Notes: generated by a model not told the origin, from the sequence alone. Counted from the first letter of the stretch, positions 1 to 64,000 are shown. The stretch is 64,000 nucleotides of DNA from an uncultured Verrucomicrobiae bacterium (GCA_963702845.1 OY969763.1:2144001-2208000), one strand, 5' to 3'. Translations and numbers: made by a program.

Positions 1-3000
1 CCAACTGCAGAGACATTTCCAAACTGATCTTCTGAAACGAGCGAAGGCTGAGTGCCAAACGCCGCACCCGCAGTTGCTGATCCAGGTTGAGTTAAGAACA
101 CCAAATGATTGGCAGCAGCAGGGGAGACCGTGACGGAACTCGATGTAATTGAAGTCAACGACCCACTGGTAAATGTGATTGTGATGTTACCCGCCACCTG
201 ATGTGACGTATTTGTATACGTCGCAATACCCGATGAAACCGTCATGTTCAACGTTCCCTGCAATGTTCCGACTCCGGCACTTCGCGCCGCTGTCACAACG
301 CTCGTGTTGTCATCATTGACCAAATTGCCGTAAGCATCTTCGATTCGAATGATTGGCTGTTGTGCAAAATCCACACCGGCAGTGGCCGTCGACGAAGGCT
401 GTTGCTGAATCGCCAGCGCCGACGCGGTGGCATGATTCACTGTAAAGATGCTGCTCAGCGCGCTCGCCAAACCCGCCGCGCTTGCCGTCAGTTGCTTATT
501 GATGCCCCCGACATCAATTCGCAAATCCGTGAACGTCACGGTTCCATTACCAGCTGCAGTCCCGATGTCTTGCGTCGTAGTCCCTTGCAACGGGCCCGTT
601 CCGGAAGTCAACGCCATCGTAACATTTAAATTAGCCGGCAATCCAACAGCCGAAGTATTTCCAAATTGGTCCTCGGTAATTAGCGAAGGTTGGCCGCCAA
701 AAACAGAGCCGGCAGTGGCTGATCCGGGCTGGGCCATATACACAAGATGATTCGCAGCCGCCGGACTAACCGCAATCGACGTCGATGTTGCCGAAGTCAA
801 TGAACCGCTCGTGAACGCAATCGTGATATTACCCGCAACATTATGTGAAAGATCGGTGAAGGTAGCGACGCCTCCGACTGCGGTTGCATTGACCGTCCCT
901 TGCAAACTGCCAGTGCCAGCAGCGCGTGTGGCCGTCACAACGGTGCTATTGTCGTCGTTCACTAAATTGCCAAAAACATCTTCAATGAGAACGATCGGCT
1001 GTTGCGCCAATGCAACACCAGCAGTTGCCGTGGACGAAGGTTGTTGTTGAATCACCAGCGTCGACGCCGCAGCGTGATTAACCGTGAATACGCTGCTCGA
1101 AGCTCCAGTCAATCCGCTCGCGCTCGCGCTCAATTGTTTATCTGTTCCAGTGACGTCGATGCGCAAATCCGTAAACGTCACCGTTCCGTTTCCAGCAGCT
1201 GTGCCGATGTCCTGCGTGGTCGAGCCCTGCAGCGGTCCTGTGCCAGCGGACAGCGCGATCGTCACGTCCAGGTTCGCCGATAATCCAACCGACGATGCAT
1301 TTCCGAACTGGTCTTCGCTGATCACCGACGGCTGTGTTCCAAACGCAGCGCCAGCCGTAGCCGATCCCGGTTGCGTCACGAACACGAGATGATCCGCAGC
1401 TGCCGGACTAATAGCGATTGAATCCGACGTGGCCGATGTCAGAGCGCCGCTCGTAAACAGAACTGTGATATTTCCAGCGATGTTGTGAGACAAATTCGTG
1501 AAGGCGGCCACACCGCTCGAAACAGGAATGTTCAACGTGCCTTGCAACGGACCGGTCCCCGTAGTGCGCGCCGCAGTAACGACGCTGCTGTTGTCATCGT
1601 TGATTAAATTACCGAACGCATCCTCAATCCGAACGATCGGCTGTTGCGCGAAATCAACACCGGCCGTGGCCATAGTGGAAGGCTGTTGTTGAATGTTCAA
1701 CGCTGCCGCCGCCGCGTGATTCACCGCAAACGTGCTGCTGGTCGCACTCGTCAAACCACTCACACTTGCCGTGATTTGTTTGTTGCCCGTCGCATCAATG
1801 CGCAAATTGGTAAACGTCACCGTGCCGTTGCCAGCAGCAGTGCCAATATCTTGTGTGGTCGTGCCCTGTAACGTCCCCGTGCCGGACGACAATGCGACAG
1901 CTACATTCAAATTGGAGGGCAATCCAACCGCTGACGAGTTGCCGAATTGATCTTCCGAAATTAACGAGGGTTGGGTTCCAAAAGCCGAACCAGCCGTTGC
2001 CGAACCTGGCTGCACAGTGAACACCAAGTGATCAGCCGCTGCCGGGCTTACAGCAACAGAACTGGACGTGGCAGAACTTAACGAGCCACTTGAGAATGTG
2101 ATGGTGATATTTCCAGCGACGTTGTGCGCCAAGTTCGCAAATGTCGCTACCCCCGACGAGGCCGTGGCAGTCAACGTTCCTTGCAGCGTTCCGGTTCCGG
2201 AATTGCGCACAGCGGTGATGACGGTGCTGCTATCGTCGTCAATTAAATTTCCAAATGCGTCCTCAATCCGAACGATCGGTTGTTGTGCAAAAGCCACACC
2301 AGCCGTCGCTGTGGACGACGGTTGCTGCTGAATCGTCAACGCCGCCGCCGCCGCGTGATTCACCGCAAACGTGCTGCTGGTCGCACTCGTCAAGCCACTC
2401 ACACTTGCCGTGAGTTCCTTGTCAACTCCCGCGACATCAATTCGCAAATCCGTGAACGACACAGTTCCGTTTCCAGCCGTCGTGCCGATATCCTGAGTCA
2501 TCGTCCCTTTCAACGGACCAACCCCCGCCGACAACGTCACCGTCACATCCAGGTTCGCTGCCAAACCAACAGTGGATGCGTTGCCGAATTGATCTTCCGA
2601 AATCAAAGAAGGCTGCGTCCCGAAGATGGACCCCGCCGTTACCGAACCGGGTTGCACAACAAAAACCAAATGATCCGCCGCCGTCGGACTGACCGCAATC
2701 GAACTCGATGTCGCTGAAGAAAGCGATCCACCCGCAAAGCTAATCGTGATGTTCCCAGCAACGTTGTGCGACAAGTTGGTAAACGTCGCCACACCCGCTG
2801 CTGCCGTGATGTTCAATGTTCCTTGAAGCGTTCCCGCGCCCGCATTTCGCGACGACGCCACCACAGTGCTGTTATCGTCATCAACCAAATTTCCAAACGC
2901 ATCCTCGATGCGAATAATCGGCTGCTGCGCAAACTCAACACCTGCCGTGGCCGTTGAAGACGGTTGCTGTTGAACTGCCAGCGCCGAAGCCGCCGCGTGA

Positions 3001-5762
3001 TTCACCGTAAAAACAGAACTGGCAGCCCCAGTCAGACCACTCGCAGTCGCGCTGAGTTGTTTATTGTTCCCGGCGACATCGATACGCAAATCAGTGAACG
3101 TGACCGTTCCATTTCCTGCAGCCGTGCCGATATCCTGAGTCGTCGTCCCTTGCAATGGACCCGGACCAGCCGACAACGTCACCGTCACATCCAGATTAGC
3201 GGGCAACCCGACGGTTGATGAATTCCCAAATTGGTCTTGAGAAACGAGCGAAGGTTGAGTGCCAAACGCCGCACCTGCGGTTGCAGAACCGGGTTGTGCC
3301 GTAAACACGAGATGATCCGCCGCCGCAGCACTAACCGCAACCGAACTCGACGTAACAGATGCGAGCGACCCACTTGAAAACGTAATCGTAATGTTCTCCG
3401 CAACGTTGTGGGCCAAATCCGTAAATGTCGCGACGCCGCTCGAAGTGGTAATATTGAGCGTTCCCTGTAGCGTTCCTGTGCCGGCGTTGCGCGCCGCCGT
3501 CACGACTGTGCTACTGTCATCGCTGATCAGATTTCCAAAAGCATCCTCAATACGAACAACCGGCTGCTGCGCAAACGCTGCGCCCGCCGTCGCCGTTGAA
3601 GACGGCTGTTGTTGAATAGTCAGTGTTGAAGCTGCGGCGTGGTTCACCGCGAAGCTGCTGCTCGTCGCACTCGTCAAACCACTCGCGCTCGCGGTGAGTT
3701 GCTTGTTACCCGCGGCATCAATCCGCAAATCGGTAAACGTCACCGTGCCGTTGCCCGCTGCTGTTCCGATGTCTTGCGCGGTCGTGCCCTGTAGCGATCC
3801 GGTTCCAGATGACACCACAACCATTACATTCAAGTTCGCCGACAATCCGACTGCGGACGCATTACCGAACTGATCTTGCGCAATCAACGAAGGTTGTACG
3901 CCGAATGCAGCGCCCGCTGTTGCAGACGCCGGTTGCGTTGTGAATACAAGGTGATCTGCCGCTGCGGGACTAATCGTGATGGACGAGGACGTCGTGGAAG
4001 TAAGCCCACCACTCGAAAATGAAATTGTGATGTTTCCCGCCACGTTGTGCGCCAAATCGGTAAACGTCGCTATGCCCCCGGAAACCGTCGCGGTCAACGT
4101 TCCCTGCAATGTCCCCGTACCGGCATTACGCGCAGCCGTCACGACGGTGCTATTGTCATCATCAACCAGATTACCAAAAGCGTCTTCAATCCGCACGATT
4201 GGCTGTTGCGAAAACGCCACACCCGCCGTCGCGCTCGACGACGGCTGTTGTTGAATCGCCAGCGCCGACGCCGACGCATGATTAACTGTAAACGCGCTGC
4301 TCGTGGCGCCCGTTAAACCGCTCGCGCTTGCTGTCAGTTGTTTGCTGCCCGCAGTATCAATGCGGAGGTTCGTAAACGTGACCATTCCGTTTCCGGCCGC
4401 AGTCCCGATATCCTGCGTTGTCGTTCCCTGAAATGATCCCGTGCCGGACGATAAGGCAATCGTAACATCCAGATTCCCAGGCAAGCCAACGGTGGAAGCG
4501 TTTCCAAATTGATCTTCAGTAACCAGCGACGGTTGGATTCCGAAAGCAGAGCCCGCCGTTGCTGAACCAGGTTGTGCCGAAAACACGAGATGATCCGCCG
4601 CCGCAGGACTAACCGCAACCGAACTCGAAGTCGCAGACGCGAGCGAACCACTCGAAAACGTAATCGTAATATTGCCCGCCACATTGTGCGCCAAATCCGC
4701 GAACGTAGCTACACCGCCGGAAACTGTCGCGGTCAAAGTTCCCTGCAATGTTCCCGAACCGGCGTTACGCACCGCCGTGATGACAGTGCTATTGTCGTCA
4801 TCCACAAGATTCCCGAAACCGTCTACGATGCGCACGATCGGTTGTTGCGAAAACGTCATACCCGCCGTCGCACTCGATGAAGGCTGCTGTTGAATTACCA
4901 GCGCCGATGCCGTTGCATGATTCACCGAAAACACAGAGCTAGTTGCGCTCGTCAAACCCGAAGCCGCCGCTATCAGTTGCTTATCCATCCCGGCGACATC
5001 AATCTGCAGATCTGTAAACGTCACCATCCCATTTCCTGCCGCCGTGCCGATATCCAAGGTCGATGTCCCTTGCAGACTCCCAGTGCCAGCCGAAAGAGTA
5101 ACCGTTACATCCAGGTTTGCTCCCAAACCACTCGTCGACGCATTGCCAAATTGGTCCTGAGTAACGACAACTGGCTGAGTCCCGAACGCCGCACCCGCCG
5201 TAGCAGACCCCGGCTGCGTCGTGAAAGCTAACGTCGCGACTGTTCCCGCCACTTCCGTCAAAGCCCCGTAATTTTCCGCAGGCGTCGAATCCAACGTAAA
5301 CGTGGCAGTCCCGGATTCCGAAACAGTCCCTGTTGCCAGCGGCGACCCCGCAGTCGGCCGCACCCCAATCCCGCTGCAGGTCAAAACCGACATCTCAGTG
5401 GCATCGCTCGGCGCCGAAACTTCAATGGTAATATTGGTCGAAGTAACGACCGCCGTTCCCGACGTCAGCACAACATCATCGCCACTACCGCTGCCAGTTA
5501 CCGTAACCGTCACAGTCGAGCTGGTATCAAATTCAAAACCAGCCGGGCAGTTCAGCACAATCGTGCCTGAACCGATGTCGCCGGTCGCGCCCTCAGTCAG
5601 CACAGGGCCGGTCAGGCTCGTAAATGTGGCTCCCGTGGAATCAGCCGAGATAGAATTGCCGCCGATAGCAGGGGTTAAGGTGACAGCCGCATGTGTTGCC
5701 ATTGCCAAAAGGCAAATGCATGCGACAGAACCCTGCAGAGACAGGCTCTTGAAGAATTTCAT
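1..5762 (-). CDS. Giant secreted/surface repeat protein (adhesin-like, tandem ~214-aa units of two beta-rich Ig-like subdomains); runs off the left edge
   Basis: Manual minus-strand reading from ATG at 5762: MKFFKSLSLQGSVACICLLAMATHA (signal peptide), then recurring motifs ADHLVFTTQPGSATAGAAFG..QP, EDQFGN, QQQPSSTATAGV, IRIEDAFGNL every ~642 bp. Missing from the ORF track because its stop lies outside the window. Confidence 0.85.
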   Translation of the reverse strand, partial: MKFFKSLSLQGSVACICLLAMATHAAVTLTPAIGGNSISADSTGATFTSLTGPVLTEGATGDIGSGTIVLNCPAGFEFDTSSTVTVTVTGSGSGDDVVLTSGTAVVTSTNITIEVSAPSDATEMSVLTCSGIGVRPTAGSPLATGTVSESGTATFTLDSTPAENYGALTEVAGTVATLAFTTQPGSATAGAAFGTQPVVVTQDQFGNASTSGLGANLDVTVTLSAGTGSLQGTSTLDIGTAAGNGMVTFTDLQIDVAGMDKQLIAAASGLTSATSSVFSVNHATASALVIQQQPSSSATAGMTFSQQPIVRIVDGFGNLVDDDNSTVITAVRNAGSGTLQGTLTATVSGGVATFADLAHNVAGNITITFSSGSLASATSSSVAVSPAAADHLVFSAQPGSATAGSAFGIQPSLVTEDQFGNASTVGLPGNLDVTIALSSGTGSFQGTTTQDIGTAAGNGMVTFTNLRIDTAGSKQLTASASGLTGATSSAFTVNHASASALAIQQQPSSSATAGVAFSQQPIVRIEDAFGNLVDDDNSTVVTAARNAGTGTLQGTLTATVSGGIATFTDLAHNVAGNITISFSSGGLTSTTSSSITISPAAADHLVFTTQPASATAGAAFGVQPSLIAQDQFGNASAVGLSANLNVMVVVSSGTGSLQGTTAQDIGTAAGNGTVTFTDLRIDAAGNKQLTASASGLTSATSSSFAVNHAAASTLTIQQQPSSTATAGAAFAQQPVVRIEDAFGNLISDDSSTVVTAARNAGTGTLQGTLNITTSSGVATFTDLAHNVAENITITFSSGSLASVTSSSVAVSAAAADHLVFTAQPGSATAGAAFGTQPSLVSQDQFGNSSTVGLPANLDVTVTLSAGPGPLQGTTTQDIGTAAGNGTVTFTDLRIDVAGNNKQLSATASGLTGAASSVFTVNHAAASALAVQQQPSSTATAGVEFAQQPIIRIEDAFGNLVDDDNSTVVASSRNAGAGTLQGTLNITAAAGVATFTNLSHNVAGNITISFAGGSLSSATSSSIAVSPTAADHLVFVVQPGSVTAGSIFGTQPSLISEDQFGNASTVGLAANLDVTVTLSAGVGPLKGTMTQDIGTTAGNGTVSFTDLRIDVAGVDKELTASVSGLTSATSSTFAVNHAAAAALTIQQQPSSTATAGVAFAQQPIVRIEDAFGNLIDDDSSTVITAVRNSGTGTLQGTLTATASSGVATFANLAHNVAGNITITFSSGSLSSATSSSVAVSPAAADHLVFTVQPGSATAGSAFGTQPSLISEDQFGNSSAVGLPSNLNVAVALSSGTGTLQGTTTQDIGTAAGNGTVTFTNLRIDATGNKQITASVSGLTSATSSTFAVNHAAAAALNIQQQPSTMATAGVDFAQQPIVRIEDAFGNLINDDNSSVVTAARTTGTGPLQGTLNIPVSSGVAAFTNLSHNIAGNITVLFTSGALTSATSDSIAISPAAADHLVFVTQPGSATAGAAFGTQPSVISEDQFGNASSVGLSANLDVTIALSAGTGPLQGSTTQDIGTAAGNGTVTFTDLRIDVTGTDKQLSASASGLTGASSSVFTVNHAAASTLVIQQQPSSTATAGVALAQQPIVLIEDVFGNLVNDDNSTVVTATRAAGTGSLQGTVNATAVGGVATFTDLSHNVAGNITIAFTSGSLTSATSTSIAVSPAAANHLVYMAQPGSATAGSVFGGQPSLITEDQFGNTSAVGLPANLNVTMALTSGTGPLQGTTTQDIGTAAGNGTVTFTDLRIDVGGINKQLTASAAGLASALSSIFTVNHATASALAIQQQPSSTATAGVDFAQQPIIRIEDAYGNLVNDDNTSVVTAARSAGVGTLQGTLNMTVSSGIATYTNTSHQVAGNITITFTSGSLTSITSSSVTVSPAAANHLVFLTQPGSATAGAAFGTQPSLVSEDQFGNVSAV

Positions 5763-5848
5763 GAGTAGATTCGTGAAGCGTAACTATCTCAAAATGCGGG
5801 TTTCCCGTAAAGCGCGAATACGGGGGAAACTGGCCAGCAATTAAGGGC

Positions 5849-6481
5849 TTAGTGCTGGACGAAATAACTCAAATTTTCCAACTCGATCGCCAGATTCACG
5901 TTGTTGACGACGACATCTTCCGGGACTGTCAAAACAATCGGCGAGAAATTCAAAATCCCGGTAATCCCAAGTGCCACCAACCGGTTCGCAACCTCCTGCG
6001 CCGCCGCCGCCGGCACTGTCAGGATTGCCATTTTTACCTGGCGCGCCTGCACAACATTTTCCAGTTGCGACAGTTCATAAATCGGCGTTGCAATCGTCTT
6101 GTCTCTGCGCCGCTTTGTGTCCACATCAAAGGCGCCCACAATTTCAAAGCCTTCCGCCGCAAATCCTTTATACGACAAAAGCGCCAAACCCAGGTTACCA
6201 ACGCCGATCAACACCACCGGCTGAAGACTATTCGTCCCGAGCAGGTCGGAAATCATGTGAGCCAATTGATCGACCTCATAGCCGAGGCCACGGGTGCCGA
6301 ATTGGCCGAAGTAAGTGAGATCTTTGCGAAGCTGTGTCGACTTAACACCCGCCGCTTTCGCCAGCGCTTCACTCGACACCGTGCGAATGCTGTTATTCTT
6401 GAGCCGCAACAAACACCGAAGATAGAGCGACAGCCGATAGATGGCTTTGCGCGGAATTTCGGGACGGATATTCTTTTTCAA
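5849..6481 (-). CDS. rex: Redox-sensing transcriptional repressor Rex
   Basis: RLSLYLR, QLRKDLTYFGQFGTRGLGY, GVGNLG Rossmann motif, GILNFSP. Confidence 0.95.
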   Translation of the reverse strand: MKKNIRPEIPRKAIYRLSLYLRCLLRLKNNSIRTVSSEALAKAAGVKSTQLRKDLTYFGQFGTRGLGYEVDQLAHMISDLLGTNSLQPVVLIGVGNLGLALLSYKGFAAEGFEIVGAFDVDTKRRRDKTIATPIYELSQLENVVQARQVKMAILTVPAAAAQEVANRLVALGITGILNFSPIVLTVPEDVVVNNVNLAIELENLSYFVQH

Positions 6482-6722
6482 CCAGTCGCAGGGTAGAAAA
6501 CCCTGCGACTCGAATCAAGGCGGCGTATTGACTAACGCCATTCACCATTATGCCATTGGTGGTGGTCGCCACACACCCCGTAATACGGTACGCGCCCTTA
6601 GCGTAACCACTATTCGGAAAAACCTGAGATTCCAGGTTCGGCGTTCCGGCACAGGCGTCCGCGCATCGATGCTTTTCTGATTTTGCTCCGCCCCGTTTAC
6701 CCTTAAGTTCCATCTGACTTGT

Positions 6723-8360
6723 ATGAAGATTGCGCTGGCACAACTCAACACAACCGTAGGCGACCTGTTAGGAAACGAGGCCAAAATCCTCAGTGCCTAC
6801 CAACGCGCCTGCGATCTCGGCGCCGAGTTGGTCGTTTTCCCTGAACTAACAACCGTCGGTTATCCACCGCGTGATCTGCTTCTCAAAAAAGATCTCGTCG
6901 CAAAAAACCTCGCGATGCTCAATCGCCTCGCCGGCGCGACTAAATCAACTGCCATACTCATCGGCTACGTCGCCGAACATAAAGACCAGCCTGGCCGCGA
7001 TCTCACCAACGAAGTCGCATTGCTCCAGGACGGCAAAATCGTCGCCGCTCGTACAAAAACTCTATTACCAACCTACGATGTATTCGATGAAGACCGCTAC
7101 TTCGAACCCGCGATCACCAATCCGCCCGTCGCCTTCGGTAAAAAATCTCTCGGCCTCACCATCTGCGAAGACATTTGGAACGACGAAGATTTCTGGCCGC
7201 AACGTCGCTATCGCGCCAACCCGGTCAGCAGCCTTCTGAAATCCGGAGTTGAAATAATCTTCAATGTCTCCGCCTCACCGTGGAGTCTCGGCAAAGACAA
7301 AGTTCGTTACGAAATGCTTTCCAGCATCGCGCGCAAATCCGGCAAACCGGTTGTCCTTTGCAATCTCGTCGGCGGCAACGACGAACTCGTCTTCGACGGC
7401 AATAGCCTGGTATTCAATGGAGCAGGGGGCCTCATCGCAAAAGCCAAAGCCTTCGACGAAGATTTCCTTTTCGTCGACACGCAAACATCCCCAGCCATAA
7501 AGCTGCCAGTCGTTTTCGACGAGGAAAACATTCACAACGCACTCGTCCTCGGTCTGCGAGATTATTTTCAAAAGTGCGGTTTCAAATCCGCTGTCCTTGG
7601 TCTCAGCGGCGGCATCGACTCTGCCCTCGTCGCGTATCTCGCAGCCAAAGCTCTTGGAGCCGAAAACGTTCACGGCATTTCGTTGCCTTCGCAATTCTCC
7701 TCCAAAGGCAGTTTGGACGACGCTCGCGAGCTGGCGAGAAATCTGGGGATCCAATACGACGTCATTCCCATTCAAACCGCTTTCGAATGCGCTAAAGCCC
7801 AGCTAAAACCGCTCTTCGGCGGCAAACCCGAAGACGCCACCGAAGAAAACATCCAGGCCCGGCTCCGCGGCGTCTTGCTCATGGGGCTATCAAACAAGTT
7901 CGGCTCACTCCTGCTCACCACCGGGAACAAAAGCGAACTCGCCGTTGGTTACTGCACGCTTTACGGCGACATGTGCGGCGGCCTCGCCGTCATCAGCGAC
8001 GTTCCGAAAACAATGGTCTACCGTCTCTCCAAATGGATTAATCGCGACCGCGAAATCATTCCGTTGTCGTCAATCTCCAAAGCTCCCTCTGCTGAATTAC
8101 GTCCGGACCAAACCGACCAGGACACATTGCCGCCGTACGAAACGCTCGACGCCATTCTCGATCACTACGTTGTCCACGGACGTTCACTACCGGAAATTAC
8201 CGGGCTCGGCTTCGACCGCGAAACCGTCCGTAAAATAATCCGCATGATCGACGTGAACGAATACAAACGCCGCCAGGCCGCACCGGGATTGAAAGTAACT
8301 ACAAAAGCCTTTGGAGTAGGCCGAAGATTCCCCATCGCCCAACGCTACCGCGAAGAATAA
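6723..8360 (+). CDS. nadE: Glutamine-dependent NAD+ synthetase
   Basis: N-terminal nitrilase domain (FPEL, ICEDIW) plus GLSGGIDS, NIQARLR, TGNKSE, KAPSAEL. Confidence 0.95.
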   Translation: MKIALAQLNTTVGDLLGNEAKILSAYQRACDLGAELVVFPELTTVGYPPRDLLLKKDLVAKNLAMLNRLAGATKSTAILIGYVAEHKDQPGRDLTNEVALLQDGKIVAARTKTLLPTYDVFDEDRYFEPAITNPPVAFGKKSLGLTICEDIWNDEDFWPQRRYRANPVSSLLKSGVEIIFNVSASPWSLGKDKVRYEMLSSIARKSGKPVVLCNLVGGNDELVFDGNSLVFNGAGGLIAKAKAFDEDFLFVDTQTSPAIKLPVVFDEENIHNALVLGLRDYFQKCGFKSAVLGLSGGIDSALVAYLAAKALGAENVHGISLPSQFSSKGSLDDARELARNLGIQYDVIPIQTAFECAKAQLKPLFGGKPEDATEENIQARLRGVLLMGLSNKFGSLLLTTGNKSELAVGYCTLYGDMCGGLAVISDVPKTMVYRLSKWINRDREIIPLSSISKAPSAELRPDQTDQDTLPPYETLDAILDHYVVHGRSLPEITGLGFDRETVRKIIRMIDVNEYKRRQAAPGLKVTTKAFGVGRRFPIAQRYREE

Positions 8361-8396
8361 TTGAGGTAGTACGTGTCGCTCCGCGCGCGCCGTGGG

Positions 8397-8786
8397 CTAC
8401 CTTAACAACTGATAAATCAAAGCCACCTGTCCCAGCGACAACGCCCCTAATGCAATCCACGTCAATATCTCCCGCGTCATCAAACTTTTTTGCCGCACCG
8501 CCTCAAAACTGAATCGCATTTTCACCGCTCCCGCTTCAATCAAATCGCCCTCACGTAACGCAGTTTCATTCACCTTTGCGCCGTTCACCACCGTGATAGC
8601 TTTGGGATTCGCAGTGAGCACCAACGACTGCGTCGTCGGCCATGAAATCGTGAAGTGCTGCTCCCAAACGCCGGAGTCCTCGAGCGCCAAAGAAGAAACT
8701 GCTGTGCGCCCAACCGCAAACGGCAGCTTTGAAATAGAGATGGTTGCGCCAGCCTTTTTTCCGGAAAGGATGTGCAGTTGGATCAT
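8397..8786 (-). CDS. FHA-domain protein with C-terminal membrane anchor
   Basis: VGR...GVWEQHF...VVNG...LREGDLIEAG FHA-like pattern; hydrophobic C-terminus. Confidence 0.7.
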   Translation of the reverse strand: MIQLHILSGKKAGATISISKLPFAVGRTAVSSLALEDSGVWEQHFTISWPTTQSLVLTANPKAITVVNGAKVNETALREGDLIEAGAVKMRFSFEAVRQKSLMTREILTWIALGALSLGQVALIYQLLR

Positions 8787-9416
8787 TTAGAACCAGCGGC
8801 GGGGCACTTCGACCGTGTCACCGGGATATACCTGTGGATCTTTTTCCGGATGGTCGATTGCCTGGTTCCAGTTGACGATTTCAACTTTTCCGGTCGAACG
8901 GATCAATTTAATCTTCTTACGATTCGCGTATTCAGTGAAACCTTGTGCCGCCTGGATGGCGCGCGTCACCGTGATCCCGCCGATATATTCATGCCGATCC
9001 GCTTTATTGACCTCGCCGCCGACATAAAAAAAACGTGTATCCGGCTCAACCGTCACGCCGAGTGTCTTGTAATAGTCCGGCACGTACTTGTCATAAATGA
9101 CCTGTTCCAATTCCTTCGTCGTTTTCCCCGCAGCCGGGATAGCTGGGAAATAGGGCAGGGCGATTGTCCCGTCCTCCTTCACCGTCACCTTATGATCCTG
9201 CGGCAAATTGGCTTGGCCCGACCGCGACGGCGGCACCAACGTAATCTTCACCGTATCACCCACACGCAACGGGATGCGATCCGCCGATGGCACATTCTTG
9301 CCCTCGGCTTTGGCACTGGCCGGTTGGCCGATCGTCGCGCATCCGGCGAACAGAATGCTCGCGCAAAACAGTGCTGCAATTGCGTAACCTGGTAACTTTC
9401 TCAACATCGGCATCAT
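8787..9416 (-). CDS. Polysaccharide export lipoprotein (Wza/Poly_export + SLBB)
   Basis: Lipobox FAGC; DGTIALPY..AAGKT; VGGEV..AIQAAQGFT; YPGDTVEVP. Confidence 0.9.
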   Translation of the reverse strand: MMPMLRKLPGYAIAALFCASILFAGCATIGQPASAKAEGKNVPSADRIPLRVGDTVKITLVPPSRSGQANLPQDHKVTVKEDGTIALPYFPAIPAAGKTTKELEQVIYDKYVPDYYKTLGVTVEPDTRFFYVGGEVNKADRHEYIGGITVTRAIQAAQGFTEYANRKKIKLIRSTGKVEIVNWNQAIDHPEKDPQVYPGDTVEVPRRWF

Positions 9417-9421
9417 ATCTA

Positions 9422-11606
9422 TCAGACTGCGTAATCTAGGTACTTTTGTTTAATTTCTGGAGCCGCCTCACTCAGCTTTACTACCGTATTTTCCTTACCG
9501 GTCGCATACTCGTAGTAACCGCTGTAGTAATAATAATTCTGATCCTGGCTCACGTTAATATTGTTCAGCACGATGCCCAGCAAATTCCCGCCAACTTTCA
9601 AAATCGTCTGCTTGGCGCGAATCGTCATCGGCTGCGGATAGCGGCGATATTGGATGACTTGCAACACCATGTCCATCTCGCTTGCCAGAATGCTCGCATC
9701 ACTCACACCCAGCAACGGCGGTGAATCGAAGAACACGAAGTCATACCGGCGTTTCACTTCCTGAATCAGTTCCTTCATCTGCGGCGAGCTCAAAATGCCC
9801 ATCGAACTGCTCGGCAACTTGCCACTCGCAATAAAGTCCAGCGTCGGCAATTTCGTGTGCTGAATCACTTCCTCCAACTGCTTCTGCTTGAGCAACACCG
9901 AAGTGAGCCCATTCGTGTTTTCCACGTGCATCAATTTGTGGATGCTCGGACGACGTAAATCCGAATCAATCACCAACACGCGATCCCCGCTCTGCGCGAA
10001 AATCGTCGCCAGATTGAACAACGTCGTCGACTTGCCTTCGCCAGCGCCACCGCTGAGCACCGACAACGTCTTAAGTTTGTCGTCCTTGCGCGAGAACAAC
10101 ACCTGCGTGCGCAACACCCGATACGCTTCAGCATGCGGACTGTCCGCACCGAGTTCCATCAGGTTGCCAACGTGCTGAGGAATGACCCCGAGCACTGGCG
10201 CCTGCAACGCGCGTTCCACGTCGTCGATCGTCTTCACGCTCGTATCGAGATATTCAATGAAGAACGCCAGGCCGATGCCGACAATCAATCCAACAATGAC
10301 ACCCAAAACAATATTCAGCATTACGTTCGGGCTCACCGGCTTTGACGCGGACGCGGGAGTCGCCGCATCGCGAACGACGACGATCGATTGCAGTGGCTGA
10401 TCATATTCCGCCTTCATCGTGTTCACGCGAAAACGCAAGTCGTCACGCACGCGGCGGGTGCTTTCCAATTCGTTCTTCGCGATCGGATACGCCTGCGTCT
10501 TGATCAACTTTTCGTTACGGCTTTTCGTAGCGTCATCGATCTGCTTGTCATATTCCAGCAACGCAGCCTTTTCGTTGGCTACGCGCTGTTGCAAACCAGC
10601 CAGCAAACCATCGATCTTCGCGTCCAACTGCTGTTGCGTGCGTTCCAACAACGCTTTCGCCGTCTTAAATTCAGGATTCTGTTCTCCCAAACTTTCCTTC
10701 AACGCGGTGACCTTCTGCTCCGCTTCGGCCCATTCCGAACTGAGCGTCACTAAACACAGGATCAAGCTGGCGCGGATAAGCCGACGTCAAACCCGTGCGC
10801 AACTGGTCCCGAGTCATCTTATTCAAACCGATAAGAATCTGATTGTCTTCCGTATAATCACGCGCCTGCGAACTGCGCGCGAACGCGAGGTTCTTGATCG
10901 TTTCCGTCTCAATCGTCGTGCTGACGTAAGGATTGTCCTGCACTTCCGAAATCCCCATTTCCGACCGCATCTTCGCCAAATCGCTTTCAGCCTTATTGAT
11001 CTGCGCCGTTTGCAGCTCCACCTGATCCTGCAGCGACTTCATACCGGGCGTATGTTCGTCTCGCCATTCATTGATGCGCGATTCCTTGTAACTATCCGCA
11101 ATCGAATTCGCGATCTTCGCCGCCAGGAACCGGTCGCTATTACGCACCCAGATTTCAATCAAGCTCGTGTTACGCGCCGGTTGCACCTTCACCAATTTCG
11201 ACAAATATAAGTAAGTCGTCTCCGCGTCCCACCTTTCTTCGCCCGCTTGCTTGGCCAGAATCGTGTCCAACCCAACCATCCCTTTATATTCCAAATTTTT
11301 GATCACCGGCTCCAGAATCGAGCGCGACTCAATCTTGCGGAACTCCGTCTGAATCCAGTAAGGGTCATAGCCCATACTCATATTGCCCATTCCGGTCATC
11401 GAAACCGACGCGTGCGACCGGTTCACCTCGATACACACCATGCTGGCATATTGCGGTTGGAGAACGAACTTCGTGAAGAGCGTGGTGGTGATGACTACCA
11501 GGAAGAACACCGTCAGAATCAGGGCTTTGCGCATTCTGATAATGCGCCAGTAATCCAAAAAGTGCAGTTTATTCTCTGGTGTTTCGGTCGTGTTAATAGG
11601 GTCCAT
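9422..11606 (-). CDS. Wzc/GumC-type chain-length regulator tyrosine autokinase, split by one frameshift near 10750
   Basis: N-terminal half (DYWRII + TM) in ORF 10671-11606; C-terminal half has EAYRVLRT, GEGKST, DSDLRRP, DSPP and a Tyr cluster YYYYSGYY. Confidence 0.88.
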
Positions 11607-11916
11607 AACCTGATCTTGACATCACATCGCAGACTTGGAACCACGACGTGGCGGACAGGTTCGTCTTGATGGGGGTAAACGTCAAATTTAATTTTAGGTT
11701 TCTTCCTACCTCCACATCGGGGAAAACCACTCCGGTTCCGAGCCTCGGCCACCAATACTCTCCATCTTCTTCCCCTTACCGACTCACAGACTCACGAATT
11801 TCGTTCTACACCCAACCGCGTGATACTCCTACACCCCTCACTATTGACACCATCTGCAAATTTCCTTATCCATTCCCGCGTCAAGGATTCGGTTTAACAA
11901 ACAAAAGGATATAAAT

Positions 11917-12621
11917 ATGGAATACTCTCAGGCCCCTATGGTCGTGGCGGACGCACCCGCTGATGCACGTGCTGCGTTTATTCGCCGCACCTACAGTCAT
12001 CTAGCTGGCGCGATTTTTGCCTTCATCGCCCTTGAAATCGCATTCTTCAGTCTCGGCCTGCCAGAGCCGTTCACTAAGACCATCTTTTCTGCCCCATTCG
12101 GATGGCTGATCGTGCTTGGCTCATTCATCGGCGTTTCCTGGCTGGCTGAATACTGGGCCAATTCCAACACCTCCATCAAAACCCAATACATAGGCCTCGG
12201 TCTTTACGTTGTTGCCGAAGCCGTCATCTTCATGCCGCTGCTCTACATGGCTGTAAGCTACTCATCTCCCGATGTCATTCCGACGGCTGCTTTGATCACC
12301 GGCCTGCTTTTCGGCGGCCTGACCTACACCGCGTTCACCGTGAAAACTGACTTCTCCTTTTTGGGCGGAGCCCTCAAAATCGGCGGTTTTGTTGCATTAG
12401 GCGTCATTGTCGGCGCGTGTATCTGGGGCTTTACCCTCGGTCTGCTCTTCTCGAGCGTAATGGTCGTTTTTGCAGGCGGCTGTATTCTTTACACGACCAG
12501 CAACATCCTGCACCGCTACAACACCAACCAACACGTTGCCGCCTCCCTGTCATTATTCGCCGCCGTCGCGTTGATGTTCTGGTACATCCTGCGCATCCTC
12601 ATGCGCTTCACGCGCCGCTAA
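11917..12621 (+). CDS. Bax inhibitor-1/YccA family membrane protein
   Basis: FIRRTYSHL, ~7 hydrophobic helices, DFSFLG, ILYTTSNI. Confidence 0.85.
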   Translation: MEYSQAPMVVADAPADARAAFIRRTYSHLAGAIFAFIALEIAFFSLGLPEPFTKTIFSAPFGWLIVLGSFIGVSWLAEYWANSNTSIKTQYIGLGLYVVAEAVIFMPLLYMAVSYSSPDVIPTAALITGLLFGGLTYTAFTVKTDFSFLGGALKIGGFVALGVIVGACIWGFTLGLLFSSVMVVFAGGCILYTTSNILHRYNTNQHVAASLSLFAAVALMFWYILRILMRFTRR

Positions 12622-12629
12622 TTTGATAC

Positions 12630-12652
12630 GTAGCAGCCGACGTGAAAGGCTG
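12630..12652 (+). repeat. GTAG-type REP-like palindrome
   Basis: GTAG followed by CAGCC-GACGTGAAA-GGCTG hairpin just after a stop codon. Confidence 0.5.
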
Positions 12653-12666
12653 AGATTTAACAACAC

Positions 12667-12701
12667 ACGCCTGACCGTGTTCAAAGCCGGTCAGGCGTTT
12701 T
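12667..12701 (+). terminator. Probable intrinsic terminator
   Basis: ACGCCTGACCG / CGGTCAGGCGT 11-bp stem followed by T run. Confidence 0.55.
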
Positions 12702-13122
12702 CGCGTACGCAACAGGCGCCGGGTTGCAGTTTTAAAAATATCATCGAAATGTTTCTACTTCTGGCAACTTCCTTCTACTTTCGGCAATTAGTTGCCAAAT
12801 GGAGAAATTTAGTAGAAGGAAATGTTTCTACTTTTGTCAAAGATCATCTCCGGGTTGCACTTCAACCCGTAGCCGGTAAGGGCCGGCAGCCGAAGGAGTT
12901 ATAACAGTGAAGAGACGGCCTGTCAAAAGATGTGCCGTTACGCCATTCCGGACCGAGAGTGGCAATGATGGCACCCTGGGATTCTAGCCGGGTCATCGTC
13001 GCATTCATCAAGTGTAGTGCTTGTGCGGTTTAGCCCGAACCCGCGTTGCTGTTTAACCACCAACGAAAGTTACGCCCGTTATCCAATGTCTGTTATACGA
13101 AAACGGGGCGTACGTTTTTAGT

Positions 13123-14139
13123 ATGATGACGAAAATGACGGCTGTGCAGGTCAGCAAAGCGGGTGGGGATTTTGAAGTGGTGGAACGTAATATTCCGGAA
13201 CCGGGTCCCGGGCAGGTGCGGGTGAAGGTGGAGGCTTGTGGAATTTGTCACAGCGATGTGCTGGTTAAGGAGGGATTGTGGCCGGGGATCCAGTATCCGC
13301 GAGTGCCGGGCCATGAAATTGCTGGACGTATCGATGCGATCGGCGCGGGTGTGACGGAATGGAAGGGCGGACAACAGGTAGGCGTCGGCTGGCATGGCGG
13401 ACATTGTTTTGTTTGTGAGCAGTGCAGGCGTGGTGATTTCGCGATGTGTGCCCGACGTAAAATCACCGGGATCGATTTGGACGGTGGTTATGCCGAATAC
13501 ATGATCGCGCGCGCGGAAAGTCTTGCGGCGGTCCCAGATAATTTGCCGCCGGAAGAAGTCGGGCCGTTTATGTGTGCTGGGGTGACGGTCTTTAATGCGT
13601 TGCTGAATTCAGGGGCGCGCGCCGGCGATTTGGTGGCGGTGCTCGGAATTGGCGGGCTTGGACATTTGGGTGTGCAATATGCGCGTCAGATGGGCTTTGA
13701 AACGGTGGCGGTGGGGCGCGGGAAAGACAAGGAACCGCTGGCGCGGAAGCTGGGAGCGCATCATTATATCGATTCGGGTGCGTCCGATGCTGCGGTCGAA
13801 TTGCAAAAGCTCGGCGGAGCGCGGGTGATTTTGGCGACAGCACCGAACGCAAAGGCGATTTCCTCTATGATAGAAGGTTTGGGAGCGAATGGGAAGATAG
13901 TGGTTCCAGCGGCGCCGTCGGATCCGTTGACGGTAAGCGTAATGCCATTGATCAGCGGACGGCTGTGCTTGTGCGGCATCTACTCAGGCACGGCGAGAGA
14001 CTCTCAAGACACTTTGGAATTCAGTTTGTTGAAGGACGTGCATCCGATGATTGAGAAGTTTCCGTTGGCTCGCGCGGCGGAAGCTTATGAACGGATGAAT
14101 AGCGGGAAGGCACGTTTCCGCGCGGTGTTGACGATGTAG
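13123..14139 (+). CDS. Zinc-dependent alcohol dehydrogenase (MDR family)
   Basis: GICHSD, PGHE, CxxCxxC...C structural Zn site, GIGGLG. Confidence 0.92.
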   Translation: MMTKMTAVQVSKAGGDFEVVERNIPEPGPGQVRVKVEACGICHSDVLVKEGLWPGIQYPRVPGHEIAGRIDAIGAGVTEWKGGQQVGVGWHGGHCFVCEQCRRGDFAMCARRKITGIDLDGGYAEYMIARAESLAAVPDNLPPEEVGPFMCAGVTVFNALLNSGARAGDLVAVLGIGGLGHLGVQYARQMGFETVAVGRGKDKEPLARKLGAHHYIDSGASDAAVELQKLGGARVILATAPNAKAISSMIEGLGANGKIVVPAAPSDPLTVSVMPLISGRLCLCGIYSGTARDSQDTLEFSLLKDVHPMIEKFPLARAAEAYERMNSGKARFRAVLTM

Positions 14140-14151
14140 AAACAAATCCGG

Positions 14152-15081
14152 TTAATGCAAAGATTGGCGTTGCAAGAATTCTTGTGTCAAACGGATGACC
14201 TCGGGCGCCTGCTCGTCTAAAGCGAAGTGCCCGGCATCCAGGATATGCACCTCGGCGGCTGGAACGTCTTTACGATATGCTTCGGCGCCTGCGACGACGA
14301 ATGAGGGATCGTAACGGCCCCACAGGACAAGCGTGGGAGGCTGGTGTTCACGGAGCCATTTTTGCCAGGAAGGATATGCTTTGAGATTGTTCTGATAGTC
14401 GTAGAACAGGTCCATTTGGATGTCGGGTTGGCCGGGTTGGTTCAGGAAATAAAATTCATCGGTCCATGTGTCGGGATCGATGTGCTCGTGGTGCGGCGAA
14501 GAACCGATGTGCCGATTTCGTGTGCTTTGCACTGAGAGAAAACCGCGCCGCATCTCGGCTTCGTGTGCTGATCGATTTTTCCAGAATTCTTTTCTCGACG
14601 CCCAAATATGAGAGAGCCCTTCTTCGTGTGAAACAGCGTTTTGGATGATCAGCGCGTGGACTTTTTCGGGATGCGCTAAAGCCATCCGCATGCCGACCGG
14701 TCCGCCGTAGTCGTGCAAGAAAAGTGTGTAGCGCTCCAGATGCAGTTTTGCGGTGAAGTCCTGCATGATTTGCGCGATGTGGTCAAAGGTGTAGCGGAAG
14801 GATTTTGGATCCGGCCACGATGAATGACCGAAGCCGGGATAGTCCGGAGCGATCAATCGATAGTCGTTTGTCAGGGAGGATTCCAGCATCGGCTGGTACA
14901 TCCGCGACGAAGTCGGGACACCGTGCAGCAGGAGCAAAACCGGCGCATCTTTCGGCCCCGCTTCACGATAGAAGATATCAACATCATCGACGCGAACAGT
15001 GTGATACGTAACGGCGGCTTCAGATGAGATCAACGCTACGTTCATAAAAATAAAAGCGATCGATGCCAGAATGATTTTCAT
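14152..15081 (-). CDS. Alpha/beta fold hydrolase with signal peptide
   Basis: LLHGVP, APDYPGFG, HDYGG nucleophile elbow, DAGHFALD. Confidence 0.9.
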   Translation of the reverse strand: MKIILASIAFIFMNVALISSEAAVTYHTVRVDDVDIFYREAGPKDAPVLLLLHGVPTSSRMYQPMLESSLTNDYRLIAPDYPGFGHSSWPDPKSFRYTFDHIAQIMQDFTAKLHLERYTLFLHDYGGPVGMRMALAHPEKVHALIIQNAVSHEEGLSHIWASRKEFWKNRSAHEAEMRRGFLSVQSTRNRHIGSSPHHEHIDPDTWTDEFYFLNQPGQPDIQMDLFYDYQNNLKAYPSWQKWLREHQPPTLVLWGRYDPSFVVAGAEAYRKDVPAAEVHILDAGHFALDEQAPEVIRLTQEFLQRQSLH

Positions 15082-15096
15082 TTGGTTTTCTGAACA

Positions 15097-15612
15097 TCAG
15101 TCGTGTGACGGTTCGATCTCAAAGAGAGTGTCGACCACCAACGGCGCATTCAGCGGCAGGCTTTGAACGCCGTAAACCAAACGGGTATGGCCTAGTTTTG
15201 GACCGAAAATTTGGGCGAACAAATCCGACGCGCCATCTGCAACAATAGCGTGCTCGGTGAATTGCTCTGTTGCCGACATCAAGACCGTCAGTTTGACGAG
15301 TTTGATGAGACGATTCAGGTCGCCGAGATGTTGTTTGGCTGCTGCGAGAGCGTTGAGGGAAGCGATTCTCGCGGCTTCCTGGCCTTGCTTGACCGACACG
15401 TTGTCACCAAGTCGGCCCACGATGGTGAGCTTACGATTTATAACGGGCAAAATGCCGCTCAGGAACAGCAGATTGCCGACGTCGGAAGATTCGACGTAGT
15501 TGCCCAGCGGCGTTGGTGGCGCGGGCAAGGTTATACCGAGCTCATTAAGCCGCGATATTACGTCAACCGTTGCTATATCATTACCACTTCGCTCCAGCAT
15601 GTGCTCCTCCAT
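15097..15612 (-). CDS. RidA/YjgF family protein
   Basis: LGITLP..P.PLGNY, LFLSG, VADGASDL, HTR..GVQSLP; exact start uncertain. Confidence 0.85.
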   Translation of the reverse strand: MEEHMLERSGNDIATVDVISRLNELGITLPAPPTPLGNYVESSDVGNLLFLSGILPVINRKLTIVGRLGDNVSVKQGQEAARIASLNALAAAKQHLGDLNRLIKLVKLTVLMSATEQFTEHAIVADGASDLFAQIFGPKLGHTRLVYGVQSLPLNAPLVVDTLFEIEPSHD

Positions 15613-16307
15613 CGATCCGAATATTTTCTCCGTTTACCATCGTTGCTGATTGCAAATAGAAGACGGCGTCGACAATGTCCGAGATCTGCACCAGTCGCGG
15701 CACAGGGTGCAATTTTTTCAGAAGCTCGTGATCGTCCTTGTCGTGCATCGGTGTATCGACAACGCCGGGCGAAATGGTGTTGAAGCGGTGCGACAAATTC
15801 CATCGCCAAAGCGCGACTGAACGCCGGGATGGTCGACTTGGTGAGAACGGCCAACGCGATGTGTGCACCAGCCAACGGTTGATCGGTCAAAACCGTGGAG
15901 ATGCCAACGACGTGACCTGATTTCTGTTTCCGCATGTGCGGGACGACCTGTTGTGTAAGGAAAAAATAACCGGCAACATTGGTCGCGATCATGAGTTCGA
16001 AATCAGCTGGAGAATAATCAGTGAAGGGTTTGGAAAGGTAGATGCCGGCGCTGTTAACGAGGAGATCGACACGCCCAAACTGTTTGATTGCTGCGTCGAC
16101 AACTTTGATCGCGATCTCCTTGTCGCCAATGTTGCCGTCGACCAAGGCGAGATTTTCGGACGGTTTTAATTCTTTTGAGCGGCTGATCGTCCGCGAATTT
16201 GCGACAACAGAATAGTCATGTTGCAGAAGCGCGCGGGTGATGCCCAATCCAATGCCACTGGATGCACCAGTGACGATTGCAACGGAATTGTTTTTTTGAT
16301 CCCCCAT
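15581..16307 (-). CDS. Short-chain dehydrogenase/reductase, frameshifted near 15790
   Basis: VTGASSGIG, DLLVNSAG in one frame; NTISPGVVDTPM...GENIRIDGG in another. Confidence 0.8.
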
Positions 16308-16386
16308 AACTTCCAGACACAATAGTTGTTCGCGTATTGAAATGACTGCGCAACCTCAGGCTCACGTTGCCTAAAACGAAGTACCG

Positions 16387-17079
16387 TTAAGCGTGAACCA
16401 TCTGCTCCTTGAGTTGCGCGAGAAGATTCCTGGCCGTGACGGTTGAGGAGGCTGGGTTCTGTCCAGTAATGAGGCGGCCATCCACGATCGAAAAGGGCTG
16501 CCAATTGGGGACCTTTTCGAATTTGGCTCCGAGGCGTTTCAGTTCATCCTCGACGAGGAAGGGAACAACTTTGGTGAGCTGAACCTCTGCTTCCTCTTCA
16601 TTCGTAAATCCAGTTACGCGCTTTCCCTTTACGAGAGGTTGCCCCTGGTATTTGACATGACGGAGCACGCCTGGAGAATGACAGACAAGCGCGATCAGCT
16701 TGCCGGAGTTGTAAAACGACTCGAGCAATGTGATCGAGTTCGGGTCCTCCGCCAGATCCCACATGGGACCGTGCCCGCCCGGATAGAAGACGGTGTCGAA
16801 ATCTTCGGATTTTACATCCGCAAGGCGGACGGTGTGCGCGAGTGCCTCTTGCGCAGTTTTATCCTTTTTGAATCGCGTCATTGCAGGCGTTTGATTTTCG
16901 GGAAGGTCACTTACTGGATCGACCGGCGGCTGGCCGCCTTTGGGCGAAGCCAGCGTCAGTTCGACACCTGCGTCTTTGAAAACGAAATAAGGGGCCGCGA
17001 ATTCTTCCAACCAAAAACCGGTCTTACGGCCGGTGTTGCCGAGTGTATCGTGGGAGGTTATGACCATCAAAATCTTCAT
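16387..17079 (-). CDS. DJ-1/PfpI (Hsp31-like) family protein
   Basis: TGFWLEE, PGGHGPMWDL, VCHSP, ITGQNPAS. Confidence 0.92.
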   Translation of the reverse strand: MKILMVITSHDTLGNTGRKTGFWLEEFAAPYFVFKDAGVELTLASPKGGQPPVDPVSDLPENQTPAMTRFKKDKTAQEALAHTVRLADVKSEDFDTVFYPGGHGPMWDLAEDPNSITLLESFYNSGKLIALVCHSPGVLRHVKYQGQPLVKGKRVTGFTNEEEAEVQLTKVVPFLVEDELKRLGAKFEKVPNWQPFSIVDGRLITGQNPASSTVTARNLLAQLKEQMVHA

Positions 17080-17396
17080 GTTCTTTTCTCCTTAGGATTT
17101 AGTTCACATACCATCTGACCTGGGCGGGAATCGTTCAATGGAGACGAACTGGTTTCTCGGACTAGTCATCCGCTGTAACACCCGCACAGCAAATATCGTG
17201 ATCGCTCTGGGTTGGTTCGAAAGCGGGATGCCTGATAAGCACAAGCGAACAGTGTGTCGGGGCCTGGCAAAATGCTCTATGTGTTGAAACTATATCGCCC
17301 GAGATGAGATGACGTGTAACGCTTGTCGCAAATAAATGGTCACGATTTGCTTCGCTGTTACCGTAAAAAGTAGTTGGAAATCAAAGGGGTTCCCGG

Positions 17397-18743
17397 ATGG
17401 CCTCAAATCATTTCGATCTTATCGTCATCGGCAGCGGGGAGGCAGGCGGGACTGTTGCACGTGCTTGCCGGTCCGCCGGCTGGGATGTCGCCGTGATTGA
17501 TTCGCAACCTTTTGGAGGGACTTGTCCGCTTCGTGGTTGCGATCCGAAAAAAGTGCTCGTTGGGGCTGCTCAATTGGTCGATTGGAGCAGGCGAATGAAA
17601 GGGCGCGGGGTGACCGGAGATGAAGTGATCGATTGGCCTTCACTGATGCGGTTTAAGAGGACGTTTACTGCACCTGTTTCTAAAGCGCGGGAAAAAGAGT
17701 ATGCTGATGATGGGATTGTGGCGTTGCACCGCCGGGTCAAGTTTCGTGATCAATCATCTCTCGTTGGCGATGGGGAGGTATTGACGGCGGATCATTTCGT
17801 GATAGCGGGCGGCGCGAAACCAGTCTCTCTTAAAATCCCTGGTGAAGAATTTCTGACGACCAGCACGCTATTTCTCGACCTGGACAAACTTCCAAAACAA
17901 TTAGTTTTTGTTGGCGGAGGATACATTGCTTTTGAGTTTGCCCACGTTGCGGTCCGCGCGGGCGCGGAGGTCAGGATTGTTAATCGCGGGCTACCACTCA
18001 AAGGTTTTGATCGGGATCTCGTGGACGAGCTTCTCAAGGCGACGAGAGAGGTGGGTATTGATGTCTGGAACAACGCCGTTGTTAAGACGATAGAGAAAGG
18101 ACCTGGAGGGTTGAGAGTTCAAGCGTCGACGGAAAACGGGGAGCAAGCGTTTGATGCGGAAATGGTGGTTCACGCCGCGGGGCGAGTTCCTGATATCGAT
18201 GATCTCGGTCTGGATACGGCAAACGTGGAAAGAGGGGCGAGAGGCGTTGTCGTGAATGAGTATCTGCAGAGCGTTTCGAACCCCGCTGTCTACTCGGCCG
18301 GTGATGCGGCTGCTTCGGGGCTTCCTCTGACGCCCTCGGCAATTCTCGAAGCCAACATCGTTTCGCAGAATCTGGTTCAGGGCAACAAATACAAACCCGA
18401 TTACCGAGGAATGGCGACGGTCGTCTACTCCGAGCCGCCCCTTGCGTCAGTGGGGCTCAGCATAAAAATGGCGACTGAGCAGGGACTGGAATTTGATGTC
18501 AAACAAGGTAACACATCGTCCTGGTATAATTCACGCCGGATAGGTGCTACACATGGCGCTTTTAAGGTCCTGATCGAAAAAGGGACGAACCATGTTCTCG
18601 GCGCCCACCTGCTCGGTCCGGATGTCGACGAAGTTATAAGTCTCTTCAGTATGGCAATTCGGTTTGGACTCAAAGCCTCGGAGATCAAGAAGATTCCCTT
18701 TGCCTATCCGACGCATTCTTATGATATCGGTTACATGCTTTAA
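17397..18743 (+). CDS. FAD-dependent pyridine nucleotide-disulfide oxidoreductase (glutathione reductase-like)
   Basis: GGTCPLRGCDPKK redox-active CxxxxC, GGGYIAFE, AGD, C-terminal YPT. Confidence 0.88.
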   Translation: MASNHFDLIVIGSGEAGGTVARACRSAGWDVAVIDSQPFGGTCPLRGCDPKKVLVGAAQLVDWSRRMKGRGVTGDEVIDWPSLMRFKRTFTAPVSKAREKEYADDGIVALHRRVKFRDQSSLVGDGEVLTADHFVIAGGAKPVSLKIPGEEFLTTSTLFLDLDKLPKQLVFVGGGYIAFEFAHVAVRAGAEVRIVNRGLPLKGFDRDLVDELLKATREVGIDVWNNAVVKTIEKGPGGLRVQASTENGEQAFDAEMVVHAAGRVPDIDDLGLDTANVERGARGVVVNEYLQSVSNPAVYSAGDAAASGLPLTPSAILEANIVSQNLVQGNKYKPDYRGMATVVYSEPPLASVGLSIKMATEQGLEFDVKQGNTSSWYNSRRIGATHGAFKVLIEKGTNHVLGAHLLGPDVDEVISLFSMAIRFGLKASEIKKIPFAYPTHSYDIGYML

Positions 18744-18747
18744 TTGA

Positions 18748-20235
18748 CTATGCAGGTCTTAGTTGAAGGCCTCGCGGGATGAGGAATCGGTCCAGAATGG
18801 AAAACAAGCCTTGGGCGGCGATGGCGATTAGTGCTGCGGGGATGGCACCTTCCAGAATTGTAGCGTGATCGTTGAGGTTTAAGCCGCTGATGATTGGTTC
18901 GCCCAGGCCGCCGGCTCCGATGAGAGCTGCAAGGGTCGCGGTGCCGATATTAATAATGGCGCTGGTTTTTATTCCGGCGAGGATGGATGGGGATGCGAGC
19001 GGAAGGAAAACTTTGAAAAGGCGCGTCCGCCATTTGAGACCCAGGACTTCCGTCGCATCTCTTATTTGCGGGGGAATATCGCGCAAGCCGGTGGCGGTGT
19101 TTCTCACGATCGGTAATAAGCCATATAAAAACAGTGCAACGATGGCGGTGATTGGGCGGATTCCGAGGAAGGGAATTGGAACGAGCAGCGCGAGTAACGC
19201 GAGAGATGGGATGGTTTGAATCAGGCCCGTTATTGTTAGGATGAGTTCACTGACGAAGCCCGGTCTGCTCGCGTAAATGCCGAGGGGAATGCCGATGGCG
19301 ATCGCGGCGGCCAATGACAGGCCGACGAGTTCGAGGTGACGGACGGTCCATCGTGCGAGCTTATGCCGCAATGGCTCGGCACGACCAACGGTGCTGGCTT
19401 GGCCGATCTGTTTGAAATAGGCGTCGGCGGCTGAGCTGTAGTCTTTGGTGCGTTCCGCAATTTCGTTGAGTTGAATCATTCGCGCTTCGTTCAATGTGCC
19501 TTCCAATTGTCGAAGGGCCTTAATTGCGATTGACGGAGTGTCGAGGCGGTAGAGGAATACAGCGCGGTATTGCGGAAAAAATTTGAGGTCGTCTGTCAAG
19601 ACAACTAAGTCGTTCTCCCCGATTTTCGCGTCGGTAGTGTACGCGTCTTTGACGTCAATCTCGCCGTTGAGCAACGCAACGTAGCCTAACGTATGATCCA
19701 CTCCTCGGACGTTCGGCATGTTTAGGCCATAGCGCTGTGCGAGTGGGCTCCAACCGTCTTGGCGCCCGAGGAATTCGTGCGTCAATCCAAGCTTGAGTTC
19801 AGGATGTTTGGAGAGATCGCTGATTTTGTGAATGGCTAGTTGATTGGCGCGGGCTCTCGTCATAACCAGGGCGTAGGTGTTGTTGAATCCGAGTTCTTCG
19901 GTAATGCCTATTCCGTATTGGGCCAATTGTTCGCGCAGCGTGGGGACTGAAGGTGCGACGTGACGTTTTAGAATTTCCTCTTGGACAGTTCCCGTGTAGT
20001 CGGGATAGGCTGCGATCGATCCCTGTCGCAACGCTTCCCATAGGATGATTGTTCCACCCATGCCCTGGTGATGTTCGACGCGAAATCCGGCTTGCTGCAG
20101 GCTGCGTTTTGCCAGTTCCGCCAACACGTACGATTCAGTGAATTTTTTTGAACCTATGACAATCACGTCATCGGCGGCATGTGCTGCGCAATTTGCGAGG
20201 AGTGACGCAACGAGCAAGGCAATCAAAAGCTTCAT
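18748..20235 (-). CDS. Fused substrate-binding/permease subunit of a betaine (QAT)-family ABC transporter
   Basis: IGSKKFTESY, YPDYTGT, LGFNNTYAL (OpuAC-like) followed by TM domain with QTIPSLAL, IGAGGLG. Confidence 0.9.
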   Translation of the reverse strand: MKLLIALLVASLLANCAAHAADDVIVIGSKKFTESYVLAELAKRSLQQAGFRVEHHQGMGGTIILWEALRQGSIAAYPDYTGTVQEEILKRHVAPSVPTLREQLAQYGIGITEELGFNNTYALVMTRARANQLAIHKISDLSKHPELKLGLTHEFLGRQDGWSPLAQRYGLNMPNVRGVDHTLGYVALLNGEIDVKDAYTTDAKIGENDLVVLTDDLKFFPQYRAVFLYRLDTPSIAIKALRQLEGTLNEARMIQLNEIAERTKDYSSAADAYFKQIGQASTVGRAEPLRHKLARWTVRHLELVGLSLAAAIAIGIPLGIYASRPGFVSELILTITGLIQTIPSLALLALLVPIPFLGIRPITAIVALFLYGLLPIVRNTATGLRDIPPQIRDATEVLGLKWRTRLFKVFLPLASPSILAGIKTSAIINIGTATLAALIGAGGLGEPIISGLNLNDHATILEGAIPAALIAIAAQGLFSILDRFLIPRGLQLRPA

Positions 20236-20966
20236 GACTGGACCCCCTCCAATTGTGCGTTAAAGAATTCGCAAACGAAGGCATCGGCTGGACAGAGCGA
20301 GAATTCAGCAAACGCACCTTGTTGAACGATTCTTCCCGATTTTAGCAACACGACAAAGTCGCCAAGTCGCGCCGCTTCCACGAGATCGTGTGTCACGAGA
20401 ATGACCGTTGTATTCAACCGCTCGAAGAGTGACTTCAAATCTCGGACGAGAGCGGCACGGACCATCGGATCGAGAGCGCCCAAAGGTTCGTCGAGCAGAA
20501 GTATATCGGGTTTCAACATCAACGCGCGCATGAGACTCACACGCCGTTGTTCGCCGCCGGAAAGCTCGACTGGATAACGGTCGAGCAACGTGTGAGGGAA
20601 TTTTGTGAGGACGCACAGTTCCTTCAGTCGCGCGGTCATACCCTGAGATGGCAGTCGTAATTCTTGCGCCACCAGCAGGATGTTTTGGCGCGCGGTAAGA
20701 TGCGGAAATAAATCACCACTTTGGATCACGTAACCCATTTGATGGCAAAATTCTGGGACCGTGTCGCGGGTAAGTTTCTTGCCGTTGATTTCGACCCAGC
20801 CAGCGGTCGGTTCGATTAATCCGGAGATGATCCGCAGGATGGTGGATTTTCCAGAACCGCTCGGACCGATCAGGACGGTTGTTTTGTGCGAGGGAATTTC
20901 GAGGTCGGTGGGTTGCAGTGCGACTTCGCTGCCAAACATCTTGCTTGTCTTGTGCAAGTGAATCAT
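20232..20966 (-). CDS. ABC transporter ATP-binding subunit
   Basis: GPSGSGKST, LSGGEQ, LLLDEP, VTHD; 4-bp overlaps with both neighbours. Confidence 0.93.
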   Translation of the reverse strand: MIHLHKTSKMFGSEVALQPTDLEIPSHKTTVLIGPSGSGKSTILRIISGLIEPTAGWVEINGKKLTRDTVPEFCHQMGYVIQSGDLFPHLTARQNILLVAQELRLPSQGMTARLKELCVLTKFPHTLLDRYPVELSGGEQRRVSLMRALMLKPDILLLDEPLGALDPMVRAALVRDLKSLFERLNTTVILVTHDLVEAARLGDFVVLLKSGRIVQQGAFAEFSLCPADAFVCEFFNAQLEGVQS

Positions 20967-22027
20967 TGAGTGGCATTCATTGGCGGGGAAAGTGCGCGGA
21001 GTATCTGTCCAGCTTCATCCGAATCGACGAAATGCTTTCCCACGACTGCGGGAACTGTTCTGACCCGCAAATATAGTACGCTGAACAAACGATTTGGGTC
21101 TTCCCAGTTCTTCACCAATTCGAAGCCGGCACTCAATGCAATTCCAGCAAAACCGGTCACTGAATATTTGTACGAATATTCTGTGGTGATGTATTCATCA
21201 GGCTCGAAGCTGAATTCTTGTGAACCGAGGTGTACGATTTGCCGACGTGTGCTGACGAGGTGCATCTCGATTCGTCCGAGCTTTTCGTTATAGGGCGCGC
21301 GGTGGCGGAAGGAGGCGCGGTCGAAATCGGCGCCTAATTCACGGTTGGCGCGGTCGAGGATATTGAGGTTGAAGGCGGCCGTGATTCCTTTGCGGTCATT
21401 GTAGGCGGGCTCCAGGATATGTTTCTCTTTTTTTCGATCAACGCCGATCAGCAGGCCTCCGTCCCTGCCACAAAGTCGCGCGATGTTGCGTAGAAAAGAG
21501 GTGGCCGCTGTAGGCTCAAAATTGCCAATGGTAGAACCGGGGAAAAACGCGACGGTTTGCTTTGGCTTTCGGCTCGTGCTCGGGAGATGAGGAATTTGAG
21601 TGTAGTCAGCTTCCAACGGGTTGATTTCGAGGTGGGGAAAATCCGTAGCCAATTGAGCGGCTGAGTCAAAAAGCTGAGGGCCGGAGATATCGATTGGAAT
21701 GTAGCTATTAATCTTTTGAACATGAGTCAAGAGATGGCGTGTCTTGGTGCTGGTGCCGCTGCCAAATTCCACCAAACGACAACCCCAGCCGATCGAACGA
21801 GCAATTTCATGGATGTTGTCGCGCAGGATCTGGTTTTCGGTTCGCGTGGGATAATACTCCTCCAACTCGCAGATTTCGTTGAACAGACTTGAGCCCTTCT
21901 CGTCGTAGAGAAACTTGCAGGGGAGGGTCTTTTGCGGTTGGGAAAGTCCAGCTAGAGCTTCGGCTAGAAAAGCATCCTCTGAGGACGGACAGTTAATTGA
22001 CGGAGAAAGTGACATCGCGTGTTTCAT
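20963..22027 (-). CDS. egtD: L-histidine N-alpha-trimethyltransferase
   Basis: KTLPCKFLYDEKGS.LF..IC.LEEYYPTRTE, EFGSG, GSTIGNF, TEYSYKY; start placed at ATG 22027 overlapping the egtB stop. Confidence 0.93.
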   Translation of the reverse strand: MKHAMSLSPSINCPSSEDAFLAEALAGLSQPQKTLPCKFLYDEKGSSLFNEICELEEYYPTRTENQILRDNIHEIARSIGWGCRLVEFGSGTSTKTRHLLTHVQKINSYIPIDISGPQLFDSAAQLATDFPHLEINPLEADYTQIPHLPSTSRKPKQTVAFFPGSTIGNFEPTAATSFLRNIARLCGRDGGLLIGVDRKKEKHILEPAYNDRKGITAAFNLNILDRANRELGADFDRASFRHRAPYNEKLGRIEMHLVSTRRQIVHLGSQEFSFEPDEYITTEYSYKYSVTGFAGIALSAGFELVKNWEDPNRLFSVLYLRVRTVPAVVGKHFVDSDEAGQILRALSPPMNATQ

Positions 22028-23346
22028 ACGAGATCCTTTGCCAATCTGATTCCCGTGAACTGCCATCGGGCGTCGGGTGGGAAAAAGTTTCGGTAGGTGC
22101 GACGGATATGCCATTGAGAGGTGGCGCAAGAACCGCCCCGCAGAACGTATTGGTTGCACATGAATTTGCCGTTGTACTCACCGAGCGCGCCGGGTGCAGT
22201 AGTATATCCCGGATATGGCGAGTAGCTGCTTTGTGTCCATTCCCAAACATCGCCGAACATCTGGGCGGGTTTGTCCGGCAGAGTCGGTGAAGTGAGAGGC
22301 GCTACGTGGAACTTTTCGCTTTCGACAAAATTGCCTTTGAGCGGCAATCCTGAAGAGGCGGTTTCCCATTCTTGCTCACTCGGCAAACGTGCTCCAACCC
22401 ACCGCGCGTAGGCGTCCGCTTCGAACAGACTGACGTGGCAAACGGGTTCCTCAAGGATCAATTCCGTCATGCCTGCCAGTGTCATCGTAAACCATTTGTC
22501 GTCGCGCTTTTCCCAGTAGAGTGGTGAATCCCAGTGTTTTTCGTTTACCGTATTCCATCCGAGAGAAAGCCACAGCTCTGGACGGCGATAACCGCCATCT
22601 TCGATAAACGCGAGAAACTCAGCGTTGGTGACCAACCTTGATCCAAGGCTGAAGGATGGAATGAAAACACGGTGCCGCGGACGTTCATTGTCGAAGCTGA
22701 ATTCGGAGCCTTCGTGTCCTATCGAGTAAAGGCCCTCTTGGAAATTAAACCACTGCGTTGGTGGCACGGGTGAACTCTTCACTGCAGCGCGCTTCCGAAA
22801 GACTGGCCTGAGTGGATTTTGCCAAAATACGTTTTTGATATCGGTCAACATCAACTCCTGGTGTTGCTGTTCGTGGTGCAGGCCAAGAATTACGATCGGT
22901 TCGAGCTTTTCCAGAAGATGTCCGTCGGCTGACTCAATCAATTCGGAAACGAGGAGGTCAATATCGGAGCGATAACAAAATGTCTCTTTGACCGTGGGGC
23001 GGGAAATCAGACCGCGGTGCGGGCGGGAATAAAAGGGACCGACCGCGTTGTAATAGGAATTGAATAAGAAATTGTATTGGGGATGGTTTGATTGGTAATC
23101 AGGGGAGAATCGTTTCAACACGAATGTCTCAAAAAACCAACTAGTGTGAGCGAGGTGCCATTTTGTCGGGCTGGCCTCCGGCATGGTTTGGATCACGCAA
23201 TCTTCGGGTTCCAAAGTTTCGCACAGCTTTTCTGAAAATTGTCGAACGAAACGGAACCGTCGCCCCAACTCAGACTTCGACCGTTGAATGGTTTCGTTCA
23301 CCCGGTCTGTAGCAGCAGACGGCGATGCTTCGGCAAGTGTGTTCAT
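22024..23346 (-). CDS. egtB: Ergothioneine sulfoxide synthase
   Basis: SPTKWHLAHTSWFFETF, HHEQQHQELMLTD, FGE-like C-terminal domain with GEYNGKFM. Confidence 0.95.
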   Translation of the reverse strand: MNTLAEASPSAATDRVNETIQRSKSELGRRFRFVRQFSEKLCETLEPEDCVIQTMPEASPTKWHLAHTSWFFETFVLKRFSPDYQSNHPQYNFLFNSYYNAVGPFYSRPHRGLISRPTVKETFCYRSDIDLLVSELIESADGHLLEKLEPIVILGLHHEQQHQELMLTDIKNVFWQNPLRPVFRKRAAVKSSPVPPTQWFNFQEGLYSIGHEGSEFSFDNERPRHRVFIPSFSLGSRLVTNAEFLAFIEDGGYRRPELWLSLGWNTVNEKHWDSPLYWEKRDDKWFTMTLAGMTELILEEPVCHVSLFEADAYARWVGARLPSEQEWETASSGLPLKGNFVESEKFHVAPLTSPTLPDKPAQMFGDVWEWTQSSYSPYPGYTTAPGALGEYNGKFMCNQYVLRGGSCATSQWHIRRTYRNFFPPDARWQFTGIRLAKDLV

Positions 23347-23555
23347 TTCAGTTGTTTTTCAACGCTATTTCAAAGCTGACTTGGTGCAACCTCGACCGGA
23401 GGGCAGGGGAATCTCGCAATTGGACAGCGTGTTTTTCCTTGGGCCGATTGCTAAAACCGCCGGACCGACAACAAAAAAAGCGGACAGCGTTTTGCACACG
23501 ATTCGCGCTGAAGAATTTGTTTCAACGTCGCTTGATTAGGAAAGCGCAGTTAATC

Positions 23556-24792
23556 ATGATCTCGATGAGAATGGCCCGAATTGCGCGCAGTTTGTTTCTT
23601 AGCATTTTTGTGGCGGTCAGCCCGTTGTGGGCGGGAACGTTCGTGAATCCGATTGTCGGCGATGGCGCGGACCCGTGGGTGGTGTTTCAGAATGGCTATT
23701 ACTATTTTACCGACACAACCGGATGGGACGTGGAAATTCGACGGGCGACGAGATTGGCAGGCACAAACGGGATCGGAAACGCGGTCCTCGTGTCGTCGTT
23801 CGTGCCGCCTGCTCCGTATAACAAAGAAGTCTGGGCTCCGGAACTGCACTACATTCAAGGCGTCGCTTATATCTACTACGCAGCGGACGATGGCACTAAT
23901 GCGAATCATCGGATGTTTGCCGCAGTGCAACACGGCCAGACGTCGACGTTTGATTTTCTTGGGAAGGTTTACGACTCAACGACGGATCGGTGGGCGATTG
24001 ATGGCACAGTGTTCGAGGCTGACAATGGTGCGTTGTATTTCATTTGGTCGGGCTGGCCGGGATCGGTCGATGGCCTGCAGAATTTGTATATCGCGCCGAT
24101 GAGTAACCCGTGGACGATCAGCGGGCCGCGGGTATTGCTATCAACACCGCAGCTATCATGGGAGAGCTGGATCCAGGAAGGTCCGACGATCTTGAAACGG
24201 AACGGAAAAGTCTTCCTGGTCTATGCGGCGAACAAATCATGGACCGACAATGAATGTCTGGGAATGCTGGTCAACAGCGATGGCAATTTTCTTAAACCCA
24301 GTTCGTGGACCAAGTTGACTCAACCTGTTTTCAAGACGATCACAAGCACCAACGGGTCGGTTTACGGTCCCGGTCACTGCAGTTTCTCGCAATCGCTGGA
24401 CGGGACGGAAGACTGGATCTTTTATCATGGAGCGAAGACGAGCGGGTCGGGTTGGAGTCGGAATGTGCGCATGCAGAAATTCATGTGGGATTCCAGCGGC
24501 TACCCGAATTTCGGCCAGCCGATCCCGGCAGGTATCGCGATTAATAATCCTGCCGGCGATGATTATACAGCGGCGCTAATCAGTTCGTTCGCGGCGACTA
24601 CTAATAATCAATTTCTGATGAATGCGAGAGCGCCGCTGCCGTTGTTGACTAACAAATGGGCGATTCAATCCTCGAGCGACTTTAAGAGCTGGACCTTAAT
24701 TTCAAATGTTGCGGGGACACAGGTACACGGCGCAAATCATCGGCAGTCGCAGCGGATCGAACGTTTTTTATCGTGTCAAAAGTTTGCGATAG
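23556..24792 (+). CDS. Secreted GH43 glycoside hydrolase; frameshift near 24720 hides the real C-terminus
   Basis: GADPWV, WAPELH, WAIDG, IQEGP, GPGH; shifted frame ends ...GSNVFYRVKSLR*. Confidence 0.85.
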
Positions 24793-24997
24793 CGGACGAC
24801 GCTTTCACGCTGTCCGCCTTGTGGAATTCAGTCATCATCGAGAGGTCGACGGACTTCGGGGATGAAGTCTGCGTCGGCTTTGGTCGCGCACATCGGCGGG
24901 TAAAGACAGATGGTGAAGCCCGGCGAGGCTGTTCAATCGAATTAACATCGACGATTAAAATCTGCTGATGACACCTGTTTGGATTTTCCGCTGTCAA

Positions 24998-25041
24998 GTG
25001 TCACAGCCTTGTCATGGCTTCGTCATAGGTTTGTCACAATC
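24998..25041 (+). promoter_or_regulatory. Four 11-bp direct repeats (PhoB/OmpR-type box)
   Basis: GTGTCACAGCC TTGTCATGGCT TCGTCATAGGT TTGTCACAATC. Confidence 0.6.
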
Positions 25042-25059
25042 GTATGTAATGGTTGCGTG

Positions 25060-25377
25060 TTCTTTCTCGAGAACCTCTTGCCGGGCGATCCATTGGTTGA
25101 TGCAAAACAGACAACGACCGATTTAGGGCAGCCGAGTAGTTCGGCGAATCGCGTTGCGGCGCGTCACTACGGCGTCGGTAATCTCACATTTGTGGATGGG
25201 CACTCGCAGGCCTACAAGGGCAAGCAAGTGGTGCAAACACAGAGCGGCCCCGGCGAAGGTGGCACAATTCTTCCACAAACCGACATTATTTGGACCCAGG
25301 ATACCGAGTTCAACGCCATAACGATTCTTAACGCAAACGAAAAAGGCGGACAGCGCTTTTACGCTATCCGCCTTTGA
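25060..25377 (+). pseudogene. C-terminal fragment of a prepilin-type H-X9-DG-CTERM protein
   Basis: ARHYGVGNLTFVDGH motif; no N-terminal prepilin cleavage motif upstream; left boundary approximate. Confidence 0.6.
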
Positions 25378-25392
25378 GGAATTCAGTTGCGA

Positions 25393-26739
25393 TTAAGCGG
25401 TCGCCAGTGCGAGGTCGAGGACTTCCAGGATGAAGTCGGCATCTGCCTTCGTGATGCACATCGGCGGAGCGAAGCGGATGGTGTGACCCCAGAGGCCGCC
25501 TTTGCCGAGCAACAGGCCGAGGTCGCGGGCGCGTTCGACGATCGCTCCACATTCGGCTGAAGCAGGTTCTTTGGTCGTGCGATCTTTGACGAGTTCGATA
25601 GCCGAGCATCAAACCTTTGCCGCGGACGTCGCCGATGATGTTGTGCTTCTGCTGCAGCTTTTGCGAGACCGGCGAGGATGTGGTTGCCCATGTTGAGGGC
25701 GTTTTCCTGCAGGTTTTCTTTTTCGATGACTTCGAGGACGGCTTTGCCCATCGCGCAAACGACGGGGTTGCCGCCGAAGGTGTTGAAGTGAATTCGCTTT
25801 GCGAGCACTTCGGCGATCTTCGGCGTCGTGACGACTGCGGCGAGCGGGCAGCCGTTGCCGATGCCTTTGGCCATGGTGACGATGTCAGGGATGACGCCCT
25901 GGGTTTCGAAGCCCCAGAAATGCGTGCCGGTGCGGCCGAAGCCAGCCTGGACTTCGTCGGCAATGGTGACGCCGCCTGCGGCGCGGACGTGTTCGTAAGC
26001 GTTCTTGAGGTAGCCGTCAGGGAAGACGACGCAACCGCCGACGCCTTGGATGGATTCGGCGATGAAGCCGGCGACGTTGCCCGAGGTGGCGAAGTCGATG
26101 ACGCTCTTGACGTCCGCGGCGTATTTTTTGCCGGCGTCAGGATCGTTGCGGCCGTACGGTCCGCGATAGGGATCGGGAGCGATGGCGTGATGGACGCCGA
26201 AGGCGTGCGGGAAATTAAATTTCCAGGTGCGATGCGACGTGAGGGCCATGGCGGACATGTTGCCGCCGTGGTAGCAATTGCGCAGCGCGATCATGTCGTT
26301 GTTGCCAGTGTAAAGCTTGCGCCATCATGACGGCGAGGTCGTTGGCTTCGGAACCGGAGTTGACGAAGTAGGCGACCTTCAAGTCACCGGGCATCTTCGA
26401 CGTCAGCTTTTCGGCGAACTCGACGATGTTCGGGTGCAGATAAATCGTGGTGGAATGTTGCAGGGTTTCGTTCTGCTTGTTGGCTGCGGCGACGACGTGC
26501 GGGTGGCAGTGGCCGACGCGAAATCGTGACGATGCCGCCGAGCGCGTCGAGATAGCGGCGGCCGTTTTCGTCGAAAATGTATTGGCCTTTGCCTTCGACG
26601 ATGCATCATCGGCTTCTTGTAGTAGATGAAAATGCCGGGATTGAGGACTTGTTTGCGGCGGCGCAGGACGTTCGTCAGTGCCAGGGCCGGTATATTTTTG
26701 CGGAGTGTAGTTGAACGGCGGCAGAGTGGGTGTTTGCAT
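25393..26739 (-). CDS. Class III aminotransferase (AGXT2/beta-alanine-pyruvate-like), several frameshifts
   Basis: [48 protein letters not shown] spread over different frames. Confidence 0.85.
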
Positions 26740-26784
26740 AAATTCTCCTATTTCAAAATTTCAAAAACTGCAGATTACAAAGGT

Positions 26785-28318
26785 TTAGTTTCTTACTCCT
26801 AGCTCCGCTGGTTTGGAGCTGCTTGCAGTTGCCGGGGATGGACTGATTATGCGCGCGCCGAGGTAGACCACAAACGCGATCGCGAATCCAACAAACCATG
26901 CATAACTATAAAGGTCATGAAGATAGGGTTTATGGAGTCGACGGGCAAGACTTTGATGGTAGCGAGGAAGCCGGGCAGGTTCGGCAAAATTGCGACAATT
27001 AGCGCAATTATTGCGGCGAAGGCTGAAGCCGCCGGTGAATCGGTATTCGCCGTGTTCGTCGTAGAGTGCGGGCAGGTTGAGTTTGCACCGGCGATAGACG
27101 AAATAATCGGCAATCAAGATGCCGCCGATGGGGCCAAGCAACGCGCTGTAGCCGATGAGCCAGGTGAAGATGTAACCGGTTGGATCGGCGACGAGCTTCC
27201 AGGGCATCATCAGGATGCCGACAAAACCAGTGATGTAACCGCCGACGCGGAATGAGATTTTTCTCGGCGCGAGGTTTGCGAAGTCGTTGGCGGGGCTGAC
27301 GACGTTGGCGGCGATGTTGGTCGCGAGGGTCGCGACGCAGAGGGAAAGCATAGCGATGACGAGGACGGCTGGATTGTTGAAGCGGGTTAGGACATCAACC
27401 GGATCCCAGATGGCTTTGCCGAAGATGACGATGGTCGCTGAAGTCACGGCGGCGCCAATGAAGGAGTAGAGGGCCATGGTGGCGGGCAGGCCGATGGCTT
27501 GGCCAAGGACTTGATCTTTCTGGGTGCGCGCGTAGCGGGAGAAATCCGGAATGTTCAGCGAGAGCGTCGCCCAGAAACCGATGTTGCCGGTGAGCGCGGG
27601 CACGAAGAATTTCCAGAATTGGCCCGCTTTCGGTTGGCCGGGCGCGAACGCGGAGGGTTGCGAGAGCATCGGGCCGAAGCCGCCAGCGGTTGTTGTAAGC
27701 CCACCAGAGCAATGCGAGGCCGAGGACAATGAGCAACGGCGCTTTGATTTCGAGCAGAATGCGGATGCAGTCAATGCCTTTGTAGATGACCCACATGTTG
27801 ATACCCCAGAAGACGAGGAAGCAGATGAATTGCGGCGAAGGTGATGCCGAGCGCGTTGTGGGCTCGCGTAGCCCATGGCGGGGAAAAACACGGAAAGGAT
27901 TTTGTGAATGGCGGCGCCGCCGATCCAGGCCTGGATTCCAAACCAGCCGCAGGCGACGAGTGCGCGCAAGAGGGCAGGGACGTTGGCGCCGACAGTGCCG
28001 AAGGCGGCGCGGCAGTAAACAGGGAAGGGGATGCCGTAGTGCGTTCCGGCGTGGGCGTTGAGCACCATCGGGATGAGCACGATGAGGTTGGCCAGGAAGA
28101 TGGTGAGAATTGCTTCGGCACCAATTCATTCCGCCGCCGATGAGCGAAGAGGCGAGCATGTAGGTTGGGATGCAGGCGGACATGGAAATCCAGAGCGCGG
28201 CAAAATTCCAGACGCGCCATTTGCGGCGGTCCTCGGGCACTGGGGCGAGGTCGTGGTTGTAGAGGCTGCTTTGCTGCAAAGTAGCGATCTGCTCAGCGTT
28301 TAACGACGCAGAATTCAT
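26785..28318 (-). CDS. NCS1 nucleobase:cation symporter, several frameshifts
   Basis: LYNHDLAP, YGIPFPV, FWATLSLNIPDFSRY, NIAANVVSPA, MPWKL. Confidence 0.88.
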
Positions 28319-28483
28319 ATGTTGGAAAGTGGGCAAAGTATCGGAAACACGGGTGAATTGTCCATCCTTGCATGCGGCGTCGACTAAGATTCACCTGCGT
28401 CGAAATTGTGTTTCACGGGAAAGTAAGGGGTGAAATTTTAACGCGAAGATTCGCAGGGGCCAAGAAGTTGAAATGTGGAGCTG

Positions 28484-28848
28484 TTACAGCTTGGTCAATA
28501 TCTCCTGGCGCTTGGCTTGGAATTCGGCTTCGGAAATGAGGTTGCGTCGCTTTAGGTCTTCGAGTTGTTGAAGACGGTCGCGCGGGGGGGGTTGTTTTCG
28601 TTGCTGTCTTCAGCTTCGATGATTGTGGTGGGTATTCCTTTTTTACCGAAGGCGTTTGCGCCGTGGTAAATCATTATTCCGATGAGCGCGACGAACCAGA
28701 CGACCATGAATGCTACAGCGACGCCCGGCATTTTTCCGTCTCTCGTAGCGGATGTGAGAAATACGATACCGAATATGAACATGAAGATTCCGACGATCAA
28801 TGCCATTGCTGACAGCTTTGGACTCGGCCTGGATGTGTATCGTTTCAT
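28484..28848 (-). CDS. Small 2-TM protein with C-terminal SHOCT-like domain; frameshift at a G homopolymer near 28585
   Basis: Two hydrophobic helices; shifted frame reads DLKRRNLISEAEFQAKRQEILTKL*. Confidence 0.65.
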
Positions 28849-28928
28849 GATGTGATCCAACGAAAGTGTTAGCACTTTAGGACGTGGTGCAAAGGAAAAG
28901 TTTGGAACGAGAATCTAGAAAGTCCCGT

Positions 28929-29663
28929 TCAGTCGTGATGGTGTTCGTGAGTGGCGGGAGCGTTGGTTGGGGCAGGGCCTTCGCGGAATTCAGGGTGGCG
29001 GATGCGGCCGCCAGCCCTGGAAATCCAACTGCCAAGGCCGAAGCAGATGATGGCGCAGATTAGAACGATCAAAGCAGATGCGTTGCCGATAGTGGTGAGT
29101 TGTTTGCGCGCAGGTGGTGCGATGGTTCGAGTTTCGGTGCGTGGTGGAGGTGTTGCGTTCGTGGGTGTTGGTTCGGTTGGTTTCGTAGCAGTGGCTATTG
29201 ATTGCGCTCTTGAGAACTTTGGCACGACGAGCGCGATTATGCTCAACACGGCAGTCGCATAAAATGCCCATGCAAAACTCTCGGCTCGGTCCATGTGGAT
29301 GTCGGCCCATTTCTTGGTAGTGGCATCGAGATCCATATAAAGGTGGTTGTAGCCGTTTTGGCCGTAATGAACGACGGCCCAGACGATGCCGGTGCAGAAC
29401 AGAATGACAACGAGACCGACATTGCGTGTTACGATGCTGCGCAGTAGTAAACCGGCGAGGAGGACGACGATGCCGATAATCAATCCATAGGTCGGGAGTG
29501 GATTAATGAGAACGTGAACGTATTCAGGGGAGAAACCGAATAGACCTTGGGTGTTGTCCATCTCGTGCGCCAGGACGGGCAGGGTCGCGAGAAGCAACGT
29601 AATGCATATAAGAAACAGTTTTTTCACAACGTTGTCGCGGTGTTTGAAACAACGTGGGCTCAA
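28929..29663 (-). CDS. Hypothetical membrane protein with conserved-looking His residues
   Basis: Signal peptide, 4 TM segments, YVHVLINP and GGRIRHPEFR; start probably a few codons downstream. Confidence 0.65.
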   Translation of the reverse strand: MSPRCFKHRDNVVKKLFLICITLLLATLPVLAHEMDNTQGLFGFSPEYVHVLINPLPTYGLIIGIVVLLAGLLLRSIVTRNVGLVVILFCTGIVWAVVHYGQNGYNHLYMDLDATTKKWADIHMDRAESFAWAFYATAVLSIIALVVPKFSRAQSIATATKPTEPTPTNATPPPRTETRTIAPPARKQLTTIGNASALIVLICAIICFGLGSWISRAGGRIRHPEFREGPAPTNAPATHEHHHD

Positions 29664-29791
29664 ATAATGTGGCCATCAAATCAGGAATGGGATGATTGTG
29701 CGATGGACGGTTCCTCTATTGGGTATTGAGCGCGGATGGGGCAGGGGAGAGTGAAACTTCAAAATCCAACCCGAACGTCGGGCTCGCACAC

Positions 29792-29881
29792 CAAACTTCA
29801 GAGAAACGCCAATCTTCAAACCGCAAATGCCTGCTTGATACCGGCTTGGAATTTTAGAGCTTGGAGTTTCTCTGGATTTTG
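29792..29881. repeat. Imperfect long inverted repeat (MITE/REP-like)
   Basis: CAAACTTCAGAGAAACGCCAATCTTCAA ... TTAGAGCTTGGAGTTTCTCTGGATTTTG. Confidence 0.5.
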
Positions 29882-29965
29882 AGGTTCAAATTTCCCTTTC
29901 CGCCCGCCCACATCGCCCGTATGTTCTGCAACCCGACATTTGGATGTCGGAATATAGTTATTTAG

Positions 29966-31760
29966 ATGGATATAGCGCACATTAGAAATTTCAGCATCAT
30001 TGCCCATATCGATCATGGGAAGACGACGCTTTCGGACCGCCTTTTGCATAAAACCGGCACTATTGCGACTCGCAACATGGCTGACCAGTTGCTCGACTCG
30101 ATGGACCTCGAGCGGGAGCGGGGAATCACGATCAAAGCGCATCCGGTCACGATGTTGTACAAGGCCAAAAACGGTGAGGAATACGAACTGAATCTGATCG
30201 ATACTCCCGGCCACGTCGATTTCACTTATGAAGTCTCGCGCAGCTTGAGCGCTTGCGAAGGCGCGATCCTGATTATCGATGCCGCGCAAGGTGTCGAAGC
30301 CCAGACCGTCGCGAATGTCCATCTCGCGACGAAGCAAAATCTGACGATCATCCCGGTCATCAACAAAATCGATTTGCCGCACGCGAACGTCGCGCTAGAC
30401 CAAACAGCAGCTCGAGGATATTCTGACGATCTCGGCCGAATACCGCCATCCTGGCCAGCGCCAAAGAAGGCATCGGCATCGAAGAAATTCTGGAAGCGAT
30501 CGTCGCGCGTGTTCCGCGCCGAAACCGACCGGCGCTGTTTCGATGCAGGGGCTTTGTTTCGATTCCTATTTCGATACCTACAAAGGTGTGGTCACGCACG
30601 TGCGCGTTTTCAACGGCGAACTCAAGGCCGGCATGGACATCAAACTGCTCCAGACCGGCAAATCGTATCAGATCAAAGAAGTCGGCAGTTTCAATCCGAA
30701 GCCTTACGTCCGCGAGAAACTTGAAGTCGGCGAAACGGGCTATTTCACCGCGAACATCAAGACGCCGAAGGACGTCAAGATGGGCGACACGATGACTGAA
30801 GCGCGCAATCCATCGCCGCATGTTGCCGGGTTTCAAAGAAATTCATCCGATGGTGTTCAGCGGTATTTATCCGATCAACACCGCCGACTACGAACATCTC
30901 AAGGCCAACATGGCCAAGCTGCAGCTCAACGATTCCGCGTTCGTTTACCAAAACGAAAGCTCCGTGGCGCTCGGTTTCGGTTTCCGTTGCGGTTTTCTCG
31001 GGTTGCTTCATTTGGAAATCGTCCAGGAACGTCTCCGTCGCGAATACGACATGGACATCATCGCGACATATCCGAGCGTCGTTTACAAGGTGACGTTGAC
31101 GGATGGCACGGTGAAGGAAATCGATAATCCGGCGTTTTTGCCCGAGGTCAATTACATCGAGAAAATCGAAGAGCCGATGGTTTGGGCGTTCATCATTTGT
31201 CCGAATGAATACATCGGCGACATGATGTCTTTGATCGCGGAAAAACGCGGCACGGCCGATCATACGGAAACTTTGGATCTCAAAGCGCGTCATGATCACC
31301 ACGTTCGTTGCCGCTCAACGAAATTCTGATCGATTTCCATGACCGCATCAAAAGCATCACGCGCGGTTTCGGTTCGATGGATTACGAGCATGCCGGCTAC
31401 ATGCCTTCGGACATGGTGAAGCTGGATATGCTGGTGAACGACGAATCGGTCGATGCGTTTTCCAGCATCGTGCATCGCAGCAAAGCCGAGTGCAGGGGAC
31501 GTGCACTGGCCGCGAAGCTCAAGGAAGTTATTCCCAAGCAGCAATACCAGGTGGCCATCCAGGCGGCGATCGGCGGGAAAATTGTCGCGCGCGAAACCGT
31601 CAGCGCCATGCGCAAAGACGTCACCGCAAAATGTTACGGCGGCGATATCACGCGTAAACGCAAACTGCTCGAGAAACAAAAAGAAGGCAAAAAACGCATG
31701 AAAGCCTTCGGCTCGGTGAATATTCCACAAGAAGCATTCATCGAGGTGCTCAAGGCTTAA
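29966..31760 (+). CDS. lepA: Elongation factor 4 LepA, broken by about four frameshifts
   Basis: [62 protein letters not shown]. Confidence 0.95.
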
Positions 31761-31794
31761 CTCATCAACGGTCACTAATCACTCATCACTACTC

Positions 31795-33011
31795 ATGAGA
31801 CTCCGCTGGTTTCTATCAAGCACAGTGCGCGAAGCTTCGGACCTGACCAAACATGTCTGCAAGCTACTCAATGCACAACGCGACATCCTCCCGGCAGCAG
31901 CCGTCGAGGCCGTCGAAGCGTCATTGAAGGAGACTCGCACGGCGCTCAAAACTGCCGATGACACCGCGACGATTCGCGCGGCCGCGGCACAGTTGGAAAC
32001 CACCGCTAATAAATGGCTCAAGCCCTACCCGAACGCTGTTTGGCGCGAGAATATCGAAGTGTTTCTCGTTGCGATTGTCATCGCGATGGGTATCCGCACG
32101 TTTTTCCTGCAGCCGTTCAAGATCCCGACCGGCTCGATGCAGCCGACATTGTTCGGCATGACTGTTAAAAACGTTGCCGACGATCCAAATTTCAAAATGC
32201 CCGGCATTGGTGGCCGAGTTGCCGATGCATTGTTGCGCGGACAATTTTATCACGAATGGATTGCCGAAGCGGACGGTGAAGTCGTCGGAATTAGCGCACC
32301 GCAACACGTCAGCATGTTCATCAACAAGCGCCAGGTCGCGGTCCAATACGCCGGGCAATCACAGCCAACGGTCAAGACGTTTTGGTTTACGCCCGAAGAT
32401 ATCGGTTCCGGTCGAGATCCATTTACGATCGAACAAACCGAGGACGGTCGGGCGCGCTATATATTATATCCGCACCAAACGTTCCACAAAGGCGACCCCA
32501 TCGTGCGCTTGATCGATACCACTGGCGACCATCTGTTCGTCGATCGTTTAACCTACAATTTCCGCAAACCAAAACGTGGCGAAATTATTGTTTTTAAAAC
32601 CAAAGGCATCGAAGGTTTGGACCAATCGCAGTTTTATATCAAGCGCCTGGTTGGGCTTCCGAACGAAAAACTCAGCATTTGCTGAACAATCGCGGCCACG
32701 GCACGCCTGCATCAATGGCAAGCCGTTGACCGCTGCACGATCCGCATTTCGAAAACGTTTATGCCTTCAATCCTAAAATGCCGCCTGAAGAAAGCCACTA
32801 TTCGGGTCACATTTTGCAACCGCGTTCCAGGCTCCAAACGCCCGACGATTCAATCGAGGTGCGTCCGGATCATTACGCAGTTTTTGGTGACAACACCGCC
32901 AATAGTTTGGATTCCCGTTACTGGGGCGACTTTCCGCAAGAAAATGTCATCGGAAAATCGTGGTTTGTTTATTGGCCAATCGGGCCGCGATTCGGCTGGG
33001 GTCAGCGATAG
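31795..33011 (+). CDS. lepB: Signal peptidase I, frameshifted near 32680-32750
   Basis: PFKIPTGSMQPTL, YIKRLVGLP, GDNTANSLDSRYWG; follows lepA. Confidence 0.92.
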
Positions 33012-33128
33012 AATTAACAGCCTTATCTGCAAATAACGGGAACCAACCAAACCGGCTCAAACCCACTAAAAACAGGAATTCGAGTTCACCCGAGGATGCT
33101 ATCTATTTTCGCACAATGTTTGTTATAT

Positions 33129-33986
33129 TTACTTCGTCTGAGGTGCATGTCCCCTTGTGGCTATTGGTTTGAATCTGGTTCGGTCATGGTTCGACCGGTT
33201 GTTGCGTTGCCTGGTGAATCGGATTGAACGCATTGCGCCGTGTTCCGCTAACGTCGCGAAGACGTCTGAATACTGGCGATGCTCGGCCAGCGAATAACGC
33301 CGTTTGACCATGCTCGTCGGCGTCATTGATGCGAGCGCCGTGCATCCAACAGCAATTCGACGGTTTCTTTATCACCAACCATGGCGGCACCCATCAACGG
33401 CGTATAACCAAACGGAACGCCGGCTGCGGCGTTGACGCGGCGCTTTATTGGCGACAAGGATTTCCATAACGCATGTATAATTGGCATCGGCAGGTTTGGC
33501 CTCCCACGGAGTGTGCAACGCCGTCCAGCCGTAGCGATCGAAGCGGCTGGGATTCGCACCGCTTTTGATGAGCAGGGTGACTGTTTGCGGACGACGCGCC
33601 CATGCGGCGAGCATCAGCGGTGTTTGGCTGGCCGAATTCTGCAGGTCTGCATTCGTCGATTTGTGCAGAAGCAACTCAATGACGTTGTTGAAGCCGTTTT
33701 GAGCGGCGACGTGCAATGGCGTATTTCCGTGTCTGAGCAGGGCTCCTTTGGTGGGATTGGCGCCGTGATCTAGCAATTCTTGAACGGTGTCGGCATCGCC
33801 GTTTTCAGCTGCGATGAAGAGCGGGGTGCGTCCGCGGGAATCTCTGGTATCAACTTTTGCGCCCTGTTGCAGAAGCGTTGCGACTTTGTTTTTATCGCCT
33901 TTCAGAACGGCTTGATGAAGTGGCGAATTGGAAGCACATCCTTGAACAATTAATGCGAGCGCCAGAACGGCGGGCCAAAATCTCAT
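33129..33986 (-). CDS. Ankyrin-repeat lipoprotein, frameshifted 3' part
   Basis: Lipobox VQGC; SPLHQA, GRTPLFIAA, GNTPLHVAA, QTPLMLAA, GYTPLMGAA; 3' end approximate. Confidence 0.8.
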
Positions 33987-33997
33987 AGTGAAATGAA

Positions 33998-34072
33998 TGG
34001 TGGGCGATGAGGGATTCGAACCCCCGACCAACAGCGTGTAAAGCTGCTGCGCTACCGCTGCGCTAATCGCCC
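33998..34072 (-). tRNA. tRNA-Val (TAC)
   Basis: Minus strand GGGCGATTAGCGCAGCGGTAGCGCAGCAGCTTTACACGCTGTTGGTCGGGGGTTCGAATCCCTCATCGCCCACCA: cloverleaf, TTCGAA T-loop, encoded CCA. Confidence 0.95.
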
Positions 34073-34123
34073 ACGACGAGAAATGTTACGGGCAGTCGCC
34101 TTCAGTGCAACACGATTAGTCCC

Positions 34124-34591
34124 CTACTCCACTTCGCCACTGAATCCTTGCTGCCGCAGCGCTTCGTATAAAACAAGTGCGACGCAATTCGACAGATTCA
34201 GCGAACGGACTTTGTCGTGAAACATGGGAATCCGGACCCAGGCATCTTTATATTGGTCGAGAAGTTGTTTCGACAGGCCTGCGGTTTCACGACCGAAAAC
34301 TAAATAATCGTTCGGTGCGAATTTGATTTGGTCGTAGCGCTGTGTGCCTTTGGATTCAATGATCCAAAGACGGGCATCGGTTGGAAGATTTTTTGCGAAT
34401 TCGCCCCAATTCGGCCAGCGATGCCAATTGAGGTGTTGCCAGTAATCCAGACCGGCGCGTTTGAGTTGGGAGTCATCGAGTTTGAAACCGAATGGTTCGA
34501 CTAAATGCAGCGTTGTGCGAGTGGCGGCGCAGAGACGCGCGACGTTGCCGGTGTTGGGTGGGATTTCGGGTTCGACCAAAACAACGTTCAT
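34124..34591 (-). CDS. trmL: tRNA (cytidine(34)-2'-O)-methyltransferase
   Basis: PEIPPNTGN, KRAGLDYW, FGRET.GL, RSLNLSN. Confidence 0.93.
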   Translation of the reverse strand: MNVVLVEPEIPPNTGNVARLCAATRTTLHLVEPFGFKLDDSQLKRAGLDYWQHLNWHRWPNWGEFAKNLPTDARLWIIESKGTQRYDQIKFAPNDYLVFGRETAGLSKQLLDQYKDAWVRIPMFHDKVRSLNLSNCVALVLYEALRQQGFSGEVE

Positions 34592-35373
34592 TCGTCATCG
34601 CTCCCGGGTTTTGGTTTGCGACCCTTTTTGTCGTAAAAGACTTTCCACAAAACCAAGCCGTGAGCAGGGGCCGTCATACCGGCGGCGTTTCGATCTTTGG
34701 CGGCGAGAATTTGTTTCACGTCTTTCAATGCAATCTTCCCCTGCCCTACGTAAACCAACGTCCCGGCAATGCCTCGGCACATTTTATAAAGGAACCCGTC
34801 GCCTTCGATGATGACGGTCAGCAAGTGGCCGTTTTTCTTTATGTCGCACCGGTGAAGCGTACGCACGGTGGAATCTGGTTCGTAATTCCGTCGAGCGGCG
34901 AACGATTGGAAGTCGTGTTTGCCCAGGAACAACTTTGCCGCAGCGCGCATTGCTTTGATATTCAAAGCGGGGCCGACGTGCCAGGCCCGGTCGCGCAACA
35001 ACGGGTTCATGGCAAAATGATTCCAGACAAAATAACGATATTGTTTACCGCTCGCATCGAAACGCGCATGGAATTTTTCGGGACAACGCGACACAGCCAT
35101 GATGCGAATGTCGTCCGGAAGGAACGCATTGATGGCCAGTCCCATCCTCGCTATCGGCATTTTGAATTCTTCTTTAGGAATTTCAACGTGAACAATCATC
35201 CCGAGTGCGTGAACACCAGTGTCGGTGCGGCTGGAACTGTGAACGCGTTTGACACCGGGAAAAAATCTCTGCAACGCCTCTTCGACCCGTTGCTGGACGC
35301 CTAAACCGATCTTTTGCCACTGCCAGCCCGCATAATTCGTTCCGTCGTAGGCGATGGTCAGTTTGAATTTCAC
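34588..35373 (-). CDS. truA: tRNA pseudouridine(38-40) synthase
   Basis: AYDGTNYAGWQ, RTDTGVHA, FHARF, GFLYKM. Confidence 0.95.
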   Translation of the reverse strand: MKFKLTIAYDGTNYAGWQWQKIGLGVQQRVEEALQRFFPGVKRVHSSSRTDTGVHALGMIVHVEIPKEEFKMPIARMGLAINAFLPDDIRIMAVSRCPEKFHARFDASGKQYRYFVWNHFAMNPLLRDRAWHVGPALNIKAMRAAAKLFLGKHDFQSFAARRNYEPDSTVRTLHRCDIKKNGHLLTVIIEGDGFLYKMCRGIAGTLVYVGQGKIALKDVKQILAAKDRNAAGMTAPAHGLVLWKVFYDKKGRKPKPGSDDE

Positions 35374-35777
35374 AGGCTGTCCAAATAGCTCTGGAGCATG
35401 ATCGCCGCAGCGGTCTGATCGACTTTGATTTTGCGTTGGTCACGACGCATGCCGCCTTCAATCAACGCACGGTTTGCTGCGACTGTCGTCAATCTCTCGT
35501 CCCACGTGCGGATTGGGACACTCACAACACCTTTCACCTGCTCTACAAATTTGCGCGCCTTCTCGGCGGCTGGACCGTAACTGCCGTCCATGTTGCGCGG
35601 AATGCCGACTAAAATTGAATCCACGTTTTTTTCTGCTACGACTTTTTTTAAATCTTCGAGAAATTCTGCGATGGGTTCAGCAGGTAGAAAAGTGAGTGGT
35701 TGAGCAATCATTCCCAATTCGTCGCTGATCGCCAGTCCGACGCGTTTGGTACCGTGATCTAGGGCGAGCACGCGCAT
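35370..35777 (-). CDS. ruvX: YqgF/RuvX pre-16S rRNA nuclease
   Basis: LALDHGTKRVGLAISD, WDERLTT, VDQTAAAIMLQSYLD. Confidence 0.93.
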   Translation of the reverse strand: MRVLALDHGTKRVGLAISDELGMIAQPLTFLPAEPIAEFLEDLKKVVAEKNVDSILVGIPRNMDGSYGPAAEKARKFVEQVKGVVSVPIRTWDERLTTVAANRALIEGGMRRDQRKIKVDQTAAAIMLQSYLDSL

Positions 35778-35778
35778 A

Positions 35779-37065
35779 CTATAAAGTCTTCAAGACTTTG
35801 GCCGCGCTGCGAACGGTGTGTTCGATGTCTTTTTCGGAATGCGCCGTGGAAATGAAGCCGGCTTCAAATTGAGACGGTGCGAAGTAAACGCCTTCGTTCA
35901 ACATGCCGTGGAAATACTTTGCGAAACGTGCGCGATCGCTTTTCATCGCGTCGGCCAAATTGTGGACTGGTTCGCTGGTGAAATAGCCGCAGAACATTGA
36001 ACCCACGCGGTTGAATTGGACAGGGACTTTGGCGGAAAGAGCCGCGTCTCTCATGCCGGCTTCCAACGTCGCGCCGAGGCTTTCGAGAGTCTTGTAAGCG
36101 TCGCTGGCGGCGAGTTCTTCGAGCGCGGCGATTCCCGCAGCCATTGCCAGAGGATTTCCGCTGAGTGTGCCCGCCTGGTAAACGGGACCGACTGGCGCGA
36201 GGCAGTCCATGATTTCTGCACGGCCGCCAAATGCACCGACAGGCAAACCTCCGCCGATAATTTTGCCGAAGCACGAGAGGTCAGGTGTGATGCCGAAACG
36301 TTCTTGTGCGCCGCCGCGAGCGAGACGGAAGCCAGTCATGACTTCGTCGAAAATTAACAACGCGCCATTCTCTTGAGTGCTTTTGCGCAGAAATTCGAGG
36401 TAGCCGTGTTTTGGAATGTATAAACCAGCGTTTCCGGGAACAGGTTCGACGATGATGCCGGCGATTTGATTTGGATTTGCGGCGAAGGCGGCGCGGACGG
36501 CGTCTTCGTCGTTGTAGGGAAGAACGATCGTGTGCTGCGTGAACGCGGCGGGAACGCCAGCGCTGTCAGGATTGCCGAACGTCAGCGCGCCGGAACCGGC
36601 TTTGACTAACAGCGAGTCGGCGTGGCCGTGATAGCAGCCGTCGAACTTAATTATTTTGTCGCGTTTCGTGAAGCCGCGGGCGAGGCGAATGGCGGACATG
36701 CAGGCCTCGGTGCCGGAATTGCACATGCGCACTTTTTTGACGCTCGGCACGGCATCGCACACGAGCTTGGCCATTGTGACTTCGAGCGGATTCGGGATGC
36801 CAAAGCTGGTCCCGCGCTCTGCGGTGTCTCTGACGGCTTTGATGATTTTCGGATGGGCGTGGCCGAGAATCGCTGGGCCCCAGGTGCCGACGTAATCAAT
36901 GTAGTCATTGCCGTCGACATCGAACACGTGGGCGCCGCTGACTCTATCGGCGAAAAACGGTGTGCCGCCGACGCCGCGAAAAGCGCGCACGGGCGAGTTG
37001 ACGCCGCCGGGAATGTATTTGAGAGCTTCGGCGAAGAGTTGTTCGGATTTCGCGTGGGACAACAT
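35779..37065 (-). CDS. hemL: Glutamate-1-semialdehyde 2,1-aminomutase
   Basis: [47 protein letters not shown]. Confidence 0.96.
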
Positions 37066-37068
37066 ATA

Positions 37069-38625
37069 TCAATGGCGAAAGTGGCGGACGCTAGTGAATG
37101 CCATGGCGAGGCCGCGCTCGTCGGCTGCAGCGATCACTTCAGCATCGCGGACTGAGCCGCCGGGTTGAATGGCGGCCGTTGCGCCGGCTTCGGCGGCGGC
37201 AATGAGGCCGTCTGGAAATGGGAAAAAGGCATCGCTGCAGACCACACTGTTTTTCAACGACAAACCCGCTTCGCCGGTTTTCCATACCGCGATGCGACTT
37301 GAATCAACGCGGCTCATCTGGCCAGCACCGACACCAAGAGTGCGATCGGAACCGACGTAGACAATAGCGTTGGACTTGAGATGTTTCACAACGCGCCAGC
37401 CGAAAAGCATCGCGGCTTTTTCGGCGTCGGTTGGTTTGCGTTTGGTGACGAATTTCAGGTCGGATTCGCGAATGATTTTGGAGTCCGGTTGCTGAGCGAG
37501 AACTGACTCCGCGCCCACACTGCGCATTTGCAGATCGTTCGTGCAGGGCGATTTGAGAATTTTCAAAAGGCGAAGGTTCTTTTTCTTTTGCAGAATTTCG
37601 AGAGCGTCAGGTGCGAAATCTGGCGCGATGATGACTTCGCTGAAAATCTCGGCGATGGCTTCAGCACAAGTTGCATCAAGCGTGCGGTTGACCGCGATGA
37701 TTCCGCCGAACGGCGCTTGTTTATCGGTGGCGAACGCTTTGTCCCAGGCTTCGCGCAAGTTGCTCCCCTGCCCTACGCCGCACGGATTGGTGTGTTTCAG
37801 GATGGCGAGCGTGGGAGGTTCGCCTTCGAATTCTGAAATCAACATCGCGGCGGAGGTGAGATCGAGAATGTTGTTATAGGAAAGTTCTTTGCCGTGGAGT
37901 TGTTTGAAGTATTCGCTGAACTTGCCGTAAAGAGCCGCGTTCTGGTGCGGATTTTCGCCGTAACGCAAGGACTGAGCGCGAGGCAAATCCAGACGCAGGT
38001 TTGTCGGCAGAGTTTCGGTGGACGTTTCTTTCGTGCCAAAAGCTTTCGCGAGATAATTGGCAATCGCACCGTCGTATTTGGATGTCGTCGCGAATACTTT
38101 CGCGGCAAGCCTGCGGCGAAGTTCCAGTGTCGTATTACCTTTCGCCGTGATTTGATCGGCAACTTCGGCGTAATCCATCGGATCTACGATGACCGTCACG
38201 CTGTCGTGATTTTTGGAAGCGCTACGCAACATCGCGGGACCGCCGATGTCGATATTCTCGATCGCCTCTTCCAGCGTGACGTTTGGTTTAGCGATCGTTT
38301 GCTCGAACGGATAAAGATTCACGACAATCAAATCGATTGGTTTGATCTCGTGCTTTTTGACGGCCGCTTCGTGCGTGGCGTTCCCGCGAATATATAGAAG
38401 GCCGCCGTGAACTTTCGGGTGCAGCGTTTTGACCCGCCCGTCGAGCATCTCGGGAAAGCCGGTGTAAGCGCTCAGATCGCTGACGAGCATGCCTTGCTCT
38501 CGCAGAGTCTTGGCTGTGCCACCGGTGGAAATAATCTCTACGCCGGCCGCGGCAAGAGCTTCGGCAAAGGGAATCAACCCAGTCTTATCAAAAACGGAAA
38601 TAATGGCGCGCTGAATCTTCGGCAT
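37069..38625 (-). CDS. purH: Bifunctional AICAR transformylase/IMP cyclohydrolase
   Basis: [41 protein letters not shown]. Confidence 0.97.
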
Positions 38626-38725
38626 ATCGAGCGAGTAAATCTTACAGAAGAAGACGGGCAGTCAATGGTAAGTTGGGCATACGTCACGGCACGGGCGTAT
38701 CTCATTTTTTTGCAGGCGTCCAGAT

Positions 38726-38821
38726 GTAACCCTTTCAGGGTAGAGAATATTTCGCCAAGTTTCCCAGGGTAGCTCGCAGACTCGCAACCCTGGGCTGAGA
38801 GATGCAATCCCGTTGGGATTG
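38726..38821. repeat. Multi-hairpin extragenic palindromic element
   Basis: ACCCT-TTC-AGGGT; CCCAGGGT.GC...GC.ACCCTGGG; CAATCCC-GTT-GGGATTG. Confidence 0.6.
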
Positions 38822-38873
38822 AAAGGGTTTCCAAAAAGTGAGATGCGCCTTCGCGGCAGCGGCTTGCTTATGC

Positions 38874-39000
38874 GATGAGCAGGCAAACAAGTTTTAAGGA
38901 GAGGCGGCGCAAAGCGGTTGGGACGCTTTTGAGCCGGCCGCAACATTTTAAGGAAGATAAGGGTTTGGTGCATATCGTAAGTGATCCAATGGTTGAGTCA
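38874..39000 (+). repeat. 127-bp direct repeat copy A (remnant of the 5' end/upstream region of the 1241-aa gene)
   Basis: Aligns without gaps to 51085-51211; 50-bp core AAGTTTTAAGGAGAGGCGGCGCAAAGCGGTTGGGACGCTTTTGAGCCGGC identical. Confidence 0.9.
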
Positions 39001-39024
39001 TTCAACATGGGACTTCGGCTCGAA

Positions 39025-40443
39025 TCAGTAGCCGACGGTGATTTCCAGGGGTTGGTGTGTTATTTTTGTGGCGCGGTGCGCGAGCGCTAAGGCCCAGAAG
39101 CGGTCGGAGTGGCCGGACTCGCTGCGGTCGGCGGTGAAACGGGTGTTGCCGCTTTTCGTCGGCTCTTTTCTAATCGCGCGGAGATCCGCGCGGATTTCGG
39201 GGGAGCTTGGGATTTTTATGGTGCGGTCTTCGAAGGCCATTCGCACTGGATAGGCTAGTTCTTCTTTCATGGCCTGGGTGAAGGTGATGCCTTCGACTTT
39301 GTATTTGCCGAAGCGTTGTTGGGCGCGTTCGGTGAATTGGCGGCCGATTCCGGTCTGATCGATGCAGCAGCGTTTTACCTGCGGCATTTCCAAGAGTCCG
39401 TAGAGACACTTTTCTTGTTGTTCGAAGGGTTGGTTTTCCATGACTTCGATCCCGCGGGTGTAGTAGGTGCTGCCGGATTTTTCGAGGACCCAGATGACGG
39501 TGCGGTCTTTGTCGCGGCCGATGTCGACGCCGACGAAGAGTTCGGGGTCAGTCAGGTTGGCGGGTGTTTCCCATTCTACGCCGTGCGAGTATTCGGCGGC
39601 GGTGATTAGGTCGTAGCTGAGGAACGCGCTGGCTTCGTCGGTGGAGACGCACATGTATTCCTGGTTGAAGGTTTCTTCGTCGATGGATTCGCGTTTTTTG
39701 AAGTTGAAGAAGTCGGCTTCGTCCATTTGTTGGATGGGATCGTTGGGTGGGAGTTGGGATTGGATTTTGTAGAGGCCACCCTGCTCTAGAAAATTTTGGA
39801 AGGTGATTTTGTAGTAGCTGAAGCCGCGCGGGTTGCCGTTGTGTTCGATGTCCATCATGAGGCGGTGGAACAGCGTGCTGGTGCCGCGCGGGGTGGAGAA
39901 GATGGAGAGTGAGCCGCCCCACATGGTTCCGGGGACGGCAATGGAGTAGAGTTTTTCCTGGTCGGGATGGAGTGCGAATTCGTCGAGGACGCGGTTGCCA
40001 CTTTTGCCGGCTTGAGCGTCGGGATTTGAAGAGAGGGAGTGGATGCGGGAGCCGTTGGCGAATTCGATGCAGTTGGCGTTGCCGAGGCGGTCGCCGAGGA
40101 TGAGGTCGCCGTGGTTTTCGAGCTTCAACGAGAGGCGTTGGGCGAAGAAGCGCAGATTGCGCAGATAATTTTGGGCGAGGCTTTCGTCGCGGCTGCTGAC
40201 GAATGTTTCGATGGGTTGGGTGGAGTAGGCGCTGCGAATGACGTTTGCGTATCCGTCAGCGTAGGTCCAGCCGATCTGGCGTGATTTGACGCAGAATTTG
40301 AAGCGGCAGTCGTCGACGGCCCAGCGGGCCTGATCGGGCAGAAGAAAACCCGTGGGACGGATTTTGGCTTTGCCGACGAAGATGGCGTTGGGGTTTTGCG
40401 TTTTGTTGAGGGGGATGCGATCGGCGTTTTCGATTGTTGTCAT
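39025..40443 (-). CDS. Phage terminase large subunit, Mu gp28-like
   Basis: KSRQIGWT Walker A region, VLDEFA Walker B, STPRG motif III, nuclease domain VGVDIGR, IDQTGIG, GHSDRFWALALA. Confidence 0.88.
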   Translation of the reverse strand: MTTIENADRIPLNKTQNPNAIFVGKAKIRPTGFLLPDQARWAVDDCRFKFCVKSRQIGWTYADGYANVIRSAYSTQPIETFVSSRDESLAQNYLRNLRFFAQRLSLKLENHGDLILGDRLGNANCIEFANGSRIHSLSSNPDAQAGKSGNRVLDEFALHPDQEKLYSIAVPGTMWGGSLSIFSTPRGTSTLFHRLMMDIEHNGNPRGFSYYKITFQNFLEQGGLYKIQSQLPPNDPIQQMDEADFFNFKKRESIDEETFNQEYMCVSTDEASAFLSYDLITAAEYSHGVEWETPANLTDPELFVGVDIGRDKDRTVIWVLEKSGSTYYTRGIEVMENQPFEQQEKCLYGLLEMPQVKRCCIDQTGIGRQFTERAQQRFGKYKVEGITFTQAMKEELAYPVRMAFEDRTIKIPSSPEIRADLRAIRKEPTKSGNTRFTADRSESGHSDRFWALALAHRATKITHQPLEITVGY

Positions 40444-40500
40444 AAAAATAAAGGATTCCTTTTTTGGCGGTTAAAGTTGTTTAAAGAAGTTTAAAGAAGT

Positions 40501-41238
40501 TTAAATCGTAGGGGTGATGGTGGTTGTTTTCGCGGGTTCGAAGTTTAAATCGGCGGCGATTTCGGATTTCACACTTGAGATTTGAGATGGCACGGGATTT
40601 GGGGTGTTGAAGCGCGGTGGCAGACCAAGGTCGGCAGCGATGACGGCGTAACCGGCAGCGGAGGTGGTTGGCCGGAATTGACTGGGTTGTGCTTTTTGTT
40701 TTTTCGCGATTTCGCCCTGGAGCTTTTGCTGGCGATAAGCGTTTCGGGTATGGGCACTGACGGAGCGCGAGAGGCGGAAGAAGTGCATCGGATCGGACTG
40801 AAGTTGTTGTTGCAGGTTTTCGATGCTGAAGGCTTTCATGAGTTTGGCGAGCTGAGTGGCCATGAAGAGATCGTTGAGCTGATGAAAGGACGCGGAGTTG
40901 GTGGCGCCGAGTTCGCGCAACAAATGGATATTAGCTTCGGATTGGGTGCGGATGATTTCGAGTTCCTGGCGGGAGTCGAGCCAGATGCGGTAGCCGGAAC
41001 GAGCCCATTTGGAGATGTTTGGGCCGTTGATGCCGTGGTGGCCCATTTGTTCGAGCTGGGAAATTATTTTGGAATAGCCAATGTTGTCGGCAAGGGATTG
41101 GTTGATGAATTCGCGAGCTTCGGTTGGAAGTCGGGAGATTTTGCTGGCGGGATGAGGACGAGGGATGCGAGGGATTGGTGTTTGTTTAGCTGCCGGTAAG
41201 TTATTTGTGGCAGTCGGATTTTCGGTTTGTGTATTCAT
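40501..41238 (-). CDS. DUF3486/Mu gp27-like protein (putative small terminase)
   Basis: N-terminal SKISRLP..RE.IN..L....Y..I...L...G......ISKW...GY..WL helix-turn-helix-like pattern; directly upstream of terL. Confidence 0.55.
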   Translation of the reverse strand: MNTQTENPTATNNLPAAKQTPIPRIPRPHPASKISRLPTEAREFINQSLADNIGYSKIISQLEQMGHHGINGPNISKWARSGYRIWLDSRQELEIIRTQSEANIHLLRELGATNSASFHQLNDLFMATQLAKLMKAFSIENLQQQLQSDPMHFFRLSRSVSAHTRNAYRQQKLQGEIAKKQKAQPSQFRPTTSAAGYAVIAADLGLPPRFNTPNPVPSQISSVKSEIAADLNFEPAKTTTITPTI

Positions 41239-41271
41239 ATTAGTTAATTTATGAGGACAAGTGTAACAACG

Positions 41272-41298
41272 TCACTTGGACAAAGGCTGTCCAAGTGA
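41272..41298. promoter_or_regulatory. Perfect 11-bp inverted repeat, operator-like
   Basis: TCACTTGGACA-AAGGC-TGTCCAAGTGA, 34 bp upstream of the ATG at 41238. Confidence 0.5.
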
Positions 41299-41396
41299 AA
41301 AAATTGTTTGAAAATTCTTTTCTGCGGAAAGGAGTTGAAGATTAGGCGGTTACGGCAAAAGCAAGGGTCAAGCGCGATTTGATTTCTGGCAGATGG

Positions 41397-41472
41397 TCTC
41401 GCTAAGTCCGCTAAGGCCGCGAAGAAGGTTTTCGGATTCTTTCCTTCGCGAATCTTTGCGGACTTCGCGAGA
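41397..41472. repeat. Extragenic inverted repeat built from ~9-bp subunits
   Basis: TCTCGCTAAGTCCGCTAAGGCCGCGAAG ... CTTCGCGAATCTTTGCGGACTTCGCGAGA. Confidence 0.6.
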
Positions 41473-41498
41473 TATCTCTCCAACGTCCAGCGCGATTT

Positions 41499-41605
41499 GT
41501 TGCGCTTGATTCGCAGCGGCAGCAGAACAATAGTCTGCTCAACCAATATGAACCAACCGTTCGTATATCAAAATTACCGCGACACCCCGTCGCATAATCA
41601 TAGTT
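41499..41605 (+). repeat. 107-bp attI-like module, copy 1
   Basis: GTTGCGCTTGATTCGCAGCGGCAGCAGAACAATAG...CGCATAATCATAGTT; identity to the other copies stops just after GTT(AG). Confidence 0.9.
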
Positions 41606-41616
41606 AGCTGAAAACT

Positions 41617-41925
41617 ATGCGACGAGACTTGCTCCTAACGGCGATAATGGGTTTCGCCCTATGCATTTTCAGCTTCGCTGTATCACTGGCCAGGCCTACA
41701 GACTTCGGCCCGCTAAGTCTTGGAATCGCAAAGGCCGAGGAATCTTATGGACTGTCCCGCGAGGGTAGAGACATGCTTGATTCACATGCTGAGAACCTAT
41801 ATCGCGAGTACAGTTCTGAGGTGAGCACGTATTCTACCGCTTGGTACATCGCTCTAGGCGGACTGTTCATCATGTCCTCCAGCTGTCTTATGTTGTATGT
41901 GTACCATCGAAAAAAGAGCAGCTAA
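41617..41925 (+). CDS. Gene cassette ORF, small 2-TM hypothetical protein
   Basis: Bounded by GTTAGCTG (41603) and its exact reverse complement CAGCTAAC (41919-41926) overlapping the stop. Confidence 0.75.
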   Translation: MRRDLLLTAIMGFALCIFSFAVSLARPTDFGPLSLGIAKAEESYGLSREGRDMLDSHAENLYREYSSEVSTYSTAWYIALGGLFIMSSSCLMLYVYHRKKSS

Positions 41926-41942
41926 CCAGAGCGCTTCAGCGC

Positions 41943-43598
41943 CTATGAGGTTTGTCAATACGTAGTGTGCGTCGATGATAGTTTTTTTGGGGTTGATCGC
42001 GCGGAGCGCAGTGGAACGAAGCGCAGTCGCGCGCGGCAGGCGGTTGGACATTGGTTCAATCCGCACCTGTTGTTCTTCTCGAGTCTCCGCTTATCTGTTC
42101 CTCTTCAAAGTTCCTTTCTTATTTCTCTCAAAGCAGGTTGCGTGAAGTTTGCTGCATCGGTGTCGCCGCGTTTTGTGTGTCGGGAGTTTGTCCCGCACCA
42201 GCTCCTATCCGGACAGTTGAGATAAGACTCAACGCCCACTGTGTCTTACTTGCCTGACTGCGGCGACCGGGGAGTCCGCCCCTTCTAACGGACGGATGAA
42301 CGCAAGGTTCACCAGCTGAAGCTACGGACTGGACTCGCCCGATCGCAAATTGTTTCACGCTCTTAACTCTGGAGGTTCTACTCACGAAAAAATTAAATGT
42401 GGTTCACACGCCGACCCAGCCGAGGTCTGCCATGGTGCAACGGCCGGTTCGCCAGCGCCAGAGGTCCACGGCCAGTTGCCGGGCAAGGGCAATGACAGTT
42501 TTCTTCTTCATGGCCGTGCCGGCGGCAAGTTTGGTTTTCATTTTAAGTGCGGCCTTCCACCCCGGTTGCCACATCAGAAAACGCCAGACCGCTTCCACCA
42601 GGATCGCTCTGACTCGTCCGTTGCCCATGCGATCGATGCTGCCGACGCGCCGTTTGCCTCCTGAACTGTGTTCGCCCGGGCAACATCCGGTGTAGCTGCC
42701 AATCTGTTTGCGATTGTGGAAGCGCTGCCAGTCGCACACTTCGCCTTCCAGTGTCACAAGAGTGATCTCGCCAAGGCCCTTGGGCCGTGGTTGTTCTTTG
42801 ACCCGCGCAATCAGTTCCTCTTCCAGTTCCTGCCGTTGTGTCTCCATGGCGACGAGGACCTCGCGGAGCTTTTCGAGAACACTGAGCAGCCACGGATCGA
42901 GGGTGGAAAGTTTTTTCCAGTTGCGCGCTCCCCACCAGCGATGGGGCAGTTTGACGTGGCTGTATTCGGCGGCTTGGCCGTGACCGCGATTGGCGAGCAT
43001 GCGAATGGCTTTGTTGAGGAACTGTCTTCGTCGCGTGCCTTCGCGCTGGCGCTGCTCTTTGTCCGAAGGAATGCGGATGGGTGCAAGTTCGTTGATGTTG
43101 CCATCAACCCAGCGAGAGAGGCGCAGGCAAAGAGCGCGCGCGTCCAGCTTGTCGGTCTTGCGCTGGCCGTTGAGGGCAATCGGCGTGATCAAAAAACTTT
43201 GCGCACCGGCGGCGACCAGTTCGCGATGGAGCACGAAGCCGAACCCACAGCTTTCCTGCACGCAGAAAACTTGCAGGCCTTCGCTGGTCCACTTCTGAAC
43301 CTGGGCGATGAGTTGCTCACGGCTGAATTTGCGTGGCGCTTGGGGTGAAGCGTGATCACGTTGGGCTACCGCCATGATGAACTCCAGATGCACGTCCAGG
43401 CCAAGCTTGAGAGCCGGTTTGCCGGCAAGCAGCACAGGACGTGGCAAAGGCTGGCGCGGCGGCACGTTTGCCAGCTTGCCCGCGGCAGGCACGCTGGTTA
43501 GGGTTGGGACTGTCATGTGGGGTTTGAGTAAATATGTTTTCATTTTCAAAAACATCGTGACCCCGTGTGGGGCTGCGACTCAACCCTTCATGACATCT
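41943..43598 (-). mobile_element. IS110-family insertion sequence
   Basis: Transposase inside; proposed CT core at both junctions (GCGC-CT-ATGAGG; GACAT-CT-GACGG); outward-reading TTGACA near the downstream end; ~460-bp non-coding downstream end; boundaries inferred. Confidence 0.75.
42404..43555 (-). CDS. IS110-family transposase/recombinase
   Basis: DEDD RuvC-like motifs GLDVH, QESCGFG, KTDKLDA; C-terminal YTGCCPGEHSSG. Confidence 0.92.
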   Translation of the reverse strand: MFLKMKTYLLKPHMTVPTLTSVPAAGKLANVPPRQPLPRPVLLAGKPALKLGLDVHLEFIMAVAQRDHASPQAPRKFSREQLIAQVQKWTSEGLQVFCVQESCGFGFVLHRELVAAGAQSFLITPIALNGQRKTDKLDARALCLRLSRWVDGNINELAPIRIPSDKEQRQREGTRRRQFLNKAIRMLANRGHGQAAEYSHVKLPHRWWGARNWKKLSTLDPWLLSVLEKLREVLVAMETQRQELEEELIARVKEQPRPKGLGEITLVTLEGEVCDWQRFHNRKQIGSYTGCCPGEHSSGGKRRVGSIDRMGNGRVRAILVEAVWRFLMWQPGWKAALKMKTKLAAGTAMKKKTVIALARQLAVDLWRWRTGRCTMADLGWVGV

Positions 43599-43609
43599 GA
43601 CGGCCGCCG

Positions 43610-43768
43610 CTAAGAACCCCATTTCCAATCGCGGATCTCCGGCATGTCGTCGCCGTGCTCGCGGATGTAATGTTTGTGTTCCATGAGTTTGTTTTGGATG
43701 GCCTGTTTGGCGTAGGCGGCCCGCGCGCCCAGTTGCGGCAGGCGGTCGATCACGTCGGCGAAGAGATG
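43610..43768 (-). pseudogene. Displaced 3' fragment of phosphoketolase (copy 1)
   Basis: About 135 bp identical to xfp 54686-54819; last codons differ (EIRDWKWGS* vs EMRDWKWSA*). Confidence 0.92.
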
Positions 43769-43774
43769 CGTTCT

Positions 43775-43860
43775 GTTGCGCTTGATTCGCAGCGGCAGCA
43801 GAACAATAGTCTGCTCAACCAATATGAACCAACCGTTCGTATATCAAAATGACCGCGACA
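43775..43860 (+). repeat. attI-like module, copy 2 (truncated before the GTT core)
   Basis: First 86 bp match the consensus, then the sequence switches to unrelated coding DNA. Confidence 0.9.
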
Positions 43861-45305
43861 GCTATTGGAGGCGGTCGGCGGCAGGTCTGGGACTGATGGG
43901 ATGGTTGCTAGCGGCTATCACCGGAAGCGGGCTTTCCCGAGCCGAGGTCGGAGGAAGCGAAGCGAAAAATCCCGTTCTAAAACCAACGTTGCACGGGGTG
44001 GTTCTGACCACCAATAGCGTTCCGATTACCAACGCCACCGTGACGATTAAGAGAATGCTGGCCGGACGCGGAGCCGTGTATGTTTCCGATGCGCCAGAAT
44101 GCAACCGGCAGGCAATGACGAAGGCCGATGGGAGTTTTGCCTTTGAGGGTTTGGCAGAGAACGCGAAGGTTGTGGCCGTGGTCACCGCGCCCGGCTACGA
44201 ACTGGAAACGGTATACACCGCGCGTGACAACCTGCCAGCAGGGTTTTGGTCGCATCCGGCTGCTGCCCAGGCTTTGGAAATTAAGATGCTCCCGGCACCA
44301 GCCGGAGACAATCCACAGCAAACGGTTCACGGACGCGTCGTGAACGCTGATGGCAAACCGGTGGCGGGAGCGACGATCCTGGTTCATATGCTCCATACGG
44401 AGCGTGATTGGCACTCAGGAGGCGGGACGGCGTTCACCGACCAGCAGGGTAAATTTGCTTTTCGACCCAGAGAAAATATTATCGCCTGTGATTTTACCAT
44501 CGAGGCGGATGGTTGCGTGTCACGGAGTTTTTCTGAAGTCCATCCGGGTCTCGGCACGAACATATACCAATTAAGCCAAGGTACCCGCCTCACTGGCCGC
44601 TTACTGAAAGACGGCCAGCCCGTGCCGGATGCCGGGATCGGAATTTACGATGTTAAAGGAGTAGGTTTGCTCAATAATTTTTCAACAGTCACGGATGGGA
44701 ACGGGAGGTTTACTTTTTCAGGCCTTCAGGCACACGAGGAATTCTATTTATTTGGCATCATGCGGTCACTGCGGGAACTTGGCGCGTTGCCCCGGCAGCA
44801 CATCAAAACCGGGGACGACGGCACGCGCATCGAACTGGGAGATTTGAACCTCGTAAAAGGCTATACAATCTCCGGCAGGGTGCAGATGCCGGATGGCAAC
44901 TCAACCCGTGTTGCGGCGTTCACGCTGGCCCGAACGGAACTCACTCCGCCGACCGATCATGCGCCGACCAAGCAGGAAGAGAGCAACCGATCCTTTTACG
45001 GACTGGAGCATTCATTTGACAACTGGCGGGCCGACCCCGGAGCAGACGGAAAGTTTGAATTCACCGGCGTGCCTGGCGAAACCGTTTCCATTTTTTTGAT
45101 GTTGAAACCGTTCGACATGGTATCGCCACGAAATATTAGCAGCGACGGGAAAGGATTCCGGTTGTTGGGAATGGTGGTGAGCAACAAGATCGATTTGGTC
45201 ATCGAGCTTGAGCCGCACAGTGGACAAGTTTTTCCTCCAGCCCGGGACTATTTGGTGTTAAGCCGACAGCCGTTGGAGGGAGCGGAGGCGGCTGTTGCAA
45301 AATGA
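43824..45305 (+). CDS. Secreted protein with tandem carboxypeptidase-regulatory-like beta-sandwich domains
   Basis: Repeats of the type GRVVNADGKPVAGATI...TDQQGKF, GRLLKDGQPVPDA...TDGNGRFTFSGL; start either in the repeat (43824) or at 43896. Confidence 0.75.
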   Translation: MNQPFVYQNDRDSYWRRSAAGLGLMGWLLAAITGSGLSRAEVGGSEAKNPVLKPTLHGVVLTTNSVPITNATVTIKRMLAGRGAVYVSDAPECNRQAMTKADGSFAFEGLAENAKVVAVVTAPGYELETVYTARDNLPAGFWSHPAAAQALEIKMLPAPAGDNPQQTVHGRVVNADGKPVAGATILVHMLHTERDWHSGGGTAFTDQQGKFAFRPRENIIACDFTIEADGCVSRSFSEVHPGLGTNIYQLSQGTRLTGRLLKDGQPVPDAGIGIYDVKGVGLLNNFSTVTDGNGRFTFSGLQAHEEFYLFGIMRSLRELGALPRQHIKTGDDGTRIELGDLNLVKGYTISGRVQMPDGNSTRVAAFTLARTELTPPTDHAPTKQEESNRSFYGLEHSFDNWRADPGADGKFEFTGVPGETVSIFLMLKPFDMVSPRNISSDGKGFRLLGMVVSNKIDLVIELEPHSGQVFPPARDYLVLSRQPLEGAEAAVAK

Positions 45306-45446
45306 GGATTCAAGCGCGACCACAGTCGCGCATTCGCCTGATCCTGCACGAATGAAATCTGGAGTAGAAGAGTAAGTGGCGTAGATCGCGCTGTGGGGTT
45401 GCAATTTTGAAATCAGATTGATGAAGAGCGCCTCGTTGGTCTGCCG

Positions 45447-45517
45447 CTACGCGCTCCATTTCCAATCGCGGATCTCCGGCACGTCGTAGCCGTGCTCGCG
45501 GATGTAATGTTTGTGTT
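45447..45517 (-). pseudogene. Displaced 3' fragment of phosphoketolase (copy 2)
   Basis: Matches xfp 54661-54731 with 4 mismatches; joins module copy 3 at a shared GTT. Confidence 0.9.
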
Positions 45518-45621
45518 GCGCTTGATTCGCAGCGGCAGCAGAACAATAGTCTGCTCAACCAATATGAACCAACCGTTCGTATATCAAAATGACCGCGACA
45601 CCTCGTCGCATAATCATAGTT
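45515..45621 (+). repeat. 107-bp attI-like module, copy 3
   Basis: One substitution against the consensus; followed by cassette starting GTTAGGCC. Confidence 0.9.
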
Positions 45622-45643
45622 AGGCCACTCCACACGCTTTGCT

Positions 45644-46021
45644 ATGCTCGACCTCGCCATTGCATCCAAAGAGAGACACGACCGCTTCGTTCAGCGCGTT
45701 GTCGCTTCACGGGAGGTTTGGGGCCTGAAGAACGCAGACGGATGGGCTTGCACAGCCTCGTCGTCGGACGGCACAGAGGACAGGAGCGTTGTGCCTTTCT
45801 GGTCGGACCGCGCCTACGCCAAGCAGTGCGCGAAGGATGATTGGTCAGATTACGAGCCGACACCGATTCCTTTGGAGTTGTTTGTAGGTCAGTGGTTGCC
45901 CGGCATGGCTGCAGATAGTTGTCTTGTCGGCACGAATTGGAACGTGCAGCTTTGTGGTCATGAGATTGAGCCGTCGGAGTTGCGGCAGGAGATTGAGAGG
46001 CACGATGGACACGCGGCCTAA
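45644..46021 (+). CDS. Gene cassette ORF, DUF2750-like protein
   Basis: VWGL...GWA...VPFWS..AYA..C...W..YEP..I.L..F...WLPGM..D...VG.NW; stop lies inside GGCCTAAC. Confidence 0.75.
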   Translation: MLDLAIASKERHDRFVQRVVASREVWGLKNADGWACTASSSDGTEDRSVVPFWSDRAYAKQCAKDDWSDYEPTPIPLELFVGQWLPGMAADSCLVGTNWNVQLCGHEIEPSELRQEIERHDGHAA

Positions 46022-46108
46022 CTATGCGCTGCAGCGAACCCGGCCATCGCGCTCTGGTTGCAATCCACGTGCCTCGTGGGCCGGGTCGCTGAGCTTGGGT
46101 CGTTCGGC
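46016..46108 (+). other. attC site (complete, 93 bp)
   Basis: GCCTAAC...GCTGCAGCGAACCCGGCC...GGCCGGGTCGCTGAGC...GTTCGGC: imperfect palindrome with extrahelical bases. Confidence 0.9.
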
Positions 46109-46112
46109 CAAC

Positions 46113-47276
46113 ATGCGTATGCACACCAAATCCATCGTCCGCACTCTTCTCCTCACCGGAGTTCTTATCGTTCAGCCGCAGTTGTTCGCGCAGGAGAAAT
46201 CCCGCCACATTCTTCCAGACGATCCAGCCAAGGCTTGGGCCGAGGTCGAAAAAGTTCACCAAGCATTGAGACCACCGGATGATTGGCGGTCGCACGAACC
46301 GGCGGCGGAACGGGTAGCTGAGTTTCAAAAGCAGGTTCGTCAAACAGCGGTGTCTTTCGCCGACAAAGCTCAGGAGTTTATTGAGCGTTTTCCTACCAAC
46401 GAGAACGTCGGTGACGCTCGCATTACGGTTGTTCACGCGTTGAGCCATGCCGTAGCGGCGGGGGATGCAGAAGCGGAGAGGCGGATTGCGACGTTTGTCT
46501 CCACAGTTCTGGCCGACAGAAGCATCCCGGAAGATGGCCGCGCTGGAGTTTTGCTTTATTCAGGGAACGCAGCGTTTATGAAGAAAGTCGGGATGCGGTT
46601 GTTCACTGAAGGGTTGGGCAAGCTGAACGACGAATTTGAGAACGAGAGCATCGAGAGCATGCGCGCCGCGCTGAAGCAGTTTCCGTCCAATTCCATGATT
46701 TTCACCATGCTCGTCGCCGTCGCCCAGCGTTCGACAGGCGAGCGACAGAAGGAGTTGGCCACGGAGATTATCGGCGCGCCCGGCGCACCGACGGGCGCGA
46801 AGACCTTAGCGAATCATCTCCTGAAAGGGACGAAGCCGTATCAGGTGGGACAGCCCCTGGATATTCGTTTCACCGCGCTGGATGGGCGCGAGGTGGATCT
46901 GGCGAAGCTGAAGGGCAAGGTCGTGCTGGTGGAGTTTTGGTCCACGACCTGCGGACCGTGCATCGCTGAGATGCCAAACGTGAAAGCGGCTTACCAGAAA
47001 TTGCACGACCAGGGATTGGAGGTCGTGGCGATTTCGCTCGATGAGAAGGAAAGTGCCTTGCGGCGCTTCATCAAAGAGAAGGTGCTACCGTGGCCGCAGC
47101 ATTTCGACGGCAAGGGTTGGGAGAACCAATTTGCCGTGCGATACGGAATTTTTAGCATCCCGACGATGTGGCTGGTGGACAAGCGTGGCAATTTGCGGCA
47201 GACCAACGTTCGCGGCGCCCTTGAGCAGCGCATCACATCACTGCTTGATGAGCGGACATCTCCCACGCCAAAATGA
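46113..47276 (+). CDS. Gene cassette ORF, secreted TlpA-like thioredoxin-fold protein
   Basis: Signal peptide; KGKVVLVEFWSTTCGPC; cassette bounded by GTTCGGCC (46102) and GGCCGAAC (47301). Confidence 0.85.
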   Translation: MRMHTKSIVRTLLLTGVLIVQPQLFAQEKSRHILPDDPAKAWAEVEKVHQALRPPDDWRSHEPAAERVAEFQKQVRQTAVSFADKAQEFIERFPTNENVGDARITVVHALSHAVAAGDAEAERRIATFVSTVLADRSIPEDGRAGVLLYSGNAAFMKKVGMRLFTEGLGKLNDEFENESIESMRAALKQFPSNSMIFTMLVAVAQRSTGERQKELATEIIGAPGAPTGAKTLANHLLKGTKPYQVGQPLDIRFTALDGREVDLAKLKGKVVLVEFWSTTCGPCIAEMPNVKAAYQKLHDQGLEVVAISLDEKESALRRFIKEKVLPWPQHFDGKGWENQFAVRYGIFSIPTMWLVDKRGNLRQTNVRGALEQRITSLLDERTSPTPK

Positions 47277-47300
47277 ACATGGACGACTTCAGGAATAACT

Positions 47301-47323
47301 GGCCGAACAAACCGGATGCACTG
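47301..47323 (+). other. Truncated attC (inverse core end only)
   Basis: GGCCGAAC-AAACCGGATGCA; exact complement of the cassette start; no matching right arm. Confidence 0.6.
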
Positions 47324-47364
47324 CTTTAGCGCTTTCTTTATTATTTCAGTCTTTGCGGCGTAGG

Positions 47365-47398
47365 CTGTTTGGCGTAGGCGGCACGCGCGACCAGTTGC
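47365..47398 (-). pseudogene. Third small phosphoketolase remnant
   Basis: 32/34 identity to xfp 54754-54787. Confidence 0.75.
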
Positions 47399-47445
47399 CG
47401 CGCGGCAAGACCGCGACCAGTCAATGGCAAGTTGAGCTGACGTGT

Positions 47446-50400
47446 TTACTGTGACGCGCGGTAATACCCTTGCGGCGAATTTAAAATGTTGTCGTCGACA
47501 ATTTGCCAGGAACCGTTTGTGTTCAGGAATGTCGTGAGCGTCGTCCAATTCAGCAAATCTGTGCTGCGTTGGATTGAGTTCGTTGAGCCGGGATTTCCAC
47601 TTCCATTGATTTGGACGCGTCCATCGACGAATTGGACAATTTTCTCGAAGAAAACCGGCGCGACGGTGGGGATGATTTTCATGGCTAGAATTCCGTTGTT
47701 GGAATCCAACGCATAAACACGATCGTTGCCAAAATCGACGGCGCCGACACCGAAGGCGTTGGTATTTGCGGTGGCAAAATTTGTTTGTGCGATGAGAACG
47801 GGCGCGCCGTTGGTTAGAGTCAAATCGTAGAGTTGAAGATTTTCGGGCCTGTTCAGGCTAATGCCGGCGAGTAGATTCATTTCCGCGCCGACGCCGATCG
47901 GTGAAATCGCCAACGGGAAACCGGCATAGTTCGCCAGAGTTGTGCCGGTGCTGCCAGAATAGGAAACATTCAATAAAGACAGCCCGTTGGCCTTGCCCCA
48001 AAATGTGTTGTCCGCGCCGAAGGTGAGCCCCAATCCAAAGTTGCCTGAGGAAGAATTCGCAACGTTAATCGCGCGTGAACTGAAGGTCACACCGTCGGAT
48101 GTGGTCAGTAACGCTACGCTGAGACCGCTGCGTGATCCGATCAGGACCTGGGTGTTCGTGCCGGAACCGCGCACAACAAAAGTATCGCCCCAGCGTTCGT
48201 TATCGCCGGGAGCCGGATCGCCGGAAAACATCAGGACCGGCGGCGCGCTCGCATCGTCACTTCCCCAACGATAAAGACGAAACGGCGTGGTAGCTCCGAC
48301 GGTGGTTAGATTTCCGGCATAGATAGCACCGTCGTCCCCTGCACCGATCATGAGTAGATTATAGGTTCCGCCCGTAACCACCGATCCATCGACATTCATC
48401 GTCCAGAGGTCAGCGCCCGAATCGCCATCGAGCACGTTGATTTGCGTTGAGGGGTTGCGGCTGACCACGATGACATGATTTCGCGAAGCGTTGTATGCCA
48501 TGCCGCGATCAGTTTGTCCGGTGCTTGCCAGATACGGCCTCGATCCGCCACCAAGGCTCCAAAGCTTGGTCCAACCTGCGGCATGAAATGTCGGGTTAAC
48601 GACAATCGTCGCAGTAGCGCTGATGACGCCACCGACGTCGTTGCTGATGGTTACGAAATAGTTCCCTGCTTGGGCGGTTGAGATGTTCGGCAAGACTAAA
48701 CTGGACGCTGTTGCTCCAGGCAACGGACTGCCGTTGAAATTCCATTGGAAGAGCAGCGTAGGACTTCCAATGGCACCGACGGAGAGCGTGACCGTTTTAC
48801 CTTTGATTACATTCTGGCTCGACGGCTGCGCTGTGATGAATGGTTTTATCACGGTGACCGTCAAGGTGGCGTCGGAACTTGTTGCCGAGCCGTAAGCATT
48901 TGTCACAACGACGGAGTAACTGCCGGCGTCGTTTGTCGTTAGATTATTGCGGGAATAGCTGGAGCCAGTTGCACCGGAAATATCGGCGCTATTGAATCGC
49001 CATTGATAACTCAAGGGCGGACCGCCCGTCGCAATGACACTGAAGGTCGCAGTCGCGGCAAAATTCTGGGTCTGGCTTTGCGGCTGTTGCGTGATGCTTG
49101 GGACGGGAATGATCACTGTGAGAACAGCGTTCGAACTTGTCGCTGTGCCAACGGTGTTGCTGGCGATGAGCGTATAAGCACCCGCATCACCGGGTTGTAT
49201 ATTCGCATTGCTATAACTCGTATCTGTTGCGGCGGCGATGTTCGTCCCGTTGAGCTGCCATTGATACGTGGGTGTTGGGGTTCCAGACGCCGCTGCAGAG
49301 AAGGTCGCGCCGTTACCTGCAGTAACAGTCTGGCTTTGCGGCTGGGCCGTAAATGACGGCGCAGTCGGAATAGAAGAGAGAGTGGTTGCGCTGGCTTGCG
49401 TCGAGATGGCGGAGGTTCCCAGGTAGTTTGTGGCACGCACCGTATAATAATAGGTCGTGTTGGCAGCGAGGCTGATATCGCTGAAGGCGGTAGCGTTGAC
49501 TGGCAGGGTCGCGATATCGGTGAAAGGTCCGCCCGATATAAAACTGCGCGCAACAACGTATCCTGCTTCGTTGGTTGCGTTGTTGGCCCACGTAAGGTCG
49601 ATCTGCGAACTGCTCACTGGAAGCGCAATCAAGCTGGCCGGTTTCGCCGGCACGGACGTCGGATAAACGAACATCAATTTAATTCCGTCGGCCATCGGCA
49701 CGTTTCCGTCCAACGTCGCGTCCGTCATGCGAATCGTCGTTGTCCCACTGCCAAATGGAAATCTCCCGACATAACTCCAAATGCCGGCGTTGGTCGTTTG
49801 GTCCGCATAAACGGTCTGCGCACCAGTCGCGCAATTCACAATAACCGGAACGCTCGCTGACGCATCCGCCCGGAATGGATGCCATTGAAAAACGTTGTAA
49901 TCACCGGCAACGAGGACCTTTGGCGAAAACTCCGCGTATGCCGTTCCAGAGCCTGTTGCCTTTTTGCGATAGCTGATGCCAAACGCGTTCGTGTCCGTCC
50001 CTGTTTCACCCAAAAATGTCACGGTGGCGCCTGTGTTGCAGAAGACAGTTGTAATCGGCGTCCACGAACCGACGAAGTTCGCGCTCGCTTCATCGATGCA
50101 AATATTGTTCACGACATTGGAAAAAATCCCCACGGTGGACTCCTTAACTTTTGTCCACTGCGTTGGATTGTAGAGTTCGACACGAAACCAATTCGCTGAA
50201 TTGAACGGCGCGGGGCCCGGGCGATTCACGTCGGCCATCATGTAATCAACGAACTCCGTGATGTCATTCGGCGGAGTTAACGTGGTGCCGCTGGTGCCGT
50301 TGTAGATCTCGCGCATGTACCACACCGGCTTGATCGAATTCGTCCAATAGATCGTCTGCCCATTGATGACGCTGGAAGTGCCGACGAGGCCGGCGTAAAA

Positions 50401-51171
50401 CGCGTTGTAATTCGTGTCCGTCCAATTAATCGCCGCGCTGGCGCTGCCCTTCGTTGCCGCGTGATGGTAAACCTGCGGGATGACGACGTCCGACCAGTAG
50501 CCAAATTCCCTGTATGGAAAAGACGAATGCAGACCCAGCGTGTCGAACGGATTATGCGCGATAAACTTCGTCGGGAACGCGGCGCGCAATTGCGAGCACA
50601 TATACCAGGCTTGGACGGGACCGTTCGTGATTCCTGGATGCCCGGCTTCCCATTCCGCTTCCGCATCCCAGATAAATCCATCGCCGCCGACACTGAAGAC
50701 ATATCTCGCGACGTTGTTTTCTCCATCGAGGTCAGAACCGTACGAGCGATTAGACCCAAAAATCAGCAGGCCAGCGTTGTGCGCCTTTTGCACCAGGCTC
50801 GGGCTGAACTGCGCGGCAGCGGTGTTGTTGGTCGAAACGTTGCCCGAACCGGTCCAAAGCATGTTGCTCGTGCCGGCTTTGACGATGACGTGCGACATCC
50901 CTTGCGATTTGATGTAGGCGAACATGCTGTCGACGTTGGTCACGCCCGGGACATTTCCGCCGAGTTGATTGGTGGCGCTCGAAAGGATATACAGCCACGC
51001 GCCGGTTCCGACATTGGCCGGATCAAACTGACCGTACCAACAATCGCGCAACACGGCCGACGCTGGCCCGCACGACAAATGCAGGATGAGCAGGCAAAGA
51101 AGTTTTAAGGAGAGGCGGCGCAAAGCGGTTGGGACGCTTTTGAGCCGGCAGCGGCATTTTAACGATGACAT
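47446..51171 (-). CDS. Large secreted multidomain protein (GH-like barrel, golvesin-like module, FN3, three Ig domains, propeller-like domain, C-terminal tail)
   Basis: VIVKAG / IWDAEAEWE / PQVY barrel-like motifs; SSSQIDLTW...YYYTVRATN FN3; three P..TxQP.SQ...YQW..NG Ig repeats. Confidence 0.8.
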   Translation of the reverse strand: MSSLKCRCRLKSVPTALRRLSLKLLCLLILHLSCGPASAVLRDCWYGQFDPANVGTGAWLYILSSATNQLGGNVPGVTNVDSMFAYIKSQGMSHVIVKAGTSNMLWTGSGNVSTNNTAAAQFSPSLVQKAHNAGLLIFGSNRSYGSDLDGENNVARYVFSVGGDGFIWDAEAEWEAGHPGITNGPVQAWYMCSQLRAAFPTKFIAHNPFDTLGLHSSFPYREFGYWSDVVIPQVYHHAATKGSASAAINWTDTNYNAFYAGLVGTSSVINGQTIYWTNSIKPVWYMREIYNGTSGTTLTPPNDITEFVDYMMADVNRPGPAPFNSANWFRVELYNPTQWTKVKESTVGIFSNVVNNICIDEASANFVGSWTPITTVFCNTGATVTFLGETGTDTNAFGISYRKKATGSGTAYAEFSPKVLVAGDYNVFQWHPFRADASASVPVIVNCATGAQTVYADQTTNAGIWSYVGRFPFGSGTTTIRMTDATLDGNVPMADGIKLMFVYPTSVPAKPASLIALPVSSSQIDLTWANNATNEAGYVVARSFISGGPFTDIATLPVNATAFSDISLAANTTYYYTVRATNYLGTSAISTQASATTLSSIPTAPSFTAQPQSQTVTAGNGATFSAAASGTPTPTYQWQLNGTNIAAATDTSYSNANIQPGDAGAYTLIASNTVGTATSSNAVLTVIIPVPSITQQPQSQTQNFAATATFSVIATGGPPLSYQWRFNSADISGATGSSYSRNNLTTNDAGSYSVVVTNAYGSATSSDATLTVTVIKPFITAQPSSQNVIKGKTVTLSVGAIGSPTLLFQWNFNGSPLPGATASSLVLPNISTAQAGNYFVTISNDVGGVISATATIVVNPTFHAAGWTKLWSLGGGSRPYLASTGQTDRGMAYNASRNHVIVVSRNPSTQINVLDGDSGADLWTMNVDGSVVTGGTYNLLMIGAGDDGAIYAGNLTTVGATTPFRLYRWGSDDASAPPVLMFSGDPAPGDNERWGDTFVVRGSGTNTQVLIGSRSGLSVALLTTSDGVTFSSRAINVANSSSGNFGLGLTFGADNTFWGKANGLSLLNVSYSGSTGTTLANYAGFPLAISPIGVGAEMNLLAGISLNRPENLQLYDLTLTNGAPVLIAQTNFATANTNAFGVGAVDFGNDRVYALDSNNGILAMKIIPTVAPVFFEKIVQFVDGRVQINGSGNPGSTNSIQRSTDLLNWTTLTTFLNTNGSWQIVDDNILNSPQGYYRASQ

Positions 51172-51211
51172 GGGTTTGCTGCCTATCGTAAATGGCCCGC
51201 TGAGTGAGTCA
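51085..51211 (+). repeat. 127-bp direct repeat copy B
   Basis: Partner of 38874-39000; spans the start of the 1241-aa gene. Confidence 0.9.
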
Positions 51212-51241
51212 ACTTAAAGCCTTGTTCACGTGGTAAGAATA

Positions 51242-51273
51242 TGCGAACTGTTGGCGCAGATTAATTGTTAGGC
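51242..51273 (+). other. Diverged fifth attI-like site
   Basis: TGCGAACTGTTGGCGCAGATTAATTGTTAGG aligns ungapped to the module end CGCGACACCCCGTCGCATAATCATTGTTAGA; ORF starts 24 bp after GTT. Confidence 0.5.
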
Positions 51274-51290
51274 GTGACCAGTTCCACCAC

Positions 51291-51620
51291 ATGAATCAAG
51301 TGCATGACCTAAAGGACTTGCTGAGAAACGTTGTTGCGGAGGGGGATTTCGGGCTGACGCTGCGCACAGGGGAGTCAACTGTGGTGCATACGAAAGCGGG
51401 ACCGAAGCGACTCGAAGGAACGAATCCGACGCACGAAGAGATTACGGACTTCCTCCGGCGAGTCTCGGGTTCCAGAGGCATGCGCGAGTTTCGCAACAGC
51501 GGAGTCACCCGGTTCATAGTTCCGTTTGAGGGCGGAGTTCGTTTGGTGGGAGCCGCCCGATTGGAAAAGGACGACATCCACGTTGAGATACGCAGGATGA
51601 TTGGAAATGACAAACGGTAG
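51291..51620 (+). CDS. Small protein resembling a stand-alone PilT N-terminal domain
   Basis: DLKDLL..VV.EG...L.LRTG...V......RL......EE....L......MREF...G...F.......R pattern by eye; no ATPase domain. Confidence 0.5.
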   Translation: MNQVHDLKDLLRNVVAEGDFGLTLRTGESTVVHTKAGPKRLEGTNPTHEEITDFLRRVSGSRGMREFRNSGVTRFIVPFEGGVRLVGAARLEKDDIHVEIRRMIGNDKR

Positions 51621-51640
51621 AACCGGAACGCGAGTCTGAA

Positions 51641-52051
51641 ATGCTACGGTCCATTATTGTGTTTGTGAGATATGTCGCCGCAATTGTTGTGGCGTACATA
51701 GTTTCTTTTGCCGTGTTCTTCGGTGGAGCAGCATTGGTATACGTCATTTTTAAGAATTGTCCTGAGTGGATGATGAGGTTCGCTATGGGAGCTCAGTTTG
51801 CTCTGTTTGCGGCCGTTGGCTTTTGTGGGGTAATCTCAGGCACTCTGTGTCTGGAGAAAAAAGGTCGGCGCCTTGGTTCGGTTGTGTTGTCATTGTTAGG
51901 CTTGGCGTTCTATGCGTGGTTTACTCTTACGACGGAAGGGGATGAGCCGGGAGGAAATGTGTGGTTTCCTTACGTTTGGCTCTTGCCGTTAGCTATCGGC
52001 GGCTCGCTGGGATTTCTATTCTTTTTCCGGCAGCAATTGACACGCGATTGA
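51641..52051 (+). CDS. Hypothetical 4-TM membrane protein
   Basis: 136 aa, four hydrophobic segments. Confidence 0.65.
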   Translation: MLRSIIVFVRYVAAIVVAYIVSFAVFFGGAALVYVIFKNCPEWMMRFAMGAQFALFAAVGFCGVISGTLCLEKKGRRLGSVVLSLLGLAFYAWFTLTTEGDEPGGNVWFPYVWLLPLAIGGSLGFLFFFRQQLTRD

Positions 52052-52107
52052 TTAGCGCTGGCGGTTTCGTCGCGCCCTCACCGGTGGCGTCCATTTACTG
52101 CACGTTT

Positions 52108-52950
52108 TTAACTCGTCGTCACCGTCCACCCCCGCGCGAATAAGGTATTTTTGCTGGTGACACCGGCGGCGCTGGGGGCGGCGTTGGTGCCGTTGCAAAT
52201 GACGTTGCCGTTGTGCGCGCCGTTGGTGACGAGTTGGGCGAGGAGATTGTCGACTTTGGCGCTGTCCCAACCGCAATCGATGGCGGTGATGTCGAGGGTG
52301 GCGGCGGGAATAGTTGGAACAACCGTCCAGGCGGTGCCGTTGATGTAGAGCGCGCCGAGGCTGGCGGGCAAGGCGGGCAATGTGGTGAACGGGCACTGTC
52401 CGGCGTTGAGTTGTGTCAGCGCGGTCCCGGCCAAAGCGGGCAAGGCAGTGAGGCCGCTTTGCGACACGTTGAGCTGGACCAAGGTCGCGGGCAAGGCAGG
52501 CAAGCTGGTGAGGTTCGCGCAGGCGGTGATGTCGAGGTCTTGGAGCGCGGGCGGCAAGGCCGGGATGGAAGTGTAGAGGGCGGCGGCCATGGAAAGGGAG
52601 ATGAGCGCGGCGGGGAAAGTGCAGAGCAAAGGTTCGGGCGCGCCGGCGCTGTCGAGGAGGAGGGACTGAATGGTGCTCGGGAGCGTGAGGTTGGTGACGG
52701 CGCTGCCGGTGAAGCTGATGTCCACGCAAGCGCTGAAGGTGCCTTCGGAAAATTTTATGGTGGTGGCCTCATGACCGTCGGCGATGATTTCGCTGATGCC
52801 GTCGGGAAAAGAGCCGCCGCTGAAAATGATGGGGTGATTGCTTCCCGGCGACCAGCTGATGAAGTCAGCGAGGGTGCCGGTGGGCGTGCTGCTGGGAACG
52901 GCTTCCAAGCCGCGTTCGCGCAAATATTTTCTGATTTCTTCGATGGTCAT
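52108..52950 (-). CDS. Leucine-rich repeat protein (LPX type)
   Basis: ~20-aa repeats TSIPALPPALQDL, LTSLPALPATLVQL, FTTLPALPASLGAL; start placed at MTIEE because the ORF-track start lies in a REP. Confidence 0.75.
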   Translation of the reverse strand: MTIEEIRKYLRERGLEAVPSSTPTGTLADFISWSPGSNHPIIFSGGSFPDGISEIIADGHEATTIKFSEGTFSACVDISFTGSAVTNLTLPSTIQSLLLDSAGAPEPLLCTFPAALISLSMAAALYTSIPALPPALQDLDITACANLTSLPALPATLVQLNVSQSGLTALPALAGTALTQLNAGQCPFTTLPALPASLGALYINGTAWTVVPTIPAATLDITAIDCGWDSAKVDNLLAQLVTNGAHNGNVICNGTNAAPSAAGVTSKNTLFARGWTVTTS

Positions 52951-52968
52951 GGTGGTATTGGTGGAAAA

Positions 52969-53047
52969 GGTAGGGACGCGTTCCACCGCGTCCCCAATAT
53001 TATTTTTGTGAAGGAAAGAATGGGACGACGTGGAAGTCGTCCCTACC
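52969..53047. repeat. GTAG-family REP doublet (REPIN/BIME-like)
   Basis: GGTAGGGACGCGTTCCACCGCGTCCC ... GGGACGACGTGGAAGTCGTCCCTACC in inverted orientation. Confidence 0.75.
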
Positions 53048-53049
53048 GG

Positions 53050-53670
53050 TTACGGTTTGCAACTGACCACGACTTCATTGCTGAAGTTGCCGACGACCTG
53101 GTCGTTGACCATGAACTTGGCGCGGTATTCGCGCAACTCGGCTTTGCCCACGGCGAGCATGGGCCGGTTATCGAGGTAAGGCGAATGCAGCGGAGTCGCC
53201 AAACGGGTGAAGTCCGGTTCATCGCCGCGTTTGCATTCGATGTAAATGGCTTCGCTCAGGCCGCGCTTGGCCCGGATTTCGACAATGCCACCGCCTTTAT
53301 CCACGGCGCTCAATTCGGGCGCGGTAGTGTTCAGGTCATCGGTGATTTCAGGGCCGACGATGCCGAGGGCGTCGGCGATGGCCGGTGTCAAATTGCTGGA
53401 AGCGCGGGCTTTTTTGGCGGCGAGCCGGGCGTGGGTTTCGGCGCCGAGACGACTCATCGTTTTGGCGTCGGCGGCGGCTTTGGCGGCAGCTTTGGCCGCG
53501 ACGTTGGCGGAGAACTTGGTGTGAATATCGGTGTTATCAGCCGTAATCGGGGCCGTATCACCGACGACTAACCCAAGAGTAGCCGCATTGGCCAGAAGCT
53601 GAGTCTTGAAGTTATCGTGCCAGGCCAGGAAGGCATCGTCGCCACGGGGAATGAATCCATCTCTTTGCAT
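53050..53670 (-). CDS. Hypothetical protein (helical N-half, FN3-like beta C-half)
   Basis: 206-aa ORF with protein-like composition, FIPRGDDAFLAW..NF start, YLDNRP...E.REYRA. Confidence 0.7.
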   Translation of the reverse strand: MQRDGFIPRGDDAFLAWHDNFKTQLLANAATLGLVVGDTAPITADNTDIHTKFSANVAAKAAAKAAADAKTMSRLGAETHARLAAKKARASSNLTPAIADALGIVGPEITDDLNTTAPELSAVDKGGGIVEIRAKRGLSEAIYIECKRGDEPDFTRLATPLHSPYLDNRPMLAVGKAELREYRAKFMVNDQVVGNFSNEVVVSCKP

Positions 53671-53740
53671 ATGTTGTTTATTTCTAAGTGTTTATACCAT
53701 TGTTTAGGACTAGTTTTTGGAGGTTGGGAGGATTTGTCCA

Positions 53741-53952
53741 GAGCCGCCGAACAACCGTACAGCGGCGCTGTGCAACTGTTCGGAGCGGCTGAACAACAGT
53801 ACAGAACCGCTGTACGGTTGCACGGCGGCGCTGAACAACAGTACCCGAGCCGCCGTCCAATTGAACGCCGCCGCCGAACAACCGTACAGAGCGGCCGTAC
53901 AACAGGTACGGAGCCGCTGTGCAATTGAACGGAGGGATTGTACAAACGGACG
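53741..53952. repeat. Degenerate 21-bp tandem repeat, about 10 units
   Basis: GAGCCGCCGAACAACCGTACA, GCGGCGCTGTGCAACTGTTCG, GAGCGGCTGAACAACAGTACA... Confidence 0.75.
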
Positions 53953-54077
53953 AAGGAAGTACAACGTCGCGCCCAAGCTCCGGATACCGATTCCGGAACG
54001 CCCACCCGTGCTTTTTTGAACCCGCCACATTTTCCGCCCGCGTTTGTGCCAAAGGCCCAAGGTGAGGTCAAGTGTTT

Positions 54078-54184
54078 GTTGCGCTTGATTCGCAGCGGCA
54101 GCAGAACAATAGTCTCCTCAACCAATATGAACCAACCGTTCGTATATCAAAATGACCGCGACACCCCGTCGCATAATCATTGTT
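54078..54184 (+). repeat. 107-bp attI-like module, copy 4
   Basis: Two substitutions against the consensus; followed by cassette starting GTTAGAC. Confidence 0.9.
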
Positions 54185-54199
54185 AGACCACTGTGCCTT

Positions 54200-54544
54200 A
54201 TGACATGGAAGCGATGCTTCACAAAGAAAATCTTGGGACTCGTGTTAGCGGCCATCATTTTCTTAGGGCTGCTCACGGAATTCATCGGCGCACCGCAGGT
54301 CCACAAGGTGGTAGTCGCCACGATGCCCATCAAACCATCTTTCACGGAGATTTCGCGTGATAACACCCAGCGTGTTGCTGGTCCGGTTTATTACTGCAGT
54401 GCGGTAGCGTATGCTCCGTTTCTCGTTCGGGTCGATTACGGTTGGAACGCAGGCGGCGAGACCGGCGGAGGTGCGAGTGCGTTTTACTTTTGGATTTTTG
54501 GCATCACATTTCGAGTTCACGAGTTTGGGCATTGGATGTCATGA
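54200..54544 (+). CDS. Gene cassette ORF, hypothetical protein with N-terminal TM
   Basis: Between GTTAGAC (54182) and GTCTAAC (54555). Confidence 0.75.
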   Translation: MTWKRCFTKKILGLVLAAIIFLGLLTEFIGAPQVHKVVVATMPIKPSFTEISRDNTQRVAGPVYYCSAVAYAPFLVRVDYGWNAGGETGGGASAFYFWIFGITFRVHEFGHWMS

Positions 54545-54554
54545 TTTACCAAAA

Positions 54555-54645
54555 GTCTAACAAGAGCGCTGCAGGCACGCGCGGGATTCCCGCTCTGTTC
54601 CATACCGAACGCTCGCCCCGCTCTGCCTGAGCGCTGTCGTTAGAC
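54555..54645 (+). other. attC site (complete, 91 bp)
   Basis: GTCTAAC-AAGAGCGCTGCAGGCA.G.GCGGG...CCCGC...TGCCTGAGCGCT-GTC-GTTAGAC. Confidence 0.9.
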
Positions 54646-54660
54646 TGCTTCGCACTTTCC

Positions 54661-57072
54661 CTACGCGCTCCACTTCCAATCGCGCATCTCCGGCATGTCG
54701 TCGCCGTGCTCGCGGATGTAATGTTTGTGTTCCATGAGTTTGTTTTGGATGGCCTGTTTGGCGTAGGCGGCCCGCGCGCCCAGTTGCGGCAGGCGGTCGA
54801 TCACGTCGGCGAAGAGATGGAATCGGTCCAGGTCGTTCAAGACGACCATGTCAAAGGGCGTCGTGGTGGTGCCTTCCTCTTTGTAGCCGCGCACGTGGAT
54901 GTTGCTGTGATTGGTGCGGCGATAGGTCAGCCGATGGATCAGCCACGGATAACCGTGAAAGGCAAAGATGACCGGCTTGTCGGTGGTGAAGAGGTCGTCG
55001 AAATCCGCGTCGGACAATCCGTGCGGGTGTTCGCTGCACGGCTGGAGTTTCATCAGGTCAACGACGTTGATGACGCGGACTTTTAATTGCGGCAGGTGTT
55101 GGCGCAGGAGTTTGACGGCGGCGAGTGTTTCCAAAGTCGGAATGTCACCGGCGCAGGCCATGACGACGTCGGGCTCGGAGCCTTTGTCGTTGCTGGCCCA
55201 TTCCCAAATGCTGATGCCCGCGGTGCAGTGTTTGATGGCGGCGTCCATGTCGAGCCATTGCGGCGCGGGATGTTTGCCGCCCACGACGACGTTGACGTAA
55301 TTGCGGCTGCGCATGCAATGATCGGTCACGGAGAGCAAGGTGTTGGCGTCCGGCGGAAGGTAGACGCGGATGACTTCGGATTTTTTGTTCACGACGTGAT
55401 CGATGAACCCGGGATCCTGGTGGCTGAAGCCGTTGTGGTCCTGCCGCCAAACGTGCGAGCTGAGGAAATAGTTCAGCGATGCAATGGGCGCGCGCCACGG
55501 AATATGGCGAATGACCTTCAACCATTTGGCGTGTTGGTTGAACATGGAGTCGATGATGTGAATGAAGGCTTCGTAGCAACTGAACCAACCATGGCGGCCG
55601 GTGAGCAGATAACCTTCGAGCCAGCCCTGGCATTGATGCTCGCTCAAGACTTCCATGATGCGGCCGTCGGGCGAGACGTTTTCATCGGTGGGCAAGCGCT
55701 CCGCCATCCAGCAACGCTTGTCGACTTCGAAGGCAGCACCCCAACGATTGGAAGCGGTTTCGTCCGGGCTGAAGATGCGGAAGGTGTGTGAATTGTTTTT
55801 GAGAACGTCGCGGATGAAGTTGCCTTGGATCGTTGCCGACGAAACTTCGACATCGCCGGGTTTGGTCACTTTCACGGCGTAGTCGCGGAAATCCGGCATG
55901 CGCAGTTCGCGCAGGATCATCCCGCCGTTGGCATGTGGATTGGCGCTCATGCGGAGATTACCTTTCGGCGCAATCTCGGCGAACTCCTGTTTGAAAGCGC
56001 CATTCTTGTCGAAGAGTTCCTCCGGCTTATAGCTCTTCATCCAATGCTCGAGGATTTTGACGTGGCCAGGTTGATCCATATCGCCCATCGGCACTTGATG
56101 GGAGCGGAACGTGCCTTCGGTCGGTTTGCCGTCCACTTCTTTCGGTCCAGTCCAACCTTTCGGCGTGCGCATGATGATCATCGGCCACATCGGACGCGTC
56201 AGATCCTTTTTCACGCGCGCGTTCTGCTGGATGTCTTTGATTTCGGCGAAGACCGTGTCGAGCGTCGACGCCATCAGTTGATGCATCGTCTTGGGATCAT
56301 CGCCCTCGACGAAATATGGCTTGTAGCCGTAACCAACAAAAAGGCTTTCCAGTTCTTCCCGCGGAATCCGCGCAAGGAAACACGGCCCGGCGATCTTGTA
56401 GCCGTTGAGATGCAGAATAGGCAGCACCGCGCCGTCGCGAGCGGGATTAAGGAATTTGTTTGAATGCCAGCTCGTGGCCATCGGACCGGTTTCGGCTTCG
56501 CCATCACCGACCACACATGCGGTGATCAAATCTGGATTATCGAGCACCGCACCATAGGCGTGCGAGAGGGCGTAGCCGAGTTCGCCACCTTCGTGAATTG
56601 AACCGGGCGTCTCAGGAGCGACGTGGCTCGGGATACCGCCCGGGAACGAGAACTGTTTAAAGAGTTTGCACATCCCGTCTTCATCTTGCGCAATGTTCGG
56701 GTAAACCTCGCTGTAGGTGCCTTCGAGATAAGTATTGGCGACAAGACCAGGACCACCGTGACCGGGACCGGTGACGTAAATAATACTGAGGTCCCGCGCA
56801 TTGATAATGCGATTGAGGTGGACGTAGATAAAATTCAGTCCGGGCGTAGTGCCCCAGTGACCAAGCAGACGCGGCTTGATGTCCTCGCGTTTGAGCGGAG
56901 TTTTCAGCAAGGGGTTTTTGAACAGGTAGATTTGGCCGACGGACAGATAGTTCGCGGCGCGCCACCATGCGTCCATTTTCTTGAGTTGATCGGGCGTGAG
57001 AGGCCCGCCAGCGGCTTTGGGTTCTGGAACGCGACGGCCAGCGGAAAGACGTGGAGATTCGGTCAGTTTCAT
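54661..57072 (-). CDS. xfp: Xylulose-5-P/fructose-6-P phosphoketolase
   Basis: [58 protein letters not shown]. Confidence 0.97.
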
Positions 57073-58244
57073 ATTGTTTCCTTCTCGCTAAGCAAGGCGC
57101 TCACAGTTTGCGCAATAAACATTTCTTCATCGGTTTTAATAACATACACAGTAACCTTGCTTTCGCTCTTCGAAATGATCGTCGCGTTTTGTTGATTTGC
57201 AATCGGGTCAAGTTTGATGCCGATAAACTCCAAACCTTCACAGAGACGAGCGCGGATCGCTGAGGAGCTTTCACCAATGCCGCCGGAGAAAATTAATGTG
57301 TCGAATCCGTCCATCGTCGCGGCGAGCGCGGCGAGATGCTTTTTCGCGTTGTAACAAAACGAGGCGACGGCATCGGCGGCGCGCGGATCTTTTGCTTCAG
57401 CTTCGAGCAGATCGCGCATATCGGAACTGATTTCCGAAATGCCCAGCAAACCGGATTCGGCGTTGACCATGTGCTGGAATCGTTCCACCGACATGTTCTC
57501 AGTCCGAGCAAAATAAGCGGCGAGGCTGGGGTCGAGATCACCGGTGCGACGGCTCATGACAAGACCGGCTGTTGGGGTGAAAGACATCGTGGTGTCGACC
57601 GAACGCCCTTGATGAACGGCGGTCATGCTCGCGCCATTGCCGAGGTGCGCGATGATGATGCGGCTGTTAGCGACATCGGGACCGTACGTTTGCTCCAGTT
57701 GTTGCATCAGCCAAGAGCAAGAGAGGCCGTGAAAGCCGTAACGGCGAATGCCGTGCTTCTCGTATTTACGGGGAATTGGAAGCAGGTATGCGACGCGCGG
57801 GAGGTCGCGATGAAAGGCCGTGTCAAAGCAGGCAAATTGCGGCACGTCTGGAAAAAGTTCTGCGCAGCTACGCATGACGGAGATTTCGGCCGGCAGGTGT
57901 TCGGGGTCAAAAGGGCTAAGGCGTTCCAGTTCGGCAAGCATTGTTGAATCGATGCGCTGATGCTGACGATAACGTGGCCCGCCGTGCACGACGCGATGGC
58001 CGATGGCGCTTAGCTCGTCCGTTCCGAGCGTCTTTTTGATGGGCTGCAGGAGCAGCGGCAAAGCTTCAGCGTGACTGTGGATATTCAACGTCCGCTGCTC
58101 AGAGCCGAGATGAAGGACCGGATCAGCGAGACCGATGCGGTCTATTTTGCCGGCAACGCTACGGCTAAGGTCGCTCGCGCCATTTATGAAGAGTGCGAAC
58201 TTCAAGCTCGAGGAACCGCCGTTAATTGTCAGGATCGCGGACAC
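57069..58244 (-). CDS. ackA: Acetate kinase
   Basis: [43 protein letters not shown]; start placed at GTG 58244. Confidence 0.93.
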
Positions 58245-58304
58245 GCGGAAGTGTAAAACAAAAAGTTGATTTCGCCATATCCAGTTTAGACTGATAGCCG
58301 AAGC

Positions 58305-59399
58305 ATGAAAACAAGCATTGGTGTGTTGTTGTTGGCTGGGGGCATAATTGTGTCGTGCGTCACAACTCGAGCTGAACCACGCGCATATAAGGATCTCACG
58401 TTCACGGAATTCTTCCGGCGCACGAACGGATGGGTTTCCGGCGACGGGGCGGTTTCGGTTCCACTTTCCGATGGACGGGTGCTTTGGCTTTTCGGCGACA
58501 GTCACCTCGATGATTACGATCCAACAACGAAGACGACGGCTTGTCTGTTTCAATGTCGGAATGCTGGATTGTTGCAGAGCAATCGAACGGATTTGAAGAG
58601 AGCGCGCACCTTGCAGACGACCAAACCTGTTTTCAGATCCTGGTTCAAGAATTCGACCAATGAGGATTTGTGGTTTTGGCCGATGTGCGGATTTCAGAAG
58701 AAGGACGTGGTCTATATATACCTGTGCGCGATGAAAAAAACCGGCGAAGGCATGTGGGGATTTGCCAGCGCTGGAGCTGATTGTTGGGGAAAGGTTGCGT
58801 TCCCGAGCATGGAGATTGTTGATTACATTCCCCTGCCCCACTTCGATGGCGTGCAGATGGGACAAGGGTTTGTCGAGGAGGATGGATGGATTTATGCGTT
58901 CGGAAGCAGGGCACACGGGATTGCATCCGATGTCATTGTGGCACGATTCAAGCCTGATGAACCGACTGGCTCGTGGGGTTTCTGGGATGGCACGAATTGG
59001 AACGGGACGTGCACCAATGCAGCCTTGATCGGGCGAGCGAATGTTGGCGTGCATGTTTGTCGTGTGCGTGGGAGTTACGTGCTGACGTCGGGAGCGTTCA
59101 GTATGGCGTGTGATCAGGGGCACGAAGTTTTCATGGCGACGAGCGACAAGCCGAACGGTCCGTTTTCTAAACTGAAAAAAGTGTGGACGGTCGATGACAC
59201 GTATAAAGGGCACTATCCGTTTTACTATATTCCACAGGCGCACCCGGAATTCATCAATGGACGCGATGAGATTTTGGTGACGTATTCGATCAATGGCTAT
59301 GAACCGGCGGTGGCGACGTGCGTCGATGGACGTGCCATTCCGGATCATTATCGGCCCAAGGCGATTCGGGTGCCGCTGAAGATGATTGGCATTAAATAA
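58305..59399 (+). CDS. Secreted DUF5005/DUF4185-like beta-propeller protein
   Basis: Signal peptide; GWVSGDG..SVPL.DGR.LWLFGDS, YYIPQAHPE, YRP. Confidence 0.7.
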   Translation: MKTSIGVLLLAGGIIVSCVTTRAEPRAYKDLTFTEFFRRTNGWVSGDGAVSVPLSDGRVLWLFGDSHLDDYDPTTKTTACLFQCRNAGLLQSNRTDLKRARTLQTTKPVFRSWFKNSTNEDLWFWPMCGFQKKDVVYIYLCAMKKTGEGMWGFASAGADCWGKVAFPSMEIVDYIPLPHFDGVQMGQGFVEEDGWIYAFGSRAHGIASDVIVARFKPDEPTGSWGFWDGTNWNGTCTNAALIGRANVGVHVCRVRGSYVLTSGAFSMACDQGHEVFMATSDKPNGPFSKLKKVWTVDDTYKGHYPFYYIPQAHPEFINGRDEILVTYSINGYEPAVATCVDGRAIPDHYRPKAIRVPLKMIGIK

Positions 59400-59403
59400 A
59401 GTT

Positions 59404-59429
59404 AGAGACTCGTCACCTCGTCTCCTACA
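59404..59429 (-). repeat. GTAG-type REP-like palindrome
   Basis: Minus strand TGTAG-GAGAC-GAGGTGACGA-GTCTC. Confidence 0.55.
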
Positions 59430-59472
59430 AGCGACGACTTGAAGAATGGCGATTCTTTGGAACGTTGAATAC

Positions 59473-59943
59473 GTGACTACAACACATTCCATTGAGGCGG
59501 ATGAACGCGGGTTGTTGGTGCAATGTCCGAAGTGCGACAAAACCAATCGCATGGATTACGCGCGACTGGGAGAGACGTTTCGCTGCGGGAGTTGCCAGAC
59601 GGAATTAGTGGCACCAAATGCGCCGGTTGAGATTTCCAGTGACGCCGCGTTTGATGCGTTGACGAGTAAGTCGACGCTGCCGGTTGTGATTGATTTTTGG
59701 GCGTCGTGGTGCGGGCCGTGCAAAATGTTTGCGCCGGAGTTTGCGCGTGCCGCGCAGGCGAATGCGGGCAAATGGATCGCGGCAAAGGTGAACACGGAAG
59801 AGTTGCCGGGAGTTGCGCAGCGATTTGGAATCCAAGCGATTCCGACGCTGGCGTTATACAAAGGCGGACGCGAAGTGGCGCGCAAACAAGGTGCATTGCC
59901 AGCAGCGGCACTCGAACGATTTGTTTCGCAATCGATCCAATGA
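59473..59943 (+). CDS. trxC: Thioredoxin 2 (N-terminal Zn finger)
   Basis: CPKC...NR...CGSC plus WCGPC. Confidence 0.9.
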   Translation: MTTTHSIEADERGLLVQCPKCDKTNRMDYARLGETFRCGSCQTELVAPNAPVEISSDAAFDALTSKSTLPVVIDFWASWCGPCKMFAPEFARAAQANAGKWIAAKVNTEELPGVAQRFGIQAIPTLALYKGGREVARKQGALPAAALERFVSQSIQ

Positions 59944-60800
59944 AAGCTTCGGGGATAAAAACGGTACGGATTCCTTCGGGTCGTGAGATTCCGATGGTCG
60001 GCCAGGGGACGTGGCGAATGGGTGAAAACCGCTCGGAACGAGATGCTGAAATCGCGGCGCTACGGCTCGGGTTGGAGCTTGGCATCACGCTAATTGATAC
60101 CGCTGAGATGTACGGCGAAGGAGGTGCCGAGATTATCGTTGGTGAAGCGATTGCGGGGCGGCGCGACGAAGTGTTTTTGGTCAGCAAAATTTATCCGCAT
60201 CACGCCTGTCACGAAGGGACACAGCAGGCTTGTGAGCGCAGTTTGAAACGGCTCAAGACGGATCGTCTCGACCTGTATCTTCTGCACTGGCGCGAATCGA
60301 TTCCGCTGGAGGAAACGGTTGAGGCGTTTCTCAAGCTGAAGGCCGAGGGAAAGATTTTGGACTTCGGTGTTAGCAATTTTGATCTGTCGGATATGGAGGA
60401 CGCGGCTCGCTTGCCCGGTGGCGATCAAGTCGCAACGAATCAGGTTTATTACAACCTGGAGCATCGCGGGATTGAGTTTGATTTGATGCCGTGGTGTGCG
60501 GAACGCGGGATTCCAATGATGGCCTACTCGCCTCTGAAAAGTTCCGGTGATGATAAACACGCCTTGCTCGGGCAATCGGCGTTGAAGCGAATTGCTAAAG
60601 CGCACAATGCGACGACGGCGCAGATTGCGTTGGCATGGTTGTTGCATATGGGTGTCGTGGTGATTCCGAAAGCGGTCAAACCGGAGCATGTGCGGGAGAA
60701 TCGCGCGGTCGCGGAAATTCAACTCACGACCAGCGATCTCAAAGCTCTCGACAAAGCGTTTCCGCCACCGGCGCGCAAGGTGCCTTTGGCTATGCGTTAG
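59940..60800 (+). CDS. Aldo/keto reductase
   Basis: GQGTWRMG, IDTAEMYG, LDLYLLHW, GVSNF, IPKA; ATG overlaps the trxC stop. Confidence 0.92.
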   Translation: MKASGIKTVRIPSGREIPMVGQGTWRMGENRSERDAEIAALRLGLELGITLIDTAEMYGEGGAEIIVGEAIAGRRDEVFLVSKIYPHHACHEGTQQACERSLKRLKTDRLDLYLLHWRESIPLEETVEAFLKLKAEGKILDFGVSNFDLSDMEDAARLPGGDQVATNQVYYNLEHRGIEFDLMPWCAERGIPMMAYSPLKSSGDDKHALLGQSALKRIAKAHNATTAQIALAWLLHMGVVVIPKAVKPEHVRENRAVAEIQLTTSDLKALDKAFPPPARKVPLAMR

Positions 60801-60949
60801 AGCCGCGGCCCAGAACGTCCGGTCCGCCGAAACTCAGAAAAGGAAATGTAACGTCACGCCTAAGCACCGTCTTCGCATGCCTATTCGCTCTATGCGGAAA
60901 ATATGGTGGTGGTCGATTGGCGTTTGCTTTTATATATGCCGAGCAGTTT

Positions 60950-63025
60950 ATGGCCAACCAACATTCAAAAGTCACACCCCGTCTTATCTGTGCGCTCGGA
61001 ATTCTTGTGCTGCTTTTTTTGGCGGAACTGGCCAGTAGTTTGTTAGCCTGGCGTCATGGTAATCGGGATGGTTTTGGGTTGGTATCAATGCAGTCGTTTG
61101 CTTTTCTTGGTCTTGTTTGGGCGACAGTAGTCATTTTCGCCGAACGATCTTCCCGATTGTTAAGCTGGTTGGCTAGCACTGGCAGAACGAAGCAATTTCA
61201 CATTTTCCGGGCGATCCTGGCTATTGCAGCATCCATCATTTGGATCCTTATCGTCGTCAGTTTCGGGACTCGTTATGCCTTGGATTGCTACGCCAATCCG
61301 TCGCTGCTTGAATTTGCGTTCGCAAATTGGTCAAACGGCTTTTGGGCACACACAGCGGTGATTTATCGCTGGATTCTATATGTCCTTCCATTCTTCCTCG
61401 CTGGAACGGTCGCTTTAATAGTGCGCAGCATTTGGCAACACGGAACGAGTCTTAATTTTTTTGGAGATGATAGATTTAAACGGCCGGTTTTGTATCTGTT
61501 CCTGGCACTTGCTGCGTGCTTCACCGTTTCTATGGTGCTTCTTAATCGTGAGGAGGATAAGGGATTACGAAACAGAACGATTTCTCATCTGTGCTATAGG
61601 ACTGAACCGGTTTTTGCGTTTGCAACGGGCTGCGTGGATCTTTGGAACCAGGCGAGATATGAGGACGCCATCGTGGACGAAGCGAATTTTCTTCCTCGTT
61701 CCACGGCTTTCATTCCGCCCACGGCAATCAAACGGAAACCGAATATTATTTTTTTCCAGATCGAATCCTGCCGTCCAGATGTTGTTGATCTGGTTCATCA
61801 AGGAATCGAAGTTACGCCAAACATCAATAAGGTTGCCCGCCTCGGCACGCGCTTTACAAAGGCGTACGCACCCGCGACGCACACGAGCCTGTCCAACGTT
61901 AGCATCCCTTCTTCGACATACCCACTACGTCGGGACCTGCTTGCGTCGTATCGCGCCGATGATCCCCAGCCAAAAAAGTTGATTTGGGATATTCTTAAAC
62001 CGTTCGGCTATGAGACGGCCTGGATTTCTTCAGACTTTGAAGGATGGGCGGGAATGCGTGATTTTCTGCTCACGCCGGCGCTGGACGTTTTTGAGGATTC
62101 AACCACGACCAAGTTGCAGGCTCACCCGGAATTGTTAAAAGGAACATCCATTCATGTTGAATTAGCTCCCGATCGTGAGACTGCAAATGAGGCGCTGCGT
62201 TATATCGGCACTAAGTTGGACCAAAAGAGCCCGTTCTATCTTACGCTCAGTTTGAGTGACTCTCATTTTCCATACGTTTCATCGATGAAAACGAATTGGT
62301 TTCAACCGTGCGGGGTTCCAGCAAGCTGCGCGATTTTCGATTATCCGATAGAATTGCGAGATCAGATTCGCAATTCGTATCTGAACTCCATCCGTGGGAT
62401 TGATGTTCTGTTCGGCGAACTCGTTGCGCTCCTGAAGGAAAAGGGAGCGTTTGATAACACGATTATCGTGATTTATGGCGACCATGGAGAATCGTTTTAC
62501 GAAAATGGCATTCTTTCCCACGCGAATTTGCCCTACGATCCGACCGCACGCACAACTCTGGTAATGTATGGCGAAGGAATTTTTTCTCCCGGCATTGAAG
62601 AGTATCCTACTTCGCTGGTCGATGTGGTGCCCACGGTGCTGGCTCGATTGGGAATACCTCACCACCCGAATTTTCAGGGCATCGACGTCCTTTCACCGCA
62701 ACGGCCAGCGGTTGATACCCGGTGTCTTTACGTTCACGTCGATGGTCGCGTAAACGCGGACGGAGTGGTTGCTGCCGGGCGCTGGAAATATTTTGCCGAT
62801 AACGGCGCCGGCGGGACCTACCTATACGATCTCGCCAGCGATTCTGGTGAAGAGCATAATATTGTAGGTTCTTCTCCAGATGTTGCGGCGATACTCGCAA
62901 AGCAGCTTGAAACATTTCGCGTGAGTCAACTTGCGTATTACCGGTCTGCCAAACTCTACACGCGTTTTTTTCCTCCTGCTCCGCCTCAACTCATGTCCTC
63001 CTCACAACAGACCAGCAGCCGGTAG
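60950..63025 (+). CDS. Membrane-anchored sulfatase/LTA-synthase-like protein
   Basis: Five N-terminal TM helices; PNIIFFQIESCR, SHFPY, YGDHGE. Confidence 0.8.
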   Translation: MANQHSKVTPRLICALGILVLLFLAELASSLLAWRHGNRDGFGLVSMQSFAFLGLVWATVVIFAERSSRLLSWLASTGRTKQFHIFRAILAIAASIIWILIVVSFGTRYALDCYANPSLLEFAFANWSNGFWAHTAVIYRWILYVLPFFLAGTVALIVRSIWQHGTSLNFFGDDRFKRPVLYLFLALAACFTVSMVLLNREEDKGLRNRTISHLCYRTEPVFAFATGCVDLWNQARYEDAIVDEANFLPRSTAFIPPTAIKRKPNIIFFQIESCRPDVVDLVHQGIEVTPNINKVARLGTRFTKAYAPATHTSLSNVSIPSSTYPLRRDLLASYRADDPQPKKLIWDILKPFGYETAWISSDFEGWAGMRDFLLTPALDVFEDSTTTKLQAHPELLKGTSIHVELAPDRETANEALRYIGTKLDQKSPFYLTLSLSDSHFPYVSSMKTNWFQPCGVPASCAIFDYPIELRDQIRNSYLNSIRGIDVLFGELVALLKEKGAFDNTIIVIYGDHGESFYENGILSHANLPYDPTARTTLVMYGEGIFSPGIEEYPTSLVDVVPTVLARLGIPHHPNFQGIDVLSPQRPAVDTRCLYVHVDGRVNADGVVAAGRWKYFADNGAGGTYLYDLASDSGEEHNIVGSSPDVAAILAKQLETFRVSQLAYYRSAKLYTRFFPPAPPQLMSSSQQTSSR

Positions 63026-63118
63026 CCGCTACTCTGTAGTGATAAACGACGGCGGAAATGCAGAGGTAAGGTCCTTTGCCGCTTTGACTTCGGCACGCTA
63101 GCTGCTAATTGCAAAGGC

Positions 63119-64000
63119 ATGGGTTTTCCCGTTGGTTTAAAGTCAATCGCCCGCCATAGCAAGTCTGTCAAATGCTTGCTGCTACTGACGTTGACACTTG
63201 CAACATCACTCAATATGTGGGCTCAAACACCGCCGCCGAATGACGATTATGCCAATCGGATTCAGCTCGTTGGGACCGATGTGACGTTCTCCGGTACAAC
63301 AGCCGGGGCAACCCAAGAAAATGGCGAAGACGTCCTAATGGCAAATGGTCTACTTCAGAACATTGGCTTACCCACAGTTTGGTGGTCATGGACAGCGCCT
63401 GTGTCCGGGCACGTGACCGTTGATTTATCCAGCTATTCGGATCCCCGCTTCAGGGACATGTTTAGTTTTGTAGCTTTGTGGAATATTATCAGTTGGTCCG
63501 ATCCGGACTTTCCCTATGCGCAGGGAACTACGGATTTTGGCAGAATACTTGGCCTGCCAGGTCATGCTCAATTCAGTTTTTATGCGGAAGCAGGGACAAA
63601 TTACGACATTCAGGTTTGCGCGCCTCCCTACGGCTCATTCACGTTTCACCTTGTAGAAACGAACACGCCGACAATTTTAGTGCAACCGCGCGACAGGGCC
63701 GTCGTGGTCGGCGACAGCACGTATTTTGGTGTGATACCAAGCTCGTTCGAGACATCGAAGTATCAATGGCGCTTCAACGGGGCTGACCTCGCGGGACAAA
63801 CACATGCGATTCTATCGGTTGATAATGTTGATTTGGCTATGGCGGGCAGTTACTCGGTCGTCGTCAGCAATGACTTTGGTTCGGTGGAAAGTTCCGCAGC
63901 AACGTTGATTGTTCGCACCAATTTTGTCGCGCCCACACTGATCGTAGCTGGAGTCAATGCTGACTCGACAGTTAACTTGGCGTTACGTGGAGAGCCCCTG
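63119..64000 (+). CDS. Secreted Ig-domain protein, runs off the right edge
   Basis: Manual translation: signal peptide, PPPNDDYANR...GATQENGE...VWWSWTAP, then PTILVQP...YQWRFNG...AGSYSVVVSN. Confidence 0.8.
   Translation, partial: MGFPVGLKSIARHSKSVKCLLLLTLTLATSLNMWAQTPPPNDDYANRIQLVGTDVTFSGTTAGATQENGEDVLMANGLLQNIGLPTVWWSWTAPVSGHVTVDLSSYSDPRFRDMFSFVALWNIISWSDPDFPYAQGTTDFGRILGLPGHAQFSFYAEAGTNYDIQVCAPPYGSFTFHLVETNTPTILVQPRDRAVVVGDSTYFGVIPSSFETSKYQWRFNGADLAGQTHAILSVDNVDLAMAGSYSVVVSNDFGSVESSAATLIVRTNFVAPTLIVAGVNADSTVNLALRGEPL

What the first reader, a model, noticed from the sequence alone, without database searches (positions are those of the whole stretch)
41499..54645. Multi-attI cassette-capture locus: four copies of a 107-bp attI-like module, each heading different cargo, with no integrase in the window
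Seen: the same module occurs at 41499, 43775 (truncated at 86 bp), 45515 and 54078, same strand, 0-2 substitutions each. All start at (T)GTTGCGC and the three full copies end in CGCATAATCAWGTT-like cores. Right after GTT each full copy enters a different ORF whose 3' end carries the exact reverse complement of its start (GTTAGCTG/CAGCTAAC, GTTAGGCC/GGCCTAAC, GTTAGAC/GTCTAAC). Known: this complementarity is the signature of attI x attC cassette insertion, and a normal integron has one attI beside intI. Inference: the attI/promoter platform itself has been multiplied with a fixed left end, giving several independent first-position expression slots served by an integrase in trans.
Basis: partly seen in the sequence, partly recalled or inferred. 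Interest (0 to 1): 0.88.

Follow-up and report, generated by a model that had tools for sequence, protein, structure and literature searches.

The report
Multiplied integron attI sites, no integrase
The repeated 107-base module is a copy of the integron docking site (attI), which normally occurs once per integron beside the integrase gene; here it occurs four times in a 16-kb insert next to the phosphoketolase gene and dozens of times genome-wide, often dragging a scrap of that gene along, in a genome with no integron integrase.

Summary
Module A sits at window 41499, 43775 (86 bp), 45515 and 54078. The three full copies each end at G|TTAGnn and head a different cassette whose inverse core matches.

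The module's 3' ~57 nt is homologous to the attI that lies beside intI in family relatives. The link runs through a second family (module B), of which one copy lies in the window at 51214-51273. The genome holds 31 A copies, about 47 B copies and 49 attC hits.

It holds no IntI and no detectable remnant, so an integrase acting "in trans" has no candidate in this assembly. The "fixed left end" is also only partly true. 20 of 25 full A copies abut a 3' scrap of xfp through six different junctions. The only intact xfp is in this window.

A same-genus genome has purH and xfp about 68 nt apart, so window 38676-54660 is an insert.

Best reading: attI became cargo in composite cassettes and was spread while an integrase was present. 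The arrays are now frozen and decaying, with an IS in one attC, one truncated module and degenerate attCs.

This is a new variant of the known ΔattI-type cassettes and CALINs. Other agents of this scan reported the same system from other windows of this genome.

The parts
38648..38675 (.). Left edge of the 16-kb purH-xfp insert. The purH-upstream spacer is shared with same-genus genome G001 up to ...CAATGGTAAGTT, after which the two genomes differ.
   Evidence: in G001 purH (91% aa identity over 475 aa) lies about 68 nt from the xfp stop
39025..41238 (-). Phage-type genes inside the insert: terminase large subunit (39025-40443) and a Mu Gp27-like gene (40501-41238).
   Evidence: Pfam Terminase_6N/6C; Phage_Mu_Gp27
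41499..41605 (+). Module A copy 1 (attI-like, full length). It is preceded by 10 nt of U (AGCGCGATTT).
41604..41931 (+). Cassette 1: ORF 41617-41925 (102 aa, no Pfam match). The R'' CAGCTAAC lies at 41919-41926. Only the 5' part of the attC remains.
41932..43600 (-). IS110-family insertion sequence (transposase 42404-43555) inserted in the L'' arm of cassette 1's attC. The 3' half of that attC is missing.
   Evidence: 6 copies in the genome, 5 of them inside attC sites
43610..43768 (-). xfp 3' scrap, 159 nt counted from the stop codon, 96-99% identical to the resident xfp. It is joined to module copy 2 through CGTTCT (junction class q180).
   Evidence: (D3)
43775..43860 (+). Module A copy 2, truncated at position 86. 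It has no crossover site.
43896..45305 (+). Gene for a secreted protein with carboxypeptidase-regulatory-like domains. It is not a cassette: no attC follows it.
45447..45517 (-). xfp 3' scrap, 71 nt from the stop codon (94% identity). It is joined directly to GTTGCGC at a G|TT of xfp (junction class q92).
   Evidence: (D5)
45515..45621 (+). Module A copy 3 (full length).
45620..46102 (+). Cassette with a DUF2750 ORF (45644-46021) and a canonical attC at 46016-46108.
46103..47450 (+). Second cassette of this array: a redoxin/AhpC-TSA-type ORF ending at 47276. The inverse core GGCCGAAC at 47301-47308 matches its start GTTCGGCC. The attC is degenerate and the covariance model does not find it.
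47365..47443 (.). Internal xfp fragment (47365-47398, 94% identity) followed by a copy of the purH-upstream spacer (47407-47443, 76% identity to 38648-38684). I read this as the junction of an old tandem duplication.
   Evidence: (D8, D12)
51214..51273 (+). Module B, the family-type attI, ending TTAATTG|TTAGGC. It heads ORFs 51291-51620 and 51641-52051. No attC was found after it.
53603..54077 (+). Upstream region U, including 21-bp tandem repeats at 53736-53945. It is shared with the loci at genome positions 5448, 5709 and 1731 kb. At 1299 and 2346 kb it precedes module B instead of module A.
54078..54184 (+). Module A copy 4 (full length).
54183..54639 (+). Cassette with an ORF ending at 54544 (about 115 aa, no Pfam match) and a canonical attC at 54555-54645.
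54640..57072 (-). attC R' (GTTAGAC), 15 nt of spacer, then the only full-length phosphoketolase gene xfp (54661-57072). This locus is the source of the dispersed scraps.

Best explanation
The 107-bp module is a derived copy of this bacterial family's integron attI site. Its 3' ~57 nt carry the palindromic boxes and the G|TTAGRC crossover, and about 48 nt of upstream sequence are attached. The purH-xfp spacer of this genome received a cassette array whose last attC abuts the xfp stop codon. Repeated junctions then formed between the 3' end of xfp and the DNA just left of attI. Two of the six junction classes lie at G|TT in both partners, which fits secondary-site recombination by an integrase. 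The other four look like illegitimate joins or tandem duplications. The result is units of the form [xfp scrap - attI - cassette - attC]. Such a unit is bounded by crossover points, so an integrase could excise it and reinsert it through its attC like a composite cassette. That would explain how attI itself became cargo and reached about a dozen loci. At three paralogous loci only the cassette between attI G|TT and attC G|TT differs, so the site has served as a cassette junction. The integrase gene has since been lost, or was never resident, and the arrays are frozen and decaying. What is shown: the copies, the junctions, the homology to attI, the attC sites, the absence of intI and the insert relative to G001. 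What is inferred: the order of events, integrase-mediated spread, and any promoter role of the 5' half.
For: (1) Copies. There are 31 A copies in about 12 loci and 47 B copies at E<=0.01. The attC covariance model gives 49 hits, 39 of them within 6 kb of an A module. In the attC alignment, 13 of 14 predicted L''/L' pairs show compensatory changes. (2) attI identity. B aligns with the relatives' intI-adjacent attI at 83% mean column identity over 19 sequences. A profile of the relatives' attI alone finds B copies as its best hits in this genome (E 4e-4 to 2e-3). A against the B consensus scores 44, and 0 of 5000 shuffles reach that. A against a relative's attI scores 26, reached by 15 of 5000 shuffles. 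The module does not fold as an attC hairpin (z -1.7 and -1.3). (3) Crossover at the right end. 16 of 29 copies with an intact right end have the exact 7-8-nt inverse core within 620 nt, discounting two distant 7-8-mer matches. 21 of 29 are followed by a model-detected attC before the next module. The loci at window 54078 and genome 5448936 and 5709575 share U plus module (96-97%) and TTAGAC plus xfp scrap (92-98%) but carry three different cassettes. (4) Source and spread. There is one full xfp and 24 partial xfp matches elsewhere. 20 of 25 full A copies abut a scrap, in six junction classes: q75 x10, q180 x4, q92 x2, q149 x2, q72 x1 and q150 x1. 9 of the 24 begin at or within a few nt of the attC R' G|TTAGAC. 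(5) G001 has purH and xfp about 68 nt apart. (6) No IntI or remnant was found. IntI is above the cut-off in 7 of 41 genomes searched, G000 included and negative. (7) Known mechanisms exist. ΔattI-type cassettes are excised and inserted by IntI1 (PMC12901181; abstract, introduction and section 5 read). Cassettes insert at GWT genome sites and can excise imprecisely, changing nearby genomic DNA (bioRxiv 10.1101/2022.09.11.507474; passages read).
Against: Four of the six scrap/module junction classes, covering 16 of 20 copies, are not at GTT or GWT. Integrase-made junctions therefore cannot explain most copies. About 12 of the 24 scraps start at or next to the xfp stop codon (query positions 19-23), with several different left flanks and no attC R'. 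A pure 'composite cassette' model does not predict this. Profile searches do not link A to attI directly: the relatives' profile gives E about 1-2, and no A copy is among the 47 B-profile hits. The link rests on the pairwise A-B alignment. Among the 10 copies of class q75, the module is no better conserved than the dead scrap (pairwise identity 0.91 against 0.93), so there is no sign of selection on it. No integrase is available to show that the site is recombined. The family-attI model R2 was built mostly from this genome's own copies (13 of 19), which inflates the contrast with relatives.
Confidence: 0.6

Rival explanations
1. Active distributed integron. The many attI copies are working entry sites, each giving its cassette first-position expression. 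They would be served by an integron integrase supplied in trans, for example by an incoming plasmid or phage or by a replicon not assembled here.
For: Three paralogous loci differ by exactly one cassette between attI G|TT and attC G|TT. In one environmental sample, the three listed contigs that reach module B from the left stop matching at 51273, its crossover, although each runs on for 51-552 nt (one sample, 90-95% identity, so this counts as one observation). Integron integrases occur in the family. Estimated completeness is 89.8%, so a missing replicon cannot be excluded.
Against: The 6.03-Mb contig has no IntI and no remnant. Decay is visible. The IS110-family element sits in 5 attC sites. 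Module copy 2 lacks its crossover. The attCs at 47301, 5449k and 5709k are degenerate. Copies are no more conserved than the dead xfp scrap.
Confidence: 0.15
2. Expression element. The module is kept and spread mainly because its 5' half is a promoter and its hairpins form a 5' leader. Each copy then switches on an otherwise silent cassette, and the attI ancestry is incidental.
For: Cassette ORFs start about 8-25 nt after G|TT with no evident Shine-Dalgarno sequence. The 5' half holds TTGATT-17 nt-AATAGT. In five of the six copies that share only the 3' 59-73 nt, a TTG lies at the same place although the rest of the 5' half differs (read by eye). The hairpin stems GAAC/GTTC and GCGAC/GTCGC are kept while the loops vary.
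Against: The consensus promoter scan finds no site in the module (2 sites in the region against 2.1 expected, neither in a module). Rfam has no match. No RNA run holds the locus. There is no extra sequence constraint relative to the scrap. Palindromes with variable centres are equally expected for recombinase binding boxes.
Confidence: 0.15
3. Not integron-related. The module is the end of a transposon, MITE or island, or an assembly artefact, and it lies next to cassettes by chance.
For: The module has dispersed copies with sharp ends. The IS110-family element lies in the same arrays.
Against: No inverted partner end and no target duplication were seen. The right end coincides with the cassette crossover in 16-21 of 29 copies. 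The module is homologous to the intI-adjacent attI. The copies differ in sequence and flanks.
Confidence: 0.03

Closest known systems
Unusual ΔattI-type gene cassettes of class 1 and 2 mobile integrons (Partridge et al. 2009 as cited in, and Gonzales Machuca et al. 2026, PMC12901181; abstract, introduction and section 5 read)
   Same: A piece of attI stands at the 3' end of a unit inside a cassette array in place of attC, so attI occurs more than once. Such units are excised and inserted by IntI1. One record (FN554979.1) has a complete attI1 on both sides of a cassette. This genome also shows the proposed R''-to-attI joins: R'' plus module A positions 35-107 at 1700120, and R''/L'' plus module B at 4286.4 kb.
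   Different: Those cases lie in plasmid or transposon integrons with intI present. They mostly retain 14-18 nt of attI (one retains 244 nt, one all 65 bp), occur once or twice per array, and carry resistance genes. Here about 57-107 nt are kept, there are 31 + 47 copies in about a dozen or more chromosomal loci, the content of the unit is a dead scrap of a housekeeping gene, and no intI exists.
CALIN, clusters of attC sites lacking an integron integrase (Cury et al. 2016, PMC4889954; search listing and abstract only)
   Same: These are cassette arrays with canonical attC sites and no intI nearby or anywhere in the genome.
   Different: As I recall the definition, CALINs are defined by attC alone and attI is not annotated outside classes 1-3. 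Here many cassettes are separated by attI-type sites rather than attC alone. In this window the two model-detected attCs are 8.4 kb apart.
   Same: Module B shares ...ATAYRCGAACAR(C)YTGTYGYATATTAATTG|TTAGGC with them (83% mean column identity). Relatives also hold a few extra copies, some beside 5' fragments of intI (0-6 matches per genome).
   Different: In the relatives the site begins 48 nt from the intI start codon. This genome has 37 matches to the same model and no intI. Module A is a further diverged derivative with an added hairpin unit and a different 5' half.
attG genome insertion and imprecise excision of cassettes (bioRxiv 10.1101/2022.09.11.507474; passages read)
   Same: It offers a route by which an array can sit at a GTT in an intergenic spacer, and by which flanking host DNA can be affected when excision uses a nearby GWT site. 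The left edge of the insert (GGTAAG|TT) and two scrap junction classes lie at GTT.
   Different: That work shows single insertions and deletions in E. coli and V. cholerae. It does not show capture of attI, and it does not show spread of host-gene scraps.
IS1111-attC group of IS110-family insertion sequences (recalled, not looked up)
   Same: The IS at 41932-43600 has Transposase_20 and DEDD_Tnp_IS110 matches and sits inside attC in 5 of 6 copies.
   Different: Membership of that named group was not tested by sequence comparison.

Membership tests
Complete integron | An integron integrase gene (IntI, TIGR02249) is present | tested here: not met
   best 86 bits against a cut-off of 265.: tblastn with three relatives' IntI finds only two Xer-like genes at 27% identity.: no tyrosine recombinase in the window.
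Complete integron | attC sites: imperfect hairpins with R''/R' cores and extrahelical bases | tested here: met
   49 model hits in the genome, 2 in the window; 13 of 14 predicted pairs covary.
Complete integron | A single attI adjacent to intI | tested here: not met
   31 + 47 attI-like sites, none beside an intI.
attI site | Ends in GTTRRRY, with the cassette boundary between G and TT | tested here: met
attI site | Homologous to a site lying between intI and the first cassette | tested here: met
   for module B. for module A (through B: 0 of 5000 shuffles; directly: 15 of 5000). Direct profile evidence for A is weak (E about 1-2).
attI site | Not a folded hairpin site (recombined as double-stranded DNA) | tested here: inconclusive
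   no long hairpin, z -1.7 and -1.3. The strandedness of recombination cannot be read from sequence.
attI site | Bound and recombined by IntI | not testable with these tools
   Needs an in vivo or in vitro assay.
ΔattI-type gene cassette | A unit bounded 5' by a crossover and 3' by an attI-derived site instead of attC | tested here: met
   Met elsewhere in the genome: 9 of 24 partial xfp matches begin at or within a few nt of G|TTAGAC of an attC, and R'' plus module A 35-107 lies at 1700120. In the window the two scraps start at the xfp stop codon with no crossover to their left, so for the window's own units this is inconclusive.
CALIN | Two or more attC sites close together (about 4 kb apart or less; threshold recalled) with no intI | tested here: inconclusive
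   the window's two hits are 8.4 kb apart. A degenerate third site at 47301 would make a pair. Other loci, such as 1597-1599 kb, have 6 hits within 2.1 kb.
IS110 family (attC-targeting) | DEDD transposase with Transposase_20 domain; insertion inside attC | tested here: met
   PF02371 at 59 bits, PF01548 at 18 bits (below its cut-off of 29).: 5 of 6 copies lie in attC.

The most novel reading that the evidence does not exclude
attI is itself a mobile, selectable unit in this lineage. A docking site plus promoter travels as cargo and turns any array position into a 'first position'. The result would be a distributed integron with dozens of entry and expression sites, able to be re-armed by any incoming integrase of the family. 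The scraps of xfp would then record how a new class of cassette (host flank plus attI) is born.
Probability: 0.2. Interest if true: 0.85.

Novelty: new variant of a known kind. Interest (0 to 1): 0.62.

Why it matters
Integron models assume one attI per platform. Only cassettes near it and its promoter are expressed, and the rest form a silent reserve. A chromosome with dozens of attI-type sites interleaved with cassettes would change two things if those sites are or were functional: how many cassettes can be expressed, and where new ones can land.

The xfp scraps are a rare natural tracer. They tie the dispersed units to one source locus, which lies in this window. They also preserve six independent joins between host DNA and the attI flank. 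This bears on the open question of how non-canonical cassettes, and perhaps new cassettes in general, arise.

In practice, current integron finders annotate attC and intI only, so they would report these loci as CALINs or nothing and miss the attI layer.

Tried and rejected
- **Module as attC.** Folding gives only three short hairpins (z -1.7 and -1.3), and no L''/L' pairing was seen by eye. Rejected.
- **Known RNA family.** Rfam in E-value mode over 38000-58000 gives four sub-threshold miRNA-model hits in tandem repeats and nothing on the modules.
- **Module A outside this genome.**
  - 40 relatives gave one 25-nt hit at E 0.007.
  - The core pattern in genome contigs gave 6 loci, all chance matches in coding DNA with no wider similarity.
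  - Two patterns in metagenome contigs gave 0 matches.
  - The collections may leave out records of this genome or its near kin.
- **intI remnants near arrays.** None found (E up to 10).
- **Module 5' half as a relic of the intI 5' end.** Short similarities such as CGCTTGATTCG against CGCTTCATTCG were seen by eye. They were not tested and remain only a lead.
- **Strict sigma-70 promoter in the module.** None found.
- **Selection on the module.** It is no better conserved than the scrap.
- **Reads.** The best public run holds 0.19 of the sampled words. Parts of the stretch without cover say nothing. No RNA evidence was obtained.
- **Upstream genes as a recombinase.** The 206-aa and 292-aa genes left of U have no Pfam match and no recombinase features.
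- **Literature.** One search was wasted because 'atti' also matched 'attitude'. The searches found no report of genome-wide attI multiplication. Subscription journals are not covered, and no supplements were opened.

Full report
**1.

The same module lies on the + strand at 41499-41605, 43775-43860 (it ends at module position 86), 45515-45621 and 54078-54184. The copies are 97-100% identical, with BLAST E-values of 1e-40 to 1e-50.

The three full copies end CGCATAATCAT(A/T)G|TT. They are followed within 12-20 nt by the ATG of three unrelated ORFs. Each cassette start recurs downstream as its exact reverse complement:
- CAGCTAAC at 41919-41926
- GGCCTAAC at 46015-46022
- GTCTAAC at 54555-54561

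Two of these open canonical attC hairpins at 46016-46108 and 54555-54645. Folding 54555-54646 gives z -3.5 and -4.4, and 0 of 200 shuffles fold as well. My covariance model scores the two sites at E 7e-17 and 4e-18.

**2. The window is one instance of a genome-wide system**

The window is bases 2144001-2208000 of a single 6.03-Mb contig.

- **Module A.** BLAST finds 31 copies in about 12 loci. 25 have the full 5' half (one of them stops at position 53) and 6 share only the 3' 59-73 nt.
- **attC sites.** I built a covariance model from 18 attC sites of this genome. 13 of 14 predicted L''/L' pairs show compensatory changes. It finds 49 sites at E<=0.01, although only 150 of 1853 first-look candidates were scored. 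39 of the 49 lie within 6 kb of an A module.
- **Cassettes behind modules.** 21 of 29 A copies with an intact right end are followed by such an attC before the next module. Of the other eight:
  - two have an attC cut by an IS;
  - two have R'' joined to an attI-type module;
  - three have an attC that the model missed but that can be recognised by eye (two of them degenerate);
  - one has none.

**3. There is no integrase**

TIGR02249 reaches at most 86 bits against a cut-off of 265. The two best places are Xer-like genes. tblastn with IntI of three relatives, at E up to 10, finds only those two genes at 27% identity and nothing near any array.

None of the 11 PF00589 matches lies in the window. 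IntI passes the cut-off in 7 of the 41 genomes searched, which include G000 itself (negative). Two of the seven positives belong to the same family.

**4. What the module is**

In relatives G011, G013, G015 and G018, the intI start codon is followed after 48 nt by G|TTAGGC. The sequence is TTGGCCATTGTAATACACGAACAACCTGTTGTATATTAATTG|TTAGGC.

- **Module B.** A profile of these six sites, searched against this genome, does not pick module A first. It picks a second repeat, module B, at E 4e-4 to 2e-3. Module B has 47 copies at E<=0.01. It aligns with the relatives' attI at 83% mean column identity.
- **Module A.** Its 3' 56 nt align with the B consensus at score 44, against 15.2 +/- 3.2 for shuffles, and 0 of 5000 shuffles reach that. 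They align with a relative's attI at score 26, reached by 15 of 5000 shuffles. A is therefore a diverged attI derivative, with two palindromic units (GAAC-N5-GTTC and GCGAC-N5-GTCGC) where the relatives have one. The direct profile evidence for A is weak (E about 1-2).
- **Comparison with relatives.** A sequence-only model of B plus the relatives' attI finds 37 matches in this genome. The 24 other family genomes have 0-6 each, and the 16 genomes outside the family have none. Two caveats apply: 13 of the 19 training sequences come from this genome, and the relatives are fragmented assemblies.

**5. The right end has served as a crossover**

Beyond the inverse-core matches, three paralogous loci give a natural experiment. 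These are window 54078 and genome positions 5448936 and 5709575. They share the upstream region U plus the module at 96-97% identity. They also share TTAGAC-TGCTTCGC plus the xfp scrap at 92-98%. Between the two G|TT points they carry three unrelated cassettes.

Contigs of one environmental sample add weak support. The three listed contigs that cover the left side of module B stop matching at 51273 although each runs on for 51-552 nt. One contig joins xfp (to 54714) to the U/module start at 41489. These count as one observation, since they come from one sample at 90-95% identity.

**6. The left end and the xfp scraps**

The genome has one full-length xfp, at window 54661-57072. It has 24 further partial xfp matches elsewhere: 23 are 3' scraps and one is the internal fragment at 47365.

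20 of the 25 full A copies abut a scrap. The junctions fall into six classes, named by the position in the 321-nt xfp query where the scrap ends:

| Class | Copies | Join |
|---|---|---|
| q75 | 10 | ...GTGCTCGCG / AGCGCGTTKT-GTTGCGC |
| q180 | 4 (includes window copy 2) | ...GAAGAGATG / CGTTYT-GTTGCGC |
| q92 | 2 (includes window copy 3) | direct to GTTGCGC |
| q149 | 2 | direct to GTTGCGC |
| q72 | 1 | into U |
| q150 | 1 | into U |

- Only q92 and q149 lie at G|TT in both partners (xfp TTTGTG|TTCC and CCCAG|TTGCGG).
- The other five full copies continue into U or another flank. Window copy 1 keeps 10 nt of U, and copy 4 has all of U.
- The left end is therefore not fixed. The sharp GTTGCGC boundary applies to 4 of the 20 joined copies.
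- 9 of the 24 partial matches begin at or within a few nt of the attC R' G|TTAGAC followed by the spacer TGCTTCGCxCTTTCC, exactly as at the intact gene (54640-54660). [Scrap - module - cassette - attC] is thus bounded by crossover points.
- About 12 begin at or next to the stop codon (query positions 19-23), with several different left flanks. I cannot explain this.
- The scraps are 91-99% identical to this genome's xfp. The same-genus xfp genes are only 81% identical. The scraps therefore come from this lineage's own gene.

**7. This window holds the source locus**

In same-genus genome G001, purH (91% aa identity over 475 aa) lies about 68 nt from the xfp stop. The shared spacer runs to ...CAATGGTAAGTT, and then the genomes differ. 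Window 38676-54660 (16 kb) is therefore an insert.

Contents of the insert, from left to right:
- a terminase large subunit gene and a Mu Gp27-like gene;
- module 1 with its cassette, and an IS110-family element in the cassette's attC;
- a scrap, truncated module 2 and a 470-aa secreted-protein gene;
- a scrap, module 3, a DUF2750 cassette and a redoxin cassette. The redoxin cassette's inverse core GGCCGAAC at 47301 matches its start, but its attC is degenerate;
- at 47365-47443, an internal xfp fragment joined to a 76% copy of the purH-side spacer. Together with repeat D6 (38874-39000 and 51085-51211, 87%), this looks like the junction of an old tandem duplication of the whole interval;
- a 1241-aa Ig-domain gene on the opposite strand;
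- module B with two ORFs;
- two unknown genes, then U, module 4, its cassette and its attC, which abuts xfp.

**8. Likely mechanism**

*Shown:* the array abuts xfp, and host DNA on the distal side of the array has repeatedly been joined to the DNA on the proximal side of attI.

*Inferred:* each such join, whether a tandem duplication or a circle closed between a site in xfp and a site left of attI, creates a unit holding scrap, attI, cassette and attC. Because the unit carries an attC, an integrase can reinsert it at any attI, attC or GWT site. The linear product then begins TTAGAC-spacer-scrap-attI, as observed.

Published work shows the necessary steps for IntI1. ΔattI-bounded cassettes are excised and inserted (PMC12901181). 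Cassettes insert at GWT genome sites and can excise at nearby sites, changing genomic DNA (bioRxiv 10.1101/2022.09.11.507474).

The system looks frozen and decaying:
- the integrase is absent;
- the IS110-family element (six copies) sits in five attC sites;
- module 2 is truncated;
- several attCs are degenerate;
- the module is no better conserved than the dead scrap (0.91 against 0.93).

**9. Comparison with what is known, and novelty**

The closest known cases are the ΔattI-type 'unusual' cassettes of mobile integrons and CALINs. Neither description covers full attI copies in dozens, spread over a chromosome without intI and tagged with a host-gene scrap. My searches found no such report, but the library lacks subscription journals.

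Other agents of this scan described the same system from other windows of this genome. I re-tested their two main claims here: attI homology to family relatives, and the phosphoketolase scrap as a tracer. This window adds four things:
- the intact source gene;
- the empty-site comparison with G001;
- the list of junction classes;
- the three-locus cassette swap.

**10. Limits**

There are no reads of the source and no RNA data. Integrase binding is untested, and the order of events is inferred. Any promoter role of the 5' half (TTGATT-17-AATAGT, with a TTG kept in five of the six variant copies; read by eye) is unproven.

Noticed in passing
window 51214-51273: A fifth attI-type site of a different family (module B, 47 copies genome-wide), closer to the relatives' intI-adjacent attI than module A. 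It heads two small ORFs (109 aa, and 136 aa that looks membrane-bound) with no attC found after them.
   Followed up: yes
window 41932-43600: An IS110-family insertion sequence with six copies in the genome at 95-100% identity. Five copies are inserted at the same point of attC L'' arms. Its first 12 nt resemble the attC arm it interrupts.
   Followed up: partly
window 41258-41310: A perfect 10-bp hairpin (CACTTGGACA-AAGGC-TGTCCAAGTG) followed by an A-run, just upstream of the Mu Gp27-like gene. It belongs to a dispersed repeat with about 23 further copies in the genome.
   Followed up: no
window 53736-53945: An array of imperfect 21-bp tandem repeats, rich in inverted symmetry, inside region U between a 206-aa unknown gene and module A copy 4. 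It is also present at genome positions 5448.6 kb and 1298-1299 kb. It produced spurious miRNA-model hits in Rfam.
   Followed up: no
window 47365-47443 and 38648-38684: An internal xfp fragment joined to a second, 76% identical copy of the purH-upstream spacer. Together with repeat D6 (38874-39000 and 51085-51211), this suggests an old tandem duplication of the whole purH-xfp interval.
   Followed up: partly
window 39025-41238: A lone terminase large subunit gene and a Mu Gp27-like gene lie between purH and the first attI module.
   Followed up: no
L054 (G013:C192:2900-3500): In relative G013 the full-length intI is followed not by the 48-nt attI but by the 3' part of an attC-like sequence (with masked N) ending CGTTAGGC. 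A 5' fragment of a second intI 2.4 kb upstream on the same contig keeps the normal attI.
   Followed up: no
L055, L056, L059, L060 (G013, G015, G011): Relatives carry several copies of [5' fragment of intI + attI], some with in-frame stops. attI duplication together with its native left flank therefore also occurs, at low copy number, elsewhere in the family.
   Followed up: partly
genome 1299.2 kb and 2346.5 kb (outside the window): The same upstream region U that precedes module A copy 4 precedes module B at two other loci. The switch point lies right after GGTCAAG(C/T)G.
   Followed up: partly
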